Assembly (NCBI GenBank): GCA_023135165.1
Contig: JAGLTS010000005.1
Location: 2,745 to 66,744 of the forward strand
Direction of reading: 5' to 3'
Length of the DNA: 64,000 bases
Origin: Phycisphaerales bacterium
GTDB taxonomy: Bacteria; Planctomycetota; Phycisphaerae; Phycisphaerales; JAGLTS01
Positions 1 through 64,000 of this stretch are shown here, in pieces. How positions within the stretch are numbered: the stretch's first letter is position 1; each line of letters opens with the position of its first letter. The notes under the pieces were generated by a model. It was not told the origin of the DNA. It did not search any database and saw nothing but the letters and a program-made list of their open reading frames with translations. A program made the translations under genes and the position numbers.

Positions 1-429
1 CCGGCTTCGGCTGAATGGTTAGGCCAGCACGCAGCACATGACGCTGTGCGCAGCTCAGCCCTTTGGAATGTGCAATGCACAACCAGCACCTACGATCGCG
101 ATTTCCTGGATGTTCTGGAAACCTGCGCTCAAGGAACCTCGCCGCTGTAGATGCTCGTCGTGCACACTTCCACAGACGCACATCCAGTTAATGCCCTTCA
201 TCCCCTTCTTTCGCCCCAAACTTGGTTACGCCCACACTCCCTTCCCCCAACCGATCTTCCCCTGGCGCCTCAACCCCGGCAGACTGCCAATCGACCTGTC
301 GCAATGGAATGAGTTGGACGCAGGATGGGAACTCTAGGCGCGGTGCCGCCGCAGACACAAGGCCGCAGTCAAACCCCGTTCTGGAACCCGCGAGCGAAGG
401 TCTTGGCAACTCGAAAAACAGCGTCCACA

Positions 430-696
430 TCACCGCTCGCTAGCTGCCACGGGAGTGGTTCGTGAAAACTGATGCTCTCGGGGCATCTTGTGATTCGTTC
501 GATCGGCTGCCGCCCTCGCGAGTGCTCGTCTGAGGTCATCCAAGCTGCTGCGCAAACCAGCCAAGACGTCCTCGCTACGCTTCGCCTCATGTTCATCCCG
601 GGCGCGTACAGCTTCTGACGTTCGTGCTTCTACCATTCTGGAATCCTCCGATGAACTCTCCACGTCTTTCTTGAGTAATCGTACTTCGTTTCTCAT
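430..696 (-). CDS. hypothetical small, highly charged (coiled-coil-like) protein
   Basis: 88 aa from ATG at 696 (track ORF 430..744 begins at a TTG). Co-directional with and just downstream of the 774..2108 gene. Sequence RLLKKDVESSSEDSRMVEARTSEAVRARDEHEAKRSEDVLAGLRSSLDDLRRALARAAA looks helical and charged. No family recognised; may be non-coding. Confidence 0.3.
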   Translation of the reverse strand: MRNEVRLLKKDVESSSEDSRMVEARTSEAVRARDEHEAKRSEDVLAGLRSSLDDLRRALARAAADRTNHKMPREHQFSRTTPVAASER

Positions 697-773
697 TGGC
701 CGCAAGTCCCTTTCCGCCACGAATCGGACACATGCCGAGGGCAATCAAACGCACCTTCCTCGCATCGGTGGGC

Positions 774-2108
774 TCAGATGAAGTGCAGGACAATTGAGAC
801 AAGACCCAAGAACACACCCAGGAGAGCCAGAAACGCGAGACTTATCGGACCATTTCGGTGCCACCACCGTATCCACGGTTCGGCACTGAAGAACTCTACC
901 CAGTATTCAATCTGATACCCGGTCCAGCGAAAATATTCCCGAACCTGCGGATCCGCCTGAACCTTGTCGAACATCTCCGTTTGTTCGTGTTCCGCCAGCT
1001 CCACAGGCGCATACAGGCCCTTCGCCCGGTCCACATACAGTGCGCCACCCGCACGACAGAGCGCGTCCAGTATCAAGGCCGAGTTCTCCTGCCGAATGTC
1101 AAGTGCGATCGTCATAGACTCTACTGGCTTTGGGTTGTCCTTCGACCATTCGCTCAACTGCTGCCAGACCCTTTGTGCCACAAGCCGGCTGTCGTCGGGC
1201 CAGTAGTTCCTTGTCCCGCTCCACCATTCAAGGGCCTGACGACCATCCGAGAAAGACTGCGCTTCAGTGCGCCAAACACACCCAAAACAGCTGTCCTGGA
1301 CGATCTTGAGCTCTTGGGGCAGGACAACAACAATACGATGCGTCTCTGCCCGAACAACCTCGTGGCCACTCGCTGAGACTAGCCTTAGCAAGCAAGTTGC
1401 CGAGTTGCACATCTCGGCCAATGACTGGCATTTCTGAAGGAGACTCTCGACATTGTAACGGTTCGTCCTAGGTCCGATGACGCTCAGTTGCTGCTTCCAC
1501 CGTGTGGGCTTTCGTGTCCACCGTGGCTCCAGCGGCAGCTTCTCCTGAAGACCAAGTAGCGATCGCGGCTTGATGATCAACCGCACCATAGACATCTGGC
1601 CTGCGGTAAGCCCATCGAGATGAACTTGGAAGATAGTCCCAACTCTTCGCATGACAGCGACCACAGCCTCATCGTTCGCCGCATCCGGAAGCTTAACCGC
1701 TGGCGTTGCAACTCTGGCTGACAGGCTTATCTCTAGTGGACCGAAGTGTTCCGTCGTGTCCCGAATCGTCGCCGTGAATACGTTCTCTGTCGCGTCAAAC
1801 TCGCAGCCGTAGCCCAAGGGCCTCTCGTATGCCACATCTGTGATGCCGTCCACACCAGGAATGTGGTCAGTCTTGATACACAGCCTGCCGTCCGCACCCA
1901 GCAGATCATGGGGAGAGATGCATGTGAGGGTAACCTCCTCGAGATCCTCGGTCGGAGTTATGAAGAGGTCGTAGACCTCTGTCACGCGCGTGTCCCCCTG
2001 ATCGTCGATGCGGGGGAAGAGATACTCTCCGAGGAGATCAACGGTGAACGCGTTCGGCTGCGACGTCAAGAGCGTCAGACACATCGACTGGATCCTCCAC
2101 TGGCCCAT
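774..2108 (-). CDS. hypothetical tail-anchored membrane protein (orphan, no family recognised)
   Basis: 444-aa ORF, the longest in any frame here. Single C-terminal hydrophobic helix ISLAFLALLGVFLGLVSIVLHFI. More likely start is ATG at 2084, preceded by GGAGGA 8 nt upstream. Lies in the lower-GC part of the window. Confidence 0.6.
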   Translation of the reverse strand: MGQWRIQSMCLTLLTSQPNAFTVDLLGEYLFPRIDDQGDTRVTEVYDLFITPTEDLEEVTLTCISPHDLLGADGRLCIKTDHIPGVDGITDVAYERPLGYGCEFDATENVFTATIRDTTEHFGPLEISLSARVATPAVKLPDAANDEAVVAVMRRVGTIFQVHLDGLTAGQMSMVRLIIKPRSLLGLQEKLPLEPRWTRKPTRWKQQLSVIGPRTNRYNVESLLQKCQSLAEMCNSATCLLRLVSASGHEVVRAETHRIVVVLPQELKIVQDSCFGCVWRTEAQSFSDGRQALEWWSGTRNYWPDDSRLVAQRVWQQLSEWSKDNPKPVESMTIALDIRQENSALILDALCRAGGALYVDRAKGLYAPVELAEHEQTEMFDKVQADPQVREYFRWTGYQIEYWVEFFSAEPWIRWWHRNGPISLAFLALLGVFLGLVSIVLHFI

Positions 2109-2897
2109 CTGTCCGGCCGGGCCCTCACCACAGATGATCGCATTCTCGGATCATCAGACCCCGACTTGCTGGAGAATCTAGTCTCTCGGTGTGGTCGATG
2201 CAACCCATCCGTTGCGCCTTTCTTTCGTCTCATGGCGAAAAACCTCCGCTTTTTGCAGAAACCGAAGTGGATCGGCCCCCGAATAACCTCGATGATCAGC
2301 CATGCACAGGCACAAGGACACAACTAGGCATAAAGACTCTGGCACACGGATCTCAGATGAGCTCGAAGAGCAACTCGACGAGCGCAGACGCGCCCTGTCC
2401 TTTGCTGCCAGCGCCAGAACGAGCAGCGGCTCGCGTCCCACGGGCACGCGCGGCCACGGCGAGCCGCCACGCAGGAAGTGACCGGCACGGCGGGGATGAG
2501 AGATGAGAGCGCGGTGCACTCACGCTGTAACGCGTCCCTTCTTGATGCGCCAACCTGGGCATTTGCTCTCATACCAATCGCAAGCTTGACTCGTGCGTGA
2601 GGCAGGGGCGAGGGAAGGCGATAAGCACATTGGGCGGCACGCATCACCGACTGCGGGCGCTGGTGTGACGACTGGGGGAATCCGGCCAGGATGGCCGGGC
2701 TATGTGGTTGTGCGGGCGGGCGCGTGTCGCTGTTTGGGGGTGCGCCGGACTCGCAGAGTCCGGCTTCTTGTGTTGCGGAGTCGGGGGCGGGGTGCGAGAT
2801 GCGCTGCGGGACAACGCCGCTTGCGCATTATGTAAGCGCTCCCCTTTGGGTCGCGGCTAAACTGAACGCGAAGCGGTTTGTGTTATCCGTGCGGGCG

Positions 2898-4184
2898 TCA
2901 GGCCATGTGCTTGATGATTGCGTCGCCGAACTGGCTGCATTTGAGCAGCGTCGCGCCCTCCATGAGACGCTCGAAATCGTATGTTACGGTCTTCGCGGTG
3001 ATCGCTCGCTCGATGCCTTGGATCACGAGGTCGGCGGCTTCGGTCCAACCCATGTAGCGGAACATCAGCTCGCCGGACAGGATCAGCGAGCCGGGGTTGA
3101 CCTTGTCCTGGCCTGCGTACTTGGGCGCTGTGCCGTGCGTCGCTTCGAAGATGGCGTGGCCGGTGTCGTAGTTGATGTTGGCGCCCGGCGCGATGCCGAT
3201 GCCGCCGACACATGCAGCGAGCGCATCGGAGATGTAGTCTCCGTTGAGATTCATCGTGGCGATGATGTCGTACTCAGCCGGCCTGGTGAGGATCTGCTGG
3301 AGGAAAGCGTCGGCGATGACATCCTTGATGAGGATGTCGTGCGGCACGATGTCGCCTGCATGAAGGCCCATCGCAGGCTTGGCGCCGGCGGCGGTGATCT
3401 TGGCGCCCTTCTTGATGATCTGCCACGGCCCACCCTCGAAGTCCACCGCGCCGAAGTGCTCACGGGCGGTCTGGTAGCCCCAATCACGGAAGCCACCCTC
3501 GGTGAACTTCATGATGTTGCCCTTGTGGACGAGCGTGATGCTCTTTCTGCCGTACTTGATCGCGTGGTCGATCGACGCTGCGACAAGGCGTTCGGTCCCC
3601 TCTTGTGAGATGGGCTTGATGCCGACACCCGTCGTCTCGGGGAATCTGACCTTCTTGAACATATCCGGGAAGTGCTCAGCGAAGAGGGCCAGGAACCGCT
3701 TGGCCTCGTCGGAGCCTCGCTCGAACTCGATGCCGGCGTAGATATCCTCGGAGTTCTCGCGGTAGATGACCATGTCGGTCAGCTCGGGGCGTTTCACCGG
3801 GCTTGGGACGCCTGCGAAGTGACGGACGGGACGGAGGCACACATACAGGTCAAGGATCTGCCGAAGTGCGACGTTCAGCGACCGGATGCCGCCGCCGACG
3901 GGCGTGGTGAGCGGGCCTTTGATTCCGACGAGGTAGGTGCGGAAAGCGTCGAGCGTCTCATCGGGCAGCCATGAGCCGACCGCGTTGTGCGACTTGTCGC
4001 CTGCGAGGACTTCCTTCCAGGCGATCTTGCGTTTCCCGCCATAGGCCTTTTCGACGGCTGCGTCGAAGACGCGCACGGAGGCGTTCCATATATCGGGGCC
4101 TGTGCCGTCGCCCTCGATGAAGGGGATGATCGGTTCGTCTGGGACATTCAGGCCTTGGTCGGTCATGCGGATCGTGTCAGCCAT
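2898..4184 (-). CDS. icd: NADP-dependent isocitrate dehydrogenase
   Basis: 428 aa. Motifs [51 protein letters not shown] and [17 protein letters not shown] are typical of the prokaryotic homodimeric Icd family. Confidence 0.95.
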
Positions 4185-4304
4185 CGCGCTTCGATCTCCA
4201 TACGCGGGGGGGGTTCCAGTCTCAATCGAATCGCCCAGTATAGCTCGTTGCGAACCGCACGGACTCGCCGCGCGTGTCGGTTTTCTCGGCGTCTGCGCGG
4301 ATTC

Positions 4305-4880
4305 TTACGATCGCTGCCGATAGAGCGCCGGATCGACGACGCGGCGCATAGCAGCGGTGTCGAGGTCGCCTCCCAGGAAGGCGTTGAGCTGGTCGATTTC
4401 CGGGCTGGGATCATGCATGAGGTCGTTGTAGCTCACCTGCAAAACGTGGAAGTTCTGCCTGTCCGCAAGGTACGCCTCGATCTTGCGGTACTGCGACTCG
4501 AAGACGGCGATGAGCTTCTCATCGGGCAGCTTCGCCCCTGCCTGACCGCGCCGGTCGAGCATGACACGCTGCGAGCGGACGACCTCAGCTAAGTCGCGCT
4601 TCACGAAGACGACGTGGTAGCTGCGGTCGGCGGGCAGATCGTACAGGAGCAGGTGCACCATTTTGACGACCTTGCCCGGTGCTTGATCGAGCCAGGATGG
4701 GTCCGTCTTGGTCTTCTTGACAGGCTCGAACTCGTAGTACCCCTTCGGGTTGTCATCGTCAGCGGCGCGGATGGCGTCGGCCAGCACCGGAATACCCCCC
4801 GCGTCAAGAAGTTGCATCATCAGCGACGTGCCGGAGCGAGGCAGGCCGGAGACGATGGTGATCGGGCCGGCGTTCTTCAT
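4305..4880 (-). CDS. sulfotransferase family protein
   Basis: 191 aa. N-terminal PAPS-binding-type loop IVSGLPRSGTSLMMQLL. 4-nt ATGA overlap with the upstream acylphosphatase gene. Confidence 0.7.
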   Translation of the reverse strand: MKNAGPITIVSGLPRSGTSLMMQLLDAGGIPVLADAIRAADDDNPKGYYEFEPVKKTKTDPSWLDQAPGKVVKMVHLLLYDLPADRSYHVVFVKRDLAEVVRSQRVMLDRRGQAGAKLPDEKLIAVFESQYRKIEAYLADRQNFHVLQVSYNDLMHDPSPEIDQLNAFLGGDLDTAAMRRVVDPALYRQRS

Positions 4881-5149
4881 CCGCGGATCTCGAATGTGGT
4901 GAACTCGCCCGTTGCGGGCTGATGCGTGATGTCGGCATCGGTGATGTTGCCGCGCATCTGGTCAGCGATCTCGTCGAGAAACGCCTGGAGTGCCCGATCC
5001 TCACCCTCAGCAACGAGCAGGACCGAGCCGTCCGCTTCGTTGCGGACCCACCCGGTGACGTCATGACCGCGTGAGATGGACTGCGTTGTAGCGCGGAAGA
5101 AGACGCCCTGAACCCTTCCGCTGTATCGAATCGTCGCGCGCGTGGCCAT
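4877..5149 (-). CDS. acyP: acylphosphatase
   Basis: 90 aa. Signature loop YSGRVQGVFFRATT, then GWVRNEADGSVLLVAEGE; typical length. Confidence 0.9.
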   Translation of the reverse strand: MATRATIRYSGRVQGVFFRATTQSISRGHDVTGWVRNEADGSVLLVAEGEDRALQAFLDEIADQMRGNITDADITHQPATGEFTTFEIRG

Positions 5150-5265
5150 GCCTGGATTAGAGCAGATTGCGCGAAGCCGGGCGAACGGGCGACATGGGGC
5201 TACCAGAGTCCGAGGCGCTGCAGTGCGCCGTCGAGGATGTCGCGCGAGATGTCCTCATCGCCGAG
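5021..5265. repeat. segmental duplication, copy A (5' half of acyP + intergenic + 3' end of upstream ORF)
   Basis: Near-identical by eye to 7931..8240, e.g. gtgagatggactgcgttgtagcgcggaagaagacgcc, cctggattagagcagattgc and taccagagtccgaggcgctgcagtgcgccgtcgaggatgtcgcgcgagatg in both. Copy B carries an extra ~65 bp. Confidence 0.85.
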
Positions 5266-5370
5266 CAGGCTTTTCTGGATGTGTTGGTGATGCGCTGCGA
5301 GCAGCGGGTCCGGCGCTTCGCCATAGACATGCTCGGTCTGGCGGTAGGCGTTGTCGAAATCGTCAGCCAT
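5200..5370 (-). CDS. hypothetical small protein whose C-terminus lies inside the duplicated segment
   Basis: 56 aa from ATG at 5370, with GGGAGA 6 nt upstream. The last ~20 aa (ISRDILDGALQRLGLW) match the C-terminus of the 8174..8587 lipoprotein. The longer track ORF (to 5424) would run into a 14-bp hairpin. Confidence 0.35.
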   Translation of the reverse strand: MADDFDNAYRQTEHVYGEAPDPLLAAHHQHIQKSLLGDEDISRDILDGALQRLGLW

Positions 5371-5418
5371 GCGTTTCTCCCAAGGGGGGTGGCAGAGGAT
5401 CATAGCGCTGCCGGCGCG

Positions 5419-5454
5419 CACCAACCGCCCGCGGTCGGGAGCGGGCGGTTGGTG
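5419..5454 (-). terminator. strong GC-rich hairpin downstream of the PEP-CTERM gene
   Basis: Perfect 14-bp stem CACCAACCGCCCGC / GCGGGCGGTTGGTG with an 8-nt loop, 27 nt past the stop of 5481..6212. No U-tract, so intrinsic-terminator function is inferred only. Confidence 0.55.
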
Positions 5455-5480
5455 TAGGAGACGGGGTCGGTAGTCAGCGT

Positions 5481-6212
5481 TCAGCGGCGGCGACGGCTCA
5501 CCAACGCGCCGAGGCCGAGTAGTGAGAGGGATGCTGGCGCGGGGACAGCGTTGATGAAGATGTTGTCCAGCCGAACGTCATAGTCCGAGTCGGAGAAGCC
5601 CCAGCCCGGCTTGAAGGTCGTGAAGGCGATCTCATCGTAACCGGCGAGGATGTCGGCGAAGGTTACGCCTGGGGGCAGGCACGGCTCGTAGGTGTTGGGA
5701 TCATAATCGCCGTCCCCGCCCCATCCAGCGGGCAGATCGGTGGAGGTGGGATCGTCGATCGTCACCGAGAACGTGGTCCAGTCGGCGTAGTTGTCGGCAT
5801 CAATCCAGGCAAACTCGTACCAGACGGAGGCCCAGGGATAGCCGCCCTGAGCGCTATCGAAGTCACGCAGTTCGACGAGGAAGGGCCGCGGCGTAGGAAG
5901 GCCAAAGGAACCCAGTTCGTGCACCTGGATGTCTAGGCCGAAGGTGACGGCGTCGTAGCCGGACAGATCCTGGACGAAGTCGGCGTTGGTGGAATTGGCG
6001 TAGGTGATGCCGAAGTCGTGGAAGACGGTGTGCATGTTGAAGTCGGGGTTGCCGCCGGTCTCTTCGATGACGGTGTAGCCGCCGTATCCCTGTGGGCCTT
6101 CCCAGCCCTGGGCGTCGTATCCGTCAAAAGTGACGATGGTTTCAGCAGAGGCAAGGGCGGTGAATCCCAGGCAGCCGGCGATCAGGGCGGTGTACTTGTA
6201 CTTGCGAAGCAT
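5481..6212 (-). CDS. PEP-CTERM sorting-domain secreted protein
   Basis: 243 aa. N-terminal signal peptide (ALIAGCLGFTALASA). C-terminal VPAPASLSLLGLGALVSRRRR, i.e. a PEP motif variant + TM helix + Arg cluster. Confidence 0.85.
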   Translation of the reverse strand: MLRKYKYTALIAGCLGFTALASAETIVTFDGYDAQGWEGPQGYGGYTVIEETGGNPDFNMHTVFHDFGITYANSTNADFVQDLSGYDAVTFGLDIQVHELGSFGLPTPRPFLVELRDFDSAQGGYPWASVWYEFAWIDADNYADWTTFSVTIDDPTSTDLPAGWGGDGDYDPNTYEPCLPPGVTFADILAGYDEIAFTTFKPGWGFSDSDYDVRLDNIFINAVPAPASLSLLGLGALVSRRRR

Positions 6213-6276
6213 GGTGTTTCTCCTCTGAGAATGTTGTGGGAGGTGTTGCGGGGGCTCGATTCGGTGGTATACTGTA

Positions 6277-6316
6277 CCAGAACACTGTTCAGAACTAGTT
6301 CAGAACTATTCTGAAC
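6277..6316. promoter_or_regulatory. candidate operator: repeated GTTCAGAAC half-sites including a perfect 19-bp palindrome
   Basis: CCAGAAC (6277-6283), GTTCAGAAC (6287-6295), GTTCAGAAC (6298-6306) and inverted TTCTGAAC (6309-6316). 6298-6316 reads GTTCAGAA-CTA-TTCTGAAC. Direct half-sites are spaced 11 bp apart. AT-rich island between divergent genes, 38 bp upstream of the ATG at 6354. Confidence 0.45.
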
Positions 6317-6353
6317 GGTAAACTCGGATCAGTCAAGCAAAATCGGCAAAAAC

Positions 6354-7742
6354 ATGACAGATTCCCCAACGGATTCGATTCATCCTCAGATACCCCGCGT
6401 GGTGGCGACTGCTAGGATGCCCGGCGTTATGACTGGGACGAGCGTGCAATCCGGCAGTGGCCCGCTCAGCACTGAGGAGTTCCAGATCGCCGATCGGGCC
6501 GCCCGCCGCATGCACGGCGAGCTGCGCTCACTTCTCGCCCACATGCCCGTCGAGGCACGCACCGCCAGTGGCCTGGCCCGGCACCTCCAACTCGACCGAA
6601 CCACTTGTCAACGAGCTGTTTCCGTTGCCCGCGAGCCTTCTCAGGGGCCCGAGATCATTAGTCGCCTGCCCGGCATCCCCGGCCTGCGCCAGATCGTCGC
6701 CGCCGCTCGGGATCTCCAAGGCGACCGGCCTTCCGACGATGTTCTGGCTTCCCTACAGGCTGCGATCGATGGGTACGAGCGTCTCATCCATCGGCTGGCC
6801 GGGAGCCAGACCAAACTAGTCGGTCGCCTCAGTGCCACCCCCCTGACCAGCGAGAGCGAGGCCTTCTTCGACACCGCTGCTTCTGTCGGTCGCTTCGATG
6901 CCTACACCCGGCAACTCTTCGAGTCCGCCGCCAAACTCACCGGTCGCTACTCGGAGGTCTGGGTAGCCATCTATGCCTACCGCCCGCACCCGAAGAACCG
7001 AGATCGCCTCATCGTCTCGCGGGCCTACGGCCTGGTCGGTCATCGAGCCCGCCCCGACGCCGTACCCCTGGTCATTCACAACTTCTCAACGCCCAACTGC
7101 GGTTCAAAGGCGCAGGCAACAGGTATCAGCGGCCTAGCGCGAGGCTTCGAACACCTTGATGAGCGGGCCATCGAATCCGGCAGCACTCCCGAAGTCGTTA
7201 TCCCCGAGTTCACATCGAGCCCCCTGCCCCTCATTTCCTCCAAGCAGCCAGGCGCCTTCCTGGTGCAGTCAGTGGATGCGGACGGCGAGAACTGTGGCAA
7301 GCCGTTCGATCTGATGCTGGCCAGCCGAGCCGTGACGCCACATCCGCGCACGCAGAGTCCAGCCGCAGAAGAGACCTGGGCTATGGTGAACTTCCCGGTG
7401 CGCCACTTACTCTTCGATGTGTACCTGCACCAGGATCTGGCCACGTGCAGTATCGCTGGTCTGGATGTGCACCTCTGGAGACCGGATTTTGCTACTTCCG
7501 TGGCCGATAGATGGCAGACTCGCTTCACTCGTACGCCCAAGCTCGTCATGCTGGGTCGTGGAATCGAAGACTCTGCCTCGTCTGTCTTTGCTCGCCACGC
7601 CGAATTGACGCGATTGCTTTTTGCCCAGACAGACGAGGATCCGCATTCCTACATTGGGCACCGCTGCGAGATAACGCACCCCATGTGGCGAACCGGATAC
7701 TGCATGACCTTTGACTTCGGCGCAGGCAACAGCGGCCACTGA
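6354..7742 (+). CDS. hypothetical protein, possible N-terminal helix-turn-helix regulator
   Basis: 462-aa ORF. The segment TASGLARHLQLDRTTCQRAVSVA resembles an HTH. The rest is not recognised. Divergent from the PEP-CTERM gene across the operator-like repeats. Confidence 0.6.
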   Translation: MTDSPTDSIHPQIPRVVATARMPGVMTGTSVQSGSGPLSTEEFQIADRAARRMHGELRSLLAHMPVEARTASGLARHLQLDRTTCQRAVSVAREPSQGPEIISRLPGIPGLRQIVAAARDLQGDRPSDDVLASLQAAIDGYERLIHRLAGSQTKLVGRLSATPLTSESEAFFDTAASVGRFDAYTRQLFESAAKLTGRYSEVWVAIYAYRPHPKNRDRLIVSRAYGLVGHRARPDAVPLVIHNFSTPNCGSKAQATGISGLARGFEHLDERAIESGSTPEVVIPEFTSSPLPLISSKQPGAFLVQSVDADGENCGKPFDLMLASRAVTPHPRTQSPAAEETWAMVNFPVRHLLFDVYLHQDLATCSIAGLDVHLWRPDFATSVADRWQTRFTRTPKLVMLGRGIEDSASSVFARHAELTRLLFAQTDEDPHSYIGHRCEITHPMWRTGYCMTFDFGAGNSGH

Positions 7743-7782
7743 CACCTTGGGGGACGTCCTTCTTGATGCGGAGCCGGCGCTT

Positions 7783-8059
7783 CTACGCGAAGCGGATATC
7801 GAAGGCATCGAACTCGCGCTCGGAGGGATCCTTCACGATCCTGCGATCTTGGATGTACTCGGACAAAGCCTCGTCGATGTTGTCGAGGAAAGCCTCAACT
7901 TCGCCTTCGTTGCCTTCCGCCACAAGCAGCACCGAGCCGTCCGGATCGTTGCGGACCCACCCGGTAACGTCGTGGCCGCGTGAGATGGACTGCGTTGTAG
8001 CGCGGAAGAAGACGCCTTTGGACCCTTCCGCTGTATCGAATCGTCGCGCGCGTAGCCAT
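7783..8059 (-). pseudogene. second acylphosphatase copy disrupted by a 1-nt insertion (or assembly error)
   Basis: ATG at 8059 encodes MATRATIRYSGRVQ as in acyP, then the frame shifts near 8017-8021 (copy A gacgccCTGAaccc versus copy B gacgccTTTGGaccc). The remainder GVFFRATTQSISRGHDVTGWVRNDPDGSVLLVAEG continues in the frame of track ORF 7783..8124. The catalytic VxGxVQGVxFR loop is split. Confidence 0.55.
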
Positions 8060-8240
8060 GCCTGGATTAGAGCAGATTGCACGAGACCGGGCGAACGGAT
8101 GAATGGGGACGGTGGGTCCGCCACGGGCGGATTTCGCTTCGCTCAAGGTTGTGGGGCTGTGGGGGTGTGGGGGTTACCAGAGTCCGAGGCGCTGCAGTGC
8201 GCCGTCGAGGATGTCGCGCGAGATGACCTCATCGCCGAGT
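7931..8240. repeat. segmental duplication, copy B
   Basis: Matches 5021..5265. Contains a ~65-bp insertion (about 8108-8172) with a GGCGGA/TCCGCC hairpin and GT-GGGGG repeats. Confidence 0.85.
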
Positions 8241-8587
8241 AAGCCTGTCTGAATGACGACGCGGCTTCCACCTTGGCACCTGGTGATCGTGATGCGGACG
8301 GTGCGGTCCGCGCTCTTGCCGGTGATCTTGGCTTCGCCTGCGGTGACGCGGTGTGACATAACAGCGTAGCCCATGGCGCGGATGGTCTCGGTGAAGGCTG
8401 CGGCGACCGTTGGGGGATCACGCCTGATCTCGGCTGCGAGCTGACCGGTGGCGAGGTAGGGCGCCTCGATGCCGGACCAGCCGTGGCGATCGCTGGAAAG
8501 CTCACATCCGATAAGGAGAGAGCCTGCGAGCAGGCAGGTGAACGCAAGATGAACGAGTCGGACCAGGTGCATGGGCGGTGCGGGCAT
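8174..8587 (-). CDS. putative lipoprotein
   Basis: 137 aa. Signal peptide with lipobox-like LLIGC (LAFTCLLAGSLLIGCELSS). Small globular remainder. C-terminus duplicated at 5200..5265. Confidence 0.65.
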   Translation of the reverse strand: MPAPPMHLVRLVHLAFTCLLAGSLLIGCELSSDRHGWSGIEAPYLATGQLAAEIRRDPPTVAAAFTETIRAMGYAVMSHRVTAGEAKITGKSADRTVRITITRCQGGSRVVIQTGLLGDEVISRDILDGALQRLGLW

Positions 8588-8599
8588 TCTACCGCAGCG

Positions 8600-9328
8600 T
8601 CACATCGGGCGCTCATCCCGGTCGGTGAGCCAGCGGCGCATGTCAAGGTCGGCAGGGTCCACGTGGATCGATGCATCGCGCAGCAGCGATGCAAGCTCCG
8701 GGTCGATGCGGATCTGCTCACCCGGCGGGAGGATGGGCTTGCTCGCAGGGGCGGGCGTGACAGGCGTGTCAGCGGGAACGTGCAGCGTCTCACCAAGACG
8801 GTCTGCAGGCGAGAGGCTGCGGCGACCGGCGCCTCCCGACTCGGCATCGCGCGGCGTGCCTTGGCCGAACTGCTCCATCCACCAGGCCACGCTGAACCGA
8901 TCGAGTGGGATATCGTGGACGAAGGGCGGATCTCGCTTCGGACGGTGCTTCTTGGCCCTTGCGTCAGCGGTGAGGCGGCGGAGGAAGACATCGCTCGGCA
9001 TCGACTTCGCCCGGCGTTTGCGAGCAGCCCTGCGAATCCGTCGATCCGAACTGACGATGAGCAGGCGTTTCGGTGCGGTGGACTCGGCGATGAGCGATTC
9101 GAGCACGCTATCAGCGTCCCGGCCCGCCCCGGCGTAGACGATGTCCACGCCGCTGATGCGCTCGCGACCCGTGGCGGTGATGCCATCACAGACGAGTGTC
9201 ACGCCGTCACGTGCGAATCGGCCGGCCCCGATCAGCCTGGCCAGCTCGGCCACATCCAGGTCCGCCAGCTCCGCAGCGGTGCCGACGGCGGCGTGGAGTA
9301 CGTTGTATGTATCAACCAGGACAGGCAT
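8600..9328 (-). CDS. NYN/YacP-like (PIN-fold) putative ribonuclease
   Basis: 242 aa. N-terminal MPVLVDTYNVLH ... LVCDG ... IVYAGAGRDADSVLESLI ... LLIVSSDRRIRRAARKRRA matches the YacP-like NYN domain pattern. Confidence 0.65.
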   Translation of the reverse strand: MPVLVDTYNVLHAAVGTAAELADLDVAELARLIGAGRFARDGVTLVCDGITATGRERISGVDIVYAGAGRDADSVLESLIAESTAPKRLLIVSSDRRIRRAARKRRAKSMPSDVFLRRLTADARAKKHRPKRDPPFVHDIPLDRFSVAWWMEQFGQGTPRDAESGGAGRRSLSPADRLGETLHVPADTPVTPAPASKPILPPGEQIRIDPELASLLRDASIHVDPADLDMRRWLTDRDERPM

Positions 9329-9461
9329 CGGCGGCTCTTGAATCGGTCCCTTTCGGTCGGGAGAATCCCGGCATGGGCGAAGCGATTCGCTTTTCGCTAT
9401 GATCCCTGCTCAAAACTCAGGCCCACTGTACACGATCAAGGACCAAACAGAAGAGGTACCA

Positions 9462-9674
9462 ATGTCGATCAGGATCAAGTCGCGCGGCGGTGAGTCCATC
9501 GAGCAGATGATGCGGCGCTTCAAGAAGCTGTGCGAGAAGGAAGGTCTCATCAAGGACATCAAGAAGCGCCAGTATTACGAAAAGCCGTCCGAGCGTGCCC
9601 GCCGCGCCGCGCGCAAGAACGCCAAACGCGTCGCCGCTGAACGGACCGGCAGACCTCGGCGCGTCAAGCACTGA
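9462..9674 (+). CDS. rpsU: 30S ribosomal protein S21
   Basis: 70 aa from the internal ATG. MSIRIKSRGGESIEQMMRRFKKLCEKEGLIKDIKKRQYYEKPSERARR is a typical S21. The track start at 9399 is an N-terminal over-extension. Confidence 0.9.
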   Translation: MSIRIKSRGGESIEQMMRRFKKLCEKEGLIKDIKKRQYYEKPSERARRAARKNAKRVAAERTGRPRRVKH

Positions 9675-9706
9675 CCGCTGCCGCTGCGCCGATACCCCGA
9701 CGGGTT

Positions 9707-9738
9707 GTCTCGCGGAATGCTCCGACTCGCCGCGAGAT
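9707..9738 (+). terminator. hairpin downstream of rpsU
   Basis: TCTCGCGG (9708-9715) pairs with CCGCGAGA (9730-9737) around a 14-nt loop. No clear U-tract. Confidence 0.3.
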
Positions 9739-9832
9739 ACCGCACCACAACCGACCTCGCGCCGTGCAATTCGGCGATGCCCCACCACCGGTGACATGAT
9801 CGGCTGCTAGATGCCCGACATGCCGGTTTCCG

Positions 9833-9850
9833 ACACACACACACACACAC
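9833..9850. repeat. (AC)9 dinucleotide microsatellite
   Basis: acacacacacacacacac, ending 7 nt before the first candidate start (GTG 9857) of the pyrophosphatase gene. Confidence 0.9.
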
Positions 9851-9856
9851 CACCCC

Positions 9857-12604
9857 GTGAGCATGAGGATTTCTGCCATGATCAGCGACCTCGCCTCTCA
9901 TCCATGTCTCGTTGCCGCCCAGGCTTTGCACCCGGCGTACTACATCGCGCCGATCGGCGCCGTCCTCGCCCTCATCATGGCTGTCTTCTTCTCCAAGAAG
10001 GTGATGCAGGAATCCGAGGGTGACAAGAACATGATCGAGATCGCCGACGCCGTCCGTCAGGGCGCGATGGCGTATCTCACAAGGCAGTACAAGGTCGTGT
10101 TCTTCGTCTTCATCGCGCTCGTCATCGTGCTCGGCATCATCAGCGTGGGGCTGGGATTGCAGCCGAAGATGTCGATGGTCGGCGTACCGATCGCCGGCTT
10201 GTTCTCAGGCCTGTGCGGCTGGTTCGGGATGAAGATGGCGACGAACGCCTCGGCGCGGACGACACACGCGGCGAAGCAGTCGCTCAACGCGGGTCTGGTC
10301 GTTGCGTTTCGTAGCGGCGCGGTGATGGGGCTGGTCGTCGTGGGATTCGCACTGCTCGACGTCAGCGCGTGGTTCTTCATCTTCAACATGTTCACCGAGT
10401 TCTCGCTGCCCATCCTCACGACGATCATGCTCAGCTACGGCATGGGCGCATCGACGCAGGCGCTCTTCGCCCGTGTCGGCGGCGGAATCTACACCAAGGC
10501 TGCGGATGTCGGAGCGGATCTCGTCGGCAAGGTCGAGGCGGGCATCCCCGAAGACGACCCGCGCAACCCGGCGACGATCGCGGACAACGTCGGCGACAAC
10601 GTCGGCGACGTGGCGGGCATGGGGGCGGACCTCTACGAATCGTACTACGGCTCCATCCTCGCCACGATGGCGCTCGGCGCTGCGGCGGCGACAGGCGTCG
10701 TTCGTATGGCCGGCGACACCTCGGAGACGGTGTTCACGATGGGCATGAAGCTCGTCGTCGGACCGCTCGCACTCGCGGGCATCGGCATCCTGCTCTCGCT
10801 TGTCGGCATCTTCTCCGTCAAGGCGAAGGAAGACGCGGGCTTTGCTGAACTGCTCAAGGGACTGCACAAGGGCGTCTACATCGCATCCGGACTGATCGTG
10901 CTTGTCGGGCTTGGACTCCTGTGGTGGATCTTCCACGGAACACCGGTCAACCCGTTCGGCATCTGGGGCTCGATCGTGGCAGGCCTCTCGGCTGGGCTTG
11001 TCATCGCACACGCGACCGAGTATTACACGTCGTATGAGTTCGCCCCCACCAAGCGCATCTCCGAGGCGGCGATCACCGGGCCTGCGACGGTCATCATCGG
11101 TGGCATCGCGGAAGGCATGAAGTCCACGTGGGCCAGCCTTCTCACCATCATCGTCGCCATCATCGCCGCCTTCAGTTTCGCGGGCGGAGGCGACAATTTC
11201 CTCATGGGACTCTACGGCGTGGGCATCGCTGCGGTCGGCATGCTCTCAACGCTCGGCATCACGCTCGCCACCGACGCCTACGGCCCGATCGCTGACAACG
11301 CGGGCGGCAACGCCGAGATGACCGGCCAGCCGCCAGAGGTTCGCCAACGCACCGACATGCTCGATGCGCTCGGCAACACCACCGCCGCGACGGGCAAGGG
11401 GTTCGCCATCGGGTCCGCAGCGCTGACGGCGCTCGCGCTCTTCGCCGCGTATGTACAGATCGTGCAGGTTCAACTCGTCAGCCAGGCGGAGCAGTACATC
11501 GAGAAGAACCCCGTCCATGTCAATGAAGCCACAGCCTTCTACACCGGGTACGGCAAGTTCGCCATCGTGCTTCCCGGCGATGAGGATGGGACGTACGTCG
11601 ACGCGGGCATGTGGATGAACGCGGACAAGGTGCCCGCCGCGGCGAGGGAGGGCATCGAGAAGGGCGACGAGATCACGATTCACCCGACCGAGGACGCAGC
11701 CGGCGAAGAGAGGCAAATCGACGCATGGTCCGCCGTCGTCCCCTACGGTGACGGCAAGACCGCCACGCTGCACATCTCCGCCAGCCGGAATGCATCGCTT
11801 CGTGATGTGCTCACGTTCTACAACGTCACCTTGATGAACCCGCTCGTACTCGGCGGGATGTTCTCCGGCGTGTTACTCGCGTTCCTCTTCTGTGCACTCA
11901 CCATGGATGCCGTCGGCCGAGCTGCCAACAAGATGATGGTCGAGGCACGGCGACAGTTCGGCAAGATGCGTGAGGGCTTCCGCAAGCAGGGTCTCAGCGA
12001 AGAGGACATCGCCAATCCGCAGAAGTGGCCTCACAGCGTCGAGCTTGACGGCCACAAGTACCCCGACTACGCCAACTGCGTCGCCATCTCCACCACCGCC
12101 GCACAGAAGGAGATGATCATCCCGGCCTGCCTGGCGATCATCGTGCCCATCGCGGTCGGCTTGGTGCTCGGCGTGCCCGGTGTGATGGGCCTGCTCGCGG
12201 GTGGGCTGACCTCCGGGTTCGCCCTCGCAATCTACATGGCCAATGCGGGCGGGGCGTGGGACAACGCCAAGAAGCTCATCGAGTCGCTCGGCACAACCAC
12301 CGCGCAGGATCTTGTGGACAGCACCGGTAACTTCAAGACCGTCCCGGAAGGGATCAAGACCGACCTGCTGCTCCGTGCTGAGGAGCTCATTGCCGACGGA
12401 CAAGGTGACACGATCATCTACGGCAAGGGCAGCGACAACCACAAGGCCACCGTCGTCGGCGACACCGTCGGCGATCCGTTCAAGGACACATCCGGCCCAT
12501 CGCTGAACATCCTCATCAAGCTCATCTCGATCGTGTCGGTCGTCTTCGCCGGTCTGATCGTCAAGTTCGGCGCCATCATCAGCGACCTCATCGGCCTGAG
12601 CTGA
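9857..12604 (+). CDS. hppA: membrane-bound ion-translocating pyrophosphatase (M-PPase), unusually long
   Basis: Motifs GGIYTKAADVGADLVGKVEAGIPEDDPRNPATIADNVGDNVGDVAGMGADLYESY, DALGNTTAATGKGFAIGSAALTAL and GDTVGDPFKDTSGPSLNILIKL. The Ala in GNTTAA fits the K+-dependent subfamily rule as I recall it. Start uncertain: GTG 9857, ATG 9863 or ATG 9878. Confidence 0.92.
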   Translation: MSMRISAMISDLASHPCLVAAQALHPAYYIAPIGAVLALIMAVFFSKKVMQESEGDKNMIEIADAVRQGAMAYLTRQYKVVFFVFIALVIVLGIISVGLGLQPKMSMVGVPIAGLFSGLCGWFGMKMATNASARTTHAAKQSLNAGLVVAFRSGAVMGLVVVGFALLDVSAWFFIFNMFTEFSLPILTTIMLSYGMGASTQALFARVGGGIYTKAADVGADLVGKVEAGIPEDDPRNPATIADNVGDNVGDVAGMGADLYESYYGSILATMALGAAAATGVVRMAGDTSETVFTMGMKLVVGPLALAGIGILLSLVGIFSVKAKEDAGFAELLKGLHKGVYIASGLIVLVGLGLLWWIFHGTPVNPFGIWGSIVAGLSAGLVIAHATEYYTSYEFAPTKRISEAAITGPATVIIGGIAEGMKSTWASLLTIIVAIIAAFSFAGGGDNFLMGLYGVGIAAVGMLSTLGITLATDAYGPIADNAGGNAEMTGQPPEVRQRTDMLDALGNTTAATGKGFAIGSAALTALALFAAYVQIVQVQLVSQAEQYIEKNPVHVNEATAFYTGYGKFAIVLPGDEDGTYVDAGMWMNADKVPAAAREGIEKGDEITIHPTEDAAGEERQIDAWSAVVPYGDGKTATLHISASRNASLRDVLTFYNVTLMNPLVLGGMFSGVLLAFLFCALTMDAVGRAANKMMVEARRQFGKMREGFRKQGLSEEDIANPQKWPHSVELDGHKYPDYANCVAISTTAAQKEMIIPACLAIIVPIAVGLVLGVPGVMGLLAGGLTSGFALAIYMANAGGAWDNAKKLIESLGTTTAQDLVDSTGNFKTVPEGIKTDLLLRAEELIADGQGDTIIYGKGSDNHKATVVGDTVGDPFKDTSGPSLNILIKLISIVSVVFAGLIVKFGAIISDLIGLS

Positions 12605-12632
12605 GCAGCCTGTATCTCAAGTCACTCACAAG

Positions 12633-12664
12633 AACCCAGGGAGAATCTTCCCTGGGTTTTTCTT
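12633..12664 (+). terminator. intrinsic terminator of hppA
   Basis: 9-bp stem ACCCAGGGA / TCCCTGGGT, 6-nt loop, followed by TTTTTCTT. Confidence 0.85.
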
Positions 12665-12677
12665 CGTCACCACAGTC

Positions 12678-12952
12678 GTGATGAGATTGCCCATCCGCAC
12701 GCCCACCACACACGAGAGCGCGCCATCTCATCACAGTCAGCACACTTGCCCGGAGAACCTCGCCTTGCCAGGCGAGGCTGTGACGTGCGCGCAGCGGAGG
12801 AAATCCTAACCGAGTTCGTCACACATGAGATTGCATCATCCCATCACAGCCCCGCGTGGCAACGCGGGGTTCGCTTCCTGTGAGCGCACTTGCCCGAAGA
12901 ACCCCGCCTCGCCAAGCGCGGTTGTGATGTGCGCGCAGCGGATCAAACCGAG
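12678..12952. repeat. intergenic repeat region with two ~70-nt direct repeats and embedded hairpins
   Basis: Core 1 (12739-12813) is agcacacttgcccggagaacctcgccttgccaggcgaggctgtgacgtgcgcgcagcggag. Core 2 (12884-12952) is agcgcacttgcccgaagaaccccgcctcgccaagcgcggttgtgatgtgcgcgcagcggat. Hairpins: CCTCGCC-N6-GGCGAGG (12758-12777), CCCCGCG-N6-CGCGGGG (12850-12869), and a 10-bp inverted repeat GTGATGAGAT/ATCTCATCAC (12678-12687 / 12725-12734). Confidence 0.7.
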
Positions 12953-12988
12953 ACGACGCGGTGACCTGTTCGGATTCCATTGTGCTGT

Positions 12989-13570
12989 TCACGTACCGCT
13001 GAAGAGGCCGGCGAAGCCCATGAAGGCGAGCGACAGGATGCCGGCGATGATCATGTTCAATGCGGTGCCCTTCACCATTGCGGGCACGTTCGACAGCTCG
13101 ACTTCCTCGCGTAGACCCGCCATGAGGACGAGCGCGAGCGTGAACCCGCCGCCCGCACCAACCGCGAAGACCAGCCCCTCGATCACCGAGTAGTCCGCCT
13201 TGGTCTGCGAAATCGCCAGGTACAGGATCGCGCAGTTGGTCGTGATGAGCGGCAGGAAGATGCCCAGCGCGCGGAAGAGCGCCGGGCTGAGCTTTTTGAT
13301 GACCATCTCGACGAACTGCACGGTGCTGGCGATGACGACGATGAAGCTGATGAGGCGCAGGTACGGCGCATATGGCAGGATGAAAGCGTTGAGGAACGAG
13401 ACGCACAACGACGTAATGACCATGACGAAGATCGTCGCCAGGCCGAGGCGGAATGCGGTCTTGAGCCTGCCGGACACGCCGAAGAACGGGCACAGGCCGA
13501 GGAAATAGTACAGCGTGAAGTTGTTGACGAGCATCGCGCTGATGAAGATCCAGACGAGGTTGCTGTTCAT
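12989..13570 (-). CDS. rnfA: Rnf electron transport complex subunit A
   Basis: 193 aa. LVNNFTLYYFLGLCPFFGVS, LGIFLPLITTNCAIL and LSLAFMGFAGL closely follow the RnfA/RsxA pattern. 4-nt overlap with rnfE. Confidence 0.9.
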   Translation of the reverse strand: MNSNLVWIFISAMLVNNFTLYYFLGLCPFFGVSGRLKTAFRLGLATIFVMVITSLCVSFLNAFILPYAPYLRLISFIVVIASTVQFVEMVIKKLSPALFRALGIFLPLITTNCAILYLAISQTKADYSVIEGLVFAVGAGGGFTLALVLMAGLREEVELSNVPAMVKGTALNMIIAGILSLAFMGFAGLFSGT

Positions 13571-14217
13571 GATGCAGCCTCCTCTGAAACGCGGGTTCGC
13601 CTTCTGATCTTTCGTTCACGGAGGAAGCCGAAGAAGAGCAGGATCACGCCGAGCATGATGAACCCACCGGGCGGAAGCACCATGATGACCCACGGCTCGA
13701 AGTGTTCGCCGAAGAGCAAGTGCCCAAAGAGCGAACCCGAGCCGAGGATCTCGCGCGTCGCGCCAAGGCACAGCAGCGCAAACGCAAAGCCCGCCGCCAT
13801 ACCGATCGCATCGGCGACGGCGAGGCGCACGCTGTTCCTGCTCGCAAATGCTTCCTGCCGGCCGAGTATCAGACAGTTCACGACGATCAGCGCGATGAAC
13901 GCACCGAGTTCCTTATGCACGCTCGGCACGGCCGCCTTGAGCGTGAAGTCCGCGACGGTCACGAACGTGGCGATGATGATGATGTACGTGCTGATGCGAA
14001 CCTGCTTGGGAATAAACGACCTTAGCAGCGACACGAGAAAGCTGGACCCGATGAGCACGAACGCCGTCGCCGCGCCCATCGCCACAGCGTTGATCGCGCT
14101 GTTCGTCACGGCAAGCATCGGACACATGCCGAGCACCTGGACGAAGACAGGATTCTCCTTCCAAATGCCCTTGGCGAACTCGCGGTAGAGCCGACCCGGA
14201 TCGGGAGGTGTGTTCAT
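13567..14217 (-). CDS. rnfE: Rnf complex subunit E
   Basis: 216 aa. NPVFVQVLGMCPMLAVTNSAINAVAMG is typical of RnfE/RsxE. 4-nt overlaps on both sides. Confidence 0.9.
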   Translation of the reverse strand: MNTPPDPGRLYREFAKGIWKENPVFVQVLGMCPMLAVTNSAINAVAMGAATAFVLIGSSFLVSLLRSFIPKQVRISTYIIIIATFVTVADFTLKAAVPSVHKELGAFIALIVVNCLILGRQEAFASRNSVRLAVADAIGMAAGFAFALLCLGATREILGSGSLFGHLLFGEHFEPWVIMVLPPGGFIMLGVILLFFGFLRERKIRRRTRVSEEAAS

Positions 14218-14927
14218 CGCTCACCTCCCTGCTGCTCTTGCTCGGGCGCATCCGGTTCAGCCGGCGGCGCGGGGGGTTCTTCACCCGGGGGGGGGAGATC
14301 AGGTAGCCACGCCCCGGTCACCGTGTTGATGATCTTCACAACCGCCAGCGATGAAATCGTCGCACCGGTGATCGCATCAACCTCGTTGTCCGCATCCCGG
14401 CCGTCCTTAACAACGACGATCGGCGGCTCGACGCTGAGCGCCTCGAAGTTCGCCTGGAATGCTGCGTCCTTATAGATCTTGTCGCCCAGCCCGGGCGTCT
14501 CCCGGCTCTCGAGGATCTCCAGGCCGATGACGCACCGGCGAACCGGGTCGTAGCCGTAGAGCAGGCGAATGATGTCCTGGAAGCCCGATCCCGCACCTTC
14601 GATGGCATAGCCGAGAAAATCGCCCGCATCGTCATACGCGCCGTACACCACGGGGTCGGTGACGGGTTCATCACCAGCGACGGGAACGAGCAGGCCGTCA
14701 CGCAGCGCGAGCTTGCGCATTCGCGTCGAGCCGGGCACGACCTTGAACACGGCGGCTTCGAGCGCCCGTGCGTTGTTGGCGTCGATGATCGGTTTGGTGA
14801 TCTGATACGCGCCGGCAATCGCAAAGCCAGACAGCAGCCCCGCGATGCCGAGCGTCAACACGAGGCGCAGGCTGCTCGGCTGGCTGGGTTGCTGCCCTGC
14901 TGAGATGGTGAGCTGGACCTCGGTCAT
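14214..14927 (-). CDS. rnfG: Rnf complex subunit G (FMN-binding)
   Basis: 237 aa. N-terminal TM helix and the FMN-attachment-type motif VDAITGATISS. Pro/Glu-rich C-terminal tail. Confidence 0.85.
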   Translation of the reverse strand: MTEVQLTISAGQQPSQPSSLRLVLTLGIAGLLSGFAIAGAYQITKPIIDANNARALEAAVFKVVPGSTRMRKLALRDGLLVPVAGDEPVTDPVVYGAYDDAGDFLGYAIEGAGSGFQDIIRLLYGYDPVRRCVIGLEILESRETPGLGDKIYKDAAFQANFEALSVEPPIVVVKDGRDADNEVDAITGATISSLAVVKIINTVTGAWLPDLPPPGEEPPAPPAEPDAPEQEQQGGER

Positions 14928-15961
14928 GCCACAGCCCTCCCCCGGCCGAAGGCGCGCGGCTGCGCGATGCGCTCGATCAGCGGCGTCGCGGCGTTCATCA
15001 GGAGGATCGCGTACATCACGCCTTCAGGCAGCCCGCCCCAGATTCGGATGAGCACGACAAGCAGCCCGATGCCCAGGCCGAAGATCCAAGCACCGCGCGG
15101 CGTGATCGGCGATGTCACCGGGTCGGTCGCCATGTACACCGCGCCGAAGAGCAGCCCGCCCGAGCAGAGCATCAGCCAGGGCGACGGGTACTCCGTGCGA
15201 TCGAAGAGCCAGACGATCGTCGAGAAGACGGCGACGGTGCCGAGGATCGAAACAGGGATGCGCCAGTCGAACGTTCGACGGATGGCGAGAATGACGCCGC
15301 AGATGATGATGACGATCGCGCACGTCTCGCCGAGCGAGCCCGCGGTGTTGCCCAGCAGCAGTTGCTCGACGCCGGTCGGGATGTTCTGGAACTTCATGAG
15401 TCCAAGCGGCGTCGCGGCGCTGATCGCATCGACAGCGTCGGCAGCGGGAGCGGGCGCCTGCATGAAGGGCAGCGCGAAGTTGCTGGGACGGATCGTGAGC
15501 AGCTCGGTAATCGCGCCCTGCTGCGTCCACGTCGTGATGGCGGTGGGAAAGGCCGCCTGGAGGAAGGCCCGACCGACGAGCGCCGGGTTGAAGATGTTTT
15601 GGCCGAGTCCGCCGAAGACGAGTTTGCCAAGCCCGACGCCGACCGCGCCGCCGAGGAACGCCATCCACAACGCGATGCCCGGCGGCAGACACAAGCCCAG
15701 GAGCACGCCGGTGAGAATCGTGCTGCCATCTGTGAGCGATCCGCCGCGCCGCCGATCCGGGCCGAACACCCATTCCGTGAGCGCCGCGCCCGCCGTCGCC
15801 GCGACGATGACGAGGATCGCGCTCAGCCCGAAGAAGTACACCGCGGCGAGCACGACCGGCACAAGCGCGATGAGCACATCCACCATGAGGCGAGGCGTTG
15901 TGATACCGCGGCGAAGAAACGGCGCCGATTGCAGAAGCAGTCGTGGATCGCGCCGCGTCAT
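14924..15961 (-). CDS. rnfD: Rnf complex subunit D
   Basis: 345 aa from ATG at 15961, which forms an ATGA overlap with the rnfC stop (15958-15960). Polytopic membrane protein with the RnfD/NqrB-like pattern. The track start at 16069 is an over-extension. Confidence 0.88.
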   Translation of the reverse strand: MTRRDPRLLLQSAPFLRRGITTPRLMVDVLIALVPVVLAAVYFFGLSAILVIVAATAGAALTEWVFGPDRRRGGSLTDGSTILTGVLLGLCLPPGIALWMAFLGGAVGVGLGKLVFGGLGQNIFNPALVGRAFLQAAFPTAITTWTQQGAITELLTIRPSNFALPFMQAPAPAADAVDAISAATPLGLMKFQNIPTGVEQLLLGNTAGSLGETCAIVIIICGVILAIRRTFDWRIPVSILGTVAVFSTIVWLFDRTEYPSPWLMLCSGGLLFGAVYMATDPVTSPITPRGAWIFGLGIGLLVVLIRIWGGLPEGVMYAILLMNAATPLIERIAQPRAFGRGRAVA

Positions 15962-17292
15962 GATTCTTTGGCCTTTCGCGCTCGCATCATCCCTTTCGCA
16001 GCACGGATCAAATGCACGATCGGCACGCCGGATGGGCATGTGTACGTGCACGCGCCACACTCGACGCAATCCATGATGTGCGCCTTCTCAAGCTCATCGT
16101 ACCGACCCGCACTCGCGAGCCTGGCCAAGCGCGAGGGATTCAGGAAGTTGCCGCATGCTTCAAGGCACTGCCCGCAACGCACGCAGGCGTACTCCGCTGT
16201 GTGGTTGATGACATCCTCGGTGAACGCGAGCAGCCCACTTGTTCCCTTGAGCACGGGCACATCGAGCGATGCGAGCGACGTACCCATCATCGGCCCGCCC
16301 ATCACGACCTGCCGCGCCTGCGTGTTCAGCCCGCACCGGCGAAGCACATCGCGCACCGGCGTGCCGATGGGGACGATCAGGTTGGCCGGCCGATCAACGC
16401 CGGGCCCGGCGACGGTCAGCGCCCGCTCGATGACGGGGATGCCCCGGTCGAAGTAGTCCGCCAGCGCCGCCATCGTGCCGACGTTGTTGACGACGATGTT
16501 CAGGTCCAGAGGCAGTTTGCCTGCGGGCACTTCCTCGCCCCAGACCGCCTTGATGAGCATCTTCTCCGCACCCTGGGGGTACTTCACCTTGAGGGGCACG
16601 ATGTCGATGCTGCCCCGATCACCGACAGCCCGCCGAAGGGCCTCGATCGACTCGGGTTTGTTCAGTTCGACGCCGATTGTGGATGAGTCCGCGCCGAGCG
16701 TTTCAGCGAGGATCTCGACGCCGCGGATGATCGCATCCGGCTGTTCGACCATGAGGCGGTGGTCGCAGGTGAGGTAAGGCTCGCATTCGCAGCCGTTGAC
16801 GAGCAGTCGTTCGCAGCGATTACCCTCGGGCAGCTTGTACTTCACGTGCGCCGGAAACGCCGCCCCGCCCATGCCGACGAGGCCGGCCTGTTGAACATGC
16901 GTGATGAACTCATCGAGCGTGAGGGATCGCCAGTCCACCGGCGACGCGGCCGACATGCGTTGTGTTGAAAACGCATCGGCTTGGATTTCGATGGACTGGG
17001 CCATCTGTCCGTTCGGGTGCCTGCGCATCGCGATGGCGGCGACGGTTCCGTCGACGGGGCTGTGCAGCGCCATGGAGACGAAGCCGCCCGGCTCCGCGAT
17101 CAGTTGTCCTCGCGTAACGGTTTCGCCGACGGCGACGACGGACTTGCACGGCGCGCCGAGATGTTGGCTGAGCGGCAGGATGTATCTGTCCACGAAGCCC
17201 ATGCGCTCAAGCGCGAGATCCTCGGTGCCTTCTTTGTGCTCTCGCGGGTGCACGCCGTGCCGGAATGTTCTGCCGAGCACGCCCGCGGTCAT
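15958..17292 (-). CDS. rnfC: Rnf complex subunit C (NADH-binding, 2x[4Fe-4S])
   Basis: 444 aa. GMGGAAFPAHVKY and CVRCGQCLEACGNFL ... CVECGACTYTCPSGVPI. 4-nt overlap with the upstream giant ORF. Confidence 0.9.
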   Translation of the reverse strand: MTAGVLGRTFRHGVHPREHKEGTEDLALERMGFVDRYILPLSQHLGAPCKSVVAVGETVTRGQLIAEPGGFVSMALHSPVDGTVAAIAMRRHPNGQMAQSIEIQADAFSTQRMSAASPVDWRSLTLDEFITHVQQAGLVGMGGAAFPAHVKYKLPEGNRCERLLVNGCECEPYLTCDHRLMVEQPDAIIRGVEILAETLGADSSTIGVELNKPESIEALRRAVGDRGSIDIVPLKVKYPQGAEKMLIKAVWGEEVPAGKLPLDLNIVVNNVGTMAALADYFDRGIPVIERALTVAGPGVDRPANLIVPIGTPVRDVLRRCGLNTQARQVVMGGPMMGTSLASLDVPVLKGTSGLLAFTEDVINHTAEYACVRCGQCLEACGNFLNPSRLARLASAGRYDELEKAHIMDCVECGACTYTCPSGVPIVHLIRAAKGMMRARKAKES

Positions 17293-20200
17293 TCGGCGCC
17301 ACCTTCGCCCTGCTGCGCGGCCACCGGCGCGTAACCGGCCAGCGCCATGAGGCCGCTCGTCACGCGTTGGGCGGCCTGGGCGTCGTACTGCGCACGAAGC
17401 TCGGCGAGTTTCGTCTCGTACTCGCGTTTGAGCGTGGTGATCTCATCCTCGTGCGCCTGCGCCACATCGCGCTGAGCTTGTTCTCGCACGGCTTCCGTGA
17501 ACGGAGTGACGACGCCCGCCAGTTCCTGAAGCGTGCGCCAGAACTCAAGACGCCGTTGCACATCGCGCGCAAGTGTCGGGGCGACGCGCAGCGACATCCG
17601 TTCACCCTCGCGATCGACCGTGATGACCGGCATCGTTGCGACGCGATCATGCACGCTGAGCGAGAGGTAGTCGGTGATCGGCATCGGGGCTGGGTCGTTT
17701 GTCGTCAGCGGACGAAGGTGATCCGAGAAACGCGCTTCGGTGACAGCCCAATGCGCGGGCGTGATCGCAGCGCCGGCGTCGGTGTGCCAGCGTGATGTGA
17801 CATCCGGGTTGGCGGAGAGATCCAGCCGAGCGCCGAACACGCCGTCAGCCGATGGATCGTAGGTGAATAACGGGAACGCGCGCGATGCGACGGCAAGCTC
17901 CGCTTGGGCGATCAAGCGCTCAGGGGCGAAACCGTGGCGCTCCGGGCTGGGCGCATGGATGTGAACGAGCGCCGGACCGGTGAAGGCAAGCGCCCCGAGA
18001 ACGCTCTCGGCGAAATGCGCGCCGTCGGCAGGCGACACCTGCGTCACGAACGCGGTGCGTGAGAGCAACGCGAGCAGGGCGATGTCGAACCTTTCATCGG
18101 ATGCGTATGCGCCGAGCGATTCGACGCGGAGCGCATCATCCGCGCCGCCGCCGATGTCGCTGAGCAGAACGATCTTGATCGGCAGGTCGGTGCTGAGCAG
18201 CCCGATGAGTTGTGACAGGTTCTGACCGGCCAGCGACCGGCTGTCGCCGATGATGAGCATGGGCGGGCAGAGGCTTCGCTCCTCAAACGTGAGGTCGGCA
18301 TATCGCAGGCGCTTGAGGCTGTCAGCCATGCGCGCGGCGCTGTGCGGATCATCCAGTTCAACCTCAGCCCATCGCATGAGTCGCACGCCCGCGATCGCCT
18401 GTTCGAGTTGACCTTCGATCAGACCTCGCGCCAGTTCGCCCGCATCGCCGCCTGCGTCGATGACCACCGGGCTGAAGAACGGGTTGTGAGGGAAGACGCC
18501 CGCCCACGCAGCGACCGAGCCTGAGGCGATTGTGATGCCCGTTCGCGCCCGCCCAGCGCCGGTCGGACCTTGCGTAAGTTGCCAATGCAGGTCGGCCAGG
18601 CCTCGCGCTACTTCCACCAGGCGCGCCAGGCGATCACCATCCACGCGACCGGCTGTGACCGCATCGCCGACGGCGCCGGAGAGCGCCGCGAGATCCACTT
18701 CGCGTTTACCGAGTGATTCAAGCCCACCCGCCAAGGCGTCCAGATCATGCTCGGGAAGCGCGCCCGCAAGCACATCGTGGATGCGATCAGCAAGCTGTTT
18801 CTGCAGCGCTTCGATCCGCTGAAGATGCTCTTGCAGGCGAGGTTGAAGGTGATACTCGGCAGCAGCCATCACATGACGAAGGGCCAGGCGTGCGCCCGAG
18901 CAGGCTTCCGAGCCGTCGCCCGACGCCATCGCGAGCAGGCAGTGGCGCGAGAGCAGCATGGCGGCGAGCGGGCCGACATCGCGGTGCGTGCGAACGCGCT
19001 CGATCGTCGTGCCCGGCGTGTCGGGCAGGCGTTGCCAAAGACTCCACAGACGGCGCTGCATGTGCACAAGCTCGGGCGTCTTCGTGGCAGCACGCAGGCC
19101 TCGCCCCTTGCACGCATCAATGGCAGCGGTCGCGTTCTTGCACGCATCGGGATTGACGAGTAGCGAGAACAGTTCGCCCGTGCCGCGCGAGGCTCGCTCC
19201 GGCTCATCGAAGAAGATCGGCGTCCTCACCACGGGCAACTCGCCGACTTCATTGACGACCGCATCAAGCGCCGGCGCCAGCGTCGCCTTGCGAGGATCAA
19301 CACCGTCCTCTTTGTCCATCAGCGAATCGAATGCAGCGCGGAAAAGCTCGCCGGCTGTGGTCGGCGCGTCGGGGTACGCAGCGAGGATCCTGTTCACACG
19401 CCCAGCGATCTTGCCCGCGATGCTCCCAAGCACATCGACGGGCTTGCCCCTCTCGGACGCCATCGTGATGCCTGCATCAAGAAGCGCGCGGGCGGAGATG
19501 ACGAGCGGCGCGATCGAGCCGTCCGGGCAACTCGTCCATGACCGGCCATCGCCATCGCACGACTGCGGATCGAAGACCGGCAGCATCGCACTCGCATCGC
19601 TCACATCGCGGAACGTCGAGGAAAGGGGCGGAACCGCGCCGGCGGCAAGACACGGGTCGGCTGTGAGCTGGTCCACCTTGCCATCGCGGTAGAGCACGCC
19701 GACCTGATCCCAGAACCGGGGCAGCGATGCGACCGGCATGTCCGAATCGGTCAACTCGCGGACGGCGGGCGGTGCGGATGCCTCGCGCAGCCGGTCGTCA
19801 GCGGGCGGCAAAGGCATGTCGCCGGCTTCCACGCGCGTGATGGACTCGAAGGCAAGGTCGATCACATCGAGACGCCGATCACGCTCGGATTGTGACAGTT
19901 CCGCGAGCGCTTCTTCACGATTCGAGCGGATCTTGGCGGTGGTGATGCTTCCGGGCGCACGCATCGCGCCGTTGACCAGTGAGACAAGCCCTCCGAGCAG
20001 CGCTTCGTTGATATGCGACGCATCGCAATCGGCTGAGATCTGAACGATGTGGATGGCGACTCGACCGTTTGCAGCGTCGTCGCGGAGTTTCGCGGGCAGC
20101 GTGGGCCAAAGCTCATCCGAAGCCTTGTCGCTGACAAGAAGGACCGCGCCGCCATCCACCAGGCGCTGCGTTACCTCCATGCGCGGGTGAATGGCATCGG

Positions 20201-21914
20201 CTGCGATCACCGCGATGTTCACGGGCACGTCATCACCCGGATCAAGCAGCGGTGAGTCGGCGCAGGTGAACGTATCCGCGCACGGGTCGCCGAAACGTTG
20301 CCAAGTCAGGGCGGGACGACTGCGGAGATGACAACCGAGCACGCCCGCGATCATCGACGCGGCCTCGCCTGCGAATGTCTCATGCTCGCCGCCGGCTGCA
20401 CGATGGACTGCGACGGTGACAGCACCGTTCGGCCGAACATCCGGCGGCTGCTCGTCGCTGCGAAGGCCCAGCTCGCCGAGCCTGCCATCAGCGCGGCGCA
20501 GCGCGTCGATCACAGCCTGCTGTTTCGGATAGTCGCTGTGGTCGCGGATAAAGTTCAGGCCGAGGTGGATGCGGTCACGGTCCGGGTTCTTCAGCGCGTC
20601 GACGAGGGCGATGAGGTCAGCGGCGCGAAGCGGCAAGCCACCCATGCCGAAGGGGACGCTCACAAGCCTTGTGCGGGTTTCCCGCGCATGCAACGCGGCG
20701 CGCAGCTCGCGCATGAGCGGCGCATCACCGGCGAGCGGCGCGTCAAGACGTTCCAGAACCGCAACGACGCCGGTGCGACTCAACCGCTCGGCGATGATCG
20801 CACAGGGGAAGGGTCGCAGGCGCCTGACGCCGAGTACGCCCACTTGGGCACTGCCCTGCTCGCGCAACGAGTCGGCGACGGCGATCGCGGTTTCGACAGC
20901 CGATCCTTGCGCAACCAGAATGGTCTGTGCATCATCGAGCGCGTGTTCGAGAACCGGGCCGTAGCGCCGACCGGTCTGCTGGGCGAACTCATCGAATGCC
21001 TCGGACAAGAAGCGCTGAACGTGATCGGCGAAGTACACGCGCTGACTCGCCGCGCCAAGCGCCCAGGCCTCCGGGCCTTGCAACGGGCCGAGCATCATCG
21101 GGCGCTGCAGGTCATACATCCGAGGCACACGACGGCGCGTGTCGCCCAGAAGCATTCGCTGTGCATCGGTCGGCGGCTCGATGCGATCGGACGGCTGACC
21201 GAGGAATGACCGCAACAGCGTTTCGTCAGGCAACAGGACATCCTGCGCAGCGGTCGCCGTCTGCTCGCCATCCATTGCGACGATGCCGGGCACGAGGGCG
21301 CGTTCTGCGACGCGACGTGCGATGAGCGCGAAGTCCACCGCTTCCTGCACGCTCGTTGCGAAGAGTTGGAAGCAGCCGAAGTCCGCGACGGCGTGGTACG
21401 CCTCATGGCCGGTGCCGATCGCCTGTGCATGGCCGGGTTGCGCGCGGCAGGCCAGGTGCACGACGAGCGGGATGTGCGATCCCGCGGCTCGCCCGAGCAG
21501 GTCGCTGCCGGTCGTGATGTCGGGACCGGAGAGAAAGCACGCGGTGCGCCGGCCGGACATCGCCATGCCGAGCGCCGTCGCCAGTGCGGCGCGGGGGTCA
21601 TCGGCGCTCGCGCTGGTGAGCGGCCTGCCAAACTCGTTGACATCACGTCTCGCCTGCTGCTTGGCCCACGCCCGAGCGCCGACGGCTGCGGGGTACGTCG
21701 CGCCGAGGGCAGCGGATTCGCTGATCCGCGCTTCGGTGAAGGCAACCGCTGAAAGACCATCCAATACGACAGCCCGGCCGGCAGCGGCGAACTGGTCATC
21801 CGGCAGGCCTTGCAGGAGCCGACGAAGCAGTCGCAGTGATGAAGCGGCGAAACTAGTCAAGGTTCGCTCCCGTGACAGAGGCGGATGCGCGCGGACTGAA
21901 TTGGCTGAACTCAA
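17289..21914 (-). CDS. full-length pyruvate:ferredoxin oxidoreductase (PFOR/NifJ) homologue with degenerate cofactor sites plus C-terminal coiled coil
   Basis: Track ORF is 1541 aa and starts at a TTG overlapping rnfB by 62 nt. An alternative TTG at 21860 (about 1523 aa) overlaps only the rnfB stop. Collinear with PFOR domains I, II, III, V and VI (details in findings). The Fe-S Cys ligands and the GDG..NN ThDP motif are substituted. Confidence 0.8.
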   Translation of the reverse strand: MSSANSVRAHPPLSRERTLTSFAASSLRLLRRLLQGLPDDQFAAAGRAVVLDGLSAVAFTEARISESAALGATYPAAVGARAWAKQQARRDVNEFGRPLTSASADDPRAALATALGMAMSGRRTACFLSGPDITTGSDLLGRAAGSHIPLVVHLACRAQPGHAQAIGTGHEAYHAVADFGCFQLFATSVQEAVDFALIARRVAERALVPGIVAMDGEQTATAAQDVLLPDETLLRSFLGQPSDRIEPPTDAQRMLLGDTRRRVPRMYDLQRPMMLGPLQGPEAWALGAASQRVYFADHVQRFLSEAFDEFAQQTGRRYGPVLEHALDDAQTILVAQGSAVETAIAVADSLREQGSAQVGVLGVRRLRPFPCAIIAERLSRTGVVAVLERLDAPLAGDAPLMRELRAALHARETRTRLVSVPFGMGGLPLRAADLIALVDALKNPDRDRIHLGLNFIRDHSDYPKQQAVIDALRRADGRLGELGLRSDEQPPDVRPNGAVTVAVHRAAGGEHETFAGEAASMIAGVLGCHLRSRPALTWQRFGDPCADTFTCADSPLLDPGDDVPVNIAVIAADAIHPRMEVTQRLVDGGAVLLVSDKASDELWPTLPAKLRDDAANGRVAIHIVQISADCDASHINEALLGGLVSLVNGAMRAPGSITTAKIRSNREEALAELSQSERDRRLDVIDLAFESITRVEAGDMPLPPADDRLREASAPPAVRELTDSDMPVASLPRFWDQVGVLYRDGKVDQLTADPCLAAGAVPPLSSTFRDVSDASAMLPVFDPQSCDGDGRSWTSCPDGSIAPLVISARALLDAGITMASERGKPVDVLGSIAGKIAGRVNRILAAYPDAPTTAGELFRAAFDSLMDKEDGVDPRKATLAPALDAVVNEVGELPVVRTPIFFDEPERASRGTGELFSLLVNPDACKNATAAIDACKGRGLRAATKTPELVHMQRRLWSLWQRLPDTPGTTIERVRTHRDVGPLAAMLLSRHCLLAMASGDGSEACSGARLALRHVMAAAEYHLQPRLQEHLQRIEALQKQLADRIHDVLAGALPEHDLDALAGGLESLGKREVDLAALSGAVGDAVTAGRVDGDRLARLVEVARGLADLHWQLTQGPTGAGRARTGITIASGSVAAWAGVFPHNPFFSPVVIDAGGDAGELARGLIEGQLEQAIAGVRLMRWAEVELDDPHSAARMADSLKRLRYADLTFEERSLCPPMLIIGDSRSLAGQNLSQLIGLLSTDLPIKIVLLSDIGGGADDALRVESLGAYASDERFDIALLALLSRTAFVTQVSPADGAHFAESVLGALAFTGPALVHIHAPSPERHGFAPERLIAQAELAVASRAFPLFTYDPSADGVFGARLDLSANPDVTSRWHTDAGAAITPAHWAVTEARFSDHLRPLTTNDPAPMPITDYLSLSVHDRVATMPVITVDREGERMSLRVAPTLARDVQRRLEFWRTLQELAGVVTPFTEAVREQAQRDVAQAHEDEITTLKREYETKLAELRAQYDAQAAQRVTSGLMALAGYAPVAAQQGEGGAE

Positions 21915-22704
21915 CCCACTGGATCGCGCCGGTCGGACAACGATACGTCGCTTCCGGCGCAGCTGGCCCGCCCGCTGCGTAGTCCACGACAGGCAGGTTG
22001 TCCTTCATCTGAATCAACCCCGGCGCCGCATCTTGAGCACATCGGCTGCATCCGTCACACGCGACGCGGCAGATCGCACGGGCCTGCTCACCTTCGAGCG
22101 GGATCTTGCACTGCACGATCAGGCAATGCGAGATCGGCAAGCATTCGAAGAGGTCGCGCGGACAGGCGTCAACACAGTCCCCGCATGCGGTGCATTTGTC
22201 AGGTTCAACGACGGGCAGCCTCTCATCGTTCATGTGGATGGCGTCGAACGTGCACGCGACCATGCAATCGTCGAGGCCGAGGCAGCCCCACGCGCATCCC
22301 TTGCCGCCGCCTCCAATCATGTGCGCCGCCAGACATGTCTTGAAGCCCTCGTACTCGGCGATCTGCCGGGCCTGGCTCAAACCGCCCGCACAATGCAGAC
22401 GCGCCACGCGTTTCTCCTGCTTGCCTGCATCCACGCCGAGGAACGCCGCGATGTATTCGATCCCCTCCGGACTGGAGACGGTGCACGCGCTCGGCGCGTG
22501 CGCGCCGTCGATGACCGTCTCAGCGAAGGCGCGACAGCCCGCCTCGCCACACGCGCCGCAGTTCGAGCCGGGCAACATCTCTTCGATGATGTCGATCCGT
22601 GGATCCTCCTCGACCCGCAGGAAACGGTTCGCCACCGCCAGACCGATCCCGAAGAATACCCCCAGCCCGGTCATGATCGCTGTGGCCAGGAGCAGGGTGA
22701 GCAC
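21853..22704 (-). CDS. rnfB: Rnf complex subunit B (polyferredoxin)
   Basis: 283 aa. N-terminal TM helix, CGACGEAGCRAFAE cluster motif, then several CxxCxxCxxxCP-type motifs (CTACGDCVDACP and others). Confidence 0.88.
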   Translation of the reverse strand: MLTLLLATAIMTGLGVFFGIGLAVANRFLRVEEDPRIDIIEEMLPGSNCGACGEAGCRAFAETVIDGAHAPSACTVSSPEGIEYIAAFLGVDAGKQEKRVARLHCAGGLSQARQIAEYEGFKTCLAAHMIGGGGKGCAWGCLGLDDCMVACTFDAIHMNDERLPVVEPDKCTACGDCVDACPRDLFECLPISHCLIVQCKIPLEGEQARAICRVACDGCSRCAQDAAPGLIQMKDNLPVVDYAAGGPAAPEATYRCPTGAIQWVEFSQFSPRASASVTGANLD

Positions 22705-22748
22705 GATGGGTCCTTTGGTTCACTCGCGTGCGGAGCACGTAGCGGAGG

Positions 22749-25367
22749 TCAGTTAAACGGCTTGGCTCGGGCGATAAGCTCGTCCAGCTTCGGCTCATCG
22801 GGGTTGAGCGGCTTGCCTGGATGGATACATCGGCTGGGACATTTCTCCGCTGCCCGGACGATCTGGTCGAACGTGCCCGCCCGTGCGTCGCCGATGACCG
22901 CCTGCTTGCTCGCGTTGTAGACGAAGACCTGCGGGTTGATATCCATGCAGTCGTTGCAGGTCGTGCAGAGGATGCTGGTGATCCACGGCTCGTCCGGGCC
23001 GTCATCGTCATCCGTTTCGGATTCGGCAGGCGCTTGAGCCTGCTCAGCGTCGTCGGCCTGCGCCTGGGCAGCATCAGGAGAAGCCGGGGCGATCCCCGGG
23101 GCGCCGTACGCCCCGGCCAGCGGCGCGAGCTGATTCACATCGACGCCCAGCAGCGACTGCGCCAGACGCTCCATGACCTCACTCGCCGCTTCGCTTCGCA
23201 CCGTTTCGATCTCGGCTGCGTGCGCCTCCTCAAGCTGTTGGCGCTGAGCTTCCGCCTCCGCCGTGAGGCGTTCCCTCTCCTGCTCAACGGCGGCGCGAAC
23301 ATACTCGCTACGCACACCCGCCAGTTCCTGAAGCGTGCGCCAGTACCTGAGGCGGTCGCGACAGGCAAACGCTAGGCGGCGTGTAATGACGAGGCGGTGG
23401 AGTTGCCCATCACCATCGATCGCCCAGACGTACGGAACTCGCGACAGCGCTTCGTCGGCCGGCAGCGCGAGGTACGCATCAACTGTGATGAACTCGTCGC
23501 CGCAACATGCCGGAGGGATGACGCGGTAGTGATCTCGATAGCGAGGTTCGGCAAGACCGAAGTCAGCGAAGGTGAAGGCAACCGTCATGACCTGCTCTTC
23601 ACCGGCCGGGGTGCGGCAGGGGAGGTCGTAGACGGGCCAGTCCTCGTCCGCTTGGGGGTTGCCTGAGAAATCCAGCCGGCGTGCCCAGGAGGTGCCCGCT
23701 TCGGGGTTGTAGTGGAAGAACGGATGCGCCCGGCCTTCGATGGCGGCTCCGCCGTGGAGGTACGTGCCGAGCGGCGGGTGCTCACCATCCATGAGCAGTC
23801 CAGATGCGGCGACATGCAACGATGTGCGCGTCGCGTCAAGGCTTCGCAGGAAGCCGTCGAGCAGGTGTTCCGGGCGAGCAGCGGAGGATTGATTCACCAG
23901 GGCTTCGCGATGGCTGACGCCCATGTAACCAAGCTCGAAACGGTAGCCCAGCAGCGGATCACCTTCCGATGGGAGTCCGACGTTCATCGCGGCACGAACC
24001 GACACGATCACGTCAATCGGCCGGGCGGAAAGGAGGACTCTTGACAGGCAGAGCATGCCTGAGCCTCCCATGTGCTCGACCGATTCAGTCGCCAGGATGG
24101 GCGGCAGGCTGAGCAGTTCCTCACGCGAGAAGGCTTCCCAGTCGAACGCTTCGAGCAGCGGGTCGTGACGAAGCGGCTCGTAGGCGTTTGCGAGTTCCAG
24201 CTCCGCGACGCGCATCGCGCCGAAGAGCCTCGCATAGTGCTCCGCCACCCGATCAAACACCTCCGCCGCCGCGGCGCAGGCCGCCTCGTCGCCTGCTTGC
24301 CTCCACTCAACGTCGTCCGCAGAACTCTCTGCCGGGGTCCGTTCATGGTGAACCACGATGAGCAGGCTCTGATCCTCGCGCGCCAGGAACTTCTCGAAAA
24401 GCCCGATGCCGTTCACGACGCGCCGGCGACGGTCCGGGTCCATCGGCATGACGCCGCGCGATGGGCCGAGCACGTGCGCCAGCGCCGCGGGATCGACGTG
24501 CGATGCGCCGGCTGTCCCGACCATTCGCAGCATGACACCGACCTGGCGCCCCTCGGGGGTCTTGCCCAACTCGATGAGGAGCAAATCGTGGAGCTTGGTG
24601 CGAAGGTCACTCACCTTGTCGCGCAGCGCAGCACGGCGTGGGATCGCGCGGTGCCGGGCAGCGTGCAGGAACAGGTGCAGGGGTGCGTGCATGCCAAGGG
24701 CGAGTAGCCGCCCTCCCCGGGGCATTGCATCCTGGAGCCTCGCTAGGTCATCACGCAGTTGCCCGGCGCCTTCCTCGCTGAGGGCCAGCTCATCGACGGT
24801 GCTTTGCCCCGCCTGATCGATCGCCTCCGAGGCGCTGACGGGCGCATCGACGCTCCTGATCGCTTCCCGCACGTGTCTTTCGAGCCGGTGGAGGTTGTCC
24901 TTGAGGATGCGGGCATCCTCCGATTCCGGCGCCATGCGATCGACGACTTCACTGAGCAAATCGGACAGGGGAATGAACAGCCGATCGTCCTCCACCGAAT
25001 CCAGCGGCCGAAGAAAAAGCGGGTACTCATGCCGAACAGCACCGGCATCGCGAAAAGGATGCAGCAGAGCCGGGATGCAATCATCACCTGGCGTCCGGAG
25101 CGCACCGGCTTCACCCGGATCACCTCGATGGAACCGCCGAATGGCGTGGAGGCATTCGGCGACCTGCTTTTCCGAGACATCCGCGGGAGGCGTGGGCAGG
25201 ACGGGCAGGACGCTCCGCACGCCGGCTCGCTCGGCACGATCTCGCATCGTGTCGGCCCAGTCCGAGAGCGTGTCATCAGGCCCCTCAGCCGGCGGGATCA
25301 TCTCGCCCTGGACGAGTTCGCCGGCTGCATCGCTGGCCGTCGCCGTGCTTTCGTCAGTGTTCTGCAT
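22749..25367 (-). CDS. large hypothetical protein: unknown N-terminal half + degenerate PFOR-domain-VI-like core + coiled coil + C-terminal single-cluster ferredoxin domain
   Basis: 872 aa. ATG at 25367 follows AGGAA, 9 nt after the korB stop. HPFFHYNPEAGTSWARRLDFSGNPQADEDWP resembles the PFOR C-terminal region. YWRTLQELAGV is shared with the 1541-aa ORF. The C-terminus ILCTTCNDCMDINPQVF ... AAEKCPSRCIHPG is ferredoxin-like. Confidence 0.75.
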   Translation of the reverse strand: MQNTDESTATASDAAGELVQGEMIPPAEGPDDTLSDWADTMRDRAERAGVRSVLPVLPTPPADVSEKQVAECLHAIRRFHRGDPGEAGALRTPGDDCIPALLHPFRDAGAVRHEYPLFLRPLDSVEDDRLFIPLSDLLSEVVDRMAPESEDARILKDNLHRLERHVREAIRSVDAPVSASEAIDQAGQSTVDELALSEEGAGQLRDDLARLQDAMPRGGRLLALGMHAPLHLFLHAARHRAIPRRAALRDKVSDLRTKLHDLLLIELGKTPEGRQVGVMLRMVGTAGASHVDPAALAHVLGPSRGVMPMDPDRRRRVVNGIGLFEKFLAREDQSLLIVVHHERTPAESSADDVEWRQAGDEAACAAAAEVFDRVAEHYARLFGAMRVAELELANAYEPLRHDPLLEAFDWEAFSREELLSLPPILATESVEHMGGSGMLCLSRVLLSARPIDVIVSVRAAMNVGLPSEGDPLLGYRFELGYMGVSHREALVNQSSAARPEHLLDGFLRSLDATRTSLHVAASGLLMDGEHPPLGTYLHGGAAIEGRAHPFFHYNPEAGTSWARRLDFSGNPQADEDWPVYDLPCRTPAGEEQVMTVAFTFADFGLAEPRYRDHYRVIPPACCGDEFITVDAYLALPADEALSRVPYVWAIDGDGQLHRLVITRRLAFACRDRLRYWRTLQELAGVRSEYVRAAVEQERERLTAEAEAQRQQLEEAHAAEIETVRSEAASEVMERLAQSLLGVDVNQLAPLAGAYGAPGIAPASPDAAQAQADDAEQAQAPAESETDDDDGPDEPWITSILCTTCNDCMDINPQVFVYNASKQAVIGDARAGTFDQIVRAAEKCPSRCIHPGKPLNPDEPKLDELIARAKPFN

Positions 25368-25376
25368 GGTTTCCTA

Positions 25377-26330
25377 TCAGATCGCGAAACGATCGAGTTC
25401 CCGATTGAGCCCGGCGATTCTCTCCTCGGTCGTCATCTCCATCCCGATTGTCGTGACCTGTTCGTACCTGGGCCGACTCTCATTCTGGAAGAAGATGCCG
25501 ATGGGGAGCAAATCCTCCCGGCCGGCGAGGGCGACGGCCTCGTTGTGATTCAGCGGGTCGTGCGCCATCTGATGCTCGTACATCCCCGCCACCGCAGGAT
25601 CCAGTTGGATGCCGTTCTCGTGATTGAGCAGAAGGATCGTCGACGGGTCCTGCTGCATCGCCTCGTAGATCTTCGCGGTGTACTGCGGACAACGCTGGTG
25701 GATGTGGACGAAGCTGAATCCCTTGTGCTTGAACGCGGCATCGAGCGTCGCATGCAGGTGAACGGGGTTCCAATCGACGGTCTTGGCGACAAATGAAACA
25801 TTGGTGAAGCCGAGCGTGGCGAGCGTGGGGTTGAGCGGGGGCAACCACGCGCCGAAGGGGTGGGTGTTGGTCCGCTGACCGGGCCTGCTCGTCGGAGAGG
25901 TTTGCGCCTTGGTCAGGCCGTAGATGTTGTTGTCGAACAGCATCACGGTCATGTCCATGTTGTAGCGTACGGCGTGCAGCCAGTGCCCGGCGCCGATGGA
26001 GCAGCAGTCGCCGTCTCCGGTGGCGACCCACACATGCAGATCCGGGCGTCGCGCCTTGACGCCACAGGCCACGGGAAGCGCCCTCCCGTGCAGGCCGTGA
26101 AACCCGTAGGTCTTCATGTAGTGCGGGAATCGACTCGAACAGCCGATGCCGGAGACGATGATTGTCTTCTCAGGCAGAAGTTGCTCGTCGCGGCAGATCC
26201 GCTGCACGGCGGCGAGGACGGCATGATCCCCACAACCGGGGCACCACCGCGCGATCGCGCCCTCGTAGTCCTCAAGCGTGAAGTAACGGGGGAGAACATC
26301 CAACGACCAGTCTTTTTTTAGCCCGAACAT
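25377..26330 (-). CDS. korB: 2-oxoacid (2-oxoglutarate):ferredoxin oxidoreductase beta subunit
   Basis: 317 aa. WCPGCGDH, GIGCSSRF, and an intact ThDP motif GDGDCCSIGAGHWLHAVRYNMDMTVMLFDNNIYGLT. Confidence 0.88.
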   Translation of the reverse strand: MFGLKKDWSLDVLPRYFTLEDYEGAIARWCPGCGDHAVLAAVQRICRDEQLLPEKTIIVSGIGCSSRFPHYMKTYGFHGLHGRALPVACGVKARRPDLHVWVATGDGDCCSIGAGHWLHAVRYNMDMTVMLFDNNIYGLTKAQTSPTSRPGQRTNTHPFGAWLPPLNPTLATLGFTNVSFVAKTVDWNPVHLHATLDAAFKHKGFSFVHIHQRCPQYTAKIYEAMQQDPSTILLLNHENGIQLDPAVAGMYEHQMAHDPLNHNEAVALAGREDLLPIGIFFQNESRPRYEQVTTIGMEMTTEERIAGLNRELDRFAI

Positions 26331-28270
26331 GATTCGCTCCCCATCGCAGCTTCGACCGGCTGCGGCTCGTTCCCAGTGAGGCCCATACCGTGCAGCCGAT
26401 CCATGATGACTTCATGGATCTGCCCCGGCCGCAAGGGTAGGCCCTGGCAGATGGACCAGTAGTCAATGTCGCGCCTCGTCCTGCCTCGCAACATCAGGGC
26501 GAGATGCGGCGGCCGACCGGGCTGCGTCTCCATCATCAGCCCGTGCTGCGGGTCGCTGTAGTTCAGCTCAATCGTCATCACCTTGTCGAACCGCATGAAG
26601 ATGTCGCGCAGGCCCGGTTCGAGAGGCCAAAGGAAGCGTATGTGCAGCGAAGAGACGCGATACCCGTCCGCACGCGCCCGATCGACCGCCTCCTCGATTG
26701 AGCCGAGCGTCGAGCCCCAGCCGACGACGATCAGATCGCCTTCGTCGTCCCCGTGGATCTTCGGCGGCTTGAGCGTGGCCCGCAGTGCGGCGAGCTTGCG
26801 GCTGCGCATCTCCAGGCCCTTGATGTTCGATGCGGGGTCGTAGGCGACTTTGCTCTGACCGGTGTGCGCCAGGCCCGTCAGGACGTACTCGCCGCCGCGC
26901 TGACCTGGGATCGGCCGGGGCGAAAGACCCGTCTCTTCATCCCAGTCGTACGGCGGGACGCCCTGCTTCCACGGCGACTGATCGACCGGCGGCGCGAGCC
27001 ATTCCTCGCACGGCTCGGGCCTGGGAATCGGCTGAACGCCCGTCGCCAACCCGGCGTCGGTCAGCACGATGACCGGCGTGCGGAAGGCCTCGGCAATCGT
27101 CCGTGCGGTGATGATCAGATGGAAGCACTCCTCGATCGTGGCGGCGGCGATGATCGGTTTGGGCGAATCCCCCGGCGAGCCGTACATCGCTGCCATGAGG
27201 TCGCCCTGCTCGGGCTTGGTGGGCAGGCCGGTCGAAGGGCCGCCACGCTGCACATCCACGATGACCAACGGAATCTCTCCCATGACTGCCAGACCGATGA
27301 ACTCCATCTTCAGCGCCAACCCCGGGCCGGAAGTGATCGTGCATGCCGTCTTCCCCGCGTAGGAGCAGCCGATCGCGAATCCGACAGCGGCGATCTCATC
27401 CTCCGCCTGGTGGACGAACCCGCCCACGCTCTGAATGGATGCCGCCAAGTAGTGCGAAGCGCTCGTGGCGGGCGTGATGGGGTACATCGACACCATCTCG
27501 ATGCCCGCAGCCATGACGCCCAGGCCGACCGCCTGGTTCCCGTTCATCACGAGCAGTTCGTGATCCACATCCATGCAAGGAACGTTGAAGCAGTACGTGA
27601 GACGCTCACGCGCGAACTCGACGCCCGCCTGCATGAGCTTCTGATTCAACGAAATGACCTGCTCGCCCTTCTTGCTGAAGATCGCAGCGATCTCCCCCAG
27701 CGTCATCTCAACATCGCGCTGATAAATCCAGCAGAGCATGCCGAGCACGAACATGTTTTTGCCGAGTTTCGGGTTCTCGGTGTGCGCCAGACATGCCTCT
27801 TCCATCGCCAGTTCATGGACGACGAAACCGCGGTCATGGAAATCCGCGACGCCATCCGCGTACGCCTGACGTATCTGTGGCGATGGATCGTTCGCCCACT
27901 TGTTCTCAAGCAAGACGACCGTGCCTTCGTGGTAGGCGCCCTGCCCGATTCGGCCGTAGAGCACCTGCTCGTTGAAGGCGACGACAAGGTCGGCTGCATC
28001 ACCCATGTTGGTGATTTCGTGATCGCCGAGTCGGATGCGGATGCCGCTGGCCCCGTCGCGGGATCGGGAAGGCGGCTTGATTTCAGCGGGAATGATCTCA
28101 ACGGTCCACGCGCCGTTTCCCATCTTGGCGCTGACGGTGCCGAACGTGACACCGCACTTCTGCGCGCCCTCGCCGGAGTCGCTGACAATCTCGACGATGT
28201 GTTCGTGAACCATCGTCGAGTGTTCATCGCGCGGTGCGCCGGGGTGCGAGTTACCGTCTTGTTTGGCCAT
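26318..28270 (-). CDS. korA: 2-oxoacid (2-oxoglutarate):ferredoxin oxidoreductase alpha subunit (gamma-alpha fusion type)
   Basis: About 650 aa from ATG at 28270 (GGAGAG 7 nt upstream; the track start at 28285 is a TTG). SDSGEGAQKCG gamma-type N-terminus and the pyrimidine-binding region YPITPATSASHYL. Confidence 0.88.
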   Translation of the reverse strand: MAKQDGNSHPGAPRDEHSTMVHEHIVEIVSDSGEGAQKCGVTFGTVSAKMGNGAWTVEIIPAEIKPPSRSRDGASGIRIRLGDHEITNMGDAADLVVAFNEQVLYGRIGQGAYHEGTVVLLENKWANDPSPQIRQAYADGVADFHDRGFVVHELAMEEACLAHTENPKLGKNMFVLGMLCWIYQRDVEMTLGEIAAIFSKKGEQVISLNQKLMQAGVEFARERLTYCFNVPCMDVDHELLVMNGNQAVGLGVMAAGIEMVSMYPITPATSASHYLAASIQSVGGFVHQAEDEIAAVGFAIGCSYAGKTACTITSGPGLALKMEFIGLAVMGEIPLVIVDVQRGGPSTGLPTKPEQGDLMAAMYGSPGDSPKPIIAAATIEECFHLIITARTIAEAFRTPVIVLTDAGLATGVQPIPRPEPCEEWLAPPVDQSPWKQGVPPYDWDEETGLSPRPIPGQRGGEYVLTGLAHTGQSKVAYDPASNIKGLEMRSRKLAALRATLKPPKIHGDDEGDLIVVGWGSTLGSIEEAVDRARADGYRVSSLHIRFLWPLEPGLRDIFMRFDKVMTIELNYSDPQHGLMMETQPGRPPHLALMLRGRTRRDIDYWSICQGLPLRPGQIHEVIMDRLHGMGLTGNEPQPVEAAMGSESCSG

Positions 28271-28631
28271 TGGAACGCTCTCCAAGTGAGAAGAGACACG
28301 GGTCGATTCGCCTTGCGCTGGTTTCAGAACCGCATACCAGCCGCTGGATGAGAATCGGCCAATAACTCAGTTGTCGTGAGCTTGTCCGGGCAGGCGCCTC
28401 GACAAAGGAGCGGAGCTTGAACAGACACATCACGCCGCCTCGATCGCCCGGTTTCGCGGCGCCTCGGAGCGAGCGACAAACGAGCGTTGTACTTCAACCG
28501 CAGCACGCCCGCCAGTGGTTAGACGTAAGGGAAGACACACAAATGTGAAGAGCGCCAATCGGCGGACGACGCATACGGCACAGCCGCATCCTGAATGGAA
28601 CGGCTGACGTGCCTGTGTTATCAGCCCTTGG

Positions 28632-29123
28632 TCAGTCCTCCTCGGAACGCGGATCGACAACAGGCTGTTCATCCGCCGGCACCACGGTGTTCGGCGACGG
28701 CACAGCATCGTCAGATTGGGCTGTATCCGTAGCATCTCCGGTCGGTGATCGGCCAGGAAGCGTCAGGACCGTGATGACGATGGAGATGATGACAATCACC
28801 GCGGCGGCGATCGTCGCTCCCTTCGACACCCAATGCGGATCGACCCGACGAACGGGAGCCGGCTGGACTGGATCGGCAGGCTCGTCCGGCGCCTGTTCCA
28901 GCTCGGGTCGTGCCTGATCCGCTGCTTGCTCCGCCTGAATCGCCGAGGCGAATGGCTCGACCTCGCGCAGCGGCGTGAAGTCATCCTCACCGTCCCGGCG
29001 ACAGCCCGTCGCCCCCGTGAGCCGACCATCCTTCCACCGCGCGAGCACTTCCTGCTCGGTCAGCGGACCGGACTCCTCGCCATCGGTCGATCTGACGAAC
29101 CACACGGCCTCTGTCTCGCTCAT
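28632..29123 (-). CDS. GYF_2 (DUF4339)-domain membrane protein
   Basis: 163 aa from ATG at 29123 (GGGAG upstream). WFVRSTDGEESGPLTEQEVLARWKDGRL is GYF_2-like. One TM helix (ATIAAAVIVIISIVITVL). Confidence 0.65.
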   Translation of the reverse strand: MSETEAVWFVRSTDGEESGPLTEQEVLARWKDGRLTGATGCRRDGEDDFTPLREVEPFASAIQAEQAADQARPELEQAPDEPADPVQPAPVRRVDPHWVSKGATIAAAVIVIISIVITVLTLPGRSPTGDATDTAQSDDAVPSPNTVVPADEQPVVDPRSEED

Positions 29124-29292
29124 GAGTCGGCTCCCATGCTCTCCGGAATACACATCCATCTTACACGAGTTGCACGACCTGATCGCCTCCCGAACCCGGC
29201 CCGGCACGGCTGAGGTCCATGCACAACTCCGCAGCACGGCTCGCCGGCATGTGTATCATGCACGGACCCGCCCGTTCGGTTCGTCAGCCGAG

Positions 29293-29323
29293 GTTGGGGG
29301 GTGTTGGGGGTTGTTGGGGGTTG
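29293..29323. repeat. 3 x ~10-bp tandem GTTGGGGG repeat inside a GTCAGC/GCTGAC inverted repeat
   Basis: ggttggggggtgttgggggttgttgggggttg, flanked by GTCAGC (29283-29288) and GCTGAC (29323-29328). Lies in the divergent intergenic region, ~20 nt upstream of the GGAGGA RBS of the 29345 gene. Confidence 0.8.
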
Positions 29324-29344
29324 CTGACGCGGAGGATTCGATCC

Positions 29345-30631
29345 ATGAGACGTTCGTGCCTATATCGCCTGTTTGCTCTGCTCGCCGTCTGCACGCTCGC
29401 CGCTCCATCGCTGCGGGCGGATGTGTCGGTCGGGGACACACCGGAGTACTCGTACACCGACATGAACGGTGAAGAGATCACGAGCGAAGATCTGCGCGGC
29501 CGGTTTGTGTTCGTCCTCTTCTGGGTCTCGCGGGATGAGGATTGCATCACCGCCCTGGTGGCGCTCTGGGTACTGATAGAGATGCCGGAGAGCGGGGAGC
29601 AGTCCGGCTTCATCGCCGATCTGAGGGCCAGGATTCTCGTCATCGCGGCGGACGGGCTCCGCCAGGATCGGAATGTGCGACGAGGTCTCCAGGCGGCGGA
29701 GTTCACCGGCTCGGTCCTCTACGACCGTGAAGGAAGCGGCGCGGAGATGGCGAACACATGGGGCATCAGCTCGGTCCCGACGCTCTACCTCATCGCGCCG
29801 AACGGCAGTGTGCTCTACCGATACGAGGGCACGGCCCAAGACATCTTCATGGGCATGCGTGAGATCAACGCCGACTCACTCCTGTCGGACTACCCGCCGC
29901 TGACCAGCGACGAGCGCGCGGCAGCGGAGTCGGCGCTGGCCAGCGCCGAGTCGCTGCTCGACGCGGGTGAGCCGGAGAAGGCGGTTTCGGCGATCCGGGG
30001 CTTCCATCGGCATGCAGCGGACTACTTCGAGGAGATCGGCGACCGGTATCGCGCCATCGCTGAGCAGCTCGATCCGCTGGGGCAGGCGGAACTGGATGAT
30101 GTGCGAGCGCTTGTTAAACAGGCGGGATACGACGAATCGGCGCGACGACAGGCGACGGCAGCATTGCAACGGCTGGCCCGCAAGTATGCCGGGCTGCCGA
30201 TCGGCCAGGCGATTGAGGATGACATTCATCGCATGGAGCACAGCGACCTGCTCGCACGGCGGGAGGCCGGCCGAGCGTACGAAGCTCGCGTGAACCGCGC
30301 TCTGGCGCGTGCCGAGGCCCTGATCGCTGCCGGTCGGCGCATCGACGCGCATCGCAAGCTCAGCTTCATTCTGGATCGCTTCCCATCCGCGAACAGCACT
30401 CGCCGGGCCAAGCACATCCTCGATGATCTGGAAGCCGACCCCGGCTTCATCGCCGAGCGCCAGGCCCGACGCATCCGTCTGGCGTGTGAGAAGCTCCTGA
30501 GCGAAACCGAGAATCTGCTTGACGCTGGTGACGCAGCCGGGGCCGAGGCGAAACTGCTCGAAATCATCGAGCAGTATCCCGACAGTGACTACGCAGCCAC
30601 CGCCCGCGAGAAACTCGACGAACTCGACTGA
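29345..30631 (+). CDS. secreted thioredoxin-fold (TlpA-like, CXXC-less) protein fused to TPR-like helical repeats
   Basis: 428 aa from ATG at 29345. Signal peptide LFALLAVCTLAAPSLRA. The Trx-like region LRGRFVFVLFWVSRDEDC lacks the WCxxC motif. The C-terminal EAKLLEIIEQYPDSDYAATAREKLDEL is a YbgF/TPR-like repeat. Confidence 0.65.
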   Translation: MRRSCLYRLFALLAVCTLAAPSLRADVSVGDTPEYSYTDMNGEEITSEDLRGRFVFVLFWVSRDEDCITALVALWVLIEMPESGEQSGFIADLRARILVIAADGLRQDRNVRRGLQAAEFTGSVLYDREGSGAEMANTWGISSVPTLYLIAPNGSVLYRYEGTAQDIFMGMREINADSLLSDYPPLTSDERAAAESALASAESLLDAGEPEKAVSAIRGFHRHAADYFEEIGDRYRAIAEQLDPLGQAELDDVRALVKQAGYDESARRQATAALQRLARKYAGLPIGQAIEDDIHRMEHSDLLARREAGRAYEARVNRALARAEALIAAGRRIDAHRKLSFILDRFPSANSTRRAKHILDDLEADPGFIAERQARRIRLACEKLLSETENLLDAGDAAGAEAKLLEIIEQYPDSDYAATAREKLDELD

Positions 30632-30680
30632 TTCCGACCGCGATCAACAGGCGCGGCATCACACCGGTGCAGCGATCACG

Positions 30681-31421
30681 TCAGTTGCTTCCGGTCGGCG
30701 GGAAGCGGATCTCGTTGCCGTCGTCGGTGTAGAAGACGACGCCGCTGATCGTCATCGCCAGCCCGCCGCTCTGGTCAGGTTCCATCTCAAGGACCGCGTA
30801 ACCGGTCCCTTGCGAGAACTGAACCATGGCCGGAGTGAGAACCACCTGGGTGCCCGGCTGCTGTCCGAACATCGCCAGCCCGGCGCGCTGCCTTGCCTGG
30901 TCGGTCAGGTCGATGCCGCAACTGTAGTAGTCGCCGTACTCGCCATTCAGCTCTTGACCGAATGCGATGATCTGCTCGTCGGTGACGTTTGCGCGCACGT
31001 TCGGCGAGAGCACCTGACGGGCACCGGCCACATCACCTGACATGGCGGCCTGGATGAACTGCCCACCCGTCTCGTACATGCCCCGCATCACAAGCCAGCC
31101 GAACCAGATAACGAGGCACCACCCGATCGTGATGAGCAGGCCCAGGATGATCCCAGCCGCGGCGATGCCCTTGCCCTTGCGCCGGCCCCTCGACGCACCG
31201 ATCGTCAGGAAAGCGACGATCCCAAGGAAGATGCCGATCACCTGCAGAACGATCGGACAACAGAAGATGAGCGAGCAGACAACCGAGGCGATGGCGAGCT
31301 TGCTCGTGCGGGGCGGCCCCTGAACCGCGTCGAGCGGCGCGGCGTCGGGCTGCCAAGGCTCGAACGGAACATCTTGCTGGTAGGGGTTCTTGCTCATGCC
31401 GGGCATGATACGGCGTCGCAC
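30681..31421 (-). CDS. DUF4190-like membrane protein
   Basis: Two TM helices (LAIASVVCSLIFCCPIVLQVIGIFLGIVAFL, AAAGIILGLLITIGWCLVIWF) followed by a soluble domain. Start ambiguous: ATG at 31421, 31406 or 31397. Confidence 0.6.
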   Translation of the reverse strand: MRRRIMPGMSKNPYQQDVPFEPWQPDAAPLDAVQGPPRTSKLAIASVVCSLIFCCPIVLQVIGIFLGIVAFLTIGASRGRRKGKGIAAAGIILGLLITIGWCLVIWFGWLVMRGMYETGGQFIQAAMSGDVAGARQVLSPNVRANVTDEQIIAFGQELNGEYGDYYSCGIDLTDQARQRAGLAMFGQQPGTQVVLTPAMVQFSQGTGYAVLEMEPDQSGGLAMTISGVVFYTDDGNEIRFPPTGSN

Positions 31422-31560
31422 GGCATGGCGTCAGCCTCACATGGGACACGACGAGCATCGTCCGGCCGCATCGACCCGGCGGCTCAGTTGTCAGCGGCTC
31501 ACCATTGACTTGGGGATCTGCTGCGCGTACGTTGATGGTATCGAGCCGGTGCTCGATGTC

Positions 31561-31644
31561 GGCCGTGTGCCAGAGTGGACTAATGGGGCGGATTGCAAAT
31601 CCGCTGGGCTTTGCCCGTCGTGGGTTCGAATCCCACCGCGGCCT
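31561..31644 (+). tRNA. tRNA-Cys (anticodon GCA) with a long, class-II-like variable arm
   Basis: Manual cloverleaf. Acceptor GGCCGTG/CGCGGCC. D-arm CCA(G)..(A)TGG with GG in the loop. Anticodon stem GCGGA/TCCGC with loop TTGCAAA. 15-nt variable region TGGGCTTTGCCCGTC (GGGC/GCCC stem). T-arm GTGGG-TTCGAAT-CCCAC. Discriminator T. No encoded CCA. Confidence 0.8.
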
Positions 31645-31680
31645 TTCCGATGCTCGATTCGGGGGATAGACCCTGAGCGG

Positions 31681-33936
31681 ATGCTCGTTCGCTATGCCAT
31701 CTTGACGCGCTGGGCGCACTTCGCCACACGTCGACCGAGGATGATCGTCGTCTGCTCGCTGCTCCTCGCCGTCGCCGCGATGGCGGTCACAGCCAACCGG
31801 CTTGAGTTCCATACGGATCGGTCGGATCTGATCGATCCCGGGCTGAACTGGCAGAAGCGATACGCAGCATACAAGACGACGTTCCCGCACTGGGATGATC
31901 TGATCGTCGTTGTCGATGCCTCGCAGGACGGGGCGGAGGTGTTCGCGGATCGGCTGGCGAATCGGCTGCGCAGCGATGCGCTTGTGGCGTCGGTAAACAA
32001 CGGGTTCGCGACCGCAGAGAGCCCGCCGGGGCTGCTGCTGAGTCAGCCGACTGAGGTGATCGAGACACTTGTCGCGGATGGCGGCGCCGGGCTGACCGAT
32101 GCGCAGCACACCGAATGGCAACACCTGCGAACCGCGACCGGCCGATACATCCTGCTCAAGGTCGACGGCGCCGCCGCACGGACCGACGAGGCGCTCCTTG
32201 AGGCCGTGCGCGATCACCTGACGGCGGTGCGCAGCGATCCGGCGATTGCGCACATCGAGGCAGGCGTGACGGGCGTGCCTGCGATGGAGATGGATGAGAG
32301 CGCCCAGTCGATTCGCGATTCGACGTTCGCCTCTGTCGCGGCGCTGCTGCTGATCGCGCTCCTTGCGGCTGTCGTGTATCGCGGCGTCACCGTGCCGATC
32401 CTGGCGGTCGTCTCGCTTCTCGTGGGCGTGGCGTGGTCATTTGGATACCTGACGATCGTCGTCGGGCACCTGCAGCTCCTGTCGGTCGTCTTCGCGGTGA
32501 TCCTGCTCGGCCTGGGCATCGACACAGCGATTCACCTCATCGCAAGACTGGAACTGATCCACCCGGACCACGATCACCTCGGGCCTGCCGTCGAACAGGT
32601 CTTCCGCGGCATCGGGCCGGGCGTGCTGACGGGGACGCTGACGACAGCTGCCGCGTTCGTCGCCACGGGCCTGACGGACTTCCGAGGCATCGCTGAGATG
32701 GGTCTGATCGCAGCGGGAGGCGTGATCCTCTGCGCCATCGCCGTGATGTCGGTGTTTCCAGCGCTCCTGCAACTGATGCCGCATCCCGAGCGCCGTCTTC
32801 GCGCGCGGCGAGGCGGCGAAGCCCGGCCGTTCATGCGGGGCAAGCTCTCGATCCTGACCAGCCATGCACGCACGACGGTGATCGTCGCCGCGATCGTGTT
32901 CGCCGGGCTGGGATACGCAGCGACGACCGTGCGCTACGACCCGGATGTGCTGAAGCTGCAGCCGGATGGGCTTGAATCAGTCGTGTGGGAACGGCGGCTG
33001 CTCGATGATGATGCGCGTTCATTCTGGCATGCTGTGGTCATCGCGGGCAACGTGGACCAGGCGCGTCGGCTGACGGGAAGTCTCACAGCGCTTCCCGAGG
33101 TGGACCACGTAGGCGGCGCGGGTGTGCTCTTCCCCGAGGAGGCGCAGGCAAAACGCGACCTGCTCGCCGCGCTGCCCGCCCCGCTGCACCTGCTGGCGAG
33201 CGCACCGCTTCCGACGCCCGAGGATCTGCCCGCTTCGCTGCGCGATGAGTTTGTCGCAACGGATGGGTCGCTTCTGCTGCGCGCATATCCGACGCAAGGC
33301 GAAGGCAGCATGTTGTCACCGGAGCAGCTCGACCCGTTCGTCAAAGCGGTGCTCGACGCTGCGCCGCAGGCCACGGGCCCGGCTGTGCAGATCTACGAAT
33401 CGACGCGGATCATCACACGCTCGTACCTATTCGCGGCGATCTACGCAGCGGGCGCGATTCTGATCCTGCTGGTCATCGACTTCCGATCGGCATGGGATGC
33501 GCTGACCGCGATGCTGCCCGTCTGCCTCGGCTTTGTCGGGACGTTCGGCATCATGGCTTTGACCGATACGCCGCTGAATTTCGCCAACGTGATGGTGATG
33601 CCTTTGATCCTCGGACTTGGTGTCGATGCGGGCGTTCACGCGGTGCATCGTTGGCTGATGCAGCCGGACGACCGGCCGCGCGGCCTAGCGGGGGGCACGG
33701 GGCGGGCCGTCACGCTCACGACGATCACGACGGCGATCGGTTTCGCATGCATGATGACCGCACAGCACCGGGGCATTCAGTCGCTCGGCTTTGTCATGGT
33801 CATCGCGCTCGTGTTGACGTGGTGTGCGACGGTGTTTGTGTTGCCGAGCGTGTTGGCGCTTCGGCCCGACCCGCGCAACCGTCCCGGCCGGCGCTGGCAG
33901 GTCGCTCATCCGCCGAAGTCGCCGGAGCTGTCATGA
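31681..33936 (+). CDS. MMPL/RND-superfamily (HpnN-like) transporter
   Basis: 751 aa from ATG at 31681; the track ORF from 31390 reads through the tRNA. Two 6-TM bundles with large periplasmic loops, including FASVAALLLIALLAAVVY ... LGLGIDTAIHL and PLILGLGVDAGVHAVHR. Confidence 0.8.
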   Translation: MLVRYAILTRWAHFATRRPRMIVVCSLLLAVAAMAVTANRLEFHTDRSDLIDPGLNWQKRYAAYKTTFPHWDDLIVVVDASQDGAEVFADRLANRLRSDALVASVNNGFATAESPPGLLLSQPTEVIETLVADGGAGLTDAQHTEWQHLRTATGRYILLKVDGAAARTDEALLEAVRDHLTAVRSDPAIAHIEAGVTGVPAMEMDESAQSIRDSTFASVAALLLIALLAAVVYRGVTVPILAVVSLLVGVAWSFGYLTIVVGHLQLLSVVFAVILLGLGIDTAIHLIARLELIHPDHDHLGPAVEQVFRGIGPGVLTGTLTTAAAFVATGLTDFRGIAEMGLIAAGGVILCAIAVMSVFPALLQLMPHPERRLRARRGGEARPFMRGKLSILTSHARTTVIVAAIVFAGLGYAATTVRYDPDVLKLQPDGLESVVWERRLLDDDARSFWHAVVIAGNVDQARRLTGSLTALPEVDHVGGAGVLFPEEAQAKRDLLAALPAPLHLLASAPLPTPEDLPASLRDEFVATDGSLLLRAYPTQGEGSMLSPEQLDPFVKAVLDAAPQATGPAVQIYESTRIITRSYLFAAIYAAGAILILLVIDFRSAWDALTAMLPVCLGFVGTFGIMALTDTPLNFANVMVMPLILGLGVDAGVHAVHRWLMQPDDRPRGLAGGTGRAVTLTTITTAIGFACMMTAQHRGIQSLGFVMVIALVLTWCATVFVLPSVLALRPDPRNRPGRRWQVAHPPKSPELS

Positions 33937-34500
33937 TCGTTCCGCCTGGCGCTCCTGCTTGCGGACACGGCGGCGCTCGCGGAAAAAGGCTTTGAGCTGC
34001 GCGGAGGCGTGCCGAGCCATGAGGCCGCCGATGGGCGTGATGCGGTGGTTGAGCCTCTGGTCTTCGCAAAGCCTGTACAGCGACGCGACCGCCCCCGCCT
34101 TGGGGTCGTGCGCGCCGTAGACGAGCCTGCCGAGCCGGGCGTTGACGATGGCGCCTGCACACATGATGCACGGCTCAAGCGTGACGACGAGCGTGCATTC
34201 GGTCAGTCGCCAGTCGCCGATGCGCTTGGCGGCGGCGGCGATCACCGTTATCTCGGCGTGACCGGCCGGGTCGCGCCTCGCCTCGCGCGTGTTGTGCGCC
34301 TCGGCGAGGATCTCCGCATCGTCACCATCGCCCCGGTAAACAACCGCACCGACGGGCACCTCGCCCTCGTCCGCTGCCTTCTGAGCAAGACGCAAGGCGG
34401 TCCGCATCATGCGACGGTCGGTCACGGTGGCCGTCCGGCGCTCCCCGTTGCGTGCCCGCAGCGCGAGCCGCAGCGCGCGATGCCTGCGGAGGCGCATCAT
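33931..34500 (-). CDS. tadA: tRNA adenosine(34) deaminase
   Basis: Motifs HAEITVI and TLEPCIMCAGAI (CMP/dCMP deaminase zinc site). The ATG at 34500 forms an ATGA overlap with the tatC stop. Confidence 0.88.
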   Translation of the reverse strand: MMRLRRHRALRLALRARNGERRTATVTDRRMMRTALRLAQKAADEGEVPVGAVVYRGDGDDAEILAEAHNTREARRDPAGHAEITVIAAAAKRIGDWRLTECTLVVTLEPCIMCAGAIVNARLGRLVYGAHDPKAGAVASLYRLCEDQRLNHRITPIGGLMARHASAQLKAFFRERRRVRKQERQAERS

Positions 34501-35474
34501 GTCACATCCTTGCCATCGTCACTGTCCCGACCGCCGAACCCTTCCGCCACGCGGGAGGCGGGCAGCACACGCATCAGAAGGATGCCCAACTCGTAGAGCA
34601 GGTACAAAGGCCCGGCCAGCGCCAGCATCGACCACGGATCAGCAGGCGTCAGGATCGCCCCCGCCACGGCGCAGCCGAAGACGGCGTACCGGCGAATCCG
34701 CGCCAGGTCGTCAGGCTCGACCATTCCGCTCCACCCGAGCAAGAGCATGATGACCGGGAGCTGAAACGCGATCGGAAACACCAGCGACAGCACCAGAACC
34801 ATGTTGATGTACTTGTGAAGCTGGATCTGCTGCGCCAGCAACGTCTTGGCCGAAAACGGCGCGATGAGCACACGGCCGGACTTGACGATCCGCAACTGGT
34901 TCTCGGGAACCTTGAACCAGATCTGACCTTCGACCGGGTTTGTCGGATCGACGCCGACGACCGGTATTTGTGGGAAGACATCCGTGTTGGGCGTCACCTC
35001 GACGACTCGCTCGGGCGGCTCGAACTTGCTGCCGAAGCCGATGAGGAAGTTCATGCTGACGGGGATCAGCACGGTGTAGAGGAAGATCAGCCCCGCCGCG
35101 ACGAGCACCACGGACATCGGGACGAGCACATAGGCGAAGCGTCGTTCGCGTGCGTAGAGTCCTGGCGCGACGAACGCCCATGTCTGGTACACGATGACCG
35201 GTGAAGTGATGACCAAGCCGAGGATGATCGACACCTTCATCCAGATGACGAATGCCTCGGTCGGGCTGAGCACCTGCATCTGGTTGGGCAGGTCGTGGGC
35301 CTCCAGGACGCGCCTGCACGGTTCCCAGAGCCATTCGATGAGCGGCTCGCCGAAGAAGAACCCGACGATGATGAAAGGAATCGGCGCGATGAGGCAGATG
35401 ATGAGCCTGCGACGCAATTCCTCAAGGTGGTCGCCGAACGACATGGCATGGTGCTTGAGGCTCATATGCTTCAT
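34497..35474 (-). CDS. tatC: twin-arginine translocase subunit TatC (with an extra loop insertion)
   Basis: MSFGDHLEELRRRLI and SPTEAFVIWMKVSIILGLVITSPVIVYQTWAFVAPGLY are typical of TatC. At 325 aa it is long, owing to a ~60-aa insert (PPERVVEVTPNTDVFPQIPVVGVDPTNPVEGQIWFKVPENQL...). Confidence 0.88.
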   Translation of the reverse strand: MKHMSLKHHAMSFGDHLEELRRRLIICLIAPIPFIIVGFFFGEPLIEWLWEPCRRVLEAHDLPNQMQVLSPTEAFVIWMKVSIILGLVITSPVIVYQTWAFVAPGLYARERRFAYVLVPMSVVLVAAGLIFLYTVLIPVSMNFLIGFGSKFEPPERVVEVTPNTDVFPQIPVVGVDPTNPVEGQIWFKVPENQLRIVKSGRVLIAPFSAKTLLAQQIQLHKYINMVLVLSLVFPIAFQLPVIMLLLGWSGMVEPDDLARIRRYAVFGCAVAGAILTPADPWSMLALAGPLYLLYELGILLMRVLPASRVAEGFGGRDSDDGKDVT

Positions 35475-35665
35475 ACGGGTCGGTCTACTTCCATAAGGTC
35501 GGCAGCGCCGCGGCCACGCGGGGTGGTCCGAAAACGCGGCGCCGGGTCGCCTGCATCGAACGGATCAGTGGGTTCCAAGGAGGAATCCCGCCATGCATGA
35601 TGACGGCAGGAAAGAAGTTGAGCAATTCGTGACTGGAGCCGGGGTGAACGGCGTCTGGAGAAGCA

Positions 35666-36271
35666 ATGGACATGGACCCTGCTGAGCCGAGAATCGGCCA
35701 CGCGGAGAACCCGGTGCAGGCCGCGCAAGGCGGGGACCCGGAGGCTTTGACGCTGGTGTGGCATGAACACCGGCGATGGCTGGCGGCGGTGCTCACAGCG
35801 CATCGTCCGCGGGGCGTCGAGGTGGCGGACCTGCTCCAGGAGGTGGCGATGACACTTGTGGCGAAGATAGGCACACTGGAAGACCCGGAGGCGATTCGGC
35901 CCTGGCTTCGGCGGGTCGCCGTCAACATCGCGCGGACCGCAGCGAGGCGCGATCGGCCGACGCTCCGACTGGTGGGACAAGAGGGTGAGGCGGTGGAGGC
36001 TCCCGACATGGGCGACCAGGCTGAGCGGTCGGAACTGTACAGGGAGGTCTTGCAGCACATGGCGGAGCTGCCCGTGGACTATCGTGAACCGCTCATGTTG
36101 CGTGCGGTGAAGGGGATGAGCTACCGCTGCATCGCGGATGTGTTGGGTGTGCCAATCACGACGGTCGAGACGCGGATCGCACGTGCCCGCCGAATGCTCA
36201 GAGAGCAGCTCAGCGAGTCGCTCCCGGCAAACGTCGTCGGCACGGTGACATCAACGGGAGCCCAGCCATGA
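35666..36271 (+). CDS. ECF (group 4) sigma-70 family RNA polymerase sigma factor
   Basis: 201 aa. Region 2-like DLLQEVAMTLV ... IRPWLRRVAVNIA. Region 4 HTH LMLRAVKGMSYRCIADVLGVPITTVETRIARARRMLREQL. GGAG RBS. Confidence 0.85.
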   Translation: MDMDPAEPRIGHAENPVQAAQGGDPEALTLVWHEHRRWLAAVLTAHRPRGVEVADLLQEVAMTLVAKIGTLEDPEAIRPWLRRVAVNIARTAARRDRPTLRLVGQEGEAVEAPDMGDQAERSELYREVLQHMAELPVDYREPLMLRAVKGMSYRCIADVLGVPITTVETRIARARRMLREQLSESLPANVVGTVTSTGAQP

Positions 36272-36948
36272 CCAACCCACACGACACCCAGGACCCCCAG
36301 GACCCCGGAGCTACGCGCGAACAGGATGAAGCGGCGCAGCGGTCGCTGGCCATCGACATCCTGATCTGCCGAATCGTCGATCATGAAGCGGCCGAGCAGG
36401 ATTGGGCGATGTTCCGAAGCGCTGCGGCGGCGGATGGATCGCTCTGGCGGTCGCTGGCGGAAGCCCAGGCGGCGCAGCGGGTGGTCGAGAAGACGCTGGA
36501 GCCTGTGCTGACGGCGGCGGATGCGCTCGAACTGCCTGCGGAGGCGTTCGCTGCGCACGGGCAGCAGGCGAGCGCCGCGATCCGCTGGCCGAGCTGGGGA
36601 GGCTGGGCGGCAGCGGCGGCGGTCGCGCTCGCGTGGTGGATCAATGGGCAGGCGCCGACCCAACCCCAGGTCAACGGTAACAGCCCCGCGCAGCAGGCGA
36701 GGTTCGTCGCCAGCCCTGCGGATGTGCTCGGCAGCTACCTTCAGTTCGACCACGTGGTCGGCCAAGGTGAACCGCAAGTCCTCAACACCTTGGAGACCGA
36801 GACCGGTACGGACGTCCTGATGCTTCGGCCGATCTACGAGCGCATCCACCTGGGACCACGGTACGAAACATACGTCGATGAGGAAGGCAGGCTTCTCCTG
36901 CGGCGCATCCCCACGACGACGGATGGGTTTATTGAGAACGCGCTGTGA
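36268..36948 (+). CDS. putative anti-sigma factor (single-pass membrane protein)
   Basis: 4-nt overlap with the sigma gene. One central TM helix (WGGWAAAAAVALAWWI). The role is assigned from position only. Confidence 0.5.
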   Translation: MTNPHDTQDPQDPGATREQDEAAQRSLAIDILICRIVDHEAAEQDWAMFRSAAAADGSLWRSLAEAQAAQRVVEKTLEPVLTAADALELPAEAFAAHGQQASAAIRWPSWGGWAAAAAVALAWWINGQAPTQPQVNGNSPAQQARFVASPADVLGSYLQFDHVVGQGEPQVLNTLETETGTDVLMLRPIYERIHLGPRYETYVDEEGRLLLRRIPTTTDGFIENAL

Positions 36949-37019
36949 TGAGAATCGCAATGCACGTTGTCTTTTTTTCTGTACGCACCAATCACACCGT
37001 TTTTTGCGAGGTTTGAACC

Positions 37020-38021
37020 ATGAGAAACATGACAAGGATGCTCGTTGCCGGAATCGCCATTCCAGCGATACTCATCGCCGGGTCGGCATCCGCGGATGAC
37101 ACCGACACGACCACCGTCGAGAGCACAAGCACCGTCACCATCAAGATAGACGGTGACGAAACCGAGATCTGGGTCGACGGCGAGAAGGTCGAAGCCCCCG
37201 AACTCAAGGCGAAGCTTCTCCAGAAGCACATGCACGGCGCCGCTGGCAGCCGCGTCATGATCGGCGAGCCGGGCGAGCACATGACGCTGGCGCTGAAGCT
37301 GGCGGGCGAGGCTGACTATGAACCCCCGCGCGTGATGGTTGGCGTCATCATGGATGACGAGATCGACCCGGCCCTGGCGAGCCAGTTGCGCCTCGACCCG
37401 AAGGCTGCGTTCATCATCAACATCGTCCACGAAGGCTCGCCGGCAGACAAGGCGGGGCTTCAGGTCTACGACATCGTCACCGCCGTGCAGGGCGCCAGCC
37501 CGGCGAGCACGGGGCTTCTGTCCAAGACGCTCAAGGGCATGGACCCGGGCGATGCGCTGACGCTGAAGCTCATCCGAAGCGGCGAGCCGACCGTCGCTGT
37601 GGTCATGCTCGAAGCATGGGACCCGGACGTCATGGGTCAAGCTGAACTCTCCAAGATGATCCAGAGGGAGATGACGCTCGGGTCTGCAGGCGAGGCTCAG
37701 CGCGAGTTCCTGATCAAGCGGATCGAGGGCATGATGGATATGCCACAGGCCGTCTGGATCGAGAAACTCGAAGCGCTCGACGACCTCGACATTGACCTCG
37801 ACATTGAGGGGATCGAGGAAGCGATCAAGCATCTCCAGCACGCCCACGGCGACATGGACATCCGGATCATGACGCCCCAGCATCTCCCGCATCCAGGGAA
37901 GATTGACCTGGAGGAGCGCACCGAGAAGCTCGCAGCCCGCCTGGATGATCTCGAAAAGAAGCTGGACAAGAAGCTCTCGCGCATCGAGAAGCTGCTGCGG
38001 AAGCTCGTAGAGGACGAGTAA
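37020..38021 (+). CDS. secreted PDZ-domain protein with charged helical C-terminus
   Basis: 333 aa. Signal peptide. PDZ-like VGVIMDD ... IINIVHEGSPADKAGLQVYDIVTAVQG ... GDALTLKLIRSGE. Coiled-coil-like tail. Confidence 0.7.
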   Translation: MRNMTRMLVAGIAIPAILIAGSASADDTDTTTVESTSTVTIKIDGDETEIWVDGEKVEAPELKAKLLQKHMHGAAGSRVMIGEPGEHMTLALKLAGEADYEPPRVMVGVIMDDEIDPALASQLRLDPKAAFIINIVHEGSPADKAGLQVYDIVTAVQGASPASTGLLSKTLKGMDPGDALTLKLIRSGEPTVAVVMLEAWDPDVMGQAELSKMIQREMTLGSAGEAQREFLIKRIEGMMDMPQAVWIEKLEALDDLDIDLDIEGIEEAIKHLQHAHGDMDIRIMTPQHLPHPGKIDLEERTEKLAARLDDLEKKLDKKLSRIEKLLRKLVEDE

Positions 38022-38050
38022 CACACAACACACCGTTCCGCATCCGCACG

Positions 38051-38080
38051 AAGACCCAGGGGCTCAGATCCCTGGGTCTT
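38051..38080 (+). terminator. hairpin downstream of the PDZ gene
   Basis: 11-bp stem AAGACCCAGGG / CCCTGGGTCTT with an 8-nt loop. Weak or absent U-tract. Confidence 0.5.
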
Positions 38081-38146
38081 CTCATGCGCTGATCGCTACA
38101 CTGGGTGCGGATCAACGTGTGAATCCACACACGCCAGGAGGTCAAC

Positions 38147-38683
38147 ATGACGAAGCTCGCACCCGGCAGGAAAGCCCCGCCGTTTGAGTTGAAAGATCAG
38201 GATGGCAACGCGGTGTCGCTCGAATCACTGCTCGCATCAGGCAAGGGTGCAGCCGTGCTCTGGCTGTGCAACCACTGCCCATACGTCGTCGCATACATGG
38301 GCAGGCTCGTCGCGCTGGATGCGGAGTTCCCGGACATCCGGTTCGTCGGCATCAACTCGAATGATCCGCGGACATACCCCGAAGATGCCCCCGACAAGAT
38401 GCCCGCCTTCGCCCGGGAACACGGCGCAGAGTTCCCGTACCTCTTCGATGAGACGCAAGATGTCGCGCGGGCGTATGGCGTCGAACGCACGCCGGAGATC
38501 TTCCTGCTCGGGCCCGACGGCGTGTGCGTCTACGAAGGCGGTGTCGATGACAACTGGAACGATCCGAACCACGTGACCGATCGGCCTCTCCGCGATGCCT
38601 TGGCGGCGCTCTCGGCAGGCAAGCCGATCGAGCGCCCTCAGACGTTCGCCACCGGCTGCTCGATCAAGTGGAAGAACGCCTGA
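38147..38683 (+). CDS. thioredoxin-fold (redoxin/AhpC-TSA-like) protein
   Basis: 178 aa. [17 protein letters not shown], followed by the CxxC motif in [10 protein letters not shown]. Confidence 0.75.
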
Positions 38684-38771
38684 CCCACCCCCACGACACC
38701 ACGACGTTGAGCGCGGCGAAATCCGCTCCGGCGGACCCCCACTTCCAACACACGCGAGGAGATCGCTCACG

Positions 38772-41459
<2,688 letters not shown>

Positions 41460-41467
41460 CATGACAA

Positions 41468-41526
41468 CCTCGCATTTCCACGCGAGGCTATGAGCACACA
41501 TAACAGCCTCGCCTGGAAAGGCGAGG
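41468..41526. repeat. two REP-like hairpins related to the 12.7-kb repeats
   Basis: CCTCGC-N8-GCGAGG (41468-41487) and CCTCGCC-TGGAAA-GGCGAGG (41507-41526), preceded by agcacaca. The stem sequence matches the hairpin at 12758-12777. Lies between convergent genes. Confidence 0.65.
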
Positions 41527-41541
41527 TTCAGCTTCGACGCA

Positions 41542-42126
41542 CTACCATTGTGCAACTTGCTCGCGGATCTTGTGTCGATTCAGCCATACCAACGTGAACA
41601 CGGGTAGCGCCAAGTTCAACACGACCGAAAGAACGACGATAAACACGCCGAAGAGTTGCACGATCCCGTCCACGATCGCCTGCTGTTGAGCGCTCATGCC
41701 CATCTCGGCGACGATCGCGCCCATCATGTCGCGCATCATGATGTACTGCCAGACGGCGCCGAGCAACACCTGGATGAGCGCAATCACAGCCCACACGAGC
41801 AGCACCATTCGACCGGCCGATCGTCGCCGCAGGAGTAGAATCCCGCCCCACAACCCGATCAATGAAATCACAGCCGTGACGGCAGCCATCGCGTAGTAGG
41901 TGGGCGACTTGAGCATCTCCGCCATCGCGTCGCCGCCCGGACCCTCCCGCAGTAGATCCGTCGGGTACATAAACACCACCATCGCCCCGACGATGCCTTC
42001 GAACAGCCCCAGCGCGCCGAACGCGATGAGGATGATGCCGACAACGGTCGGCCAGATCGGTCGCTTCTTCACAGTCATCGAGGGCGGGAGCGTGGTCGGC
42101 GGCGCGTCGGCGTGCATGTCTACCAC
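41542..42126 (-). CDS. hypothetical 4-TM membrane protein (paralogue 1)
   Basis: 194 aa. Four hydrophobic helices. C-terminus WLNRHKIREQVAQW parallels that of the adjacent gene. Start is GTG 42126 or ATG 42117. Confidence 0.6.
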   Translation of the reverse strand: MVDMHADAPPTTLPPSMTVKKRPIWPTVVGIILIAFGALGLFEGIVGAMVVFMYPTDLLREGPGGDAMAEMLKSPTYYAMAAVTAVISLIGLWGGILLLRRRSAGRMVLLVWAVIALIQVLLGAVWQYIMMRDMMGAIVAEMGMSAQQQAIVDGIVQLFGVFIVVLSVVLNLALPVFTLVWLNRHKIREQVAQW

Positions 42127-42779
42127 TCCGCGGTTTCGCGACGAATCTTACCTCGCATGAACCAGATCAGGAGGAAGAGCGGATATGGAAGCGTATACGC
42201 AACACCGATCAACACACCGATCCACGGGTTAACCTCCGCGCCTATCTTCATCATCCCTGTACCAGGAAGATCCGGATTCTCAGCGATGTAGACGCGCATG
42301 GCCTCTGCGTTTCTTCCGGCGACTCCATAGGCGACATAGGCTGACACGACGAGGAGCAGGATCTTCAACACAGCCCAGAACATCGAGAAGAACCGCGCGT
42401 TTCGGCTCCGCTTGACAAGCATGATCCCGGAGATCAGCAGCACGAGAGCCCATACGGCATTCGCGCCGCCGACCGCGAAATACGCAGCGTCATACACGCC
42501 GGTGCTGTCCACCATCGGCACATTCTGTGCGTCGGGGTTGTTGGCCAGGAGTTGCGGGACCACGGTGGCCGCCGCTCCGCCTCCGATGTTGCAGCAACCC
42601 CAGTACAGCACGCCGATCGAGCCGAACACGATGCTCAAAACGCCGACCACCTTCGGCCACTTCGACGGCAACTCCGTCATCACCGACGTCGTCGCGGCAG
42701 GCGAGTCAGGCGTCACGGGGGTCATCGGCGGAAGATCAGGAGTCGGAGCTTGATCTGGTTGATCTGGTTGATCGGCCAT
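42120..42779 (-). CDS. hypothetical 4-TM membrane protein (paralogue 2)
   Basis: 219 aa from ATG at 42779 (GAGAGG upstream). N-terminal DQPDQPDQ is encoded by a short 9-bp tandem repeat. C-terminus WFMRGKIRRETAEW. Confidence 0.6.
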   Translation of the reverse strand: MADQPDQPDQAPTPDLPPMTPVTPDSPAATTSVMTELPSKWPKVVGVLSIVFGSIGVLYWGCCNIGGGAAATVVPQLLANNPDAQNVPMVDSTGVYDAAYFAVGGANAVWALVLLISGIMLVKRSRNARFFSMFWAVLKILLLVVSAYVAYGVAGRNAEAMRVYIAENPDLPGTGMMKIGAEVNPWIGVLIGVAYTLPYPLFLLIWFMRGKIRRETAEW

Positions 42780-42830
42780 CGCAATACACCTCTCGCAATA
42801 GGTCATACATCCACGACGCGCGGCCGTGGC

Positions 42831-43823
42831 TTAGAATTGACCGAGGAATCGCACATCGTTCTCGAAGAGCAGCCGCATGTCCGGGATGCCGTACCTGCCC
42901 ATCGCGATGCGCTCGATCCCCAGGCCGAATGCATACCCAGTCCATTCTTCGGGATCGTAGCCGACGAATTCAAAGACGTTCGGGTCCACCATGCCGCAGC
43001 CGCCCAGCTCAACCCATTGCATTTCACCCTTGATGGGCATCTTCATGTCCATCTCGGCGCTCGGCTCGGTGAACGGGAAGAAGCTCGGCCGGAGGCGAAT
43101 CTCAGACTCAGGCCCGAAGTACGCCTTGGCGAACTGGAACAGTGCGGTCTTCAGATCCGCCATCGTCACGTTGTGATCGACGTACAGCCCTTCGATCTGG
43201 TGAAACATGAACGAGTGCGTCGCATCGACCTCATCGGGGCGATACACGCGGCCCGGCGCGACGATCTTGATCGGCGGCTGGGTCTTCTCCATCACCCGGA
43301 TCTGCACGGTCGAGGTCTGCGACCGCAGCAACGTGTTGCGATCGACGTAGAAGTTGTCCAACGGGTCACGCGCGGGATGCTCGGGCGGGATGTTGAGCTT
43401 GATGAAGTTGTGATCCTCATCTTCGACTTCAGGCCCTTCCGCCACGTCGAAGCCCATGCGCGCGAAGACCTCGATGATGTCCTGTGCGGTGCGTGTGATG
43501 ATGTGCGATCGGCCGAGCGGCGAAGGCTCACCTGGAATCGTGACGTCGAGCATCGGCCCGGTCGTCACTGCCGCGCCCCCGCCGCCGAGCCCCGCCTGCC
43601 GCGCCTTGAACGCCGCATCGAGGGCCGACTTGACCTCGTTCATCGTCTTGCCGACAAGCGGTTTCTGGTCGACGGGCACATCCTTCATACCGGCCATCGC
43701 GCCCTTGAGTTTGCCCTTGGTCCCAAGGTATGCGACGCGCCACGCCTCCAGGGCGTCATCCGAGTCCACCGATTCGAGCGCCGTCAGGCCGTCGGCCTTG
43801 ATCTGTTCCAGAGTCTCAAGCAT
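42831..43823 (-). CDS. pheS: phenylalanine--tRNA ligase alpha subunit
   Basis: 330 aa. Class II motifs FPFTEPSAEMD and GCGMVDPNVF ... AFGLGIERIAM. Confidence 0.93.
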   Translation of the reverse strand: MLETLEQIKADGLTALESVDSDDALEAWRVAYLGTKGKLKGAMAGMKDVPVDQKPLVGKTMNEVKSALDAAFKARQAGLGGGGAAVTTGPMLDVTIPGEPSPLGRSHIITRTAQDIIEVFARMGFDVAEGPEVEDEDHNFIKLNIPPEHPARDPLDNFYVDRNTLLRSQTSTVQIRVMEKTQPPIKIVAPGRVYRPDEVDATHSFMFHQIEGLYVDHNVTMADLKTALFQFAKAYFGPESEIRLRPSFFPFTEPSAEMDMKMPIKGEMQWVELGGCGMVDPNVFEFVGYDPEEWTGYAFGLGIERIAMGRYGIPDMRLLFENDVRFLGQF

Positions 43824-43892
43824 GGCGAACAGTGTACCGCGTCGGCCGCCTTCTGTTCGCCGACGGCCCGCGAGTTGACGGGATCGCCGCGA

Positions 43893-44885
43893 CTACGCAA
43901 GCTCGGGGAACGTGTCACATACGACCTGCACGAGTGCCTTCACCTGCTCGACCGAGCTCTTCATAAGCGTCTGTTCCTCTTCGTTCAACTCGACCTCGAC
44001 GACCTTCTCGACGCCGCCGCCTCCCAGAACGCATGGGACGCCGACGAAGTACCCGCCGACGTTGTACTTCTGCTCACAGTAGACGGCGCAGGGCAGGATG
44101 CGTTTCTTGTCGCGAATGATGGCCTCCGCCATCTGGACGGTGCCCGCCGCCGGTGCGTAGAACGCGCTTGAGCCCATCAGGCCGACGATCTCGCCGCCGC
44201 CGACCTTCGCCCGCTCGACGCACGCCTGGATCTTCTCGTCACTGAGGAGTTGCTGTACGGGAATCCCGTGCACGGATGTGTAGCGAGGCAGGGGCACCAT
44301 GTCGTCGCCGTGCCCGCCCATCAGTAATGCCTGCACATCCTCCACCGAGCAGCCAAGCTCCATCGCGATGAACGCCCGGTACCTGGCGGTGTCTAGGCAG
44401 CCCGCCTGCCCCATGATGCGATGCGTGGGAAAGCCGGTCACCTTCCAGCACGTATACACCATCGCGTCCAACGGGTTGCTCACCACGATGACAATCGCGT
44501 TCGGCGCATACTTCTTGATGTTCTCGCTGACTGATTTGACGATCTTGACGTTCACCGAGATGAGGTCGTCACGGCTCATGCCGGGCTTGCGCGGCATGCC
44601 CGCGGTGAGAATGACCACGTCGCAGTCGGCGATGTCCTTGTAGTCAGCCGTCCCGGTGATTCTCGCATCGAATCGCTTGATTGTGGCGGCGGCAACCAGG
44701 TCGAGCGCCTTGCCCTTCGCCACGCCTTCACGCTCGGGCGTATCCACGAGAACGACATCGCCGAGTTCCATGGCAGCAACGCGGTGCGCACACGTCGCAC
44801 CGACCATACCGGCACCGATCACCGCAATCTTGTGTCGCCTCCTCATCGGGTCAACTCCTGATTTTGTTGTGGGCTTCTCATCCAT
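43893..44885 (-). CDS. mdh: malate dehydrogenase (LDH-like family)
   Basis: KIAVIGAGMVGATCA, and TAGMPRKPGMSRDDL with the MDH-type Arg. Start is ATG 44885 or 44846. Confidence 0.9.
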   Translation of the reverse strand: MDEKPTTKSGVDPMRRRHKIAVIGAGMVGATCAHRVAAMELGDVVLVDTPEREGVAKGKALDLVAAATIKRFDARITGTADYKDIADCDVVILTAGMPRKPGMSRDDLISVNVKIVKSVSENIKKYAPNAIVIVVSNPLDAMVYTCWKVTGFPTHRIMGQAGCLDTARYRAFIAMELGCSVEDVQALLMGGHGDDMVPLPRYTSVHGIPVQQLLSDEKIQACVERAKVGGGEIVGLMGSSAFYAPAAGTVQMAEAIIRDKKRILPCAVYCEQKYNVGGYFVGVPCVLGGGGVEKVVEVELNEEEQTLMKSSVEQVKALVQVVCDTFPELA

Positions 44886-45048
44886 CGCTGCCGCACATCG
44901 TAGCGACAGTTTGCCGCGACTGACCCGGCGGATTCAGCAAGTCGACCGGTTCCGCGTTGCTCCATGACCCGCACGCAGCAACGGATACTGATGTCCCCAG
45001 GAGAATCAACAGCACGCACATGGCGATCGCCGGCACTCAACAGCTCCC

Positions 45049-47709
45049 CTACCTCGTACTGCTGCGGTTCGTGATCGCTAGCGCTGCCGACGAATCGCGC
45101 ATCGGCAGCTTGCGCCGAATGACGCCGTCGTACCTGTATAGCGCGCCCGCAATCGCAGGGGCGGTCGGCACCAGACCGATCTCGCCCACACCCCGGGCGC
45201 CGAACGGGCAGTCCGGGTCCGCCGTCTCGATGAAGTGAAGCTCCATCTCAGGCATCTGGTCCGCTCGCAACACACCGCAGTCCTTGATCCCCTTCGCCTG
45301 GATGATCCCGCCGTCCACCGGGAAGTCCTCCGTCAGTGCGTAACCGATCCCCATGTGCAAGGCGCCGTAGATCTGGCCGCGAAGCTGCGTCGGGTTGATG
45401 ACGCGACCGACATCGTGAGCTGCGATCATCTTCACGAGCGTGCCCGCATCGTCGAGAATCGCGACTTGCGTGGCGTAGCCGTAGGTGATGTGCGTCTTCG
45501 GCCCGCCGGGCTTGTTCATGTCCGTCCCGAGCGGGCTTGTGTCATCACAAATCCACTCGCCGTGGAACACCCGGCCGATCAGATCGGCAAGCGTTCGCCC
45601 GGCGTCGAGTTCAGCGCGCAGCGCCCGGCCCGCCGCGGTGACCGCATGACCGGCCAGCACCGTCGCTCGACTCGCCGTCGTCTGCCCACAATCAAGCCGC
45701 TGGGAGGTATCCGTCGAAACGGTGAACGCATCGGCGGACAGCCCCGTCGCCTCGACCGCGAACTGGATGCACACCGTGAACAGCCCCTGCCCCATCTCGG
45801 TGAAGCCCGTCCGGATGTGCACCGTGCGATCATCCTCGACCGTCAGCGCAGCCCGACCGATGTCCGCCATACCGTTGCCGATGCCGACGTTCTTGATCCC
45901 GCATGCGATGCCTGCGTACTTCGCGTTTTTGTACTGGCCCTTGACCGCTTCGAGCGTCCTTCGCAAACCAAATGGCTTGCTCAGCACCTGACCGGTGGCG
46001 AACGCATCGCCCATCTCAAGGATGTTGCGGTCGCGGATATCGTAGCCGTCGATGCCGACCTTCTCCGCAAGGCGGTCGAGGATCCCTTCGATGGCGAATG
46101 CCGCTTGATTCGCGCCGAAGCCTCGCATCGCGCCGCATGGCGGGTTGTTCGTGTACACCGCCAGCGCTTCCATGTCGATGCTCGGCACACGGTACGGCCC
46201 GGTGCAATGGCCGCCCGCTCGCTCGACGACCTTCGCGCCGACGGATGCGTACGCGCCTTTGTCGCCGATGATTCGCACCTTGACGGCTAGGAGCTTGCCA
46301 TCCGCATCACAGCCGACCTTGTATGCCATCTCGATCGGATGTCGCTTCGGATGGATGCAGAAGCTCTCGGCGCGCGTGAGCGTGATCTTGACGGGTCTGC
46401 CCAAGAGATGCGCCATGAGTGCGGTCTGGCCTTGGATGGAGAGGTCTTCCTTCCCGCCGAACGCCCCGCCGTTGCTGACCAGTTCGACATGCACGCGCGA
46501 TGTGTCCACGCCGAGGATCGACGCGATCTGTCGTCGGTCGTCGAACACGCCCTGGCCTTGTGTGTAGACGTGCAGCCGATCATCCTGGGGAACCGCGAGA
46601 CATGACTCCGGCTCAAGGAACAAGTGCTCGATGCGCTGCGTGCGGTACGTGTCCTCGATGATGTGAGCGGACGAAACGAACGCCTGTTCGACATCGCCGC
46701 GCTTCAGTACGGATCGGCTGAGCAGGTTCGTTGTGCGCTCGGGATGGACGAGCGGCGCGCCTTCACGGAGCGCCTCGTGTGGGTCGGTGACGGGTGTCAG
46801 CACGTCGTACTCGATGTCGATGAGCGCCGCGGCACGACGAGCGATCTGCACCGTGTCGGCCGCAACCGCTGCGATAACATCACCGGTGCAATGCGTTACC
46901 TCGCCTTGGGCGATAAAGATCGGCCAGTCGCGCTCGATCAACCCGACGTACCGATCACCGGGCACATCGGCGGCGGTGAACACGCGATGAACGCCCGGCA
47001 GCGCCGTCGCCCGGTTCGTATCAACGCGCTTCACCACCGCCCGCGGATGATCGGAAAGCCGAAGCGCGCCAAACAACATGCCCGCCACGCGCATGTCATC
47101 AACGAACGGTCGCACGCCCAGCACCGCCTCCCGCCCCCGATACCTCGGCACGCTCACCCCCACACCCCCACGCTCGGCAACAGCGTCCGTCCCCGTCTCC
47201 CCTCTGAAAACGGTATCCGACACCGTTTTCTGGGACGAGGCGTAGCGCTCGATGCTGTCGATGATCTGCTTGTATCCCGTACAGCGACACAGGTGCGGCC
47301 GAAGCGCCTTCGTGATCTCCGTCCGGCTGGGGCTTGGGGTCTTCTCGACAAGCACCACGGCCCGCATCGCGATCCCCGGTGTGCAGTACCCGCATTGCAC
47401 GCCGCCCGCCTCGACGAAGCTCTCCGCGAGCTGCTCCCGCTGCGCCTCCTCCAACCCTTCCAACGTCGTGATCGACTTGCCCTCTACGCGATGCGGTTTC
47501 ATCGCGCACGACAACACCGGCTTGCCATCAACGAGCACCGTGCAGCACCCACATTGGGCTTGCGGCTGACAGCCGTTCTTGGGTGATGTGATGCCGAGGC
47601 GGTCGCGCAGAATATCCAGCAGCGTCAGGTCGCCATCGTCGATCTCGATCTCGACGGGCGATCCGTTGACGGTGCATGACAGTGTGTACGGGGTCTGGGT
47701 GCGTGTCAT
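45049..47709 (-). CDS. molybdopterin-dependent hydroxylase with fused N-terminal 2x[2Fe-2S] domain (XdhD / aldehyde oxidoreductase-like)
   Basis: 886 aa from ATG at 47709. CQPQAQCGCCTVLVDG, GVQCGYCTPG and LCRCTGY ferredoxin-like motifs, followed by a xanthine-dehydrogenase-family Moco domain (GGAFGGKED, MRGFG). Confidence 0.85.
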   Translation of the reverse strand: MTRTQTPYTLSCTVNGSPVEIEIDDGDLTLLDILRDRLGITSPKNGCQPQAQCGCCTVLVDGKPVLSCAMKPHRVEGKSITTLEGLEEAQREQLAESFVEAGGVQCGYCTPGIAMRAVVLVEKTPSPSRTEITKALRPHLCRCTGYKQIIDSIERYASSQKTVSDTVFRGETGTDAVAERGGVGVSVPRYRGREAVLGVRPFVDDMRVAGMLFGALRLSDHPRAVVKRVDTNRATALPGVHRVFTAADVPGDRYVGLIERDWPIFIAQGEVTHCTGDVIAAVAADTVQIARRAAALIDIEYDVLTPVTDPHEALREGAPLVHPERTTNLLSRSVLKRGDVEQAFVSSAHIIEDTYRTQRIEHLFLEPESCLAVPQDDRLHVYTQGQGVFDDRRQIASILGVDTSRVHVELVSNGGAFGGKEDLSIQGQTALMAHLLGRPVKITLTRAESFCIHPKRHPIEMAYKVGCDADGKLLAVKVRIIGDKGAYASVGAKVVERAGGHCTGPYRVPSIDMEALAVYTNNPPCGAMRGFGANQAAFAIEGILDRLAEKVGIDGYDIRDRNILEMGDAFATGQVLSKPFGLRRTLEAVKGQYKNAKYAGIACGIKNVGIGNGMADIGRAALTVEDDRTVHIRTGFTEMGQGLFTVCIQFAVEATGLSADAFTVSTDTSQRLDCGQTTASRATVLAGHAVTAAGRALRAELDAGRTLADLIGRVFHGEWICDDTSPLGTDMNKPGGPKTHITYGYATQVAILDDAGTLVKMIAAHDVGRVINPTQLRGQIYGALHMGIGYALTEDFPVDGGIIQAKGIKDCGVLRADQMPEMELHFIETADPDCPFGARGVGEIGLVPTAPAIAGALYRYDGVIRRKLPMRDSSAALAITNRSSTR

Positions 47710-47791
47710 CACCGGTAGTGTCGCCCCGCCGCCCCGCCGCGACAAGCCCGCCGTTTCGCCGACGCGCTCGCCGTGGTACAACAGCCCCCCC

Positions 47792-49132
47792 ATGACGACA
47801 CGCACGAAACAGCGCCAGCCGGCAAATCCGTACTTGCAGCGAGCCCGGACCTACGAGAAGGCGATGGTCCGGTTCCTGCGTGACCTGATCGCTATTCCCT
47901 CGGAATCAGCGGAGGAAGGCGAGGTCATCGCGCGGATTCGCCGGGAGATGGAGGCGACCGGTGCGTTTGACCGCATCTGGACCGACAAGATGGGCAACCT
48001 CCTCGGCATGGTCGGTCGGCCGGGCAAGGGCAAAATGCTCCTCGCCATCGACGCCCACGTCGACACCGTCGGCATCGGCGACCGGGCGGAGTGGAAGCAC
48101 GATCCCTACCGGGGCAAGGTCGAGGCGGGCAAGGTCTGGGGCAGAGGCGCGGGCGACCAGGAGGGGGCGATCCCGGCGATGGTCTACGCAGCCAAGATCA
48201 TGCGCGATCTGGATCTCGACCTCTCCGAGTACTGCGTGCTGATGACCTTCACCGTCATGGAGGAGGACTGCGACGGCCTGTGCTGGCAGTACATCATCAA
48301 CGAGGATGGCATTCGCCCCGATGCGGTCGTCATTACCGACTCGACGAACTGCTGCATCCTGCGCGGACATCGCGGACGCATGGAGATCGGCGTCACGTGC
48401 ACCGGCCGATCCTGCCACGGCTCGATGCCGGACAAGGGCGTCAACGCGGTGTACAAGATCGCCAAGATCGTCAATGAGATTGAAAAGCTGAACACTCGAC
48501 TGCGAAGCGATCCGTTCCTCGGCAAGGGCACGATCACGGTCAGCTTCATCGACTGCAAGACGCCCAGCCTGTGTGCCGTGCCGGGGCAGGCGTTCATTCA
48601 CCTGGATCGCAGGCTCACGCTCGGTGAGACGAAGGCGTCGGCTGTGGCGGAGGTGAAGGATGCGGTGAAACGAGCAGGCGTGAAGGCGAAGGTGCAGGTG
48701 CTCCGCTACGCCCGCCCGAGTTACACGGGGCTGACCTACGAGACGGAGAAGTACTTCCCGACATGGTGCGAGCCGGAGGATGCGCTGCAAGTCCGTGCTG
48801 CGATCAAGGCGCATCGGGAAGCGCTCGGCCGACAGCCGACCGTGCATCGCTGGACGTTCAGCACCAACGCCGTCGCCATCGCGGGCATGCACGGCATCCC
48901 ATGCGTCGGGTTCGGCCCGGCGCCGGAGAACGTCGCGCACACGGTGAACGACTCGGTTCCGATCAAGCACATGGTGAACTGCGCCGCGTTCTACGCACGA
49001 TTCGGCCAGGCGTACTGCGATCTCGCCGCCGGCCGAGAGCACCGCACGCCGATGAGCTTCAAGCGAAAGCACCCCACTGTTGAGCCTCGCCCCAAAGGGA
49101 AGCGCGATGCGCGAAAGAAGGATGGCCCATGA
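47792..49132 (+). CDS. ygeY: YgeY-type M20 family peptidase/hydrolase
   Basis: 446 aa from ATG at 47792. LRDLIAIPSESAEE, IDAHVDTVG, WGRGAGDQEGA and MEEDCDGLCW resemble the YgeY subfamily as I recall it. Confidence 0.8.
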   Translation: MTTRTKQRQPANPYLQRARTYEKAMVRFLRDLIAIPSESAEEGEVIARIRREMEATGAFDRIWTDKMGNLLGMVGRPGKGKMLLAIDAHVDTVGIGDRAEWKHDPYRGKVEAGKVWGRGAGDQEGAIPAMVYAAKIMRDLDLDLSEYCVLMTFTVMEEDCDGLCWQYIINEDGIRPDAVVITDSTNCCILRGHRGRMEIGVTCTGRSCHGSMPDKGVNAVYKIAKIVNEIEKLNTRLRSDPFLGKGTITVSFIDCKTPSLCAVPGQAFIHLDRRLTLGETKASAVAEVKDAVKRAGVKAKVQVLRYARPSYTGLTYETEKYFPTWCEPEDALQVRAAIKAHREALGRQPTVHRWTFSTNAVAIAGMHGIPCVGFGPAPENVAHTVNDSVPIKHMVNCAAFYARFGQAYCDLAAGREHRTPMSFKRKHPTVEPRPKGKRDARKKDGP

Positions 49133-50163
49133 CAAGCCTCAAAGGCAGGGACTACATCGAAACACAGGATCTCGCGCTCAACGAGCTGAGTCTGCTGCTT
49201 GACACGACTGCCGAGCTGAAGGAGAAGTTCCACCGCGGGGAACCGACGCTGCTGCTTCCTCATCAGACGGCGTACCTGCTGTTCTTCGACAAATCCACGC
49301 GCACGCGCAACGCATTCGAAGCGGGGATGACACAACTTGGCGGGCACGCGCACTTCCTGGATGTCGCACTCACGCAAATCAGCCACGGCGAAACCGCCGC
49401 CGACACGGGGCGCATCCTCGGCGCGATGGGGCACGGCATCTGTGTCCGCCACGACTTGGTCCTCGGCGAAGGCAATCGTTACATGCGCGAGATGGCGGAG
49501 GCGACCGATGTCCCCATCATCAACATGCAATGCGATGTGGACCACCCGACGCAGACGCTCGCGGACATCTTCACGATGCGGGAGCGTTTCGGGAAGGATG
49601 TGAGCGGCCTGAAGATCGCCGTGACGTGGGCCTATGCACCGTCCTACGCCAAGCCGCTCAGCGTGCCGCAGGGGCTGATCACACTGATGACGCGCTTCGG
49701 CATGCACGTGACGCTCGCCCATCCGCCAGGCTACGATCTCATCGGCCGAACGCTTGACGATGCGAAGAACAACGCGCGTGCAACGGGCGGGTCGTTCGAG
49801 ATCGTTGACGACATGGATGCTGCGTTCGCAGGCGCGGACATCGTCTATCCCAAGAGTTGGGGCGTGCATGAACTGATGCTCGAAAGGCAGCTTGCGACGA
49901 CCCAGGCTGCGATCGACGAGAACCAGCGGGCCTGTCTTGCCATGAACGATAAGCACAAAGGCTGGATCTGCGATGAGCGCCGCATGGCCCTGGCGAAGAA
50001 GGAGGCGGTCTACATGCACTGCCTCCCCGCTGACCGGGGCTATGAGGTCACGGATGCGGTCATCGACGGCCCGCAGTCGATCGTCTTCCAGGAGGCGGAG
50101 AACAGGCTCCACACCGCCAAGGCGATCATGGCCTGCACCATGCGCGAGCGACCGTTTGTGTAA
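49129..50163 (+). CDS. ygeW: YgeW-type knotted carbamoyltransferase
   Basis: 344 aa. STRTR, DHPTQTLAD, and the long block IAVTWAYAPSYAKPLSVPQGLITLMTRFGMHVTLAHPPGYDL closely follow E. coli YgeW as I recall it. 4-nt overlap with ygeY. Confidence 0.85.
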   Translation: MTSLKGRDYIETQDLALNELSLLLDTTAELKEKFHRGEPTLLLPHQTAYLLFFDKSTRTRNAFEAGMTQLGGHAHFLDVALTQISHGETAADTGRILGAMGHGICVRHDLVLGEGNRYMREMAEATDVPIINMQCDVDHPTQTLADIFTMRERFGKDVSGLKIAVTWAYAPSYAKPLSVPQGLITLMTRFGMHVTLAHPPGYDLIGRTLDDAKNNARATGGSFEIVDDMDAAFAGADIVYPKSWGVHELMLERQLATTQAAIDENQRACLAMNDKHKGWICDERRMALAKKEAVYMHCLPADRGYEVTDAVIDGPQSIVFQEAENRLHTAKAIMACTMRERPFV

Positions 50164-50256
50164 CTACCGCAGCGCACATCGTTGATCCGCACGCTGGAAT
50201 AGCCGATACAAGCACGTTTCCCCCCATCGTGGGTGTTACATTGAGGTGATTCACTC

Positions 50257-51219
50257 ATGAGTGATACGGACAAGACCATGGTTGTCGCGCTCGGCGGCAA
50301 TGCGATCAGCGACCCGAGCGAGGAAGGCAACATCAACCAGCAGTTCGAGCGCAGTCGGCACACCGCGCGCGTGCTCTGCGATGCGGTCCAGCGCGGATAC
50401 CGCCTCATCATCACGCATGGGAACGGCCCGCAGGTCGGCAACGTGCTCCGCCGCGCGGAGATCGCATCCGGCGAGTTGTATATGATCCCGCTTGAGATCT
50501 GCGTCGCCGACACGCAGGCGGGCATGGGCTATATGATCGGCCAGTGCATCACCAATGAACTCATGGCGCGCGGCATCGAGAAGCAGATCACGACCGTCGT
50601 CACATCCGTGCTCGTTGACCGCGACGATCCCGCGTTCGCCAATCCGACCAAGCCGATCGGTTCGCGCGTGAGCGAGGCGCAGGCGGAGCAGCATCGCGCT
50701 GAGGATGGCTGGACGATGGTGCAGGTTGATGATGATCTGTATCGGCGCGTCGTCGCATCACCTCCGCCGGTGGAGATCCTGGAACTGCCGGTCATACGCA
50801 GGCTCATCGACGCGGGCGATCTGGTCATCGCCTGCGGCGGCGGCGGGATACCCGTCATCCTCAACGACGAGCGTCATTATCGAGGTGCCGCAGCGGTCAT
50901 CGACAAGGATCGCACATCCGCACTGCTCGCCAGGGAACTCGACGCGGATATCCTTGTGATTCTCACATCGGTTGATCGTGTGTATATCAACTTCGGCAAG
51001 CCCGATGAGCGAGGACTCGACTGCCTCACGGTCGGCGAGGCAAAGGACCTTCTGGATGCCGGTCAGTTCCCGGAAGGCTCGATGGGGCCGAAGATCCAAT
51101 CTGCGATCGACTTCGTGACACAGTCGAGCAAGGCGGATGCCGCGGTCATCATCGCGCAGCTCGACAAACTCACCGAGGCGCTCGATGGAACCAGCGGTAC
51201 GCGCATCACGCGCGGGTAG
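50257..51219 (+). CDS. arcC: carbamate kinase
   Basis: 320 aa. VVALGGNAI, ITHGNGPQVG, ACGGGGIPV and AVIDKD. Confidence 0.9.
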   Translation: MSDTDKTMVVALGGNAISDPSEEGNINQQFERSRHTARVLCDAVQRGYRLIITHGNGPQVGNVLRRAEIASGELYMIPLEICVADTQAGMGYMIGQCITNELMARGIEKQITTVVTSVLVDRDDPAFANPTKPIGSRVSEAQAEQHRAEDGWTMVQVDDDLYRRVVASPPPVEILELPVIRRLIDAGDLVIACGGGGIPVILNDERHYRGAAAVIDKDRTSALLARELDADILVILTSVDRVYINFGKPDERGLDCLTVGEAKDLLDAGQFPEGSMGPKIQSAIDFVTQSSKADAAVIIAQLDKLTEALDGTSGTRITRG

Positions 51220-51266
51220 CCTGGCGCGCACAACCGTGCTGCGAAGTCGAAGGCGGATTGCTGCGT

Positions 51267-51956
51267 TCATCGCTCCCAGCCGCATTCCGCGCACCCTTGT
51301 TCGCGACTTCCACGCAGGTCATAGCCACAATTGGGGCAGCAGCCGCGGCGTCGGCGAGATCTGCGTCGGAGCATGTGCCAAGTCGCGTGCAGAGCACACA
51401 CGATTGACCCGTAGAAGAGCGCATTGACGGCCGTCCCCACCAGCATCGGCCGAAGCGGAATGCAGCTCACAGCGCTGCCGCGAACGGAGGATGGAGCCCA
51501 CAGCCAGGACGGACGCGGAATCGCGTCCTCGTAAATCAAGCGCTGCTTGTAGCTACGAACTGCGCCGGCAAGAGAGCGCGCCGGCCAACCAACCTCCGTG
51601 ATGCTCACGACGTCGACCGCGGCACGGACGGACTCGTCGTAGGTGGCATCGGCTTCGGTAAAGCTAAAGCTGGCAATCGCGCTCACGCGGATCTGAGTGC
51701 GGAGCGTCGTTCGCCATACGAAGGCTGCGTAGCACCCGACCTCATCGTCAAAGAGCGGCTTGCGATCTCCCCATATCTCGGCAGCCCTGGAGTTGAGTCC
51801 CCAAGGCAAGGCGGTCATCTCGTCTGACGGTGGTGCCCAGAGCGAGCAGGCGGTCGCGACCATCACGTTGATCGCGAGACCACAGACCAGGTAGATCAAG
51901 CCGCAGAGCACCACTCGTCTGATGGATGAAGCTGTGAAACGCATCGAACGGTTCAT
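51267..51956 (-). CDS. hypothetical membrane protein with C-terminal CxxC...CxxC zinc-ribbon
   Basis: N- and C-terminal TM helices, then RRRSRRRRGCCPNCGYDLRGSREQGCAECGW. Candidate starts are ATG 51956/51944, or GTG 51992 overlapping the ssnA stop. Confidence 0.55.
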   Translation of the reverse strand: MNRSMRFTASSIRRVVLCGLIYLVCGLAINVMVATACSLWAPPSDEMTALPWGLNSRAAEIWGDRKPLFDDEVGCYAAFVWRTTLRTQIRVSAIASFSFTEADATYDESVRAAVDVVSITEVGWPARSLAGAVRSYKQRLIYEDAIPRPSWLWAPSSVRGSAVSCIPLRPMLVGTAVNALFYGSIVCALHATWHMLRRRSRRRRGCCPNCGYDLRGSREQGCAECGWER

Positions 51957-51988
51957 CCCAAGATCACCGGCAAGCGTTGCAACCCTCT

Positions 51989-53329
51989 TCACTCACACGC
52001 GATCGTCGCCATGCGGTCGTAGAGCAATTGCGCCTGTCGCTGCGCATCACGGAGCGTCTCGGCCTCATCACATGACACAGCCTTGCCGTCGCGCAGCCGC
52101 CAGTGACCGTCGATCATCACATCCCGCACATGCTGAGCGCCCATTGCGAAGATGACGTGGCCGGCGAGGTTCGTCTCGTCCATCGGCGTCGCGGGACGGT
52201 ACGAGGTGAGGACCAGATCCGCTGCTGCACCGACATCCAATACGCCCAGCGTCACACCCAGGCGCGTTGACGCCGCCCGCGCAGCGCGGCTGAGCAATCG
52301 CAGGCACACATCAGGCGTGATGCCAAGATGTGCATCCCGACTCTTGAAAAACGCTGTCTGCGCTTCGGTCCACATATCACCGTCGATACCATCCGTGCCG
52401 AGCATTACAGGCAGCGTGTACTTGGCAACGGGTGAGTATCCCACGCCGTTCTTCATATTCGAGCGCGGGTTGTGCGCCACGACCAGCGCATCGGCTCGTT
52501 CATTCAGCGAGGCGATGTCACTATCCGGAAAGTACGTGCCGTGCACAATGATCGTGCCGGGCACATCGAGCAGACCGGATCGCTCGAATCGCTCCAGCAA
52601 CCCGCAGTCGACGTTCGCGCGCGTGAGTCGCTCATCGACGGGATCTTCGGCGGCGTGAATGTGCATCGGCGCGCCGAGGCGTTGCGCGAGATCGACGCAT
52701 GCCGCAAGCGACTCCTCACCCAGAGTGAAGCTCGCGTGCGCGCCGACCATCCCCGCGAAGCATCCGTCGCTTCTCGTTTCACATGCGTTGATGTAGCGAT
52801 CGTTCTCCCGCAGGCCGTGCGCTGCCCCATCCAACCCGTTGCGATCAGTGACCTCGTAACACAGCACGCCTCGGCAGCCGACCCGCGCGATCCCTCGCTC
52901 AAGCGCATCGAGGCTCCCGTCGATCGCGTTCGGCGAAGCATGGTGGTCGATCAGCGTCGTCGTCCCGCATCGCAAGGCGCTCAGCGCCCCGATTAACCCG
53001 CTGCACTGGACACTCTCCATCGTGTGCGCGCGGTCCAGTCGCCACCAGACGTAGCGCAGATTCTCATGGAAGTTCGTCGCCGTCCGCGGCGGCGCGGGCA
53101 TCCCGGCGGCGAGCGCCGAGTACAGGTGTGTGTGCCCGTTCACCAAGCCCGGCATGAGCACCGCGCCGTCGCACTGAATGACCTCATCGCCCGGCTCGGC
53201 TGTGATGTCATCACCGATCGCTGTGATGCATCCGTTCTCCTGCCTGAGATCCCCTATCCTCGCACGTGGGGGTTCGAACTGAACGAGCAGCGCGCTGCGA
53301 AATACCGTTCCCATACCTTTGCTCCACAC
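51989..53329 (-). CDS. ssnA: SsnA-type amidohydrolase (chlorohydrolase/deaminase family)
   Basis: 446 aa. Metal-binding GLVNGHTHLYS, then TTLIDHHASP ... MHIHAAED. Confidence 0.8.
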   Translation of the reverse strand: MWSKGMGTVFRSALLVQFEPPRARIGDLRQENGCITAIGDDITAEPGDEVIQCDGAVLMPGLVNGHTHLYSALAAGMPAPPRTATNFHENLRYVWWRLDRAHTMESVQCSGLIGALSALRCGTTTLIDHHASPNAIDGSLDALERGIARVGCRGVLCYEVTDRNGLDGAAHGLRENDRYINACETRSDGCFAGMVGAHASFTLGEESLAACVDLAQRLGAPMHIHAAEDPVDERLTRANVDCGLLERFERSGLLDVPGTIIVHGTYFPDSDIASLNERADALVVAHNPRSNMKNGVGYSPVAKYTLPVMLGTDGIDGDMWTEAQTAFFKSRDAHLGITPDVCLRLLSRAARAASTRLGVTLGVLDVGAAADLVLTSYRPATPMDETNLAGHVIFAMGAQHVRDVMIDGHWRLRDGKAVSCDEAETLRDAQRQAQLLYDRMATIACE

Positions 53330-53335
53330 GCCGAA

Positions 53336-54787
53336 TCACAGAAGATCAAGCACACCCGTCTCGCGGTTAAATGATTCGATCAGTCGATCCCATTCTTCAA
53401 CCTGGTTGAATGTACGCACCCAGAAGTCCGGGTCCCAGAGTTCACGCAGCGCCTCGACGGTCTTCCCCTGCTGCTCAATCCACGTAAAATACTTGAAGTT
53501 GTGCAGTGCCTTACGATCGAAGTATGTCAGCTCACGCATGTGATCCATGACGACGCCGTCAATGTACCGAGCTTGATCGGCGATCGCCCGCTCGGTCGTG
53601 TACGGCCCTCGCTCGTCACTGAGGTCGCGCAGTCTGCTTTCATAGAGATCCGCGGAATCGGTCAGGCACGTGAAGATCACATCCCGGCTGCCGAACTCGT
53701 GATACTGCGCCGTCTTGATCGCCGTGATGAGGTTGCAGATGCTCGAAATCCCGAGCAGCGGCAACTGCGCGACAAAATCGCCGGTCAGCGTACGCATCAG
53801 GTATTCGTGCCCAACAGGTTCGTTGAACAAACGCAATAGCGACATGCACTGTTCATCGTCGATCGCGCACACCATGTCCGTGTTGCGCACATTGTGTATC
53901 CACGGCACATGCTTGTCGCCGATGCCTTCGATGCGATGGCCGCCGAAGCCGAACTGGTACAGTGTCGGGCATTGCAGCGCCTCGGAAACAACGACTCTCA
54001 TCAGCGGGTGTTTCGTTCTCAGGAAGTCCCCCGCCGCCACCGTTCCCGCGCTGCCCGTGGCGGAGACGTATGCCGCGAGTTGATGCCCTTCGCCGAGGCG
54101 CTCGAAGATCTCCTGGATTATCGAGCCTGTCATGTGGTAATGCCACACCGCGTTCCCGAACTCATCAAACTGATTGAAAATCACGCAATCGGGACGTGTC
54201 TTACGGATCTCCCAGCACTTGTCGTAGACCTCCTTGACGTTCGACTCGCAGCCGGGCGTGGCGATGACCTCCGCGCCGATGCTCTCCAACCAGTCGAACC
54301 GTTCCCGGCTCATCTCCTCGGGCAAGATCGCAACGGCTGTGCAATCAAGCAGCGCCGAATCAAACGCACCGCCCCGACAGTAGTTACCTGTGCTCGGCCA
54401 GACCGCCTTGTTGACCGTTGGATCGAACTGACCTGTCACGAGGCGCGGCACGAGGCAGCCGAACGCGGCGCCGACCTTGTGCGAACCGGTGGGAAAGTAT
54501 TTGCCGACGAGTCCAATGATCCTGGCCTCCACACCGGTGAGTTCCGGCGGGAATTCGATCCACGTCCCGTCGCCGAACAGCCCGCCGTGCTCGACCGGCT
54601 CGTTTTTCCATGTGATTCGGAAGAGGTCGATGGGGTCGATCTCCCACAGGCCGACCTCTTTCAAGCGGCTCTTGACCTTCTCCGGCACGAGGTGCGGATC
54701 GCGCTGCTGGGCGAACGTCGGAATCAGGATGCGCCGCTCCCTGCAGCGCTGAATCGTGCGAGCCAAGACCTCTTCGTTTATCTGCAC
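53336..54787 (-). CDS. fold-type II PLP-dependent enzyme (cysteine synthase/TrpB-like superfamily), function unknown
   Basis: 483 aa from GTG at 54787 (GGAG 8 nt upstream; the track start at 54838 overlaps the upstream gene). PLP-lysine motif FPTGSHKVGAAF, and SATGSAGT. Confidence 0.7.
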   Translation of the reverse strand: MQINEEVLARTIQRCRERRILIPTFAQQRDPHLVPEKVKSRLKEVGLWEIDPIDLFRITWKNEPVEHGGLFGDGTWIEFPPELTGVEARIIGLVGKYFPTGSHKVGAAFGCLVPRLVTGQFDPTVNKAVWPSTGNYCRGGAFDSALLDCTAVAILPEEMSRERFDWLESIGAEVIATPGCESNVKEVYDKCWEIRKTRPDCVIFNQFDEFGNAVWHYHMTGSIIQEIFERLGEGHQLAAYVSATGSAGTVAAGDFLRTKHPLMRVVVSEALQCPTLYQFGFGGHRIEGIGDKHVPWIHNVRNTDMVCAIDDEQCMSLLRLFNEPVGHEYLMRTLTGDFVAQLPLLGISSICNLITAIKTAQYHEFGSRDVIFTCLTDSADLYESRLRDLSDERGPYTTERAIADQARYIDGVVMDHMRELTYFDRKALHNFKYFTWIEQQGKTVEALRELWDPDFWVRTFNQVEEWDRLIESFNRETGVLDLL

Positions 54788-54791
54788 AGCT

Positions 54792-56039
54792 TCACTCCGT
54801 TCTCGCCCCCGACCGGTCAATCGCGTCGGTGAGCGCATCCATAGTCGGCTCGATGCGGATCGGTTCGCCCCCTGCCGCGATCGCCGAGCGCGTGTCCTTC
54901 AGGCCGCTCCCCGTGATGAGCGCCAAGACACGATCCGTTGCTTGGATCGTTCCGCCGTTCACCGCGTGAGCCATCCCGGCGACCGCCGCCGCCGCTGCGG
55001 GTTCCGCGAACACGCCGTGCCGACCCGCGGTGCGCATTGCTTCGAGAATCTGATCATCCGTGACGCCCACGATGGCGCCGTTTGATTCCTTGAGTGCCCG
55101 GACCGCCTTGCGCCAGTTGCGCGGCGCCTGCACGTTGATACTGTCAGCCACGGTCGTCCGATCGTTCGCGGCAGGCAGCTCGCCGTGCTCCAGCGCATGG
55201 GCGATCGGCGCGACGGCTGTCCCCTGCACGCCGAGCAGTCTCGGCAGCCGACCGATCACGCCGATGTTGTGCATCTCCACAAGCCCCTTCCAGATCCCGG
55301 CGATCGTGCAGCCATCCCCCATGCTCACGACAACCCAGTCCGGCACGCCGCCGAACGCAAGGCACTGCTCCGCGATCTCCAACCCACCCGTCTTCTTCCC
55401 TTCGACGAGCACGGGGTTGATCGCACAGTTGCGGTTGTACCAGCCGAACCGCTCACATGCTGATGAACACAGACGGTACGCCTCGTCGTATGACCCCTTT
55501 ACAGCAAGCACCGTCGCGCCGTACACGAGCAGTTGCGCAAGCTTCGGCTCCGGCGCCGTCTCCGGCACGAAGATCACCGCGCGCAGCCCCGCCAGCGCTG
55601 CAAACCCAGCCAAGCTCGTCGCTGCGTTTCCCGTCGATGCGCAGGCGACGGTCGTCGCGCCGCGTTGCAGCGCATCGGCCACGCCCACCGAACTGGCACG
55701 GTCCTTGAACGAGGCTGTCAGCCCCCGGCTTTCATCCTTGAGCAAGAGTTGCTCAATGCCCAACTCACCGGCCAGTCGCTTGGCATTGATGATCGGCGTC
55801 CACCCGACCTGCCAATGATGGGGAATCGCACCCTCATCCAGCGGCAAAAGCTCGTGATAACGCCAATGCGAGTGCGCCCGACCCTCCAGTGGATCATCGC
55901 GCCATGCTCGGTGGACGGCATCCAGGTCGTAGAGAATGTCCAGAATCCCGTCGTCAGGCCCGCAATCGGGGCACGCCATCGTCACTTCGCCCGGCTCGAA
56001 CGATCGGCCGCACGACACGCACGCCAAATTGACGATCAT
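54792..56039 (-). CDS. threonine-synthase-like PLP enzyme with N-terminal Cys4 ribbon
   Basis: 415 aa from ATG at 56039. CVSCGRSF ... CPDCG ribbon. PLP motif TASFKDRAS. ASTGNAA and ITGSGLKD. Confidence 0.75.
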   Translation of the reverse strand: MIVNLACVSCGRSFEPGEVTMACPDCGPDDGILDILYDLDAVHRAWRDDPLEGRAHSHWRYHELLPLDEGAIPHHWQVGWTPIINAKRLAGELGIEQLLLKDESRGLTASFKDRASSVGVADALQRGATTVACASTGNAATSLAGFAALAGLRAVIFVPETAPEPKLAQLLVYGATVLAVKGSYDEAYRLCSSACERFGWYNRNCAINPVLVEGKKTGGLEIAEQCLAFGGVPDWVVVSMGDGCTIAGIWKGLVEMHNIGVIGRLPRLLGVQGTAVAPIAHALEHGELPAANDRTTVADSINVQAPRNWRKAVRALKESNGAIVGVTDDQILEAMRTAGRHGVFAEPAAAAAVAGMAHAVNGGTIQATDRVLALITGSGLKDTRSAIAAGGEPIRIEPTMDALTDAIDRSGARTE

Positions 56040-56178
56040 GGATGACACGAATACACCTCGGGTCGCCACTGTATCGCACGCGGACCGCTGGGACTACCGT
56101 TGCGCCTGTCCGACACGTCGTCGTTGTCCCCAGCCCCCATCGGCACTACGCTCACGGAACCGCGAACGGACCATACCC

Positions 56179-58176
56179 ATGACCGACCTCGTCTGCGCGC
56201 CATTCCTCGACCTGATCGACCGGATGCGCCTGGAACACAGGACGCAGCGGTCCATCTTCGACTTGCCCCGGCGGAAGTGGTACGCGCCGGCGTGTGATGC
56301 GGATGATCCGGATCTGTCGGTGACTTCTCATGGCAAACGCGCGGGTACGCCGGTCGGGCCTGCTGCGGGACCTCACACGCAGATGGCGCAGAACCTCATC
56401 CTCGGCTACCTCGCCGGGGCGCGCATCTTCGAACTCAAGACGGTCCAGATCAACGATCAACTCACGATCCCACGCCCGTGCATCGACGCTGCCAACGTCT
56501 GTTACAACGTCGAGTGGTCGCAAGAGCTGCGCATCGCCGACTCGCTGAGCCAGTATGTGCAAGCCGCGATGCTCATCCACATGCTCCGCGCCGCGCCGCA
56601 GGTGTTCGACAGCCCGTTCGGCGACCTCGACATGGCAGACCCGATCGGCGATGTCGTGTTCGATATGTCCGTTGGCTACGACCTGGCGGGCATTCAATTG
56701 GACGTCATGCGCCGGTTCATGGCGGGCATGGCGGATGCGCGCGATACGATCGACCGCCTGCGCACGCTCATCCCGGACAGGCTCGCTGCGCTGCGCGATC
56801 TGGACTACCCAGCGCATATCAGCACGAGCGTCACGCTCTCAACGTTTCATGGGTGTCCGCCCGACGAAATCGAGCGCATCTGCGAGTTCCTTCTGACCGA
56901 CATGAATGTCGATGTCGTCGTCAAAATGAATCCGCCGATGCTGGGTCAGGACGAGCTTGAGCATCTTCTGCACGACGTGCTGGGCTACGAGCAGATCACG
57001 GTGAATCCCGAAGCGTACGCGACGGGCTTGCGGTTTGACGAAGCGGTCGAGTTATGCAGCCGGGTCACGACGTTGGCGTCTTCACGCGGTAGGAGCTTCG
57101 GCGTGAAGTTCTGTAACACGCTCGAAGTACTCAATCATTGTGATGTGTTTGGTGCTGATTGCCGTGTGATGTATCTGTCCGGCCCACCGTTGCACGTGAT
57201 CGCGCTGGCGCTCGCTGATCGTTTTCGACGCGCGATCGGACATGAGCTACCGATGTCGTTCTCCGCAGGCGTGGATCGGCGCAACTTCTGCGACACAGTG
57301 GCGTGCGGTTTCCTGCCCGTGACGGTCTGCACGGACTTGCTCAAACCCGGCGGCTACGGCAGGTTGCCCGCCTACCTGCACGCGCTGCGCGATGCGATGA
57401 CAGCACTCGGCGCATCCACGCTCGATCAGTACATCCTCGATGCACACGGTCAACGAGAAGCCGCGAACGGCGATCCCACAACCGCGGCTGCGCTGAACCT
57501 GTCGATCATTACCAAAGAGACCCGCAACGACGAACGGTATCACGCCCGGCGCAACAACAAGGCACCGCAGCGCGTCGACTCGCATCTCACCATCTTCGAT
57601 TGCATCACATGCGAGAAGTGCATCCCCGCCTGCCCGAATGATGCGAACTTCATCTACGAAACACCGCGCGTCGATCTGACATACCGCGATGTCGAGGTGC
57701 GCCCCGACGGGTCGATCGCCCAAGTCGGTGACGAAAAGCACTTCCATATCGAGCAGCGGAAGCAGATCGCCAACTTCGCCGACTTCTGCAATGAGTGCGG
57801 CAACTGTGACACGTTCTGCCCCGAGCACGGCGGCCCGTTCATGCAAAAGCCAAACTTCTTTGGCAGCCGAGCATCACTTGATGCAAGCCCGCGCGACGGC
57901 TTCCTCCTCGATACCGCTGACGGTTCACCCACGCTCATTGCCCGCATCGACGGCAACACGTACCAGTTCGACGGCATACGTTACAGCGATGATATCGTCA
58001 CGGTCATCGTGGAGAATGATCGGTTCACGCGCCTATCCCCCGGCGCCACGGCGCCCAGCGCCCCCCACCGCATCGACATGGAACGCTATCACACGATGGC
58101 AACGCTTCTTCGCAGGATCACCGACCCGTCGCGCATCCACCAAGTCAACACCCGCCTTCACGCTGCGCACGTGTAG
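56179..58176 (+). CDS. YgfK-like oxidoreductase lacking the central GltD-like flavin/NAD(P)H module (DPD-like barrel + 2x[4Fe-4S])
   Basis: 665 aa from ATG at 56179; the track start at 55936 overlaps the divergent gene. TPVGPAAGPHTQMAQN, ELKTVQI, MSVGYDL, TLSTFHGCPPDEIE and TDLLKPGGY match my memory of E. coli YgfK. C-terminal CITCEKCIPACP and FCNECGNCDTFCP. Confidence 0.7.
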   Translation: MTDLVCAPFLDLIDRMRLEHRTQRSIFDLPRRKWYAPACDADDPDLSVTSHGKRAGTPVGPAAGPHTQMAQNLILGYLAGARIFELKTVQINDQLTIPRPCIDAANVCYNVEWSQELRIADSLSQYVQAAMLIHMLRAAPQVFDSPFGDLDMADPIGDVVFDMSVGYDLAGIQLDVMRRFMAGMADARDTIDRLRTLIPDRLAALRDLDYPAHISTSVTLSTFHGCPPDEIERICEFLLTDMNVDVVVKMNPPMLGQDELEHLLHDVLGYEQITVNPEAYATGLRFDEAVELCSRVTTLASSRGRSFGVKFCNTLEVLNHCDVFGADCRVMYLSGPPLHVIALALADRFRRAIGHELPMSFSAGVDRRNFCDTVACGFLPVTVCTDLLKPGGYGRLPAYLHALRDAMTALGASTLDQYILDAHGQREAANGDPTTAAALNLSIITKETRNDERYHARRNNKAPQRVDSHLTIFDCITCEKCIPACPNDANFIYETPRVDLTYRDVEVRPDGSIAQVGDEKHFHIEQRKQIANFADFCNECGNCDTFCPEHGGPFMQKPNFFGSRASLDASPRDGFLLDTADGSPTLIARIDGNTYQFDGIRYSDDIVTVIVENDRFTRLSPGATAPSAPHRIDMERYHTMATLLRRITDPSRIHQVNTRLHAAHV

Positions 58177-58314
58177 CCGCGACGCGCAGCGGAGCGCTTT
58201 GCGGGCGCACCCCCGCCGCCAAGTCGAACATCAGGCTAAGACAGTGCGACACAACTCCTGACGAGATGGTGAAGCGTCAAGATCGCCGGCGAACATGTCG
58301 CTATGGGTCCGCGA

Positions 58315-60384
58315 TCACGTCGGCTGTGTGCTGGAAGATCCACTGCTCGTGTCGACGGGCGTTGAGAGCATCGCGGATGCGGCGCGGCGGGTCGGTTGTT
58401 CCGCAGCGCCCATTTGCCGCTCACCGACGCTCTCGGCGAAGTCTTCGCCGAAACGGATCAGCCTGAACGAGTTGGCGAGCACGAAGATGTCGCCTACGAA
58501 GTGGTATGCGACCGCCCACCAGATGTGCAGTTTGCCCGTCGCTGCGAGCGTCAGGCCGAGCACAGCGATCATCACCGCGGCGATCATGTTCTGTGCAACG
58601 ACCGATCGCGTCTTTCGCGCCAGTCGAATCAGGAACGGCACGCGGGCGAGGTCGTCGTTCATGAGCGCGACGCCCGCTGAGTTCGTCGCGATGTCCGAGC
58701 CTGAAAGCCCCATCGCCACACCCACATCCGCCGCTGCGAGGCTCGGCCCGTCATTGATCCCATCGCCGACCATCAGCACGCGCTGACCCCGCTCGGTCAT
58801 CACGCGAATCTGCTCGTGCTTCTCTTCGGGCAGGCATTCCGCTTCGATGTGATCGGTGCCGACCGCCCGGCCGACACGCTTGGCCACGGCGAATCGGTCG
58901 CCTGTGAAGAGCGACAGATGCCGAACGCCGAGTTCGCGCAGGCGCGTCACGACGCCCACCGCGTTGCTGCGAAGCTTGTCTTCCAAACCAACCGCGCCGA
59001 GGTATCGACCGTTTCGCATCACGTGGACGCCGGTCATGCCCTCGATTTTCGACTCGACCGCATCGTGCGCTTCCTTTGATTCGGGCTGCAGTTCGAGCAG
59101 CCACGTCGCGCGCCCGACGAGAATCTCGCCATCCGCGACCTTCGTGCGGACGCCCCGGCCGTGCACTTCTTCGTACGAGTCGCTCGCGCTGGGCGTGATC
59201 TTGGCGGATGCCGCGGTCTGAAGGATGGACTTGGCGAGCGGGTGATTGGAATGCTGTTCGCCGGTCGCGGCGGCTGCGAGAAGTTCAGCCCCACCGACGC
59301 CCGGAGCCGGTGCGAGCTTGGCCACCGCGAAGTGACCGGTCGTCATCGTGCCTGTCTTGTCGAAGACGACCGTATCGACCGTCGCCGCCGCTTCGAGCGT
59401 GGCGGTCTGCTTGATCATGATGCCGAGCCGGGCCGCAGCGGCGAAGGCTGCCACCATCGCTGTGGGCGAAGCGAGCAAGAGCGCGCCCGGGCACGTCACG
59501 ACGAGCACACTGATCGCTTTCTCCGTCGCTCGCATCTGGTCGGCCGACACCGACTTATCCGAGAAGAACCAGACAAGCCCGGCAACCATGAGCGCGACGT
59601 AGACGTAGTACCCAGCCACAAGCTCCACGATCTGCTGGCGCGGCGTCCTCGCCGATTCCGCCTCACGAATAAGCGACTCGACCTTGCCGATCGTCGTATC
59701 GCCTGCCACGGCGGTCACGCGAATGTCGATGGCGCCTGTCAGGTTTGTTGTTCCGGCGTAGACCGGATCGCCGGCCCACGCCTCGGCGGGCACCGCTTCG
59801 CCGGTCAGCGACGCTTGGTTGATCGTCGAATGGCCATCCACGACCTCGCCGTCCACCGGCAGGTTCTCGCCGGGGCGGACTCGCACGATCTGCCCGACGA
59901 CGACCTCATCGAGCGGCGCCTCTCGCTCTTGGCCCGCTTCCGTCACAATGCGTGCGATGTTGGGTGTCAGACCGACGAGTTCCTGGATCGCCTTGTTGGC
60001 TCCCCACGCAGTACGGCGCAGGACCAGATCCGCGACGAGCAGGACGAATGCGAGGAAACCTGCTGTCGTGTATTCACCCGAGGCCATCGCCGCCCCGACC
60101 GCGATGGCGGCGAGCGTGGAACTGGAAGGCCGACCCCTCATGATCTCCGCGAACATTGCCTTGAGGAGCGGCCAGGCGAGCAGCAGCGCGCCGAGGACGG
60201 CGGGAAGCGTGGCAACATCTTCGGAAAAGGTGAAAAGCTGCGTGACGACGGACACGGCAACGAGGATGCCGCCGATCAGCGCGAAGATGAGCAGCCTCTC
60301 GATACTCGTGTTCGTGCCGTGATGCGAGCAGCAGACGATGCCCTGCTCTTCTTGACCGTCGATGCGGTGTGCATGGTCTGCCAT
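58315..60384 (-). CDS. P1B-type heavy-metal-translocating ATPase (CPG variant, His/Cys-rich N-terminus)
   Basis: DKTGTMT, SLTGEAVP, GDGINDGP and TM motif VVTCPGALLLASP. No ferredoxin-fold GMxCxxC domain; instead HAHRIDGQEEQGIVCCSHHG. Start is ATG 60384 (GGGAG upstream) or the upstream track start at 60468. Confidence 0.85.
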   Translation of the reverse strand: MADHAHRIDGQEEQGIVCCSHHGTNTSIERLLIFALIGGILVAVSVVTQLFTFSEDVATLPAVLGALLLAWPLLKAMFAEIMRGRPSSSTLAAIAVGAAMASGEYTTAGFLAFVLLVADLVLRRTAWGANKAIQELVGLTPNIARIVTEAGQEREAPLDEVVVGQIVRVRPGENLPVDGEVVDGHSTINQASLTGEAVPAEAWAGDPVYAGTTNLTGAIDIRVTAVAGDTTIGKVESLIREAESARTPRQQIVELVAGYYVYVALMVAGLVWFFSDKSVSADQMRATEKAISVLVVTCPGALLLASPTAMVAAFAAAARLGIMIKQTATLEAAATVDTVVFDKTGTMTTGHFAVAKLAPAPGVGGAELLAAAATGEQHSNHPLAKSILQTAASAKITPSASDSYEEVHGRGVRTKVADGEILVGRATWLLELQPESKEAHDAVESKIEGMTGVHVMRNGRYLGAVGLEDKLRSNAVGVVTRLRELGVRHLSLFTGDRFAVAKRVGRAVGTDHIEAECLPEEKHEQIRVMTERGQRVLMVGDGINDGPSLAAADVGVAMGLSGSDIATNSAGVALMNDDLARVPFLIRLARKTRSVVAQNMIAAVMIAVLGLTLAATGKLHIWWAVAYHFVGDIFVLANSFRLIRFGEDFAESVGERQMGAAEQPTRRAASAMLSTPVDTSSGSSSTQPT

Positions 60385-60628
60385 GTGTGCTGAAACTCCC
60401 TCGTGCGTCGGTCGCTCCGGCCGGCTCGGCATCTGTTGACCGGCCAGCCTCCCGTGTGCGCGGTTCACGGAGCAACGGTTCCATCAACCCCGCGGATGGC
60501 GCTCACGTCACCACGCATCGTAGCAGGCCGACCCGCCCCGGCCCAATTCGAGCCTGCCGACCAACGCTCTTCGCCCGCGTGGGGTAGCCTATGCATTGTC
60601 CCCGTTCACCTGCCGTCAGGAGACCGCC

Positions 60629-61672
60629 ATGGACGACACGCGCGTGACACTCATCGGGACCGGGCAGATGGGCCTGGTCCTCGCCACGATCCTCACGGGC
60701 AAAGAGAAACCGCCCGCCGTCCGCCTCTGGGGCAGGGACCGATCCACCGTCGAGGCGCTCATCCAGACAAGAGAATCCACGCGCCACCTGCCCGGGTTGC
60801 TGATTCCCGAGTCGGTCCAGCTCGTTGCTGACGATGAGCAGGCGCTGCGCGATGCGGACCTGATCATCTCATGCGTGCCGACCCAGCACCTGCGCGAAGT
60901 GTGGGACAGGCTCAAGACGGTTACGCCGCCGCTCATCCCGATCGCCACCGTATCCAAGGGCATCGAGAACGGGACGCTGCTTCGTCCCACGCAGGTCATC
61001 GCCGACGCGCTGCAGGGTAAGTCGGGGCCGGATCAACCCGACGGCCCGGCGCGACCGCTCGCGACATTGACCGGCCCGACCGTTGCCAACGAGTTGGCCC
61101 GCTGCCTGCCCGCAACGATCATCGCCGCATCCGACACGCCGGAGTTCGCATCGCGCCTGCAAACCCTGCTCACGACAAGCTGGTTCCGCGTCTACACCAA
61201 CAGCGATCTACTCGGCGCGGAACTTGCCGGGGCGACCAAGAACGTCATCGCGATCGCAGCAGGCGTGATCGACGGCCTGCAGGCGGGCGACAACGCCAAA
61301 TCCGCCCTGCTCTCACGCGGCCTGGCGGAGATCACACGGCTCGGCGTCGCGATGGGCGGCCGCATGGAGACGTTCTTCGGCATCGCGGGCGTCGGCGACC
61401 TCGCCACGACATGCTTCAGCCCGCACGGCAGAAACCGAACCTGCGGCGAGGCGCTCGGCAAGGGCGTCACGCTCGAACAGTACCTGGAGGAGACGCACTC
61501 GGTCGTTGAGGGCGTCCCAACGACCAAGTCCGTCATGGAGCTGGCTCGGCGATACAACGTTGAGATGCCGATCACCGAAGCGGTGCATGCCGTGCTGTAC
61601 GAAGGGCTTGACCCGATCGACGGCATCACCAGGCTGATGACGCGCCAGCCCAAGCCGGAGCGCATCGGGTAA
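60629..61672 (+). CDS. gpsA: NAD(P)H-dependent glycerol-3-phosphate dehydrogenase
   Basis: 347 aa from ATG at 60629. IGTGQMG, GPTVANE, GATKNVIAIAAG and GVGDLATTC. Confidence 0.9.
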   Translation: MDDTRVTLIGTGQMGLVLATILTGKEKPPAVRLWGRDRSTVEALIQTRESTRHLPGLLIPESVQLVADDEQALRDADLIISCVPTQHLREVWDRLKTVTPPLIPIATVSKGIENGTLLRPTQVIADALQGKSGPDQPDGPARPLATLTGPTVANELARCLPATIIAASDTPEFASRLQTLLTTSWFRVYTNSDLLGAELAGATKNVIAIAAGVIDGLQAGDNAKSALLSRGLAEITRLGVAMGGRMETFFGIAGVGDLATTCFSPHGRNRTCGEALGKGVTLEQYLEETHSVVEGVPTTKSVMELARRYNVEMPITEAVHAVLYEGLDPIDGITRLMTRQPKPERIG

Positions 61673-61970
61673 CCGACCCTCACGGCCCGATGGGAAAAGG
61701 CAGCGTGGTTGAGGCTCGCCATGACCTTATCCGGTCACTCGCAATCCCCCCCATCATGTCCAGTCTGGGCAACTCGGCGCGTCGGCGTCAACCGGCAACC
61801 CCGGCTGGCCGATGACTGTGACACCGGATCGACGATCGGCAAGAGGCAGCTTGTAACCGATTGAGAGCATGTCACCGTCGTCGCCATGAGTGTTCCAGCA
61901 CGTCCGCCCCGCTGACGTGTGTGAGATCCTGACTGAACATGCACACTGCGCCAAAGCACTGGAGTGGCCG

Positions 61971-64000
61971 GTGAGGAGCATCGCGACGAAGTTCTTGTTG
62001 CCCGTCAGCGCATTCGTAGCGCTGTTCTCCGCGATCATCTTCTTCCACACCTACTCCGACACCAGGAAACGCGTCAACGAGCTCGTGGAACAGCAGAACG
62101 CGCTTGCTCTTGAGTTCGATCTGGCCATCCGTTCATACGTGGCGGATGAGATCAGGCCGGCCATGGAGGAGCGCGTCGGGCCTGACGAGTTCATCCCCGA
62201 AACCATGTCGACATCCTTCGTGGCTCGAAGCATCTTCGAGAGAGTCCGCGAGAAGTTCCCCGATCACATCATCAAGTTCTCGTCGGACGACCCGCGGAAC
62301 CCAGCCAACCAGGCGAGTCCCGACGAACTGAAGATGATCGCGTTCTTCAACGAGAACCCGGATGTCAACAGGTGGACGGGTGCTGTTGATCTCAACGGAG
62401 AGCAGCACCTTGCGATCTTCAGCGCGCGACGAATGAGGCAGAAGTGCCTTCGCTGCCACGGTGATCCCGAAGACGCTCCCGCATCGCTGCTGGCTCGGTA
62501 TGGCGCGACCGCCGGGTTCCATCGGCCTGTGGGAGAGGTGATCGCGCTGGACACCGTCGCAATTCCGATGGCCGAGGCGCAAGCCGCCATCACGTCGCAG
62601 ATCGTGAAGAGCTGCAGCTACGTGGCCGGCGCGCTCGCTCTGCTCTTTGTCTCGATCTTCGTTCTATTCCGCCGGGTCGTGTCGCGACGACTCGCTGCGA
62701 TCGCCGGCCACTTCCGGCAACTTGCCCTTGCGCCAGACGATAGCTCGCTCACGCCGATCACAGTGACGAGCCGAGACGAGATCGGCGACCTGGCCGGCAG
62801 CTTCAACATGCTGGTGGAGAGGCAACGAGCCGCACGCGCCTTGCTTGAGCAGCAAGTCGCCGAGCGCACAGCCGATCTTGCCGCGGTCAATCAGCAGCTC
62901 GAGGACCGACAGCACGAGTTGCAGGAGGCGCGACGCAGCGCCGAGACCGCAAACCATGCCAAGAGTGCGTTCCTCGCCAACATGAGCCACGAGATCCGCA
63001 CGCCGATGACGGCCATCCTCGGCTACGCGGATCTCCTTCGGCAGGCAGCCGATCAGGAGGACGCCCTCGCAGCACATCTCGATTCGATCGAGACGATTCA
63101 TCGCAACGGCGCGCACCTGCTCAGCATCATCAACGACATCCTCGACGTCTCGAAACTCGAGGCAGGCAAGATGGTCGTCGAGCAAATCGACTGCTCGCCT
63201 CACCAGACTGCTGCGGACGTCATCTCACTCATGCACGTCCGTGCCGCGGAGAAGGGCCTCTCCCTCGACTTCGAGACCATCGGCCCCATCCCATCCACGA
63301 TCATCAGCGACCCGACCCGCCTGCGACAGATCCTGGTCAACCTCGTCGGCAACGCGATCAAGTTCACCGAGACCGGCGGCGTGCGACTGCTCCTCAAGCT
63401 TCGCGATCCCCCCGATGCGGAGAAACCCCATGTCGGCTTCGAAGTCATCGACACCGGAATCGGTATGACCGAAGAGCAAGCCGCGAACCTCTTCGAACCG
63501 TTCACGCAGGGCGACAGTTCGACCGTCCGCAAGTTCGGCGGAACCGGACTCGGGCTGGCCATCTCCAAGCGTTTGGCGGAACTGCTCGGCGGCAGCATCA
63601 CGGTCACGAGCGAGAAGGACTGCGGCACCACGTTCGCCGCCGTCGTCGCGACCGGGCCGTTACAGGGTGTCGAGATGATCACACAGGCCGAGCGGGCTGT
63701 GCGCCAGCAGCACAAGACACCGGCATCCCGGCCGGTGGACACCTCGCGTTCGCTCGACGGCTTCCGCATCCTGCTCGCTGAGGATGGACCGGACAACCAA
63801 CGTCTGATCACCTTCCACCTCAGGAAGGCAGGCGCGGTCGTGACCGCAGCGGAGAACGGACAGGTCGCCTACGTCAAGGCGACCGAAGCATGGAAGGCGG
63901 GCGATCCGTTCGACGTGATCCTCATGGACATGCAGATGCCGGTGATGGACGGCTATCAGGCCACACTGAAGCTGCGCAAGGATGGCTATGCAGGCCCGGT
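61971..64000 (+). CDS. hybrid sensor histidine kinase, partial (runs off window): TM - DUF3365-like CxxCH sensor - TM - HAMP - HisKA - HATPase - receiver
   Basis: Not in the ORF track because no stop falls in the window. GTG at 61971 follows GGAGTGG. My translation gives [28 protein letters not shown] (HAMP), [13 protein letters not shown] (H-box), [25 protein letters not shown], then [11 protein letters not shown] ... [12 protein letters not shown] (receiver). Confidence 0.85.

Follow-up and report, generated by a model that had tools for sequence, protein, structure and literature searches.

A tRNA-Cys gene with a 7/5 cloverleaf and a long, class-II-like variable arm, and its short-loop orthologues in Phycisphaerae

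In bacteria, long variable arms are on the standard account confined to tRNA-Leu, tRNA-Ser, tRNA-Tyr and tRNA-Sec. The nematode nev-tRNAs of Hamashima and colleagues reportedly combine a class-II shape with the anticodon of a class-I family; these eukaryotic molecules are said to be charged according to their Leu- or Ser-type body and to mistranslate. The nearest published relative, in concept, of the gene described here is the selC* tRNA-Cys: its anticodon is GCA (or UCA), it combines U73 with a long variable arm, and CysRS cysteinylates it (Mukai et al. 2017, PMC5389517). The selC* molecules have an 8/4 branch with a bulge and longer anticodon and D stems like those of tRNA-Sec; they are accessory, linked to selB*/cysS*, and come from Firmicutes, Thermodesulfobacteria, Nitrospirae and Proteobacteria (PMC5389517). 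Full-text searches with partial journal coverage, together with the main reviews, contained no description of a long-arm tRNA-Cys with a 7/5 branch in bacteria or phages, and such a molecule is apparently undescribed.

In the 64-kb stretch of DNA that was analysed, referred to below as the window, ARAGORN called a tRNA-Cys(gca) of 84 nt at exactly 31561-31644 on the plus strand, and no second tRNA (Table 1). A preliminary description of this DNA had suggested the check, which returned the isotype and the coordinates it had given. The Rfam model RF00005 matches the molecule over its full length (1-71) with 54.9 bits (E=4.4e-09; gathering score 29), and the 11 extra bases fall in the variable region. 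Read directly, the RNA runs GGCCGUG UG CCA GAGUGGACUAA UGG G, continues with GCGGA UUGCAAA UCCGC and then UGGGCUUUGCCCGUC, and ends with GUGGG UUCGAAU CCCAC CGCGGCC U; because TTCCG directly follows U73, no CCA is encoded, as had been stated. The other structural claims also hold by ARAGORN, Rfam and direct reading: the 7/5 cloverleaf with its UUGCAAA loop, U73, and the variable region, whose 15 nt include a 4-bp stem capped by UUU. The D arm of 3 bp plus G13·A22 with a large loop is confirmed as well, the loop measuring 11 nt. The GCA anticodon and U73 are those of a tRNA-Cys, and the variable region, longer than 10 nt and with a stem-loop (15 nt, 4 bp), is that of a class-II molecule; the D arm, too, has the class-II features of a 3-bp stem, a 13·22 mismatch and an enlarged loop, which are not exclusive to class II. 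The minimum-energy fold (RNAfold, -39.2 kcal/mol) contains the acceptor, anticodon and T stems and the GGGC/GCCC variable stem; since z against shuffles is only -1.98 for this one sequence, the single fold is weak evidence alone.

Table 1. Parts of the window tRNA and neighbouring genes, in window coordinates
Feature	Coordinates	Strand	Remarks
tRNA-Cys(GCA) gene, 84 nt, CCA not encoded	31561..31644	+	ARAGORN; RF00005; 86 distinct homologues with 20/20 stem pairs
Acceptor stem, 5' strand GGCCGUG	31561..31567	+	pairs with 31637-31643
D arm	31570..31586	+	3-bp CCA/UGG (C10-G25), G13·A22, 11-nt loop with G15, G18, G19
Anticodon arm GCGGA-UUGCAAA-UCCGC	31588..31604	+	16/17 bases identical to E. coli tRNA-Cys
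Anticodon GCA, for UGU/UGC	31595..31597	+	ARAGORN, anticodon at position 35
Variable arm UGGGCUUUGCCCGUC	31605..31619	+	U44, 4-bp GGGC/GCCC, UUU loop, 3' tail GUC ending in C48
T arm GUGGG-UUCGAAU-CCCAC	31620..31636	+	direct reading, Rfam; 3/5 pairs with double changes
Acceptor stem, 3' strand CGCGGCC	31637..31643	+	direct reading, Rfam, covariation
Discriminator U73	31644..31644	+	invariant in 86/86 homologues
DUF4190 protein	30681-31421	-	neighbour of the tRNA
MMPL/RND transporter	31741 or 31681 to 33936	+	downstream of the tRNA
TadA-like deaminase	33931-34500	-	neighbour
TatC and 2-oxoacid:ferredoxin oxidoreductase genes			further neighbours

The preliminary description had placed the MMPL gene 36 nt downstream of the tRNA, which is right for the first in-frame ATG of the ORF, at 31681; the start at 31741 is that of the public annotation (matching contig DAOVKE010000010.1 of MAG GCA_030631945.1). 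It had also seen no integrase nearby, and neither an integrase domain nor a partial tRNA repeat was seen near the window tRNA. A scan of the tRNA strand found no strong sigma-70 promoter and no intrinsic terminator adjoining the gene, and no aminoacyl-tRNA synthetase, elongation factor or SelB-like gene is linked to the long-arm tRNA in the window or at the other loci examined. All MMPL homologues with an organism name belong to Phycisphaeraceae, Phycisphaerales, Phycisphaerae or Planctomycetota, so that the DNA comes from a planctomycete of the Phycisphaerae lineage. Its two nearest relatives by MMPL are distant (68% and 64% identity for this protein) and lack a tRNA in front of that gene. 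The window locus itself is not syntenic with other long-arm loci, its neighbours MMPL, DUF4190, TatC and deaminase being common to none of the approximately 113 long-arm genome loci listed. TGC or TGT encodes both the zinc ligands of the neighbouring deaminase (HAE...PCxxC) and the cysteines of ferredoxin type, and since the conserved cysteines of the window are TGY-encoded, its genetic code is the standard one.

Relatives of the gene were sought with two sequence patterns. The first joined the Cys anticodon stem-loop to a long variable region (GGATTGCAAATCC, 14-30 bases, GGTTCRANTCC) and was run on one genome per species; it accepted gaps of at least 14 nt only, so that short-loop genes were invisible to it. 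It returned at least 119 stretches, at least about 113 of them from Phycisphaerales, Phycisphaeraceae or Planctomycetota MAGs, and among the matches listed ARAGORN delimited at least 113 full-length long-arm tRNA-Cys genes with at least 86 distinct sequences. In every one of 86 distinct homologues the four standard stems have all 20 of 20 pairs, Watson-Crick or G-U, and throughout they comprise 7 bp (acceptor), 5 bp (T), 5 bp (anticodon) and 3 bp (D). Members of the family end in U73 without an encoded CCA, their D loop has 11 nt and their variable region 12-18 nt, and U8, A14, G15, G18, G19, C48, U54-U55-C56 and A58 are invariant among them. In an alignment of 52 sequences, 98.4% of pair cells are paired and both sides have changed in 14 of the 24 pairs, namely in 5/7 acceptor, 2/3 D-stem, 3/5 T-stem and 4/4 variable-stem pairs; the D-stem pair 12-23 occurs as AU, CG or UA, and 10-25 as CG and once as GC. 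The covariation score is 0.280 compared with 0.084 in shuffles, none of 500 shuffles reaches it, and with the pairing partner slid by 1-3 columns it is at most 0.054. The constancy of the anticodon stem and T loop is uninformative, as both are fixed by the search pattern. In other words, the window tRNA is beyond chance, because 86 distinct homologues are fully paired and covary. The arms mostly share a GC-GNRA-GC core, with GNRA as the usual cap and UUU in the window, and their length is structured by clade, with a large clade of 16 nt and further clades of 12 and 14 nt. As a separate observation, a copy of the 3' half of the tRNA adjoins an integrase on a contig that also carries a full copy, which is typical behaviour of tRNA genes.

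Is the long arm, then, universal in this lineage? The second pattern (GAGTGGNNNAANGGNNNGGATTGCAAATCC, 8-30 bases, GGTTCGAATCC), which accepts either loop length, was applied to metagenome contigs and matched at least 120 loci. Among the matches listed, 87 genes have a short loop (5 nt, in two cases 6 nt) and 33 a long arm, and at a GC content of at least 0.5 there are, again among the matches listed, 30 of each. Moreover, the 30 short-loop genes, on contigs of GC 0.50-0.71, are near-identical to long-arm genes except for the hairpin. The short-loop gene L213, for example, reads ...UCCGU UAUUC GUGGG..., where the long-arm gene L107 reads ...UCCGU U[UGGCGAAAGCCA]GUC GUGGG..., and the remainder of the two is the same; the hairpin lies between nucleotide 44/45 and the final three nucleotides of the variable loop. 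What is more, many Phycisphaerales long-arm loci share one arrangement, in which nuoH (+), a gene for a secreted hypothetical protein (-), the tRNA-Cys (+) and moxR follow one another, and the short-loop loci L300, L232, L312 and L222 have the same neighbourhood, as do L320-L323 (GCA_037139735.1, "Phycisphaerae bacterium", and relatives), whose tRNA-Cys has 74 nt. The NuoH relatives of L300 are named Phycisphaerae, Phycisphaerales and Tepidisphaera, and at long-arm loci elsewhere UPF0167 is found among the neighbours beside NuoH, the hypothetical protein and MoxR. Because they are near-identical and lie in the same nuoH-moxR neighbourhood, the long-arm and short-loop genes are positional orthologues, a relation established for the family and not for the window's own locus.

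The comparison with tRNA-Cys genes of related genomes, which the preliminary description had recommended, has thus turned up at least 113 long-arm genes as well as short-loop orthologues. The evidence supports a clade-specific architecture, the alternative raised there: it stands as far as at least 113 genomes and the covariation are concerned, but it is not universal in the lineage, since orthologues at the same locus lack the arm. A reading of the long arm as the norm of the whole clade was dropped, as both forms occur among high-GC relatives and the first pattern was blind to short loops. Similarly, the D arm that had been called Tyr/Leu/Ser-style is present, but low-GC marine contigs, some of them clearly viral, carry many short-loop tRNA-Cys genes with a near-identical, "class-II-like" D arm; since short-loop tRNA-Cys genes have it, this D arm is neither diagnostic of class II nor evidence of tRNA-Tyr ancestry. 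Long and short copies stand in tandem at three loci (L138, L158 and L224), and in two of them the short copy is damaged, by an A31·C39 mismatch in L138 and by a shortened acceptor strand in L224.

It is our belief, held with considerable confidence, that the window gene is a working tRNA-Cys and a normal substrate of CysRS, set apart by a hairpin that was inserted in the variable loop. It would be transcribed, receive its CCA by addition and be charged with cysteine by CysRS, and the long-arm gene is presumably the sole functional tRNA-Cys of the window genome; among the loci examined, no cysS of the lineage was found. In mechanistic terms, the tRNA would read UGU and UGC and be charged by an ordinary CysRS through GCA, U73 and G1-C72/G2-C71/C3-G70, while the D arm that this type of tRNA-Cys already has, with a stem of 3 bp, an R13·A22 mismatch and a loop of 11 nt, makes a core that may be able to bear an extra arm, so that a hairpin of 2-5 bp in the variable loop would turn an ordinary tRNA-Cys into a class-II-shaped one. 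The arm probably makes no difference to CysRS, as arm-less versions are used by sister lineages and, in the case of L158, in the same genome, and as CysRS does charge the long-arm tRNA-Cys of the selC* system (PMC5389517). More than 100 species have retained the arm, with changes in its stem compensated; because orthologues in sister lineages do without it, we regard it as a tolerated, labile add-on and not as an identity element. Experiments of the Himeno/Asahara type are said to be a further basis, besides the two publications cited next, of the identity rules for rejection by other synthetases. By these rules, SerRS would reject the molecule because its Tyr-oriented arm is short, indeed too short and wrongly set for that enzyme, and TyrRS and LeuRS because of U73 and C35, so that arm geometry, U73 and C35 together would exclude all three (PMC9976931, PMC5389517). 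The G15:G48 Levitt pair is absent, G15 being accompanied by C48 in every family member; this pair is a determinant in E. coli and H. influenzae, is not universal, and is conserved in only a few species (PMC9976931).

How the arm came and went can be approached through the neighbouring genes. A neighbour-joining tree of NuoH with Tepidisphaera as the root recovers the nuoH-linked short-loop clade as monophyletic in 197 of 200 bootstraps, nests it among the long-arm lineages in 161 and makes it sister to all of them in 39. A tree of MoxR places other short-loop loci in different positions. The Tepidisphaera nuoH contig ends 1.1 kb past nuoH and carries no tRNA. The GC-GNRA-GC core, being common to most arms, suggests one origin of the arms, and a gain followed by repeated loss is, tentatively, somewhat favoured.

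Outside this family, the first pattern also found 57 viral contigs with long-arm tRNA-Cys genes of other sequence families, which are mostly G10-C25, all have U73, usually encode CCA and lie inside tRNA arrays. Like the window tRNA they have GCA, U73, a 7/5 branch and a variable arm, here of 10-19 nt and mostly with a 3-nt 3' tail. The cultured cases include jumbo phages. The tRNA-Cys of Pseudomonas phage D6 (OQ363659, 18840-18923) scores 60.1 bits with Rfam and is labelled simply "tRNA-Cys" in GenBank, and Pseudomonas phage RVTF4 and Vibrio phage D479 are further examples. Two loci, L187 and L190, carry long-arm variants with other anticodon stems. As the phage genes belong to other sequence families, an arm was added to tRNA-Cys more than once, and the phage arms look like independent acquisitions. 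One phage-like tRNA array was also seen to contain a long-arm copy of the host type.

The alternative that survives best is that the arm is not neutral but a selected module, which tRNA-Cys has repeatedly acquired or retained in Phycisphaerae, in several unrelated phage lineages and on the phage-like array with its host-type copy; we consider this conceivable but rather unlikely. Plausibly, such an arm would alter the set of proteins able to handle the tRNA: it could protect tRNA-Cys against a nuclease or defence system that attacks tRNAs, or tune its dealings with CysRS or a modification enzyme. If it were selected, this would be the first natural case in which selection switched one orthologous bacterial tRNA between class I and class II, and it would offer a living model for the origin of class-II tRNAs.

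Less likely still is that the gene arose by alloacceptor recruitment, in which a duplicated class-II tRNA-Tyr exchanged GUA for GCA and A73 for U73, was taken over by CysRS and displaced the ancestral tRNA-Cys. This was our early working hypothesis, and there are several likenesses behind it. The best whole-molecule match in the plasmid database is a tRNA-Tyr of Parabacteroides distasonis (79.7% over positions 10-73, arm included), whose gene sits in a Thr-Tyr-Gly-Thr-tuf cluster; the best full-length phage matches are cyanophage tRNA-Tyr, at 79%; the D arm of some long-arm members is identical to that of E. coli tRNA-Tyr at 16 of 17 bases; and the geometry of the variable arm (about one unpaired base, 2-5 bp, three unpaired bases) fits the 12 scorable of 14 tRNA-Tyr and does not fit tRNA-Ser or tRNA-Leu. 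However, related Phycisphaerae have at the same locus a tRNA-Cys that differs essentially by the hairpin only, and on unrelated low-GC contigs many tRNA-Cys genes with a short loop also have the "Tyr-like" D arm. Because short-loop orthologues exist, recruitment would need several later losses of the arm, each regenerating a perfect class-I tRNA-Cys, and the hypothesis was downgraded when they were found; we know of no short-loop orthologues of bacterial tRNA-Tyr. Among the loci examined there was no Phycisphaerae tRNA-Tyr for comparison.

We give about the same small weight to an accessory role, in which the long-arm gene would be a second tRNA-Cys serving a special purpose beside a canonical one, as the selC* tRNA-Cys does. 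The known long-arm tRNA-Cys of the selC* type are indeed accessory (PMC5389517), and at the tandem loci a long copy does adjoin a short one; in two of the three, however, it is the short copy that is damaged. Furthermore, the long-arm gene occupies the locus at which sister lineages have their short-loop gene, it has no conserved synthetase, SelB or EF-like neighbour, and its 7/5 branch and 5-bp anticodon stem are ordinary.

The preliminary description had raised a dual or altered identity, in which SerRS (or TyrRS) would charge the molecule through its long arm and UGY would be ambiguous or reassigned. SerRS does depend on a long variable arm and accepts certain allo-tRNAs with U73 (PMC5389517), and G2-C71 and C11-G24 are present in the long-arm tRNA-Cys. 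That said, the arms of the family, with 12-18 nt, a stem of 2-5 bp and two to four, mostly three, unpaired 3' bases, differ from those of the tRNA-Ser compared, with 16-23 nt, 5-8 bp and a single unpaired 3' base. U73 is invariant, position 35 is C and not U, which argues against TyrRS, and the metal-ligand and catalytic cysteines of the window are TGY-encoded. The arm cannot define the amino acid, since sister lineages have a short-loop version of the same tRNA. With a short arm, a Tyr-like 3' tail, an invariant U73 and conserved cysteines encoded by TGY, the suggestion lacks support and is highly improbable. Equally hard to credit is a pseudogene or chance tRNA-like sequence, for which the low fold z and the want of a strong adjoining sigma-70 promoter or intrinsic terminator could be cited, because the Rfam score, the presence of all universal tertiary nucleotides and 86 variants with perfect stems and compensatory changes stand against it, the covariation effectively refuting it.

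A normal tRNA-Cys with an inserted hairpin, as we favour, matters in several ways. Near-identical tRNA-Cys with and without the arm form a natural matched pair, which bears on how CysRS, a class-I synthetase, copes with a class-II tRNA body, on what bars SerRS, TyrRS and LeuRS from the long-arm molecule, and on the origin or loss of a variable arm in one step; the two forms should therefore interest specialists in tRNAs and synthetases. Cultured systems for tests are at hand in Phycisphaera and its relatives and in Pseudomonas phage D6 in P. syringae. In practical terms, isotype classifiers and genome-completeness checks may mis-score the long-arm tRNA-Cys, and the arm-bearing scaffold may serve the engineering of orthogonal tRNAs.

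To place the molecule among known tRNAs, its architecture was compared with 14 tRNA-Tyr, 46 tRNA-Ser and 36 tRNA-Leu from phage loci, a Paracoccus plasmid, a Halpernia locus and E. coli, for which cysT, tyrU and leuZ served as references. With E. coli cysT the window tRNA shares GCA, U73, G1-C72/G2-C71/C3-G70, 16 of 17 bases of the anticodon arm, the 3-bp D stem, R13·A22 and the 7/5 branch, while BLAST of the 84-nt sequence against E. coli genomes gave no match. The two differ in the D loop (11 nt in the window, 9 in E. coli), in G15:C48 as opposed to G15:G48, in C10-G25 as opposed to A10-U25, and above all in the 15-nt variable arm, where canonical bacterial tRNA-Cys has a loop of 4-5 nt. With class-II tRNA-Tyr it shares a D arm of the form CC(A/C)GAG(U/C)GGNNNAA(U/G)GG and a variable arm composed of N44, a short stem and a 3-nt tail ending in UC; the unpaired 3' bases of the arm number 3 in tRNA-Tyr (all 12 scorable), 1 in tRNA-Ser and 1-2 in tRNA-Leu. 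Assignment to tRNA-Tyr was rejected all the same, the window tRNA having GCA and not GUA, U73 and not A73, and C3-G70. Nor is it a tRNA-Ser, whose arm of 5-8 bp, single unpaired 3' base and G73 (46 tRNA-Ser from phage and other loci) it lacks. Assignment to tRNA-Sec, selC* or allo-tRNA was likewise rejected: none of the 86 members has an 8/5, 9/4, 8/4 or 9/3 branch or a 6-bp anticodon or D stem, and neither selB*/cysS* nor selenium genes are linked to the tRNA in the window or at the other loci. Set against the selC* tRNA-Cys in particular, the window tRNA has a plain 7/5 branch and no selB*/cysS* linkage, and it comes from Planctomycetota. Unlike those of the nev-tRNAs, finally, the identity elements of the long-arm tRNA-Cys match the anticodon.

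Within the long-arm family, positions 9 and 13 co-vary. Namely, across the alignment of long-arm homologues (A1) and the 86 distinct sequences, A9 goes with A13, opposite A22 (A13·A22), in eight out of eight cases, and G9 goes with G13 in 78 out of 78. A base triple of positions 9, 13 and 22 would fit such a co-change, which may represent only one or a few events.

The gene has also been duplicated in tandem, as two long-arm copies at loci L067, L152 and L297, and as one long-arm and one short-loop copy at L138, L158 and L224. Of the three additional short-loop genes, the one in L158 is intact and the other two are defective, with an A31·C39 mismatch in L138 and an acceptor 3' strand that is one base short in L224. 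In addition, copies that consist of only the 3' part of tRNA-Cys, beginning at the anticodon stem and followed by identical downstream bases, are found at L103, L137, L149 and L178, as well as on contig CBDCYN010000030.1, where approximately 40 kb separate the full copy and the partial one (L062 and L133). The partial copy at L133 adjoins an ORF of the phage integrase family and an IS21-type IstB gene, and the tRNA-Cys gene looks like the attachment site of an integrated element.

Several other features of the window are listed in the table, together with a phage gene discussed below. The TadA-like deaminase, from the family to which the tRNA adenosine-34 deaminase belongs, is encoded two genes from the tRNA, and its gene shares a few bases with the end of MMPL and with that of TatC. 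The order MMPL-deaminase-TatC-sigma factor is also conserved in the relative L183. The arrangement of the three repeat families suggests that a segment was duplicated or that two genes here are paralogues, and both 68-nt copies contain an inverted-repeat-like GCCTTGCCAGGCGAGGC core.

Coordinates of window features and of one long-arm tRNA-Cys gene from a phage
Feature	Location	Strand	Remarks
TadA-like deaminase	window 33931-34500	-	HAE...PCIMC motif
Three adjacent direct-repeat families (225, 80, 86 nt)	window 4883-5281 and 7792-8255		73-94% identity, spacing ~2.9 kb
Two 68-nt copies	window 12736-12803 and 12880-12947		84% identity, 144 nt apart
Long-arm tRNA-Cys of Pseudomonas phage D6	L324 1501-1584 = OQ363659 18840-18923		cultured phage

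An almost identical D arm to that of the window tRNA occurs in a short-loop tRNA-Cys (GTGCAGGTGCCAGAGTGGTCTAATGGGG...) that is abundant on low-GC marine contigs, the set comprising L186, L188, L189, L191-L195 and, among L199-L318, at least about 57 metagenome loci of low GC. Some of the contigs, at least, are from phages, because a tmRNA is encoded on both L188 and L191, and L188 further carries genes for PhoH, a viperin-like radical-SAM protein and peptide deformylase. Phycisphaerae-type long-arm tRNA-Cys genes without CCA, for their part, are present in the tRNA arrays of L014 (IMGVR_UViG_3300025131_011243) and L245 (CEPZ01209250.1), alongside several tRNA-Leu and, in L245, two tRNA-Tyr and a divergent 73-nt tRNA-Cys. 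These two may be Phycisphaerae phages bearing a host-like tRNA-Cys copy.

More generally, long-arm tRNA-Cys(GCA) with U73 is common in phage tRNA arrays (53 genes of at least 80 nt in viral loci L003-L059, most encoding CCA), including, beside D6, those of the cultured Pseudomonas phage RVTF4 and Vibrio phage D479. These phage genes fall into several sequence families, which are unrelated to that of the Phycisphaerae. Finally, at least 17 tRNA genes are densely clustered on the 535-kb plasmid NZ_CP151277.1 of Paracoccus sp. ME4 (L173, block 376001-384000), and this array also holds a CCA-ending long-arm sequence with a GCA anticodon, U73 and a T stem of just 4 bp. ARAGORN made no call for this sequence, which may be an 8/4-type tRNA resembling those of Mukai et al.

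Follow-up and report, generated by a model that had tools for sequence, protein, structure and literature searches.

A probable variant of the reductive urate degradation gene cluster with two additional PLP enzymes in a Phycisphaerales bacterium

The gene cluster at positions 45,049 to 58,176 of a 64-kb stretch of Phycisphaerales DNA (in the following, the window) raises the question of whether a set of genes that resembles the ygeW to xdhD neighbourhood of Escherichia coli, but lacks several of its members, encodes a working pathway for the degradation of urate, and what the two PLP enzymes it contains might contribute to such a pathway. With a G + C content of 61–67% for the greater part of the window, the first 2 kb being at 0.57, the surrounding DNA is GC-rich and of non-enteric origin, as had been supposed from its sequence. 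The cluster consists of nine adjacent and intact ORFs with coding-like GC3 values of 0.71 to 0.84, and the NCBI gene calls for the source contig agree with the following layout.

45049..47793, minus strand: fused 2Fe-2S and molybdopterin hydroxylase, 914 aa, no FAD domain or subunit (TIGR03311, Pfam)
47794..47863, no strand: gap separating the divergently oriented hydroxylase gene and ygeY-ygeW-arcC unit, a presumed promoter region placed by gene coordinates only
47864..49132, plus strand: YgeY-family M20 hydrolase, 422 aa as called (TIGR03526, NF009555)
49129..50163, plus strand: YgeW-like carbamoyltransferase of a short subfamily, 344 aa as compared to 396 aa in E. coli (best match to the YgeW models)
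50257..51219, plus strand: carbamate kinase, 320 aa (TIGR00746, NF009007)
51267..51944, minus strand: ORF of 225 aa (alternatively 241 aa), one hydrophobic segment at the N terminus and a CxxC...CxxC pattern at the C terminus (ORF and gene call)
51989..53314, minus strand: SsnA-like cyclic amidohydrolase, 441 aa (best match to the SsnA models)
53336..54787, minus strand: PALP483, PLP enzyme of 483 aa, its CysK/CBS-type fold-II core flanked by helical extensions at both termini (Pfam PALP, Foldseek)
54792..56039, minus strand: ThrCL, PLP enzyme of 415 aa derived from threonine synthase, zinc ribbon at the N terminus (TIGR00260, PDB matches)
56040..56178, no strand: gap separating the divergently oriented ThrCL-PALP483-ssnA unit and ygfK, likewise a presumed promoter region placed by gene coordinates only
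56179..58176, plus strand: YgfK homologue, 665 aa, with a DPD/DHODH-like TIM barrel and a 2x[4Fe-4S] domain (TIGR03315, BLASTP)

With respect to family membership, as assigned by the curated cutoffs of NCBIfam and by Pfam profiles together with BLASTP and tblastn comparisons against E. coli K-12 proteins, eight of these genes are conserved, namely those for the fused hydroxylase, YgeY, the YgeW-like transferase, carbamate kinase, the SsnA-like amidohydrolase, the YgfK homologue and the two PLP enzymes. For six of the eight the best or only NCBIfam match is the corresponding pathway family, and three (the hydroxylase with TIGR03311, YgeY and carbamate kinase) pass the curated cutoffs. Like the E. 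coli locus, the cluster combines a Fe-S/Moco hydroxylase with homologues of YgeY (51% identity), YgeW (42%, full length), YqeA (44%), SsnA (37%, end to end) and YgfK (36%), which gives a range of 36–51% by BLASTP. The original prediction of a divergent version of the urate-type cluster is supported by these family matches and by synteny, as the same eight genes lie in syntenic arrangement in Bythopirellula goksoeyrii (CP042913) and other Planctomycetota at 59–83% identity. In addition, both PLP families recur within the urate clusters of many phyla, where the gene orders are rearranged, and 80 PALP483-centred genome loci pooled with 80 SsnA-centred metagenome loci display the same closed set of neighbours. 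The synteny in Planctomycetota and the recurrence in many phyla show that the variant content is not peculiar to a single MAG, and environmental bacteria commonly carry this version. The reductive urate pathway as such was elucidated in 2025, and no description of this gene content was found in the literature searched; the locus is best regarded as a variant of this known pathway, distinguished by its gene content.

The best reading of these data, to which a probability of roughly 0.7 may be assigned, is that the locus encodes the reductive uric acid (2,8-dioxopurine) degradation pathway in a variant form that is functional and conserved. The roles of the E. coli proteins have been established biochemically (Li et al.; Liu et al. 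2025; PMC12507026; bioRxiv 10.1101/2025.04.24.650524), and the route encoded here would presumably be alike in proceeding from urate to 2,8-dioxopurine and then via reduction, ring opening and de-ureidation with a gain of ATP to the release of a C3 amino acid. In such a scheme, the FAD-less Fe-S/Moco hydroxylase would take the 6-oxo group off urate to give 2,8-dioxopurine, which the YgfK homologue with its FMN-type TIM barrel would reduce, most likely with ferredoxin as donor. The ring might then be opened by the SsnA-like amidohydrolase, and a hydantoinase/dihydropyrimidinase whose gene lies at another place in the genome would lead to 2,3-diureidopropionate, from which the YgeW-like protein, the ATP-yielding carbamate kinase and YgeY would strip the two ureido groups. 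The resulting 2,3-diaminopropionate, as the C3 unit, could be turned into pyruvate and ammonia by the ThrC-derived enzyme instead of YgeX, and PALP483 might add a β-elimination or β-replacement on an α-amino intermediate, with albizziin and the other diaminopropionate enantiomer as candidate substrates.

What distinguishes the window from the E. coli locus is, first of all, the absence of YgeX, HyuA, YgfM, YqeB, YqeC and MocA, the first three of which had already been noted as missing in the initial inspection and are found neither by tblastn nor by Pfam, nor just outside the cluster. Queries with E. coli HyuA, YgeX, YgfM, XdhB, YqeB, YqeC and MocA returned only weak PALP-fold similarity in the 64-kb window, and Pfam annotation of the other ORFs of the window and of 10 kb past its end revealed none of the seven. 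Neither SelD nor YqeB (TIGR03309) nor YqeC (TIGR03172) was found in the window or the 10 kb beyond, and HyuA, YgeX, YgfM, YqeB/C and SelD are all absent from the 45 kb that precede the cluster and the 17 kb that follow it; for HyuA, SelD, YqeB and YqeC the absence covers about 81 kb of the source contig. Among the 160 related loci, YqeC occurs only in an E. coli-like one (L159). The sigma-54 regulator and the purine transporters of E. coli are absent as well, the cluster containing neither a urate/xanthine transporter nor a regulator, and Rfam families have no match anywhere within it. Since the clostridial version of the pathway is already known to do without YgfM (PMC12507026), the missing YgfM is no novelty. 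HyuA and YgeX, in contrast, are both retained in the clostridial clusters. A candidate for the HyuA step is suggested by related genomes: a dihydropyrimidinase is commonly encoded in Phycisphaerales, in the nearest relative that the metagenome scan turned up (L087) its gene follows immediately after that for the hydroxylase, and HyuA lies beside the cluster in this and 18 other of the pooled genome and metagenome loci.

Such losses might also be taken as signs of decay, the locus being a non-functional remnant in which hyuA and ygeX are lost and ygfK is damaged; indeed, three canonical genes are absent and the YgfK homologue is about 440 residues shorter than that of E. coli. Against this, no ORF is disrupted and GC3 is coding-like throughout, the architecture recurs at 58–83% identity across orders and classes of the Planctomycetota, and what YgfK has lost is exactly one module with both flanking domains retained, so that decay is a highly improbable explanation, the least probable of those considered here.

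The YgfK homologue deserves closer description in this respect. TIGR03315 is its only match (393 bits as compared to a cutoff of 835) and covers profile positions 8–396 of 1012, and the protein aligns to residues 9–464 (36% identity) and 904–979 (32%) of E. coli YgfK, with no counterpart to residues ~465–903. It had been described as truncated, and shortened it is; a C-terminal truncation, however, is not what the alignment indicates, which points to an internal deletion of exactly one GltD-like FAD/NAD(P)H module of about 440 residues. Two CxxCxxCxxxCP motifs are present, and the AF2 model (pLDDT 78) has pig DPD and DHODH as its top Foldseek matches. All of the 120 best YgfK homologues measure 664–721 aa, making the FAD-less form a stable architecture. 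As the NAD(P)H/FAD module is lost, the protein would have to draw its electrons through the two [4Fe-4S] clusters from an external donor, and its predicted role is that of a 2,8-dioxopurine reductase supplied in this way. A similar situation is found in clostridia, where UacX likewise combines a flavin barrel and Fe-S clusters with the lack of an NAD(P)H/FAD module, implying a ferredoxin-type donor, as was proposed by Li et al. for UacX and for the C. difficile XdhD without FAD (PMC12507026). Rnf, PFOR-like and 2-oxoacid:ferredoxin oxidoreductase genes are encoded in the same window. By domain architecture, the fused Fe-S and Moco hydroxylase without FAD subunit is another feature shared with the clostridial version (XdhAC/DOPDH of C. 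sporogenes, XdhD of C. difficile). Unlike there, the reductase here is a module-less YgfK and not the PydA/DHO_dh-family UacX, and YgeW and carbamate kinase are kept whereas in clostridia they are replaced by UacY.

The hydroxylase, with the Pfam domains Fer2, Fer2_2, Ald_Xan_dh_C and MoCoBD_1/2, had been called XdhD-like, a label that has to be given up: it scores 942.6 bits with TIGR03311 (Se_dep_XDH, cutoff 830.45) and only 272 with the XdhD model TIGR03313 (cutoff 1102), shares 27% identity with XdhD and 28% with XdhA of E. coli, and lacks the XdhD insertion with Glu606. Being of TIGR03311 type, it differs from its E. coli counterpart as does the YgfK homologue without the FAD/NAD(P)H module, and its genomic context suggests a DOPDH-like role in the conversion of urate to 2,8-dioxopurine.

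The placement of YgeY in its pathway subfamily held up, and for YgeW, SsnA and YgfK the specific models are the best or only match, if below cutoff; none of the four returns only generic OTCase, M20, amidohydrolase or DPD families. For YgeY the scores are 518 bits with TIGR03526 (cutoff 321.5) and 517 with NF009555 (cutoff 321), and its Bythopirellula orthologue is 80% identical; its start is ambiguous, since with the ATG at 47792 the protein would be 24 aa longer and the extra residues, too, are alignable with E. coli YgeY. By family it would hydrolyse the ureido groups. Its stop overlaps the ygeW start by 4 nt. The YgeW-like protein reaches 289 and 262 bits with the YgeW models, below the cutoffs of 453 and 500, as compared to 234 bits for OTCase, and its orthologues in clusters of Planctomycetota and Woeseia are 62–83% identical. 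Carbamate kinase, which would gain ATP from carbamoyl phosphate, scores 358.4 with TIGR00746 (cutoff 358.25) and 347 with NF009007 (cutoff 266). The SsnA-like protein, predicted to open the ring of the reduced 2,8-dioxopurine, scores 391.5 with NF005540 (cutoff 444) and 367.5 with TIGR03314 (cutoff 455.5), the next family following at 158, and its HxH metal motif is invariant in the alignment. Scoring under the curated cutoffs, the YgeW, SsnA and YgfK homologues count as divergent members of their subfamilies and not as certified equivalogs, in which they depart from the E. coli proteins, and shifts in substrate are possible.

The same enzyme logic might act on a different N-heterocycle, such as another oxopurine, 8-oxoguanine-derived bases or a pteridine- or pyrimidine-like compound, the PLP pair being present because the final fragment is not 2,3-diaminopropionate. 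In line with this are the scores of these three proteins below the equivalog cutoffs, the low similarity of the hydroxylase to XdhD including the absence of the Glu606 insertion, the lack of HyuA and YgeX in the window, and the four-carbon substrates on which ThrC-type chemistry normally operates. However, the PLP pair is also found in company that passes the cutoffs, as in a Bacteroidota locus where the two genes lie among YgfK, a TIGR03311 XDH, YgeW, YgeY and a D-hydantoinase, all above the curated thresholds. Next to the cluster, Bythopirellula and Bacteroidales encode classical XdhAB-type xanthine dehydrogenases, which would produce urate, and no additional recurrent enzyme family points to another chemistry. 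A different heterocycle is accordingly judged unlikely as compared to urate itself.

That two PLP enzymes are present had been noticed from the outset and is confirmed by the PALP-fold ORFs PALP483 and ThrCL, both additional with respect to the E. coli pathway, one ThrC-derived and the other of CysK/CBS fold. Taken at face value, they could be a housekeeping threonine synthase and a cysteine synthase paralogue next to an otherwise canonical pathway, with YgeX and HyuA encoded elsewhere. ThrCL does share the fold, the length of the catalytic core and the SFKDR motif of the PLP lysine with threonine synthases, passes the thrC model TIGR00260 (196.2 bits, cutoff 167.1; PLP lysine K61 conserved), and has genuine threonine synthases as its top PDB sequence matches (181–212 bits), aligning end to end with the solved enzymes. 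Unlike these, it is embedded in purine degradation operons, carries an N-terminal zinc ribbon and has its substrate-site residues replaced. The four solved enzymes 1UIM, 2ZSJ, 6CGQ and 2D1F all share T88, S155, R160, Q164 and N188 (numbering of the Thermus thermophilus threonine synthase). All 60 cluster-linked ThrCL homologues, in contrast, keep K61 while T88 is replaced by A, S155 by A, G, N or P and R160 by L, T, M or A; N188 is changed to D in 55 of the 60 (G in five), and Q164 to K in 55 (G in five). The window protein itself has A, A, L and D at positions 88, 155, 160 and 188, which reportedly line the substrate-phosphate site of threonine synthase (Omi et al. 2003; Murakawa et al. 2011). 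Judged from the alignment, the substrate pocket appears to be remodelled, and owing to the four replaced residues ThrCL is not classed as a threonine synthase in spite of passing TIGR00260.

PALP483 has the fold-type-II architecture, the PLP lysine, the S-T-G-N loop and the glycine-rich phosphate loop of the CysK/CysM/CBS core (Pfam PALP, 64.9 bits), and its AF2 model (pLDDT 76.6, pTM 0.83) matches CBS and CysK best in Foldseek, with target TM-scores of 0.75–0.82 at 24–26% identity. By the curated models it is no cysteine synthase, at 95 bits with TIGR01139 (cysK, cutoff 351) and 90 with TIGR01136 (cutoff 344); it further differs from that group in two highly conserved extensions, of ~80 aa at the N terminus and ~150 aa at the C terminus, and in its context of urate catabolism instead of sulfur assimilation. 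K104, the PLP lysine, and the STGN loop are invariant in the alignment. Between members of over 10 phyla the protein is 59–78% identical. About 25 of the 80 PALP483-centred genome loci have no pathway gene inside 10 kb, which would fit a housekeeping enzyme and suggests that PALP483 may have a wider role. The neighbours in these 80 loci are ThrCL (37), XDH (32), YgfK (29), SsnA (27), YgeW (25), YgeY (23), carbamate kinase (14), HyuA (10) and MocA (7), with no others recurring. This adjacency, kept in many phyla in spite of rearranged gene orders, argues against housekeeping functions, as do the tight spacing in the window (4 nt from the ThrCL stop to the PALP483 start, ~20 nt from the PALP483 stop to the ssnA start), the replaced residues of ThrCL, the low cysK score of PALP483 and the mutual exclusion of ThrCL and YgeX, so that a housekeeping pair beside a canonical pathway seems very unlikely.

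The last point concerns the 96 loci in which two or more core genes are present; ThrCL was found in 53 and YgeX in four of them, the two never occurring together in any of these 57 (one-sided Fisher p = 0.037, a value based on only four YgeX loci and on many loci that are truncated). Of 26 metagenome loci, 15 have ThrCL immediately upstream of SsnA. As ThrCL and YgeX never coincide, and both are fold-type-II PLP enzymes of the same pathway neighbourhood, ThrCL is likely to substitute for YgeX, the diaminopropionate ammonia-lyase. It is not YgeX itself, scoring 54.6 with NF006058 (cutoff 276) and being 25% identical over 206 aa. Nor has it converged on Asp120 and Asp189 of E. coli YgeX, presumably the catalytic residues: Asp120 aligns with Thr, and Asp189 lies opposite a gap. 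PALP483 and YgeX are found together in two loci (L058, L126).

Within the reading as a urate pathway, it is tentatively conceivable, if somewhat doubtful, that ThrCL and PALP483 constitute more than a one-for-one substitute of YgeX, namely a terminal branch of anaerobic purine breakdown that has so far escaped recognition. Environmental phyla would then have the pathway mostly in this form, and in Planctomycetota, isolates regarded as aerobes included, it would run on ferredoxin via the FAD-less YgfK. B. goksoeyrii was described as an aerobic isolate, which speaks against the urate reading in so far as the characterised urate pathway runs anaerobically. If such a branch exists, it might take the form of stereo-complementary lyases specific for the D- and L-enantiomers, of a β-elimination directly from albizziin, or of a route that turns the C3 unit into serine or cysteine, and it would extend over Planctomycetota, Bacteroidota, Verrucomicrobiota, Woeseiaceae, Elusimicrobiota and others.

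The ninth ORF, finally, had been regarded as a membrane zinc-ribbon protein appended to the cluster. The ORF is present, whereas its membership is not supported: Pfam and NCBIfam give no family match, and tblastn detects no counterpart in any related locus, which makes it probably an unrelated, lineage-specific insert outside the pathway. Other, unrelated genes fill this position in the related loci, and the GC3 of the ORF (0.71) is the minimum of the cluster.

Between positions 45049 and 58176 of the window, which has a GC content of 61-67% over most of its length, nine open reading frames (ORFs) with coding-like third-position GC are arranged as four divergent units.

Unit 1, leftward: 45049-47793, - strand, hydroxylase with fused 2Fe-2S and molybdenum cofactor (Moco) domains
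Unit 2, rightward: ygeY, a ygeW-like gene and arcC, the ygeY stop and the ygeW-like start overlapping by 4 nt
Unit 3, leftward: 54792-56039, - strand, threonine-synthase-derived (ThrC-like) PLP enzyme of 415 aa
Unit 3, leftward: 53336-54787, - strand, second PLP enzyme of 483 aa (PALP483)
Unit 3, leftward: ssnA-like gene
Unit 3, leftward: 51267-51944, - strand, small membrane zinc-ribbon ORF of 225 aa
Unit 4, rightward: 56179-58176, + strand, ygfK-like gene for a protein of 665 aa

The ThrC-like and PALP483 genes are separated by only 4 nt, and PALP483 and the ssnA-like gene by about 20 nt. The start of ygeY is ambiguous (47792-47864): the public gene call places it at 47864, the alignment to E. 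coli YgeY and TIGR03526 starts about 15 residues upstream of that position, and an alternative ATG at 47792 would put it directly against the divergently transcribed hydroxylase gene, which starts at 47793.

Family placement of the conserved genes by NCBIfam and Pfam models (scores in bits versus curated cutoffs)
Hydroxylase, 914 aa: Fer2, Fer2_2, Ald_Xan_dh_C and MoCoBD_1/2, without a FAD domain; TIGR03311 ("selenium-dependent xanthine dehydrogenase") 942.6 versus 830, passes
Hydroxylase: TIGR03313 (XdhD family) 272 versus 1102, fails
YgeY: TIGR03526 518 versus 321.5, passes
Carbamate kinase: TIGR00746 358.4 versus 358.25, passes
Carbamoyltransferase: best model YgeW 289 versus 453, below cutoff
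Amidohydrolase: best model SsnA 391.5 versus 444, below cutoff; next family 158
YgfK homologue: only match YgfK 393 versus 835, below cutoff

With respect to these models, the subfamily assignments of the original prediction hold above cutoff for YgeY and carbamate kinase, but only as best or sole matches below cutoff for YgeW, SsnA and YgfK. Identities to the E. coli K-12 proteins are 51% for YgeY, 42% for YgeW, 44% for YqeA and 37% for SsnA. The description of the hydroxylase as XdhD-like had to be abandoned, as it fails TIGR03313 and lacks the XdhD insertion carrying Glu606, a residue flagged by Li et al. (PMC12507026); this insertion is likewise absent from all TIGR03311-type homologues compared.

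The pathway itself is already known, as the reductive urate pathway was established by two 2025 studies in gut Enterobacteria and Clostridia (PMC12507026; bioRxiv 10.1101/2025.04.24.650524). According to these studies, urate is reduced to 2,8-dioxopurine by XdhD-YgfM in E. coli or by XdhAC/DOPDH in C. sporogenes, 2,8-dioxopurine is reduced by YgfK (DOPOR) and the ring opened by SsnA, HyuA yields 2,3-diureidopropionate, the ureido groups are removed by YgeW together with carbamate kinase and by YgeY, and YgeX converts 2,3-diaminopropionate to pyruvate and ammonia (PMC12507026; bioRxiv 10.1101/2025.04.24.650524). Described variants comprise XdhD without YgfM in C. difficile, the replacement of YgfK by the FMN-only UacX and of YgeW and carbamate kinase by UacY, and an F420-type reductase in Chloroflexota (PMC12507026). 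Since XdhD without YgfM has thus already been described in C. difficile, the absence of YgfM is not new.

In line with the original prediction, YgeX, HyuA and YgfM are not found in the window, where tblastn searches with E. coli HyuA, YgeX, YgfM, XdhB, YqeB, YqeC and MocA returned only weak PALP-fold similarity. Upstream of the cluster the window contains genes for isocitrate dehydrogenase, an H+-pyrophosphatase, an Rnf complex, PFOR-like and KorAB-type oxidoreductases, MMPL, TadA, TatC, an ECF sigma factor, aconitase, PheS and MDH, and downstream those for a P-type ATPase, GpsA and a hybrid kinase, followed by an aminotransferase, GT9, Maf and LpxK in the 10 kb past the window end. As none of the missing genes is among the other window genes or in these next 10 kb, they do not lie just outside the cluster in a standard arrangement. 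The hydantoinase step would probably be supplied in trans.

The same eight-gene set, i.e. FAD-less YgfK, ThrC-like, PALP483, SsnA, carbamate kinase, YgeW-like, YgeY and the fused hydroxylase, is shared by the isolate Bythopirellula goksoeyrii Pr1d (CP042913), which is described as aerobic, and a Planctomycetota contig of 5.7 Mb, with 59-83% identity to the window proteins. The position of the membrane zinc-ribbon ORF is taken by different genes in both; this ORF, initially regarded as appended to the cluster, has no homologue in any related locus and was therefore rejected as a component of the system.

PALP483 has thousands of close homologues. When one genome per species was scanned with the PALP483 alignment, at least 594 matches with 59-74% identity were confirmed, those listed belonging to Planctomycetota, Verrucomicrobiota, Bacteroidota, Elusimicrobiota, Woeseiaceae, Myxococcota, Chloroflexota, Acidobacteriota, Bacillota and others. 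In 80 loci retrieved out of these matches, all ORFs around PALP483 were clustered without supervision, which revealed the ThrC-like enzyme in 37 of the 80, followed by the hydroxylase (32), SsnA (27), YgeW (25), YgeY (23), YgfK in its full-length (22) and FAD-less (7) forms, carbamate kinase (14), HyuA (10) and MocA (7). A search of the clustered loci for further recurrent neighbours that could stand in for HyuA or give a clue to what PALP483 does turned up none beyond the known set. PALP483 occurs without pathway neighbours in about 25 of the 80 loci, and where the ThrC-like gene is missing its neighbours are unrelated (kinases, transporters, an aminotransferase). In a Bacteroidota locus (L056), the PLP pair resides among YgfK (864 versus 835), a TIGR03311 xanthine dehydrogenase (833 versus 830), YgeW (690 versus 453), YgeY (517 versus 321) and a D-hydantoinase (463 versus 393), all five passing their cutoffs. 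An independent metagenome scan centred on SsnA gave 52 loci with at least two urate-pathway (core) genes, 22 of them containing the ThrC-like enzyme, 15 PALP483 and three YgeX, and in 15 of 26 cases the ThrC-like gene lies directly upstream of ssnA. The two different PLP enzymes originally noted in the cluster are found in urate clusters across many phyla.

In the closest relative found (L087), a dihydropyrimidinase gene (L087:16433-17812; 32% identity to E. coli HyuA) directly follows the hydroxylase gene, and homologues of it are common in Phycisphaerales. When these homologues were used to look for a dihydropyrimidinase of the source MAG itself, the named Phycisphaerales match belonged to another MAG (L167:8001-9395), where it is part of a reductive pyrimidine-degradation cluster together with an aldehyde dehydrogenase, a CN_hydrolase, a cytosine/purine permease and a class-III aminotransferase. 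In B. goksoeyrii (L003:826-5736) and four Bacteroidales loci (L030, L035, L041, L055), the variant cluster, with its fused TIGR03311-type enzyme, is flanked by a classical three-domain xanthine dehydrogenase composed of an Fe-S/FAD and a Moco subunit, in L003 also with XdhC. Together, the classical and the fused hydroxylases fit a xanthine-to-urate step and a subsequent urate-to-dioxopurine step.

Among the 96 pooled loci with at least two core genes, 53 contain the ThrC-like enzyme and four YgeX, and the two never occur together (one-sided Fisher p = 0.037), a statistic that rests on four YgeX loci in a set where many loci are incomplete. Because of this pattern of mutual exclusion, the ThrC-like enzyme is the best candidate for the diaminopropionate ammonia-lyase role of YgeX. 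Its alignments with solved threonine synthases span the full length (181-212 bits), and the PLP lysine is retained. Five residues that are invariant in four solved threonine synthases (T. thermophilus numbering) are replaced in the cluster-linked sequences, T88 by Ala, S155 by Ala, Gly, Asn or Pro and R160 by Leu, Thr, Met or Ala in 60/60 each, and Q164 by Lys and N188 by Asp in 55/60 each. Of these, T88, S155, R160 and N188 presumably hold the substrate phosphate in the T. thermophilus enzyme. Convergence on Asp120 and Asp189 of YgeX was looked for by sequence comparison with YgeX, and none was seen. With scores of 196 in the window and 172.8 for L056:11486-12769, ThrC-like proteins from urate clusters exceed the thrC model cutoff of 167.1, and public genomes probably label them systematically as "threonine synthase".

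PALP483 has a CysK/CBS-type core, the structure model giving target TM-scores of 0.75-0.82 at 24-26% identity, and long conserved N- and C-terminal extensions; its PLP lysine and STGN loop are invariant in the alignment, and it fails the cysK model (95 versus 351). With the ThrC-like enzyme in the YgeX role, PALP483 would be left without a step in the published eight-enzyme scheme. Two of the four YgeX loci, L058 from a SAR324 MAG (CK-YgeW-YgeY-YgeX-PALP483; CK, carbamate kinase) and L126 from a metagenome contig (YgeY-YgeX-PALP483-YgeW-CK-XDH-SsnA), carry PALP483 beside YgeX and without the ThrC-like gene, which speaks against PALP483 being a mere replacement for YgeX. As with the other catalytic steps proposed here, we infer its reaction by analogy: given CysK-type chemistry, PALP483 may perform a beta-elimination or beta-replacement on an alpha-amino intermediate, e.g., albizziin or one diaminopropionate enantiomer.

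The YgfK homologue is shortened, as originally stated, but by an internal module deletion and not by C-terminal truncation: it aligns to residues 9-464 (36%) and 904-979 (32%) of E. coli YgfK, and the GltD/YgfT-like FAD/NAD(P)H module between these segments has no counterpart in the window protein. Both CxxCxxCxxxCP motifs are kept, and its best 120 homologues are all 664-721 aa long. A sequence search of the PDB gave no match. Only fold comparison was informative, the AlphaFold model (pLDDT 78) coming closest to the FMN barrels of dihydropyrimidine dehydrogenase and DHODH. The FAD-less YgfK would be functionally analogous to UacX but differs from it in origin. As both the hydroxylase and the YgfK homologue lack NAD(P)H modules, ferredoxin would be the likely electron donor to both, and the window's Rnf, PFOR and OFOR genes agree with this, though as context only. 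In a Verrucomicrobiia MAG (L025, about 2169-7000), the FAD-less YgfK gene adjoins a divergent 827-aa ORF with a GltD/YgfT-like region, which may represent the NAD(P)H module encoded as a gene of its own.

Existing censuses would miss or mask this variant, because one asks for at least 4/7 canonical proteins with 80% coverage and strict identity thresholds, and the other takes any member of Pfam family PF00291 for YgeX. Literature searches combining Planctomycetes with the purine cluster, and ssnA with threonine synthase, gave no match, and the two pathway papers and supplements searched do not mention Planctomycetota, Bacteroidota or Verrucomicrobiota. In the literature searched, we found no description of a YgeX-less gene content with ThrC-derived and CysK/CBS-fold enzymes, of a FAD-less YgfK, or of an occurrence in Planctomycetota and other environmental phyla. 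The reductive urate pathway is pursued for gout probiotics, and a variant with other components occurs far from animal guts, in Planctomycetota, Bacteroidota, Verrucomicrobiota and sediment Gammaproteobacteria. The locus directs attention to two enzyme families, ThrC-like and PALP483, and offers a YgfK predicted to be naturally NAD(P)H-independent; with B. goksoeyrii Pr1d, a cultured carrier exists. If the variant is confirmed, anaerobic purine mineralisation would have a broader ecological range than known so far, and pathway engineering would gain alternative parts.

Elsewhere in the window, positions 12989-28285 harbour an unusual ferredoxin-centred gene block, in which RnfA/E/G/D/C (12989-17292) and an RnfB-like gene (21853-22704) are split by a 1541-aa ORF (17289-21914) whose only Pfam matches, POR_N and PFOR_II, lie in its first ~430 residues; the Rnf genes are followed by an 872-aa ORF matched only by Fer4_13 and by a KorAB-type 2-oxoacid:ferredoxin oxidoreductase. 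Positions 1-2000 have a GC content of 0.57 versus 0.61-0.67 in the rest of the window and contain no ORF with coding-like GC3. At 41542-42806, two overlapping tandem ORFs of 194 and 228 aa code for similar multi-pass membrane proteins without a Pfam match. A search for riboswitches and other RNA elements with Rfam had as its sole match a tRNA gene distant from the cluster (31561-31644), and as this gene lies within the long ORF of an MMPL-family protein (31390-33936), the start of the latter must be downstream of the tRNA.
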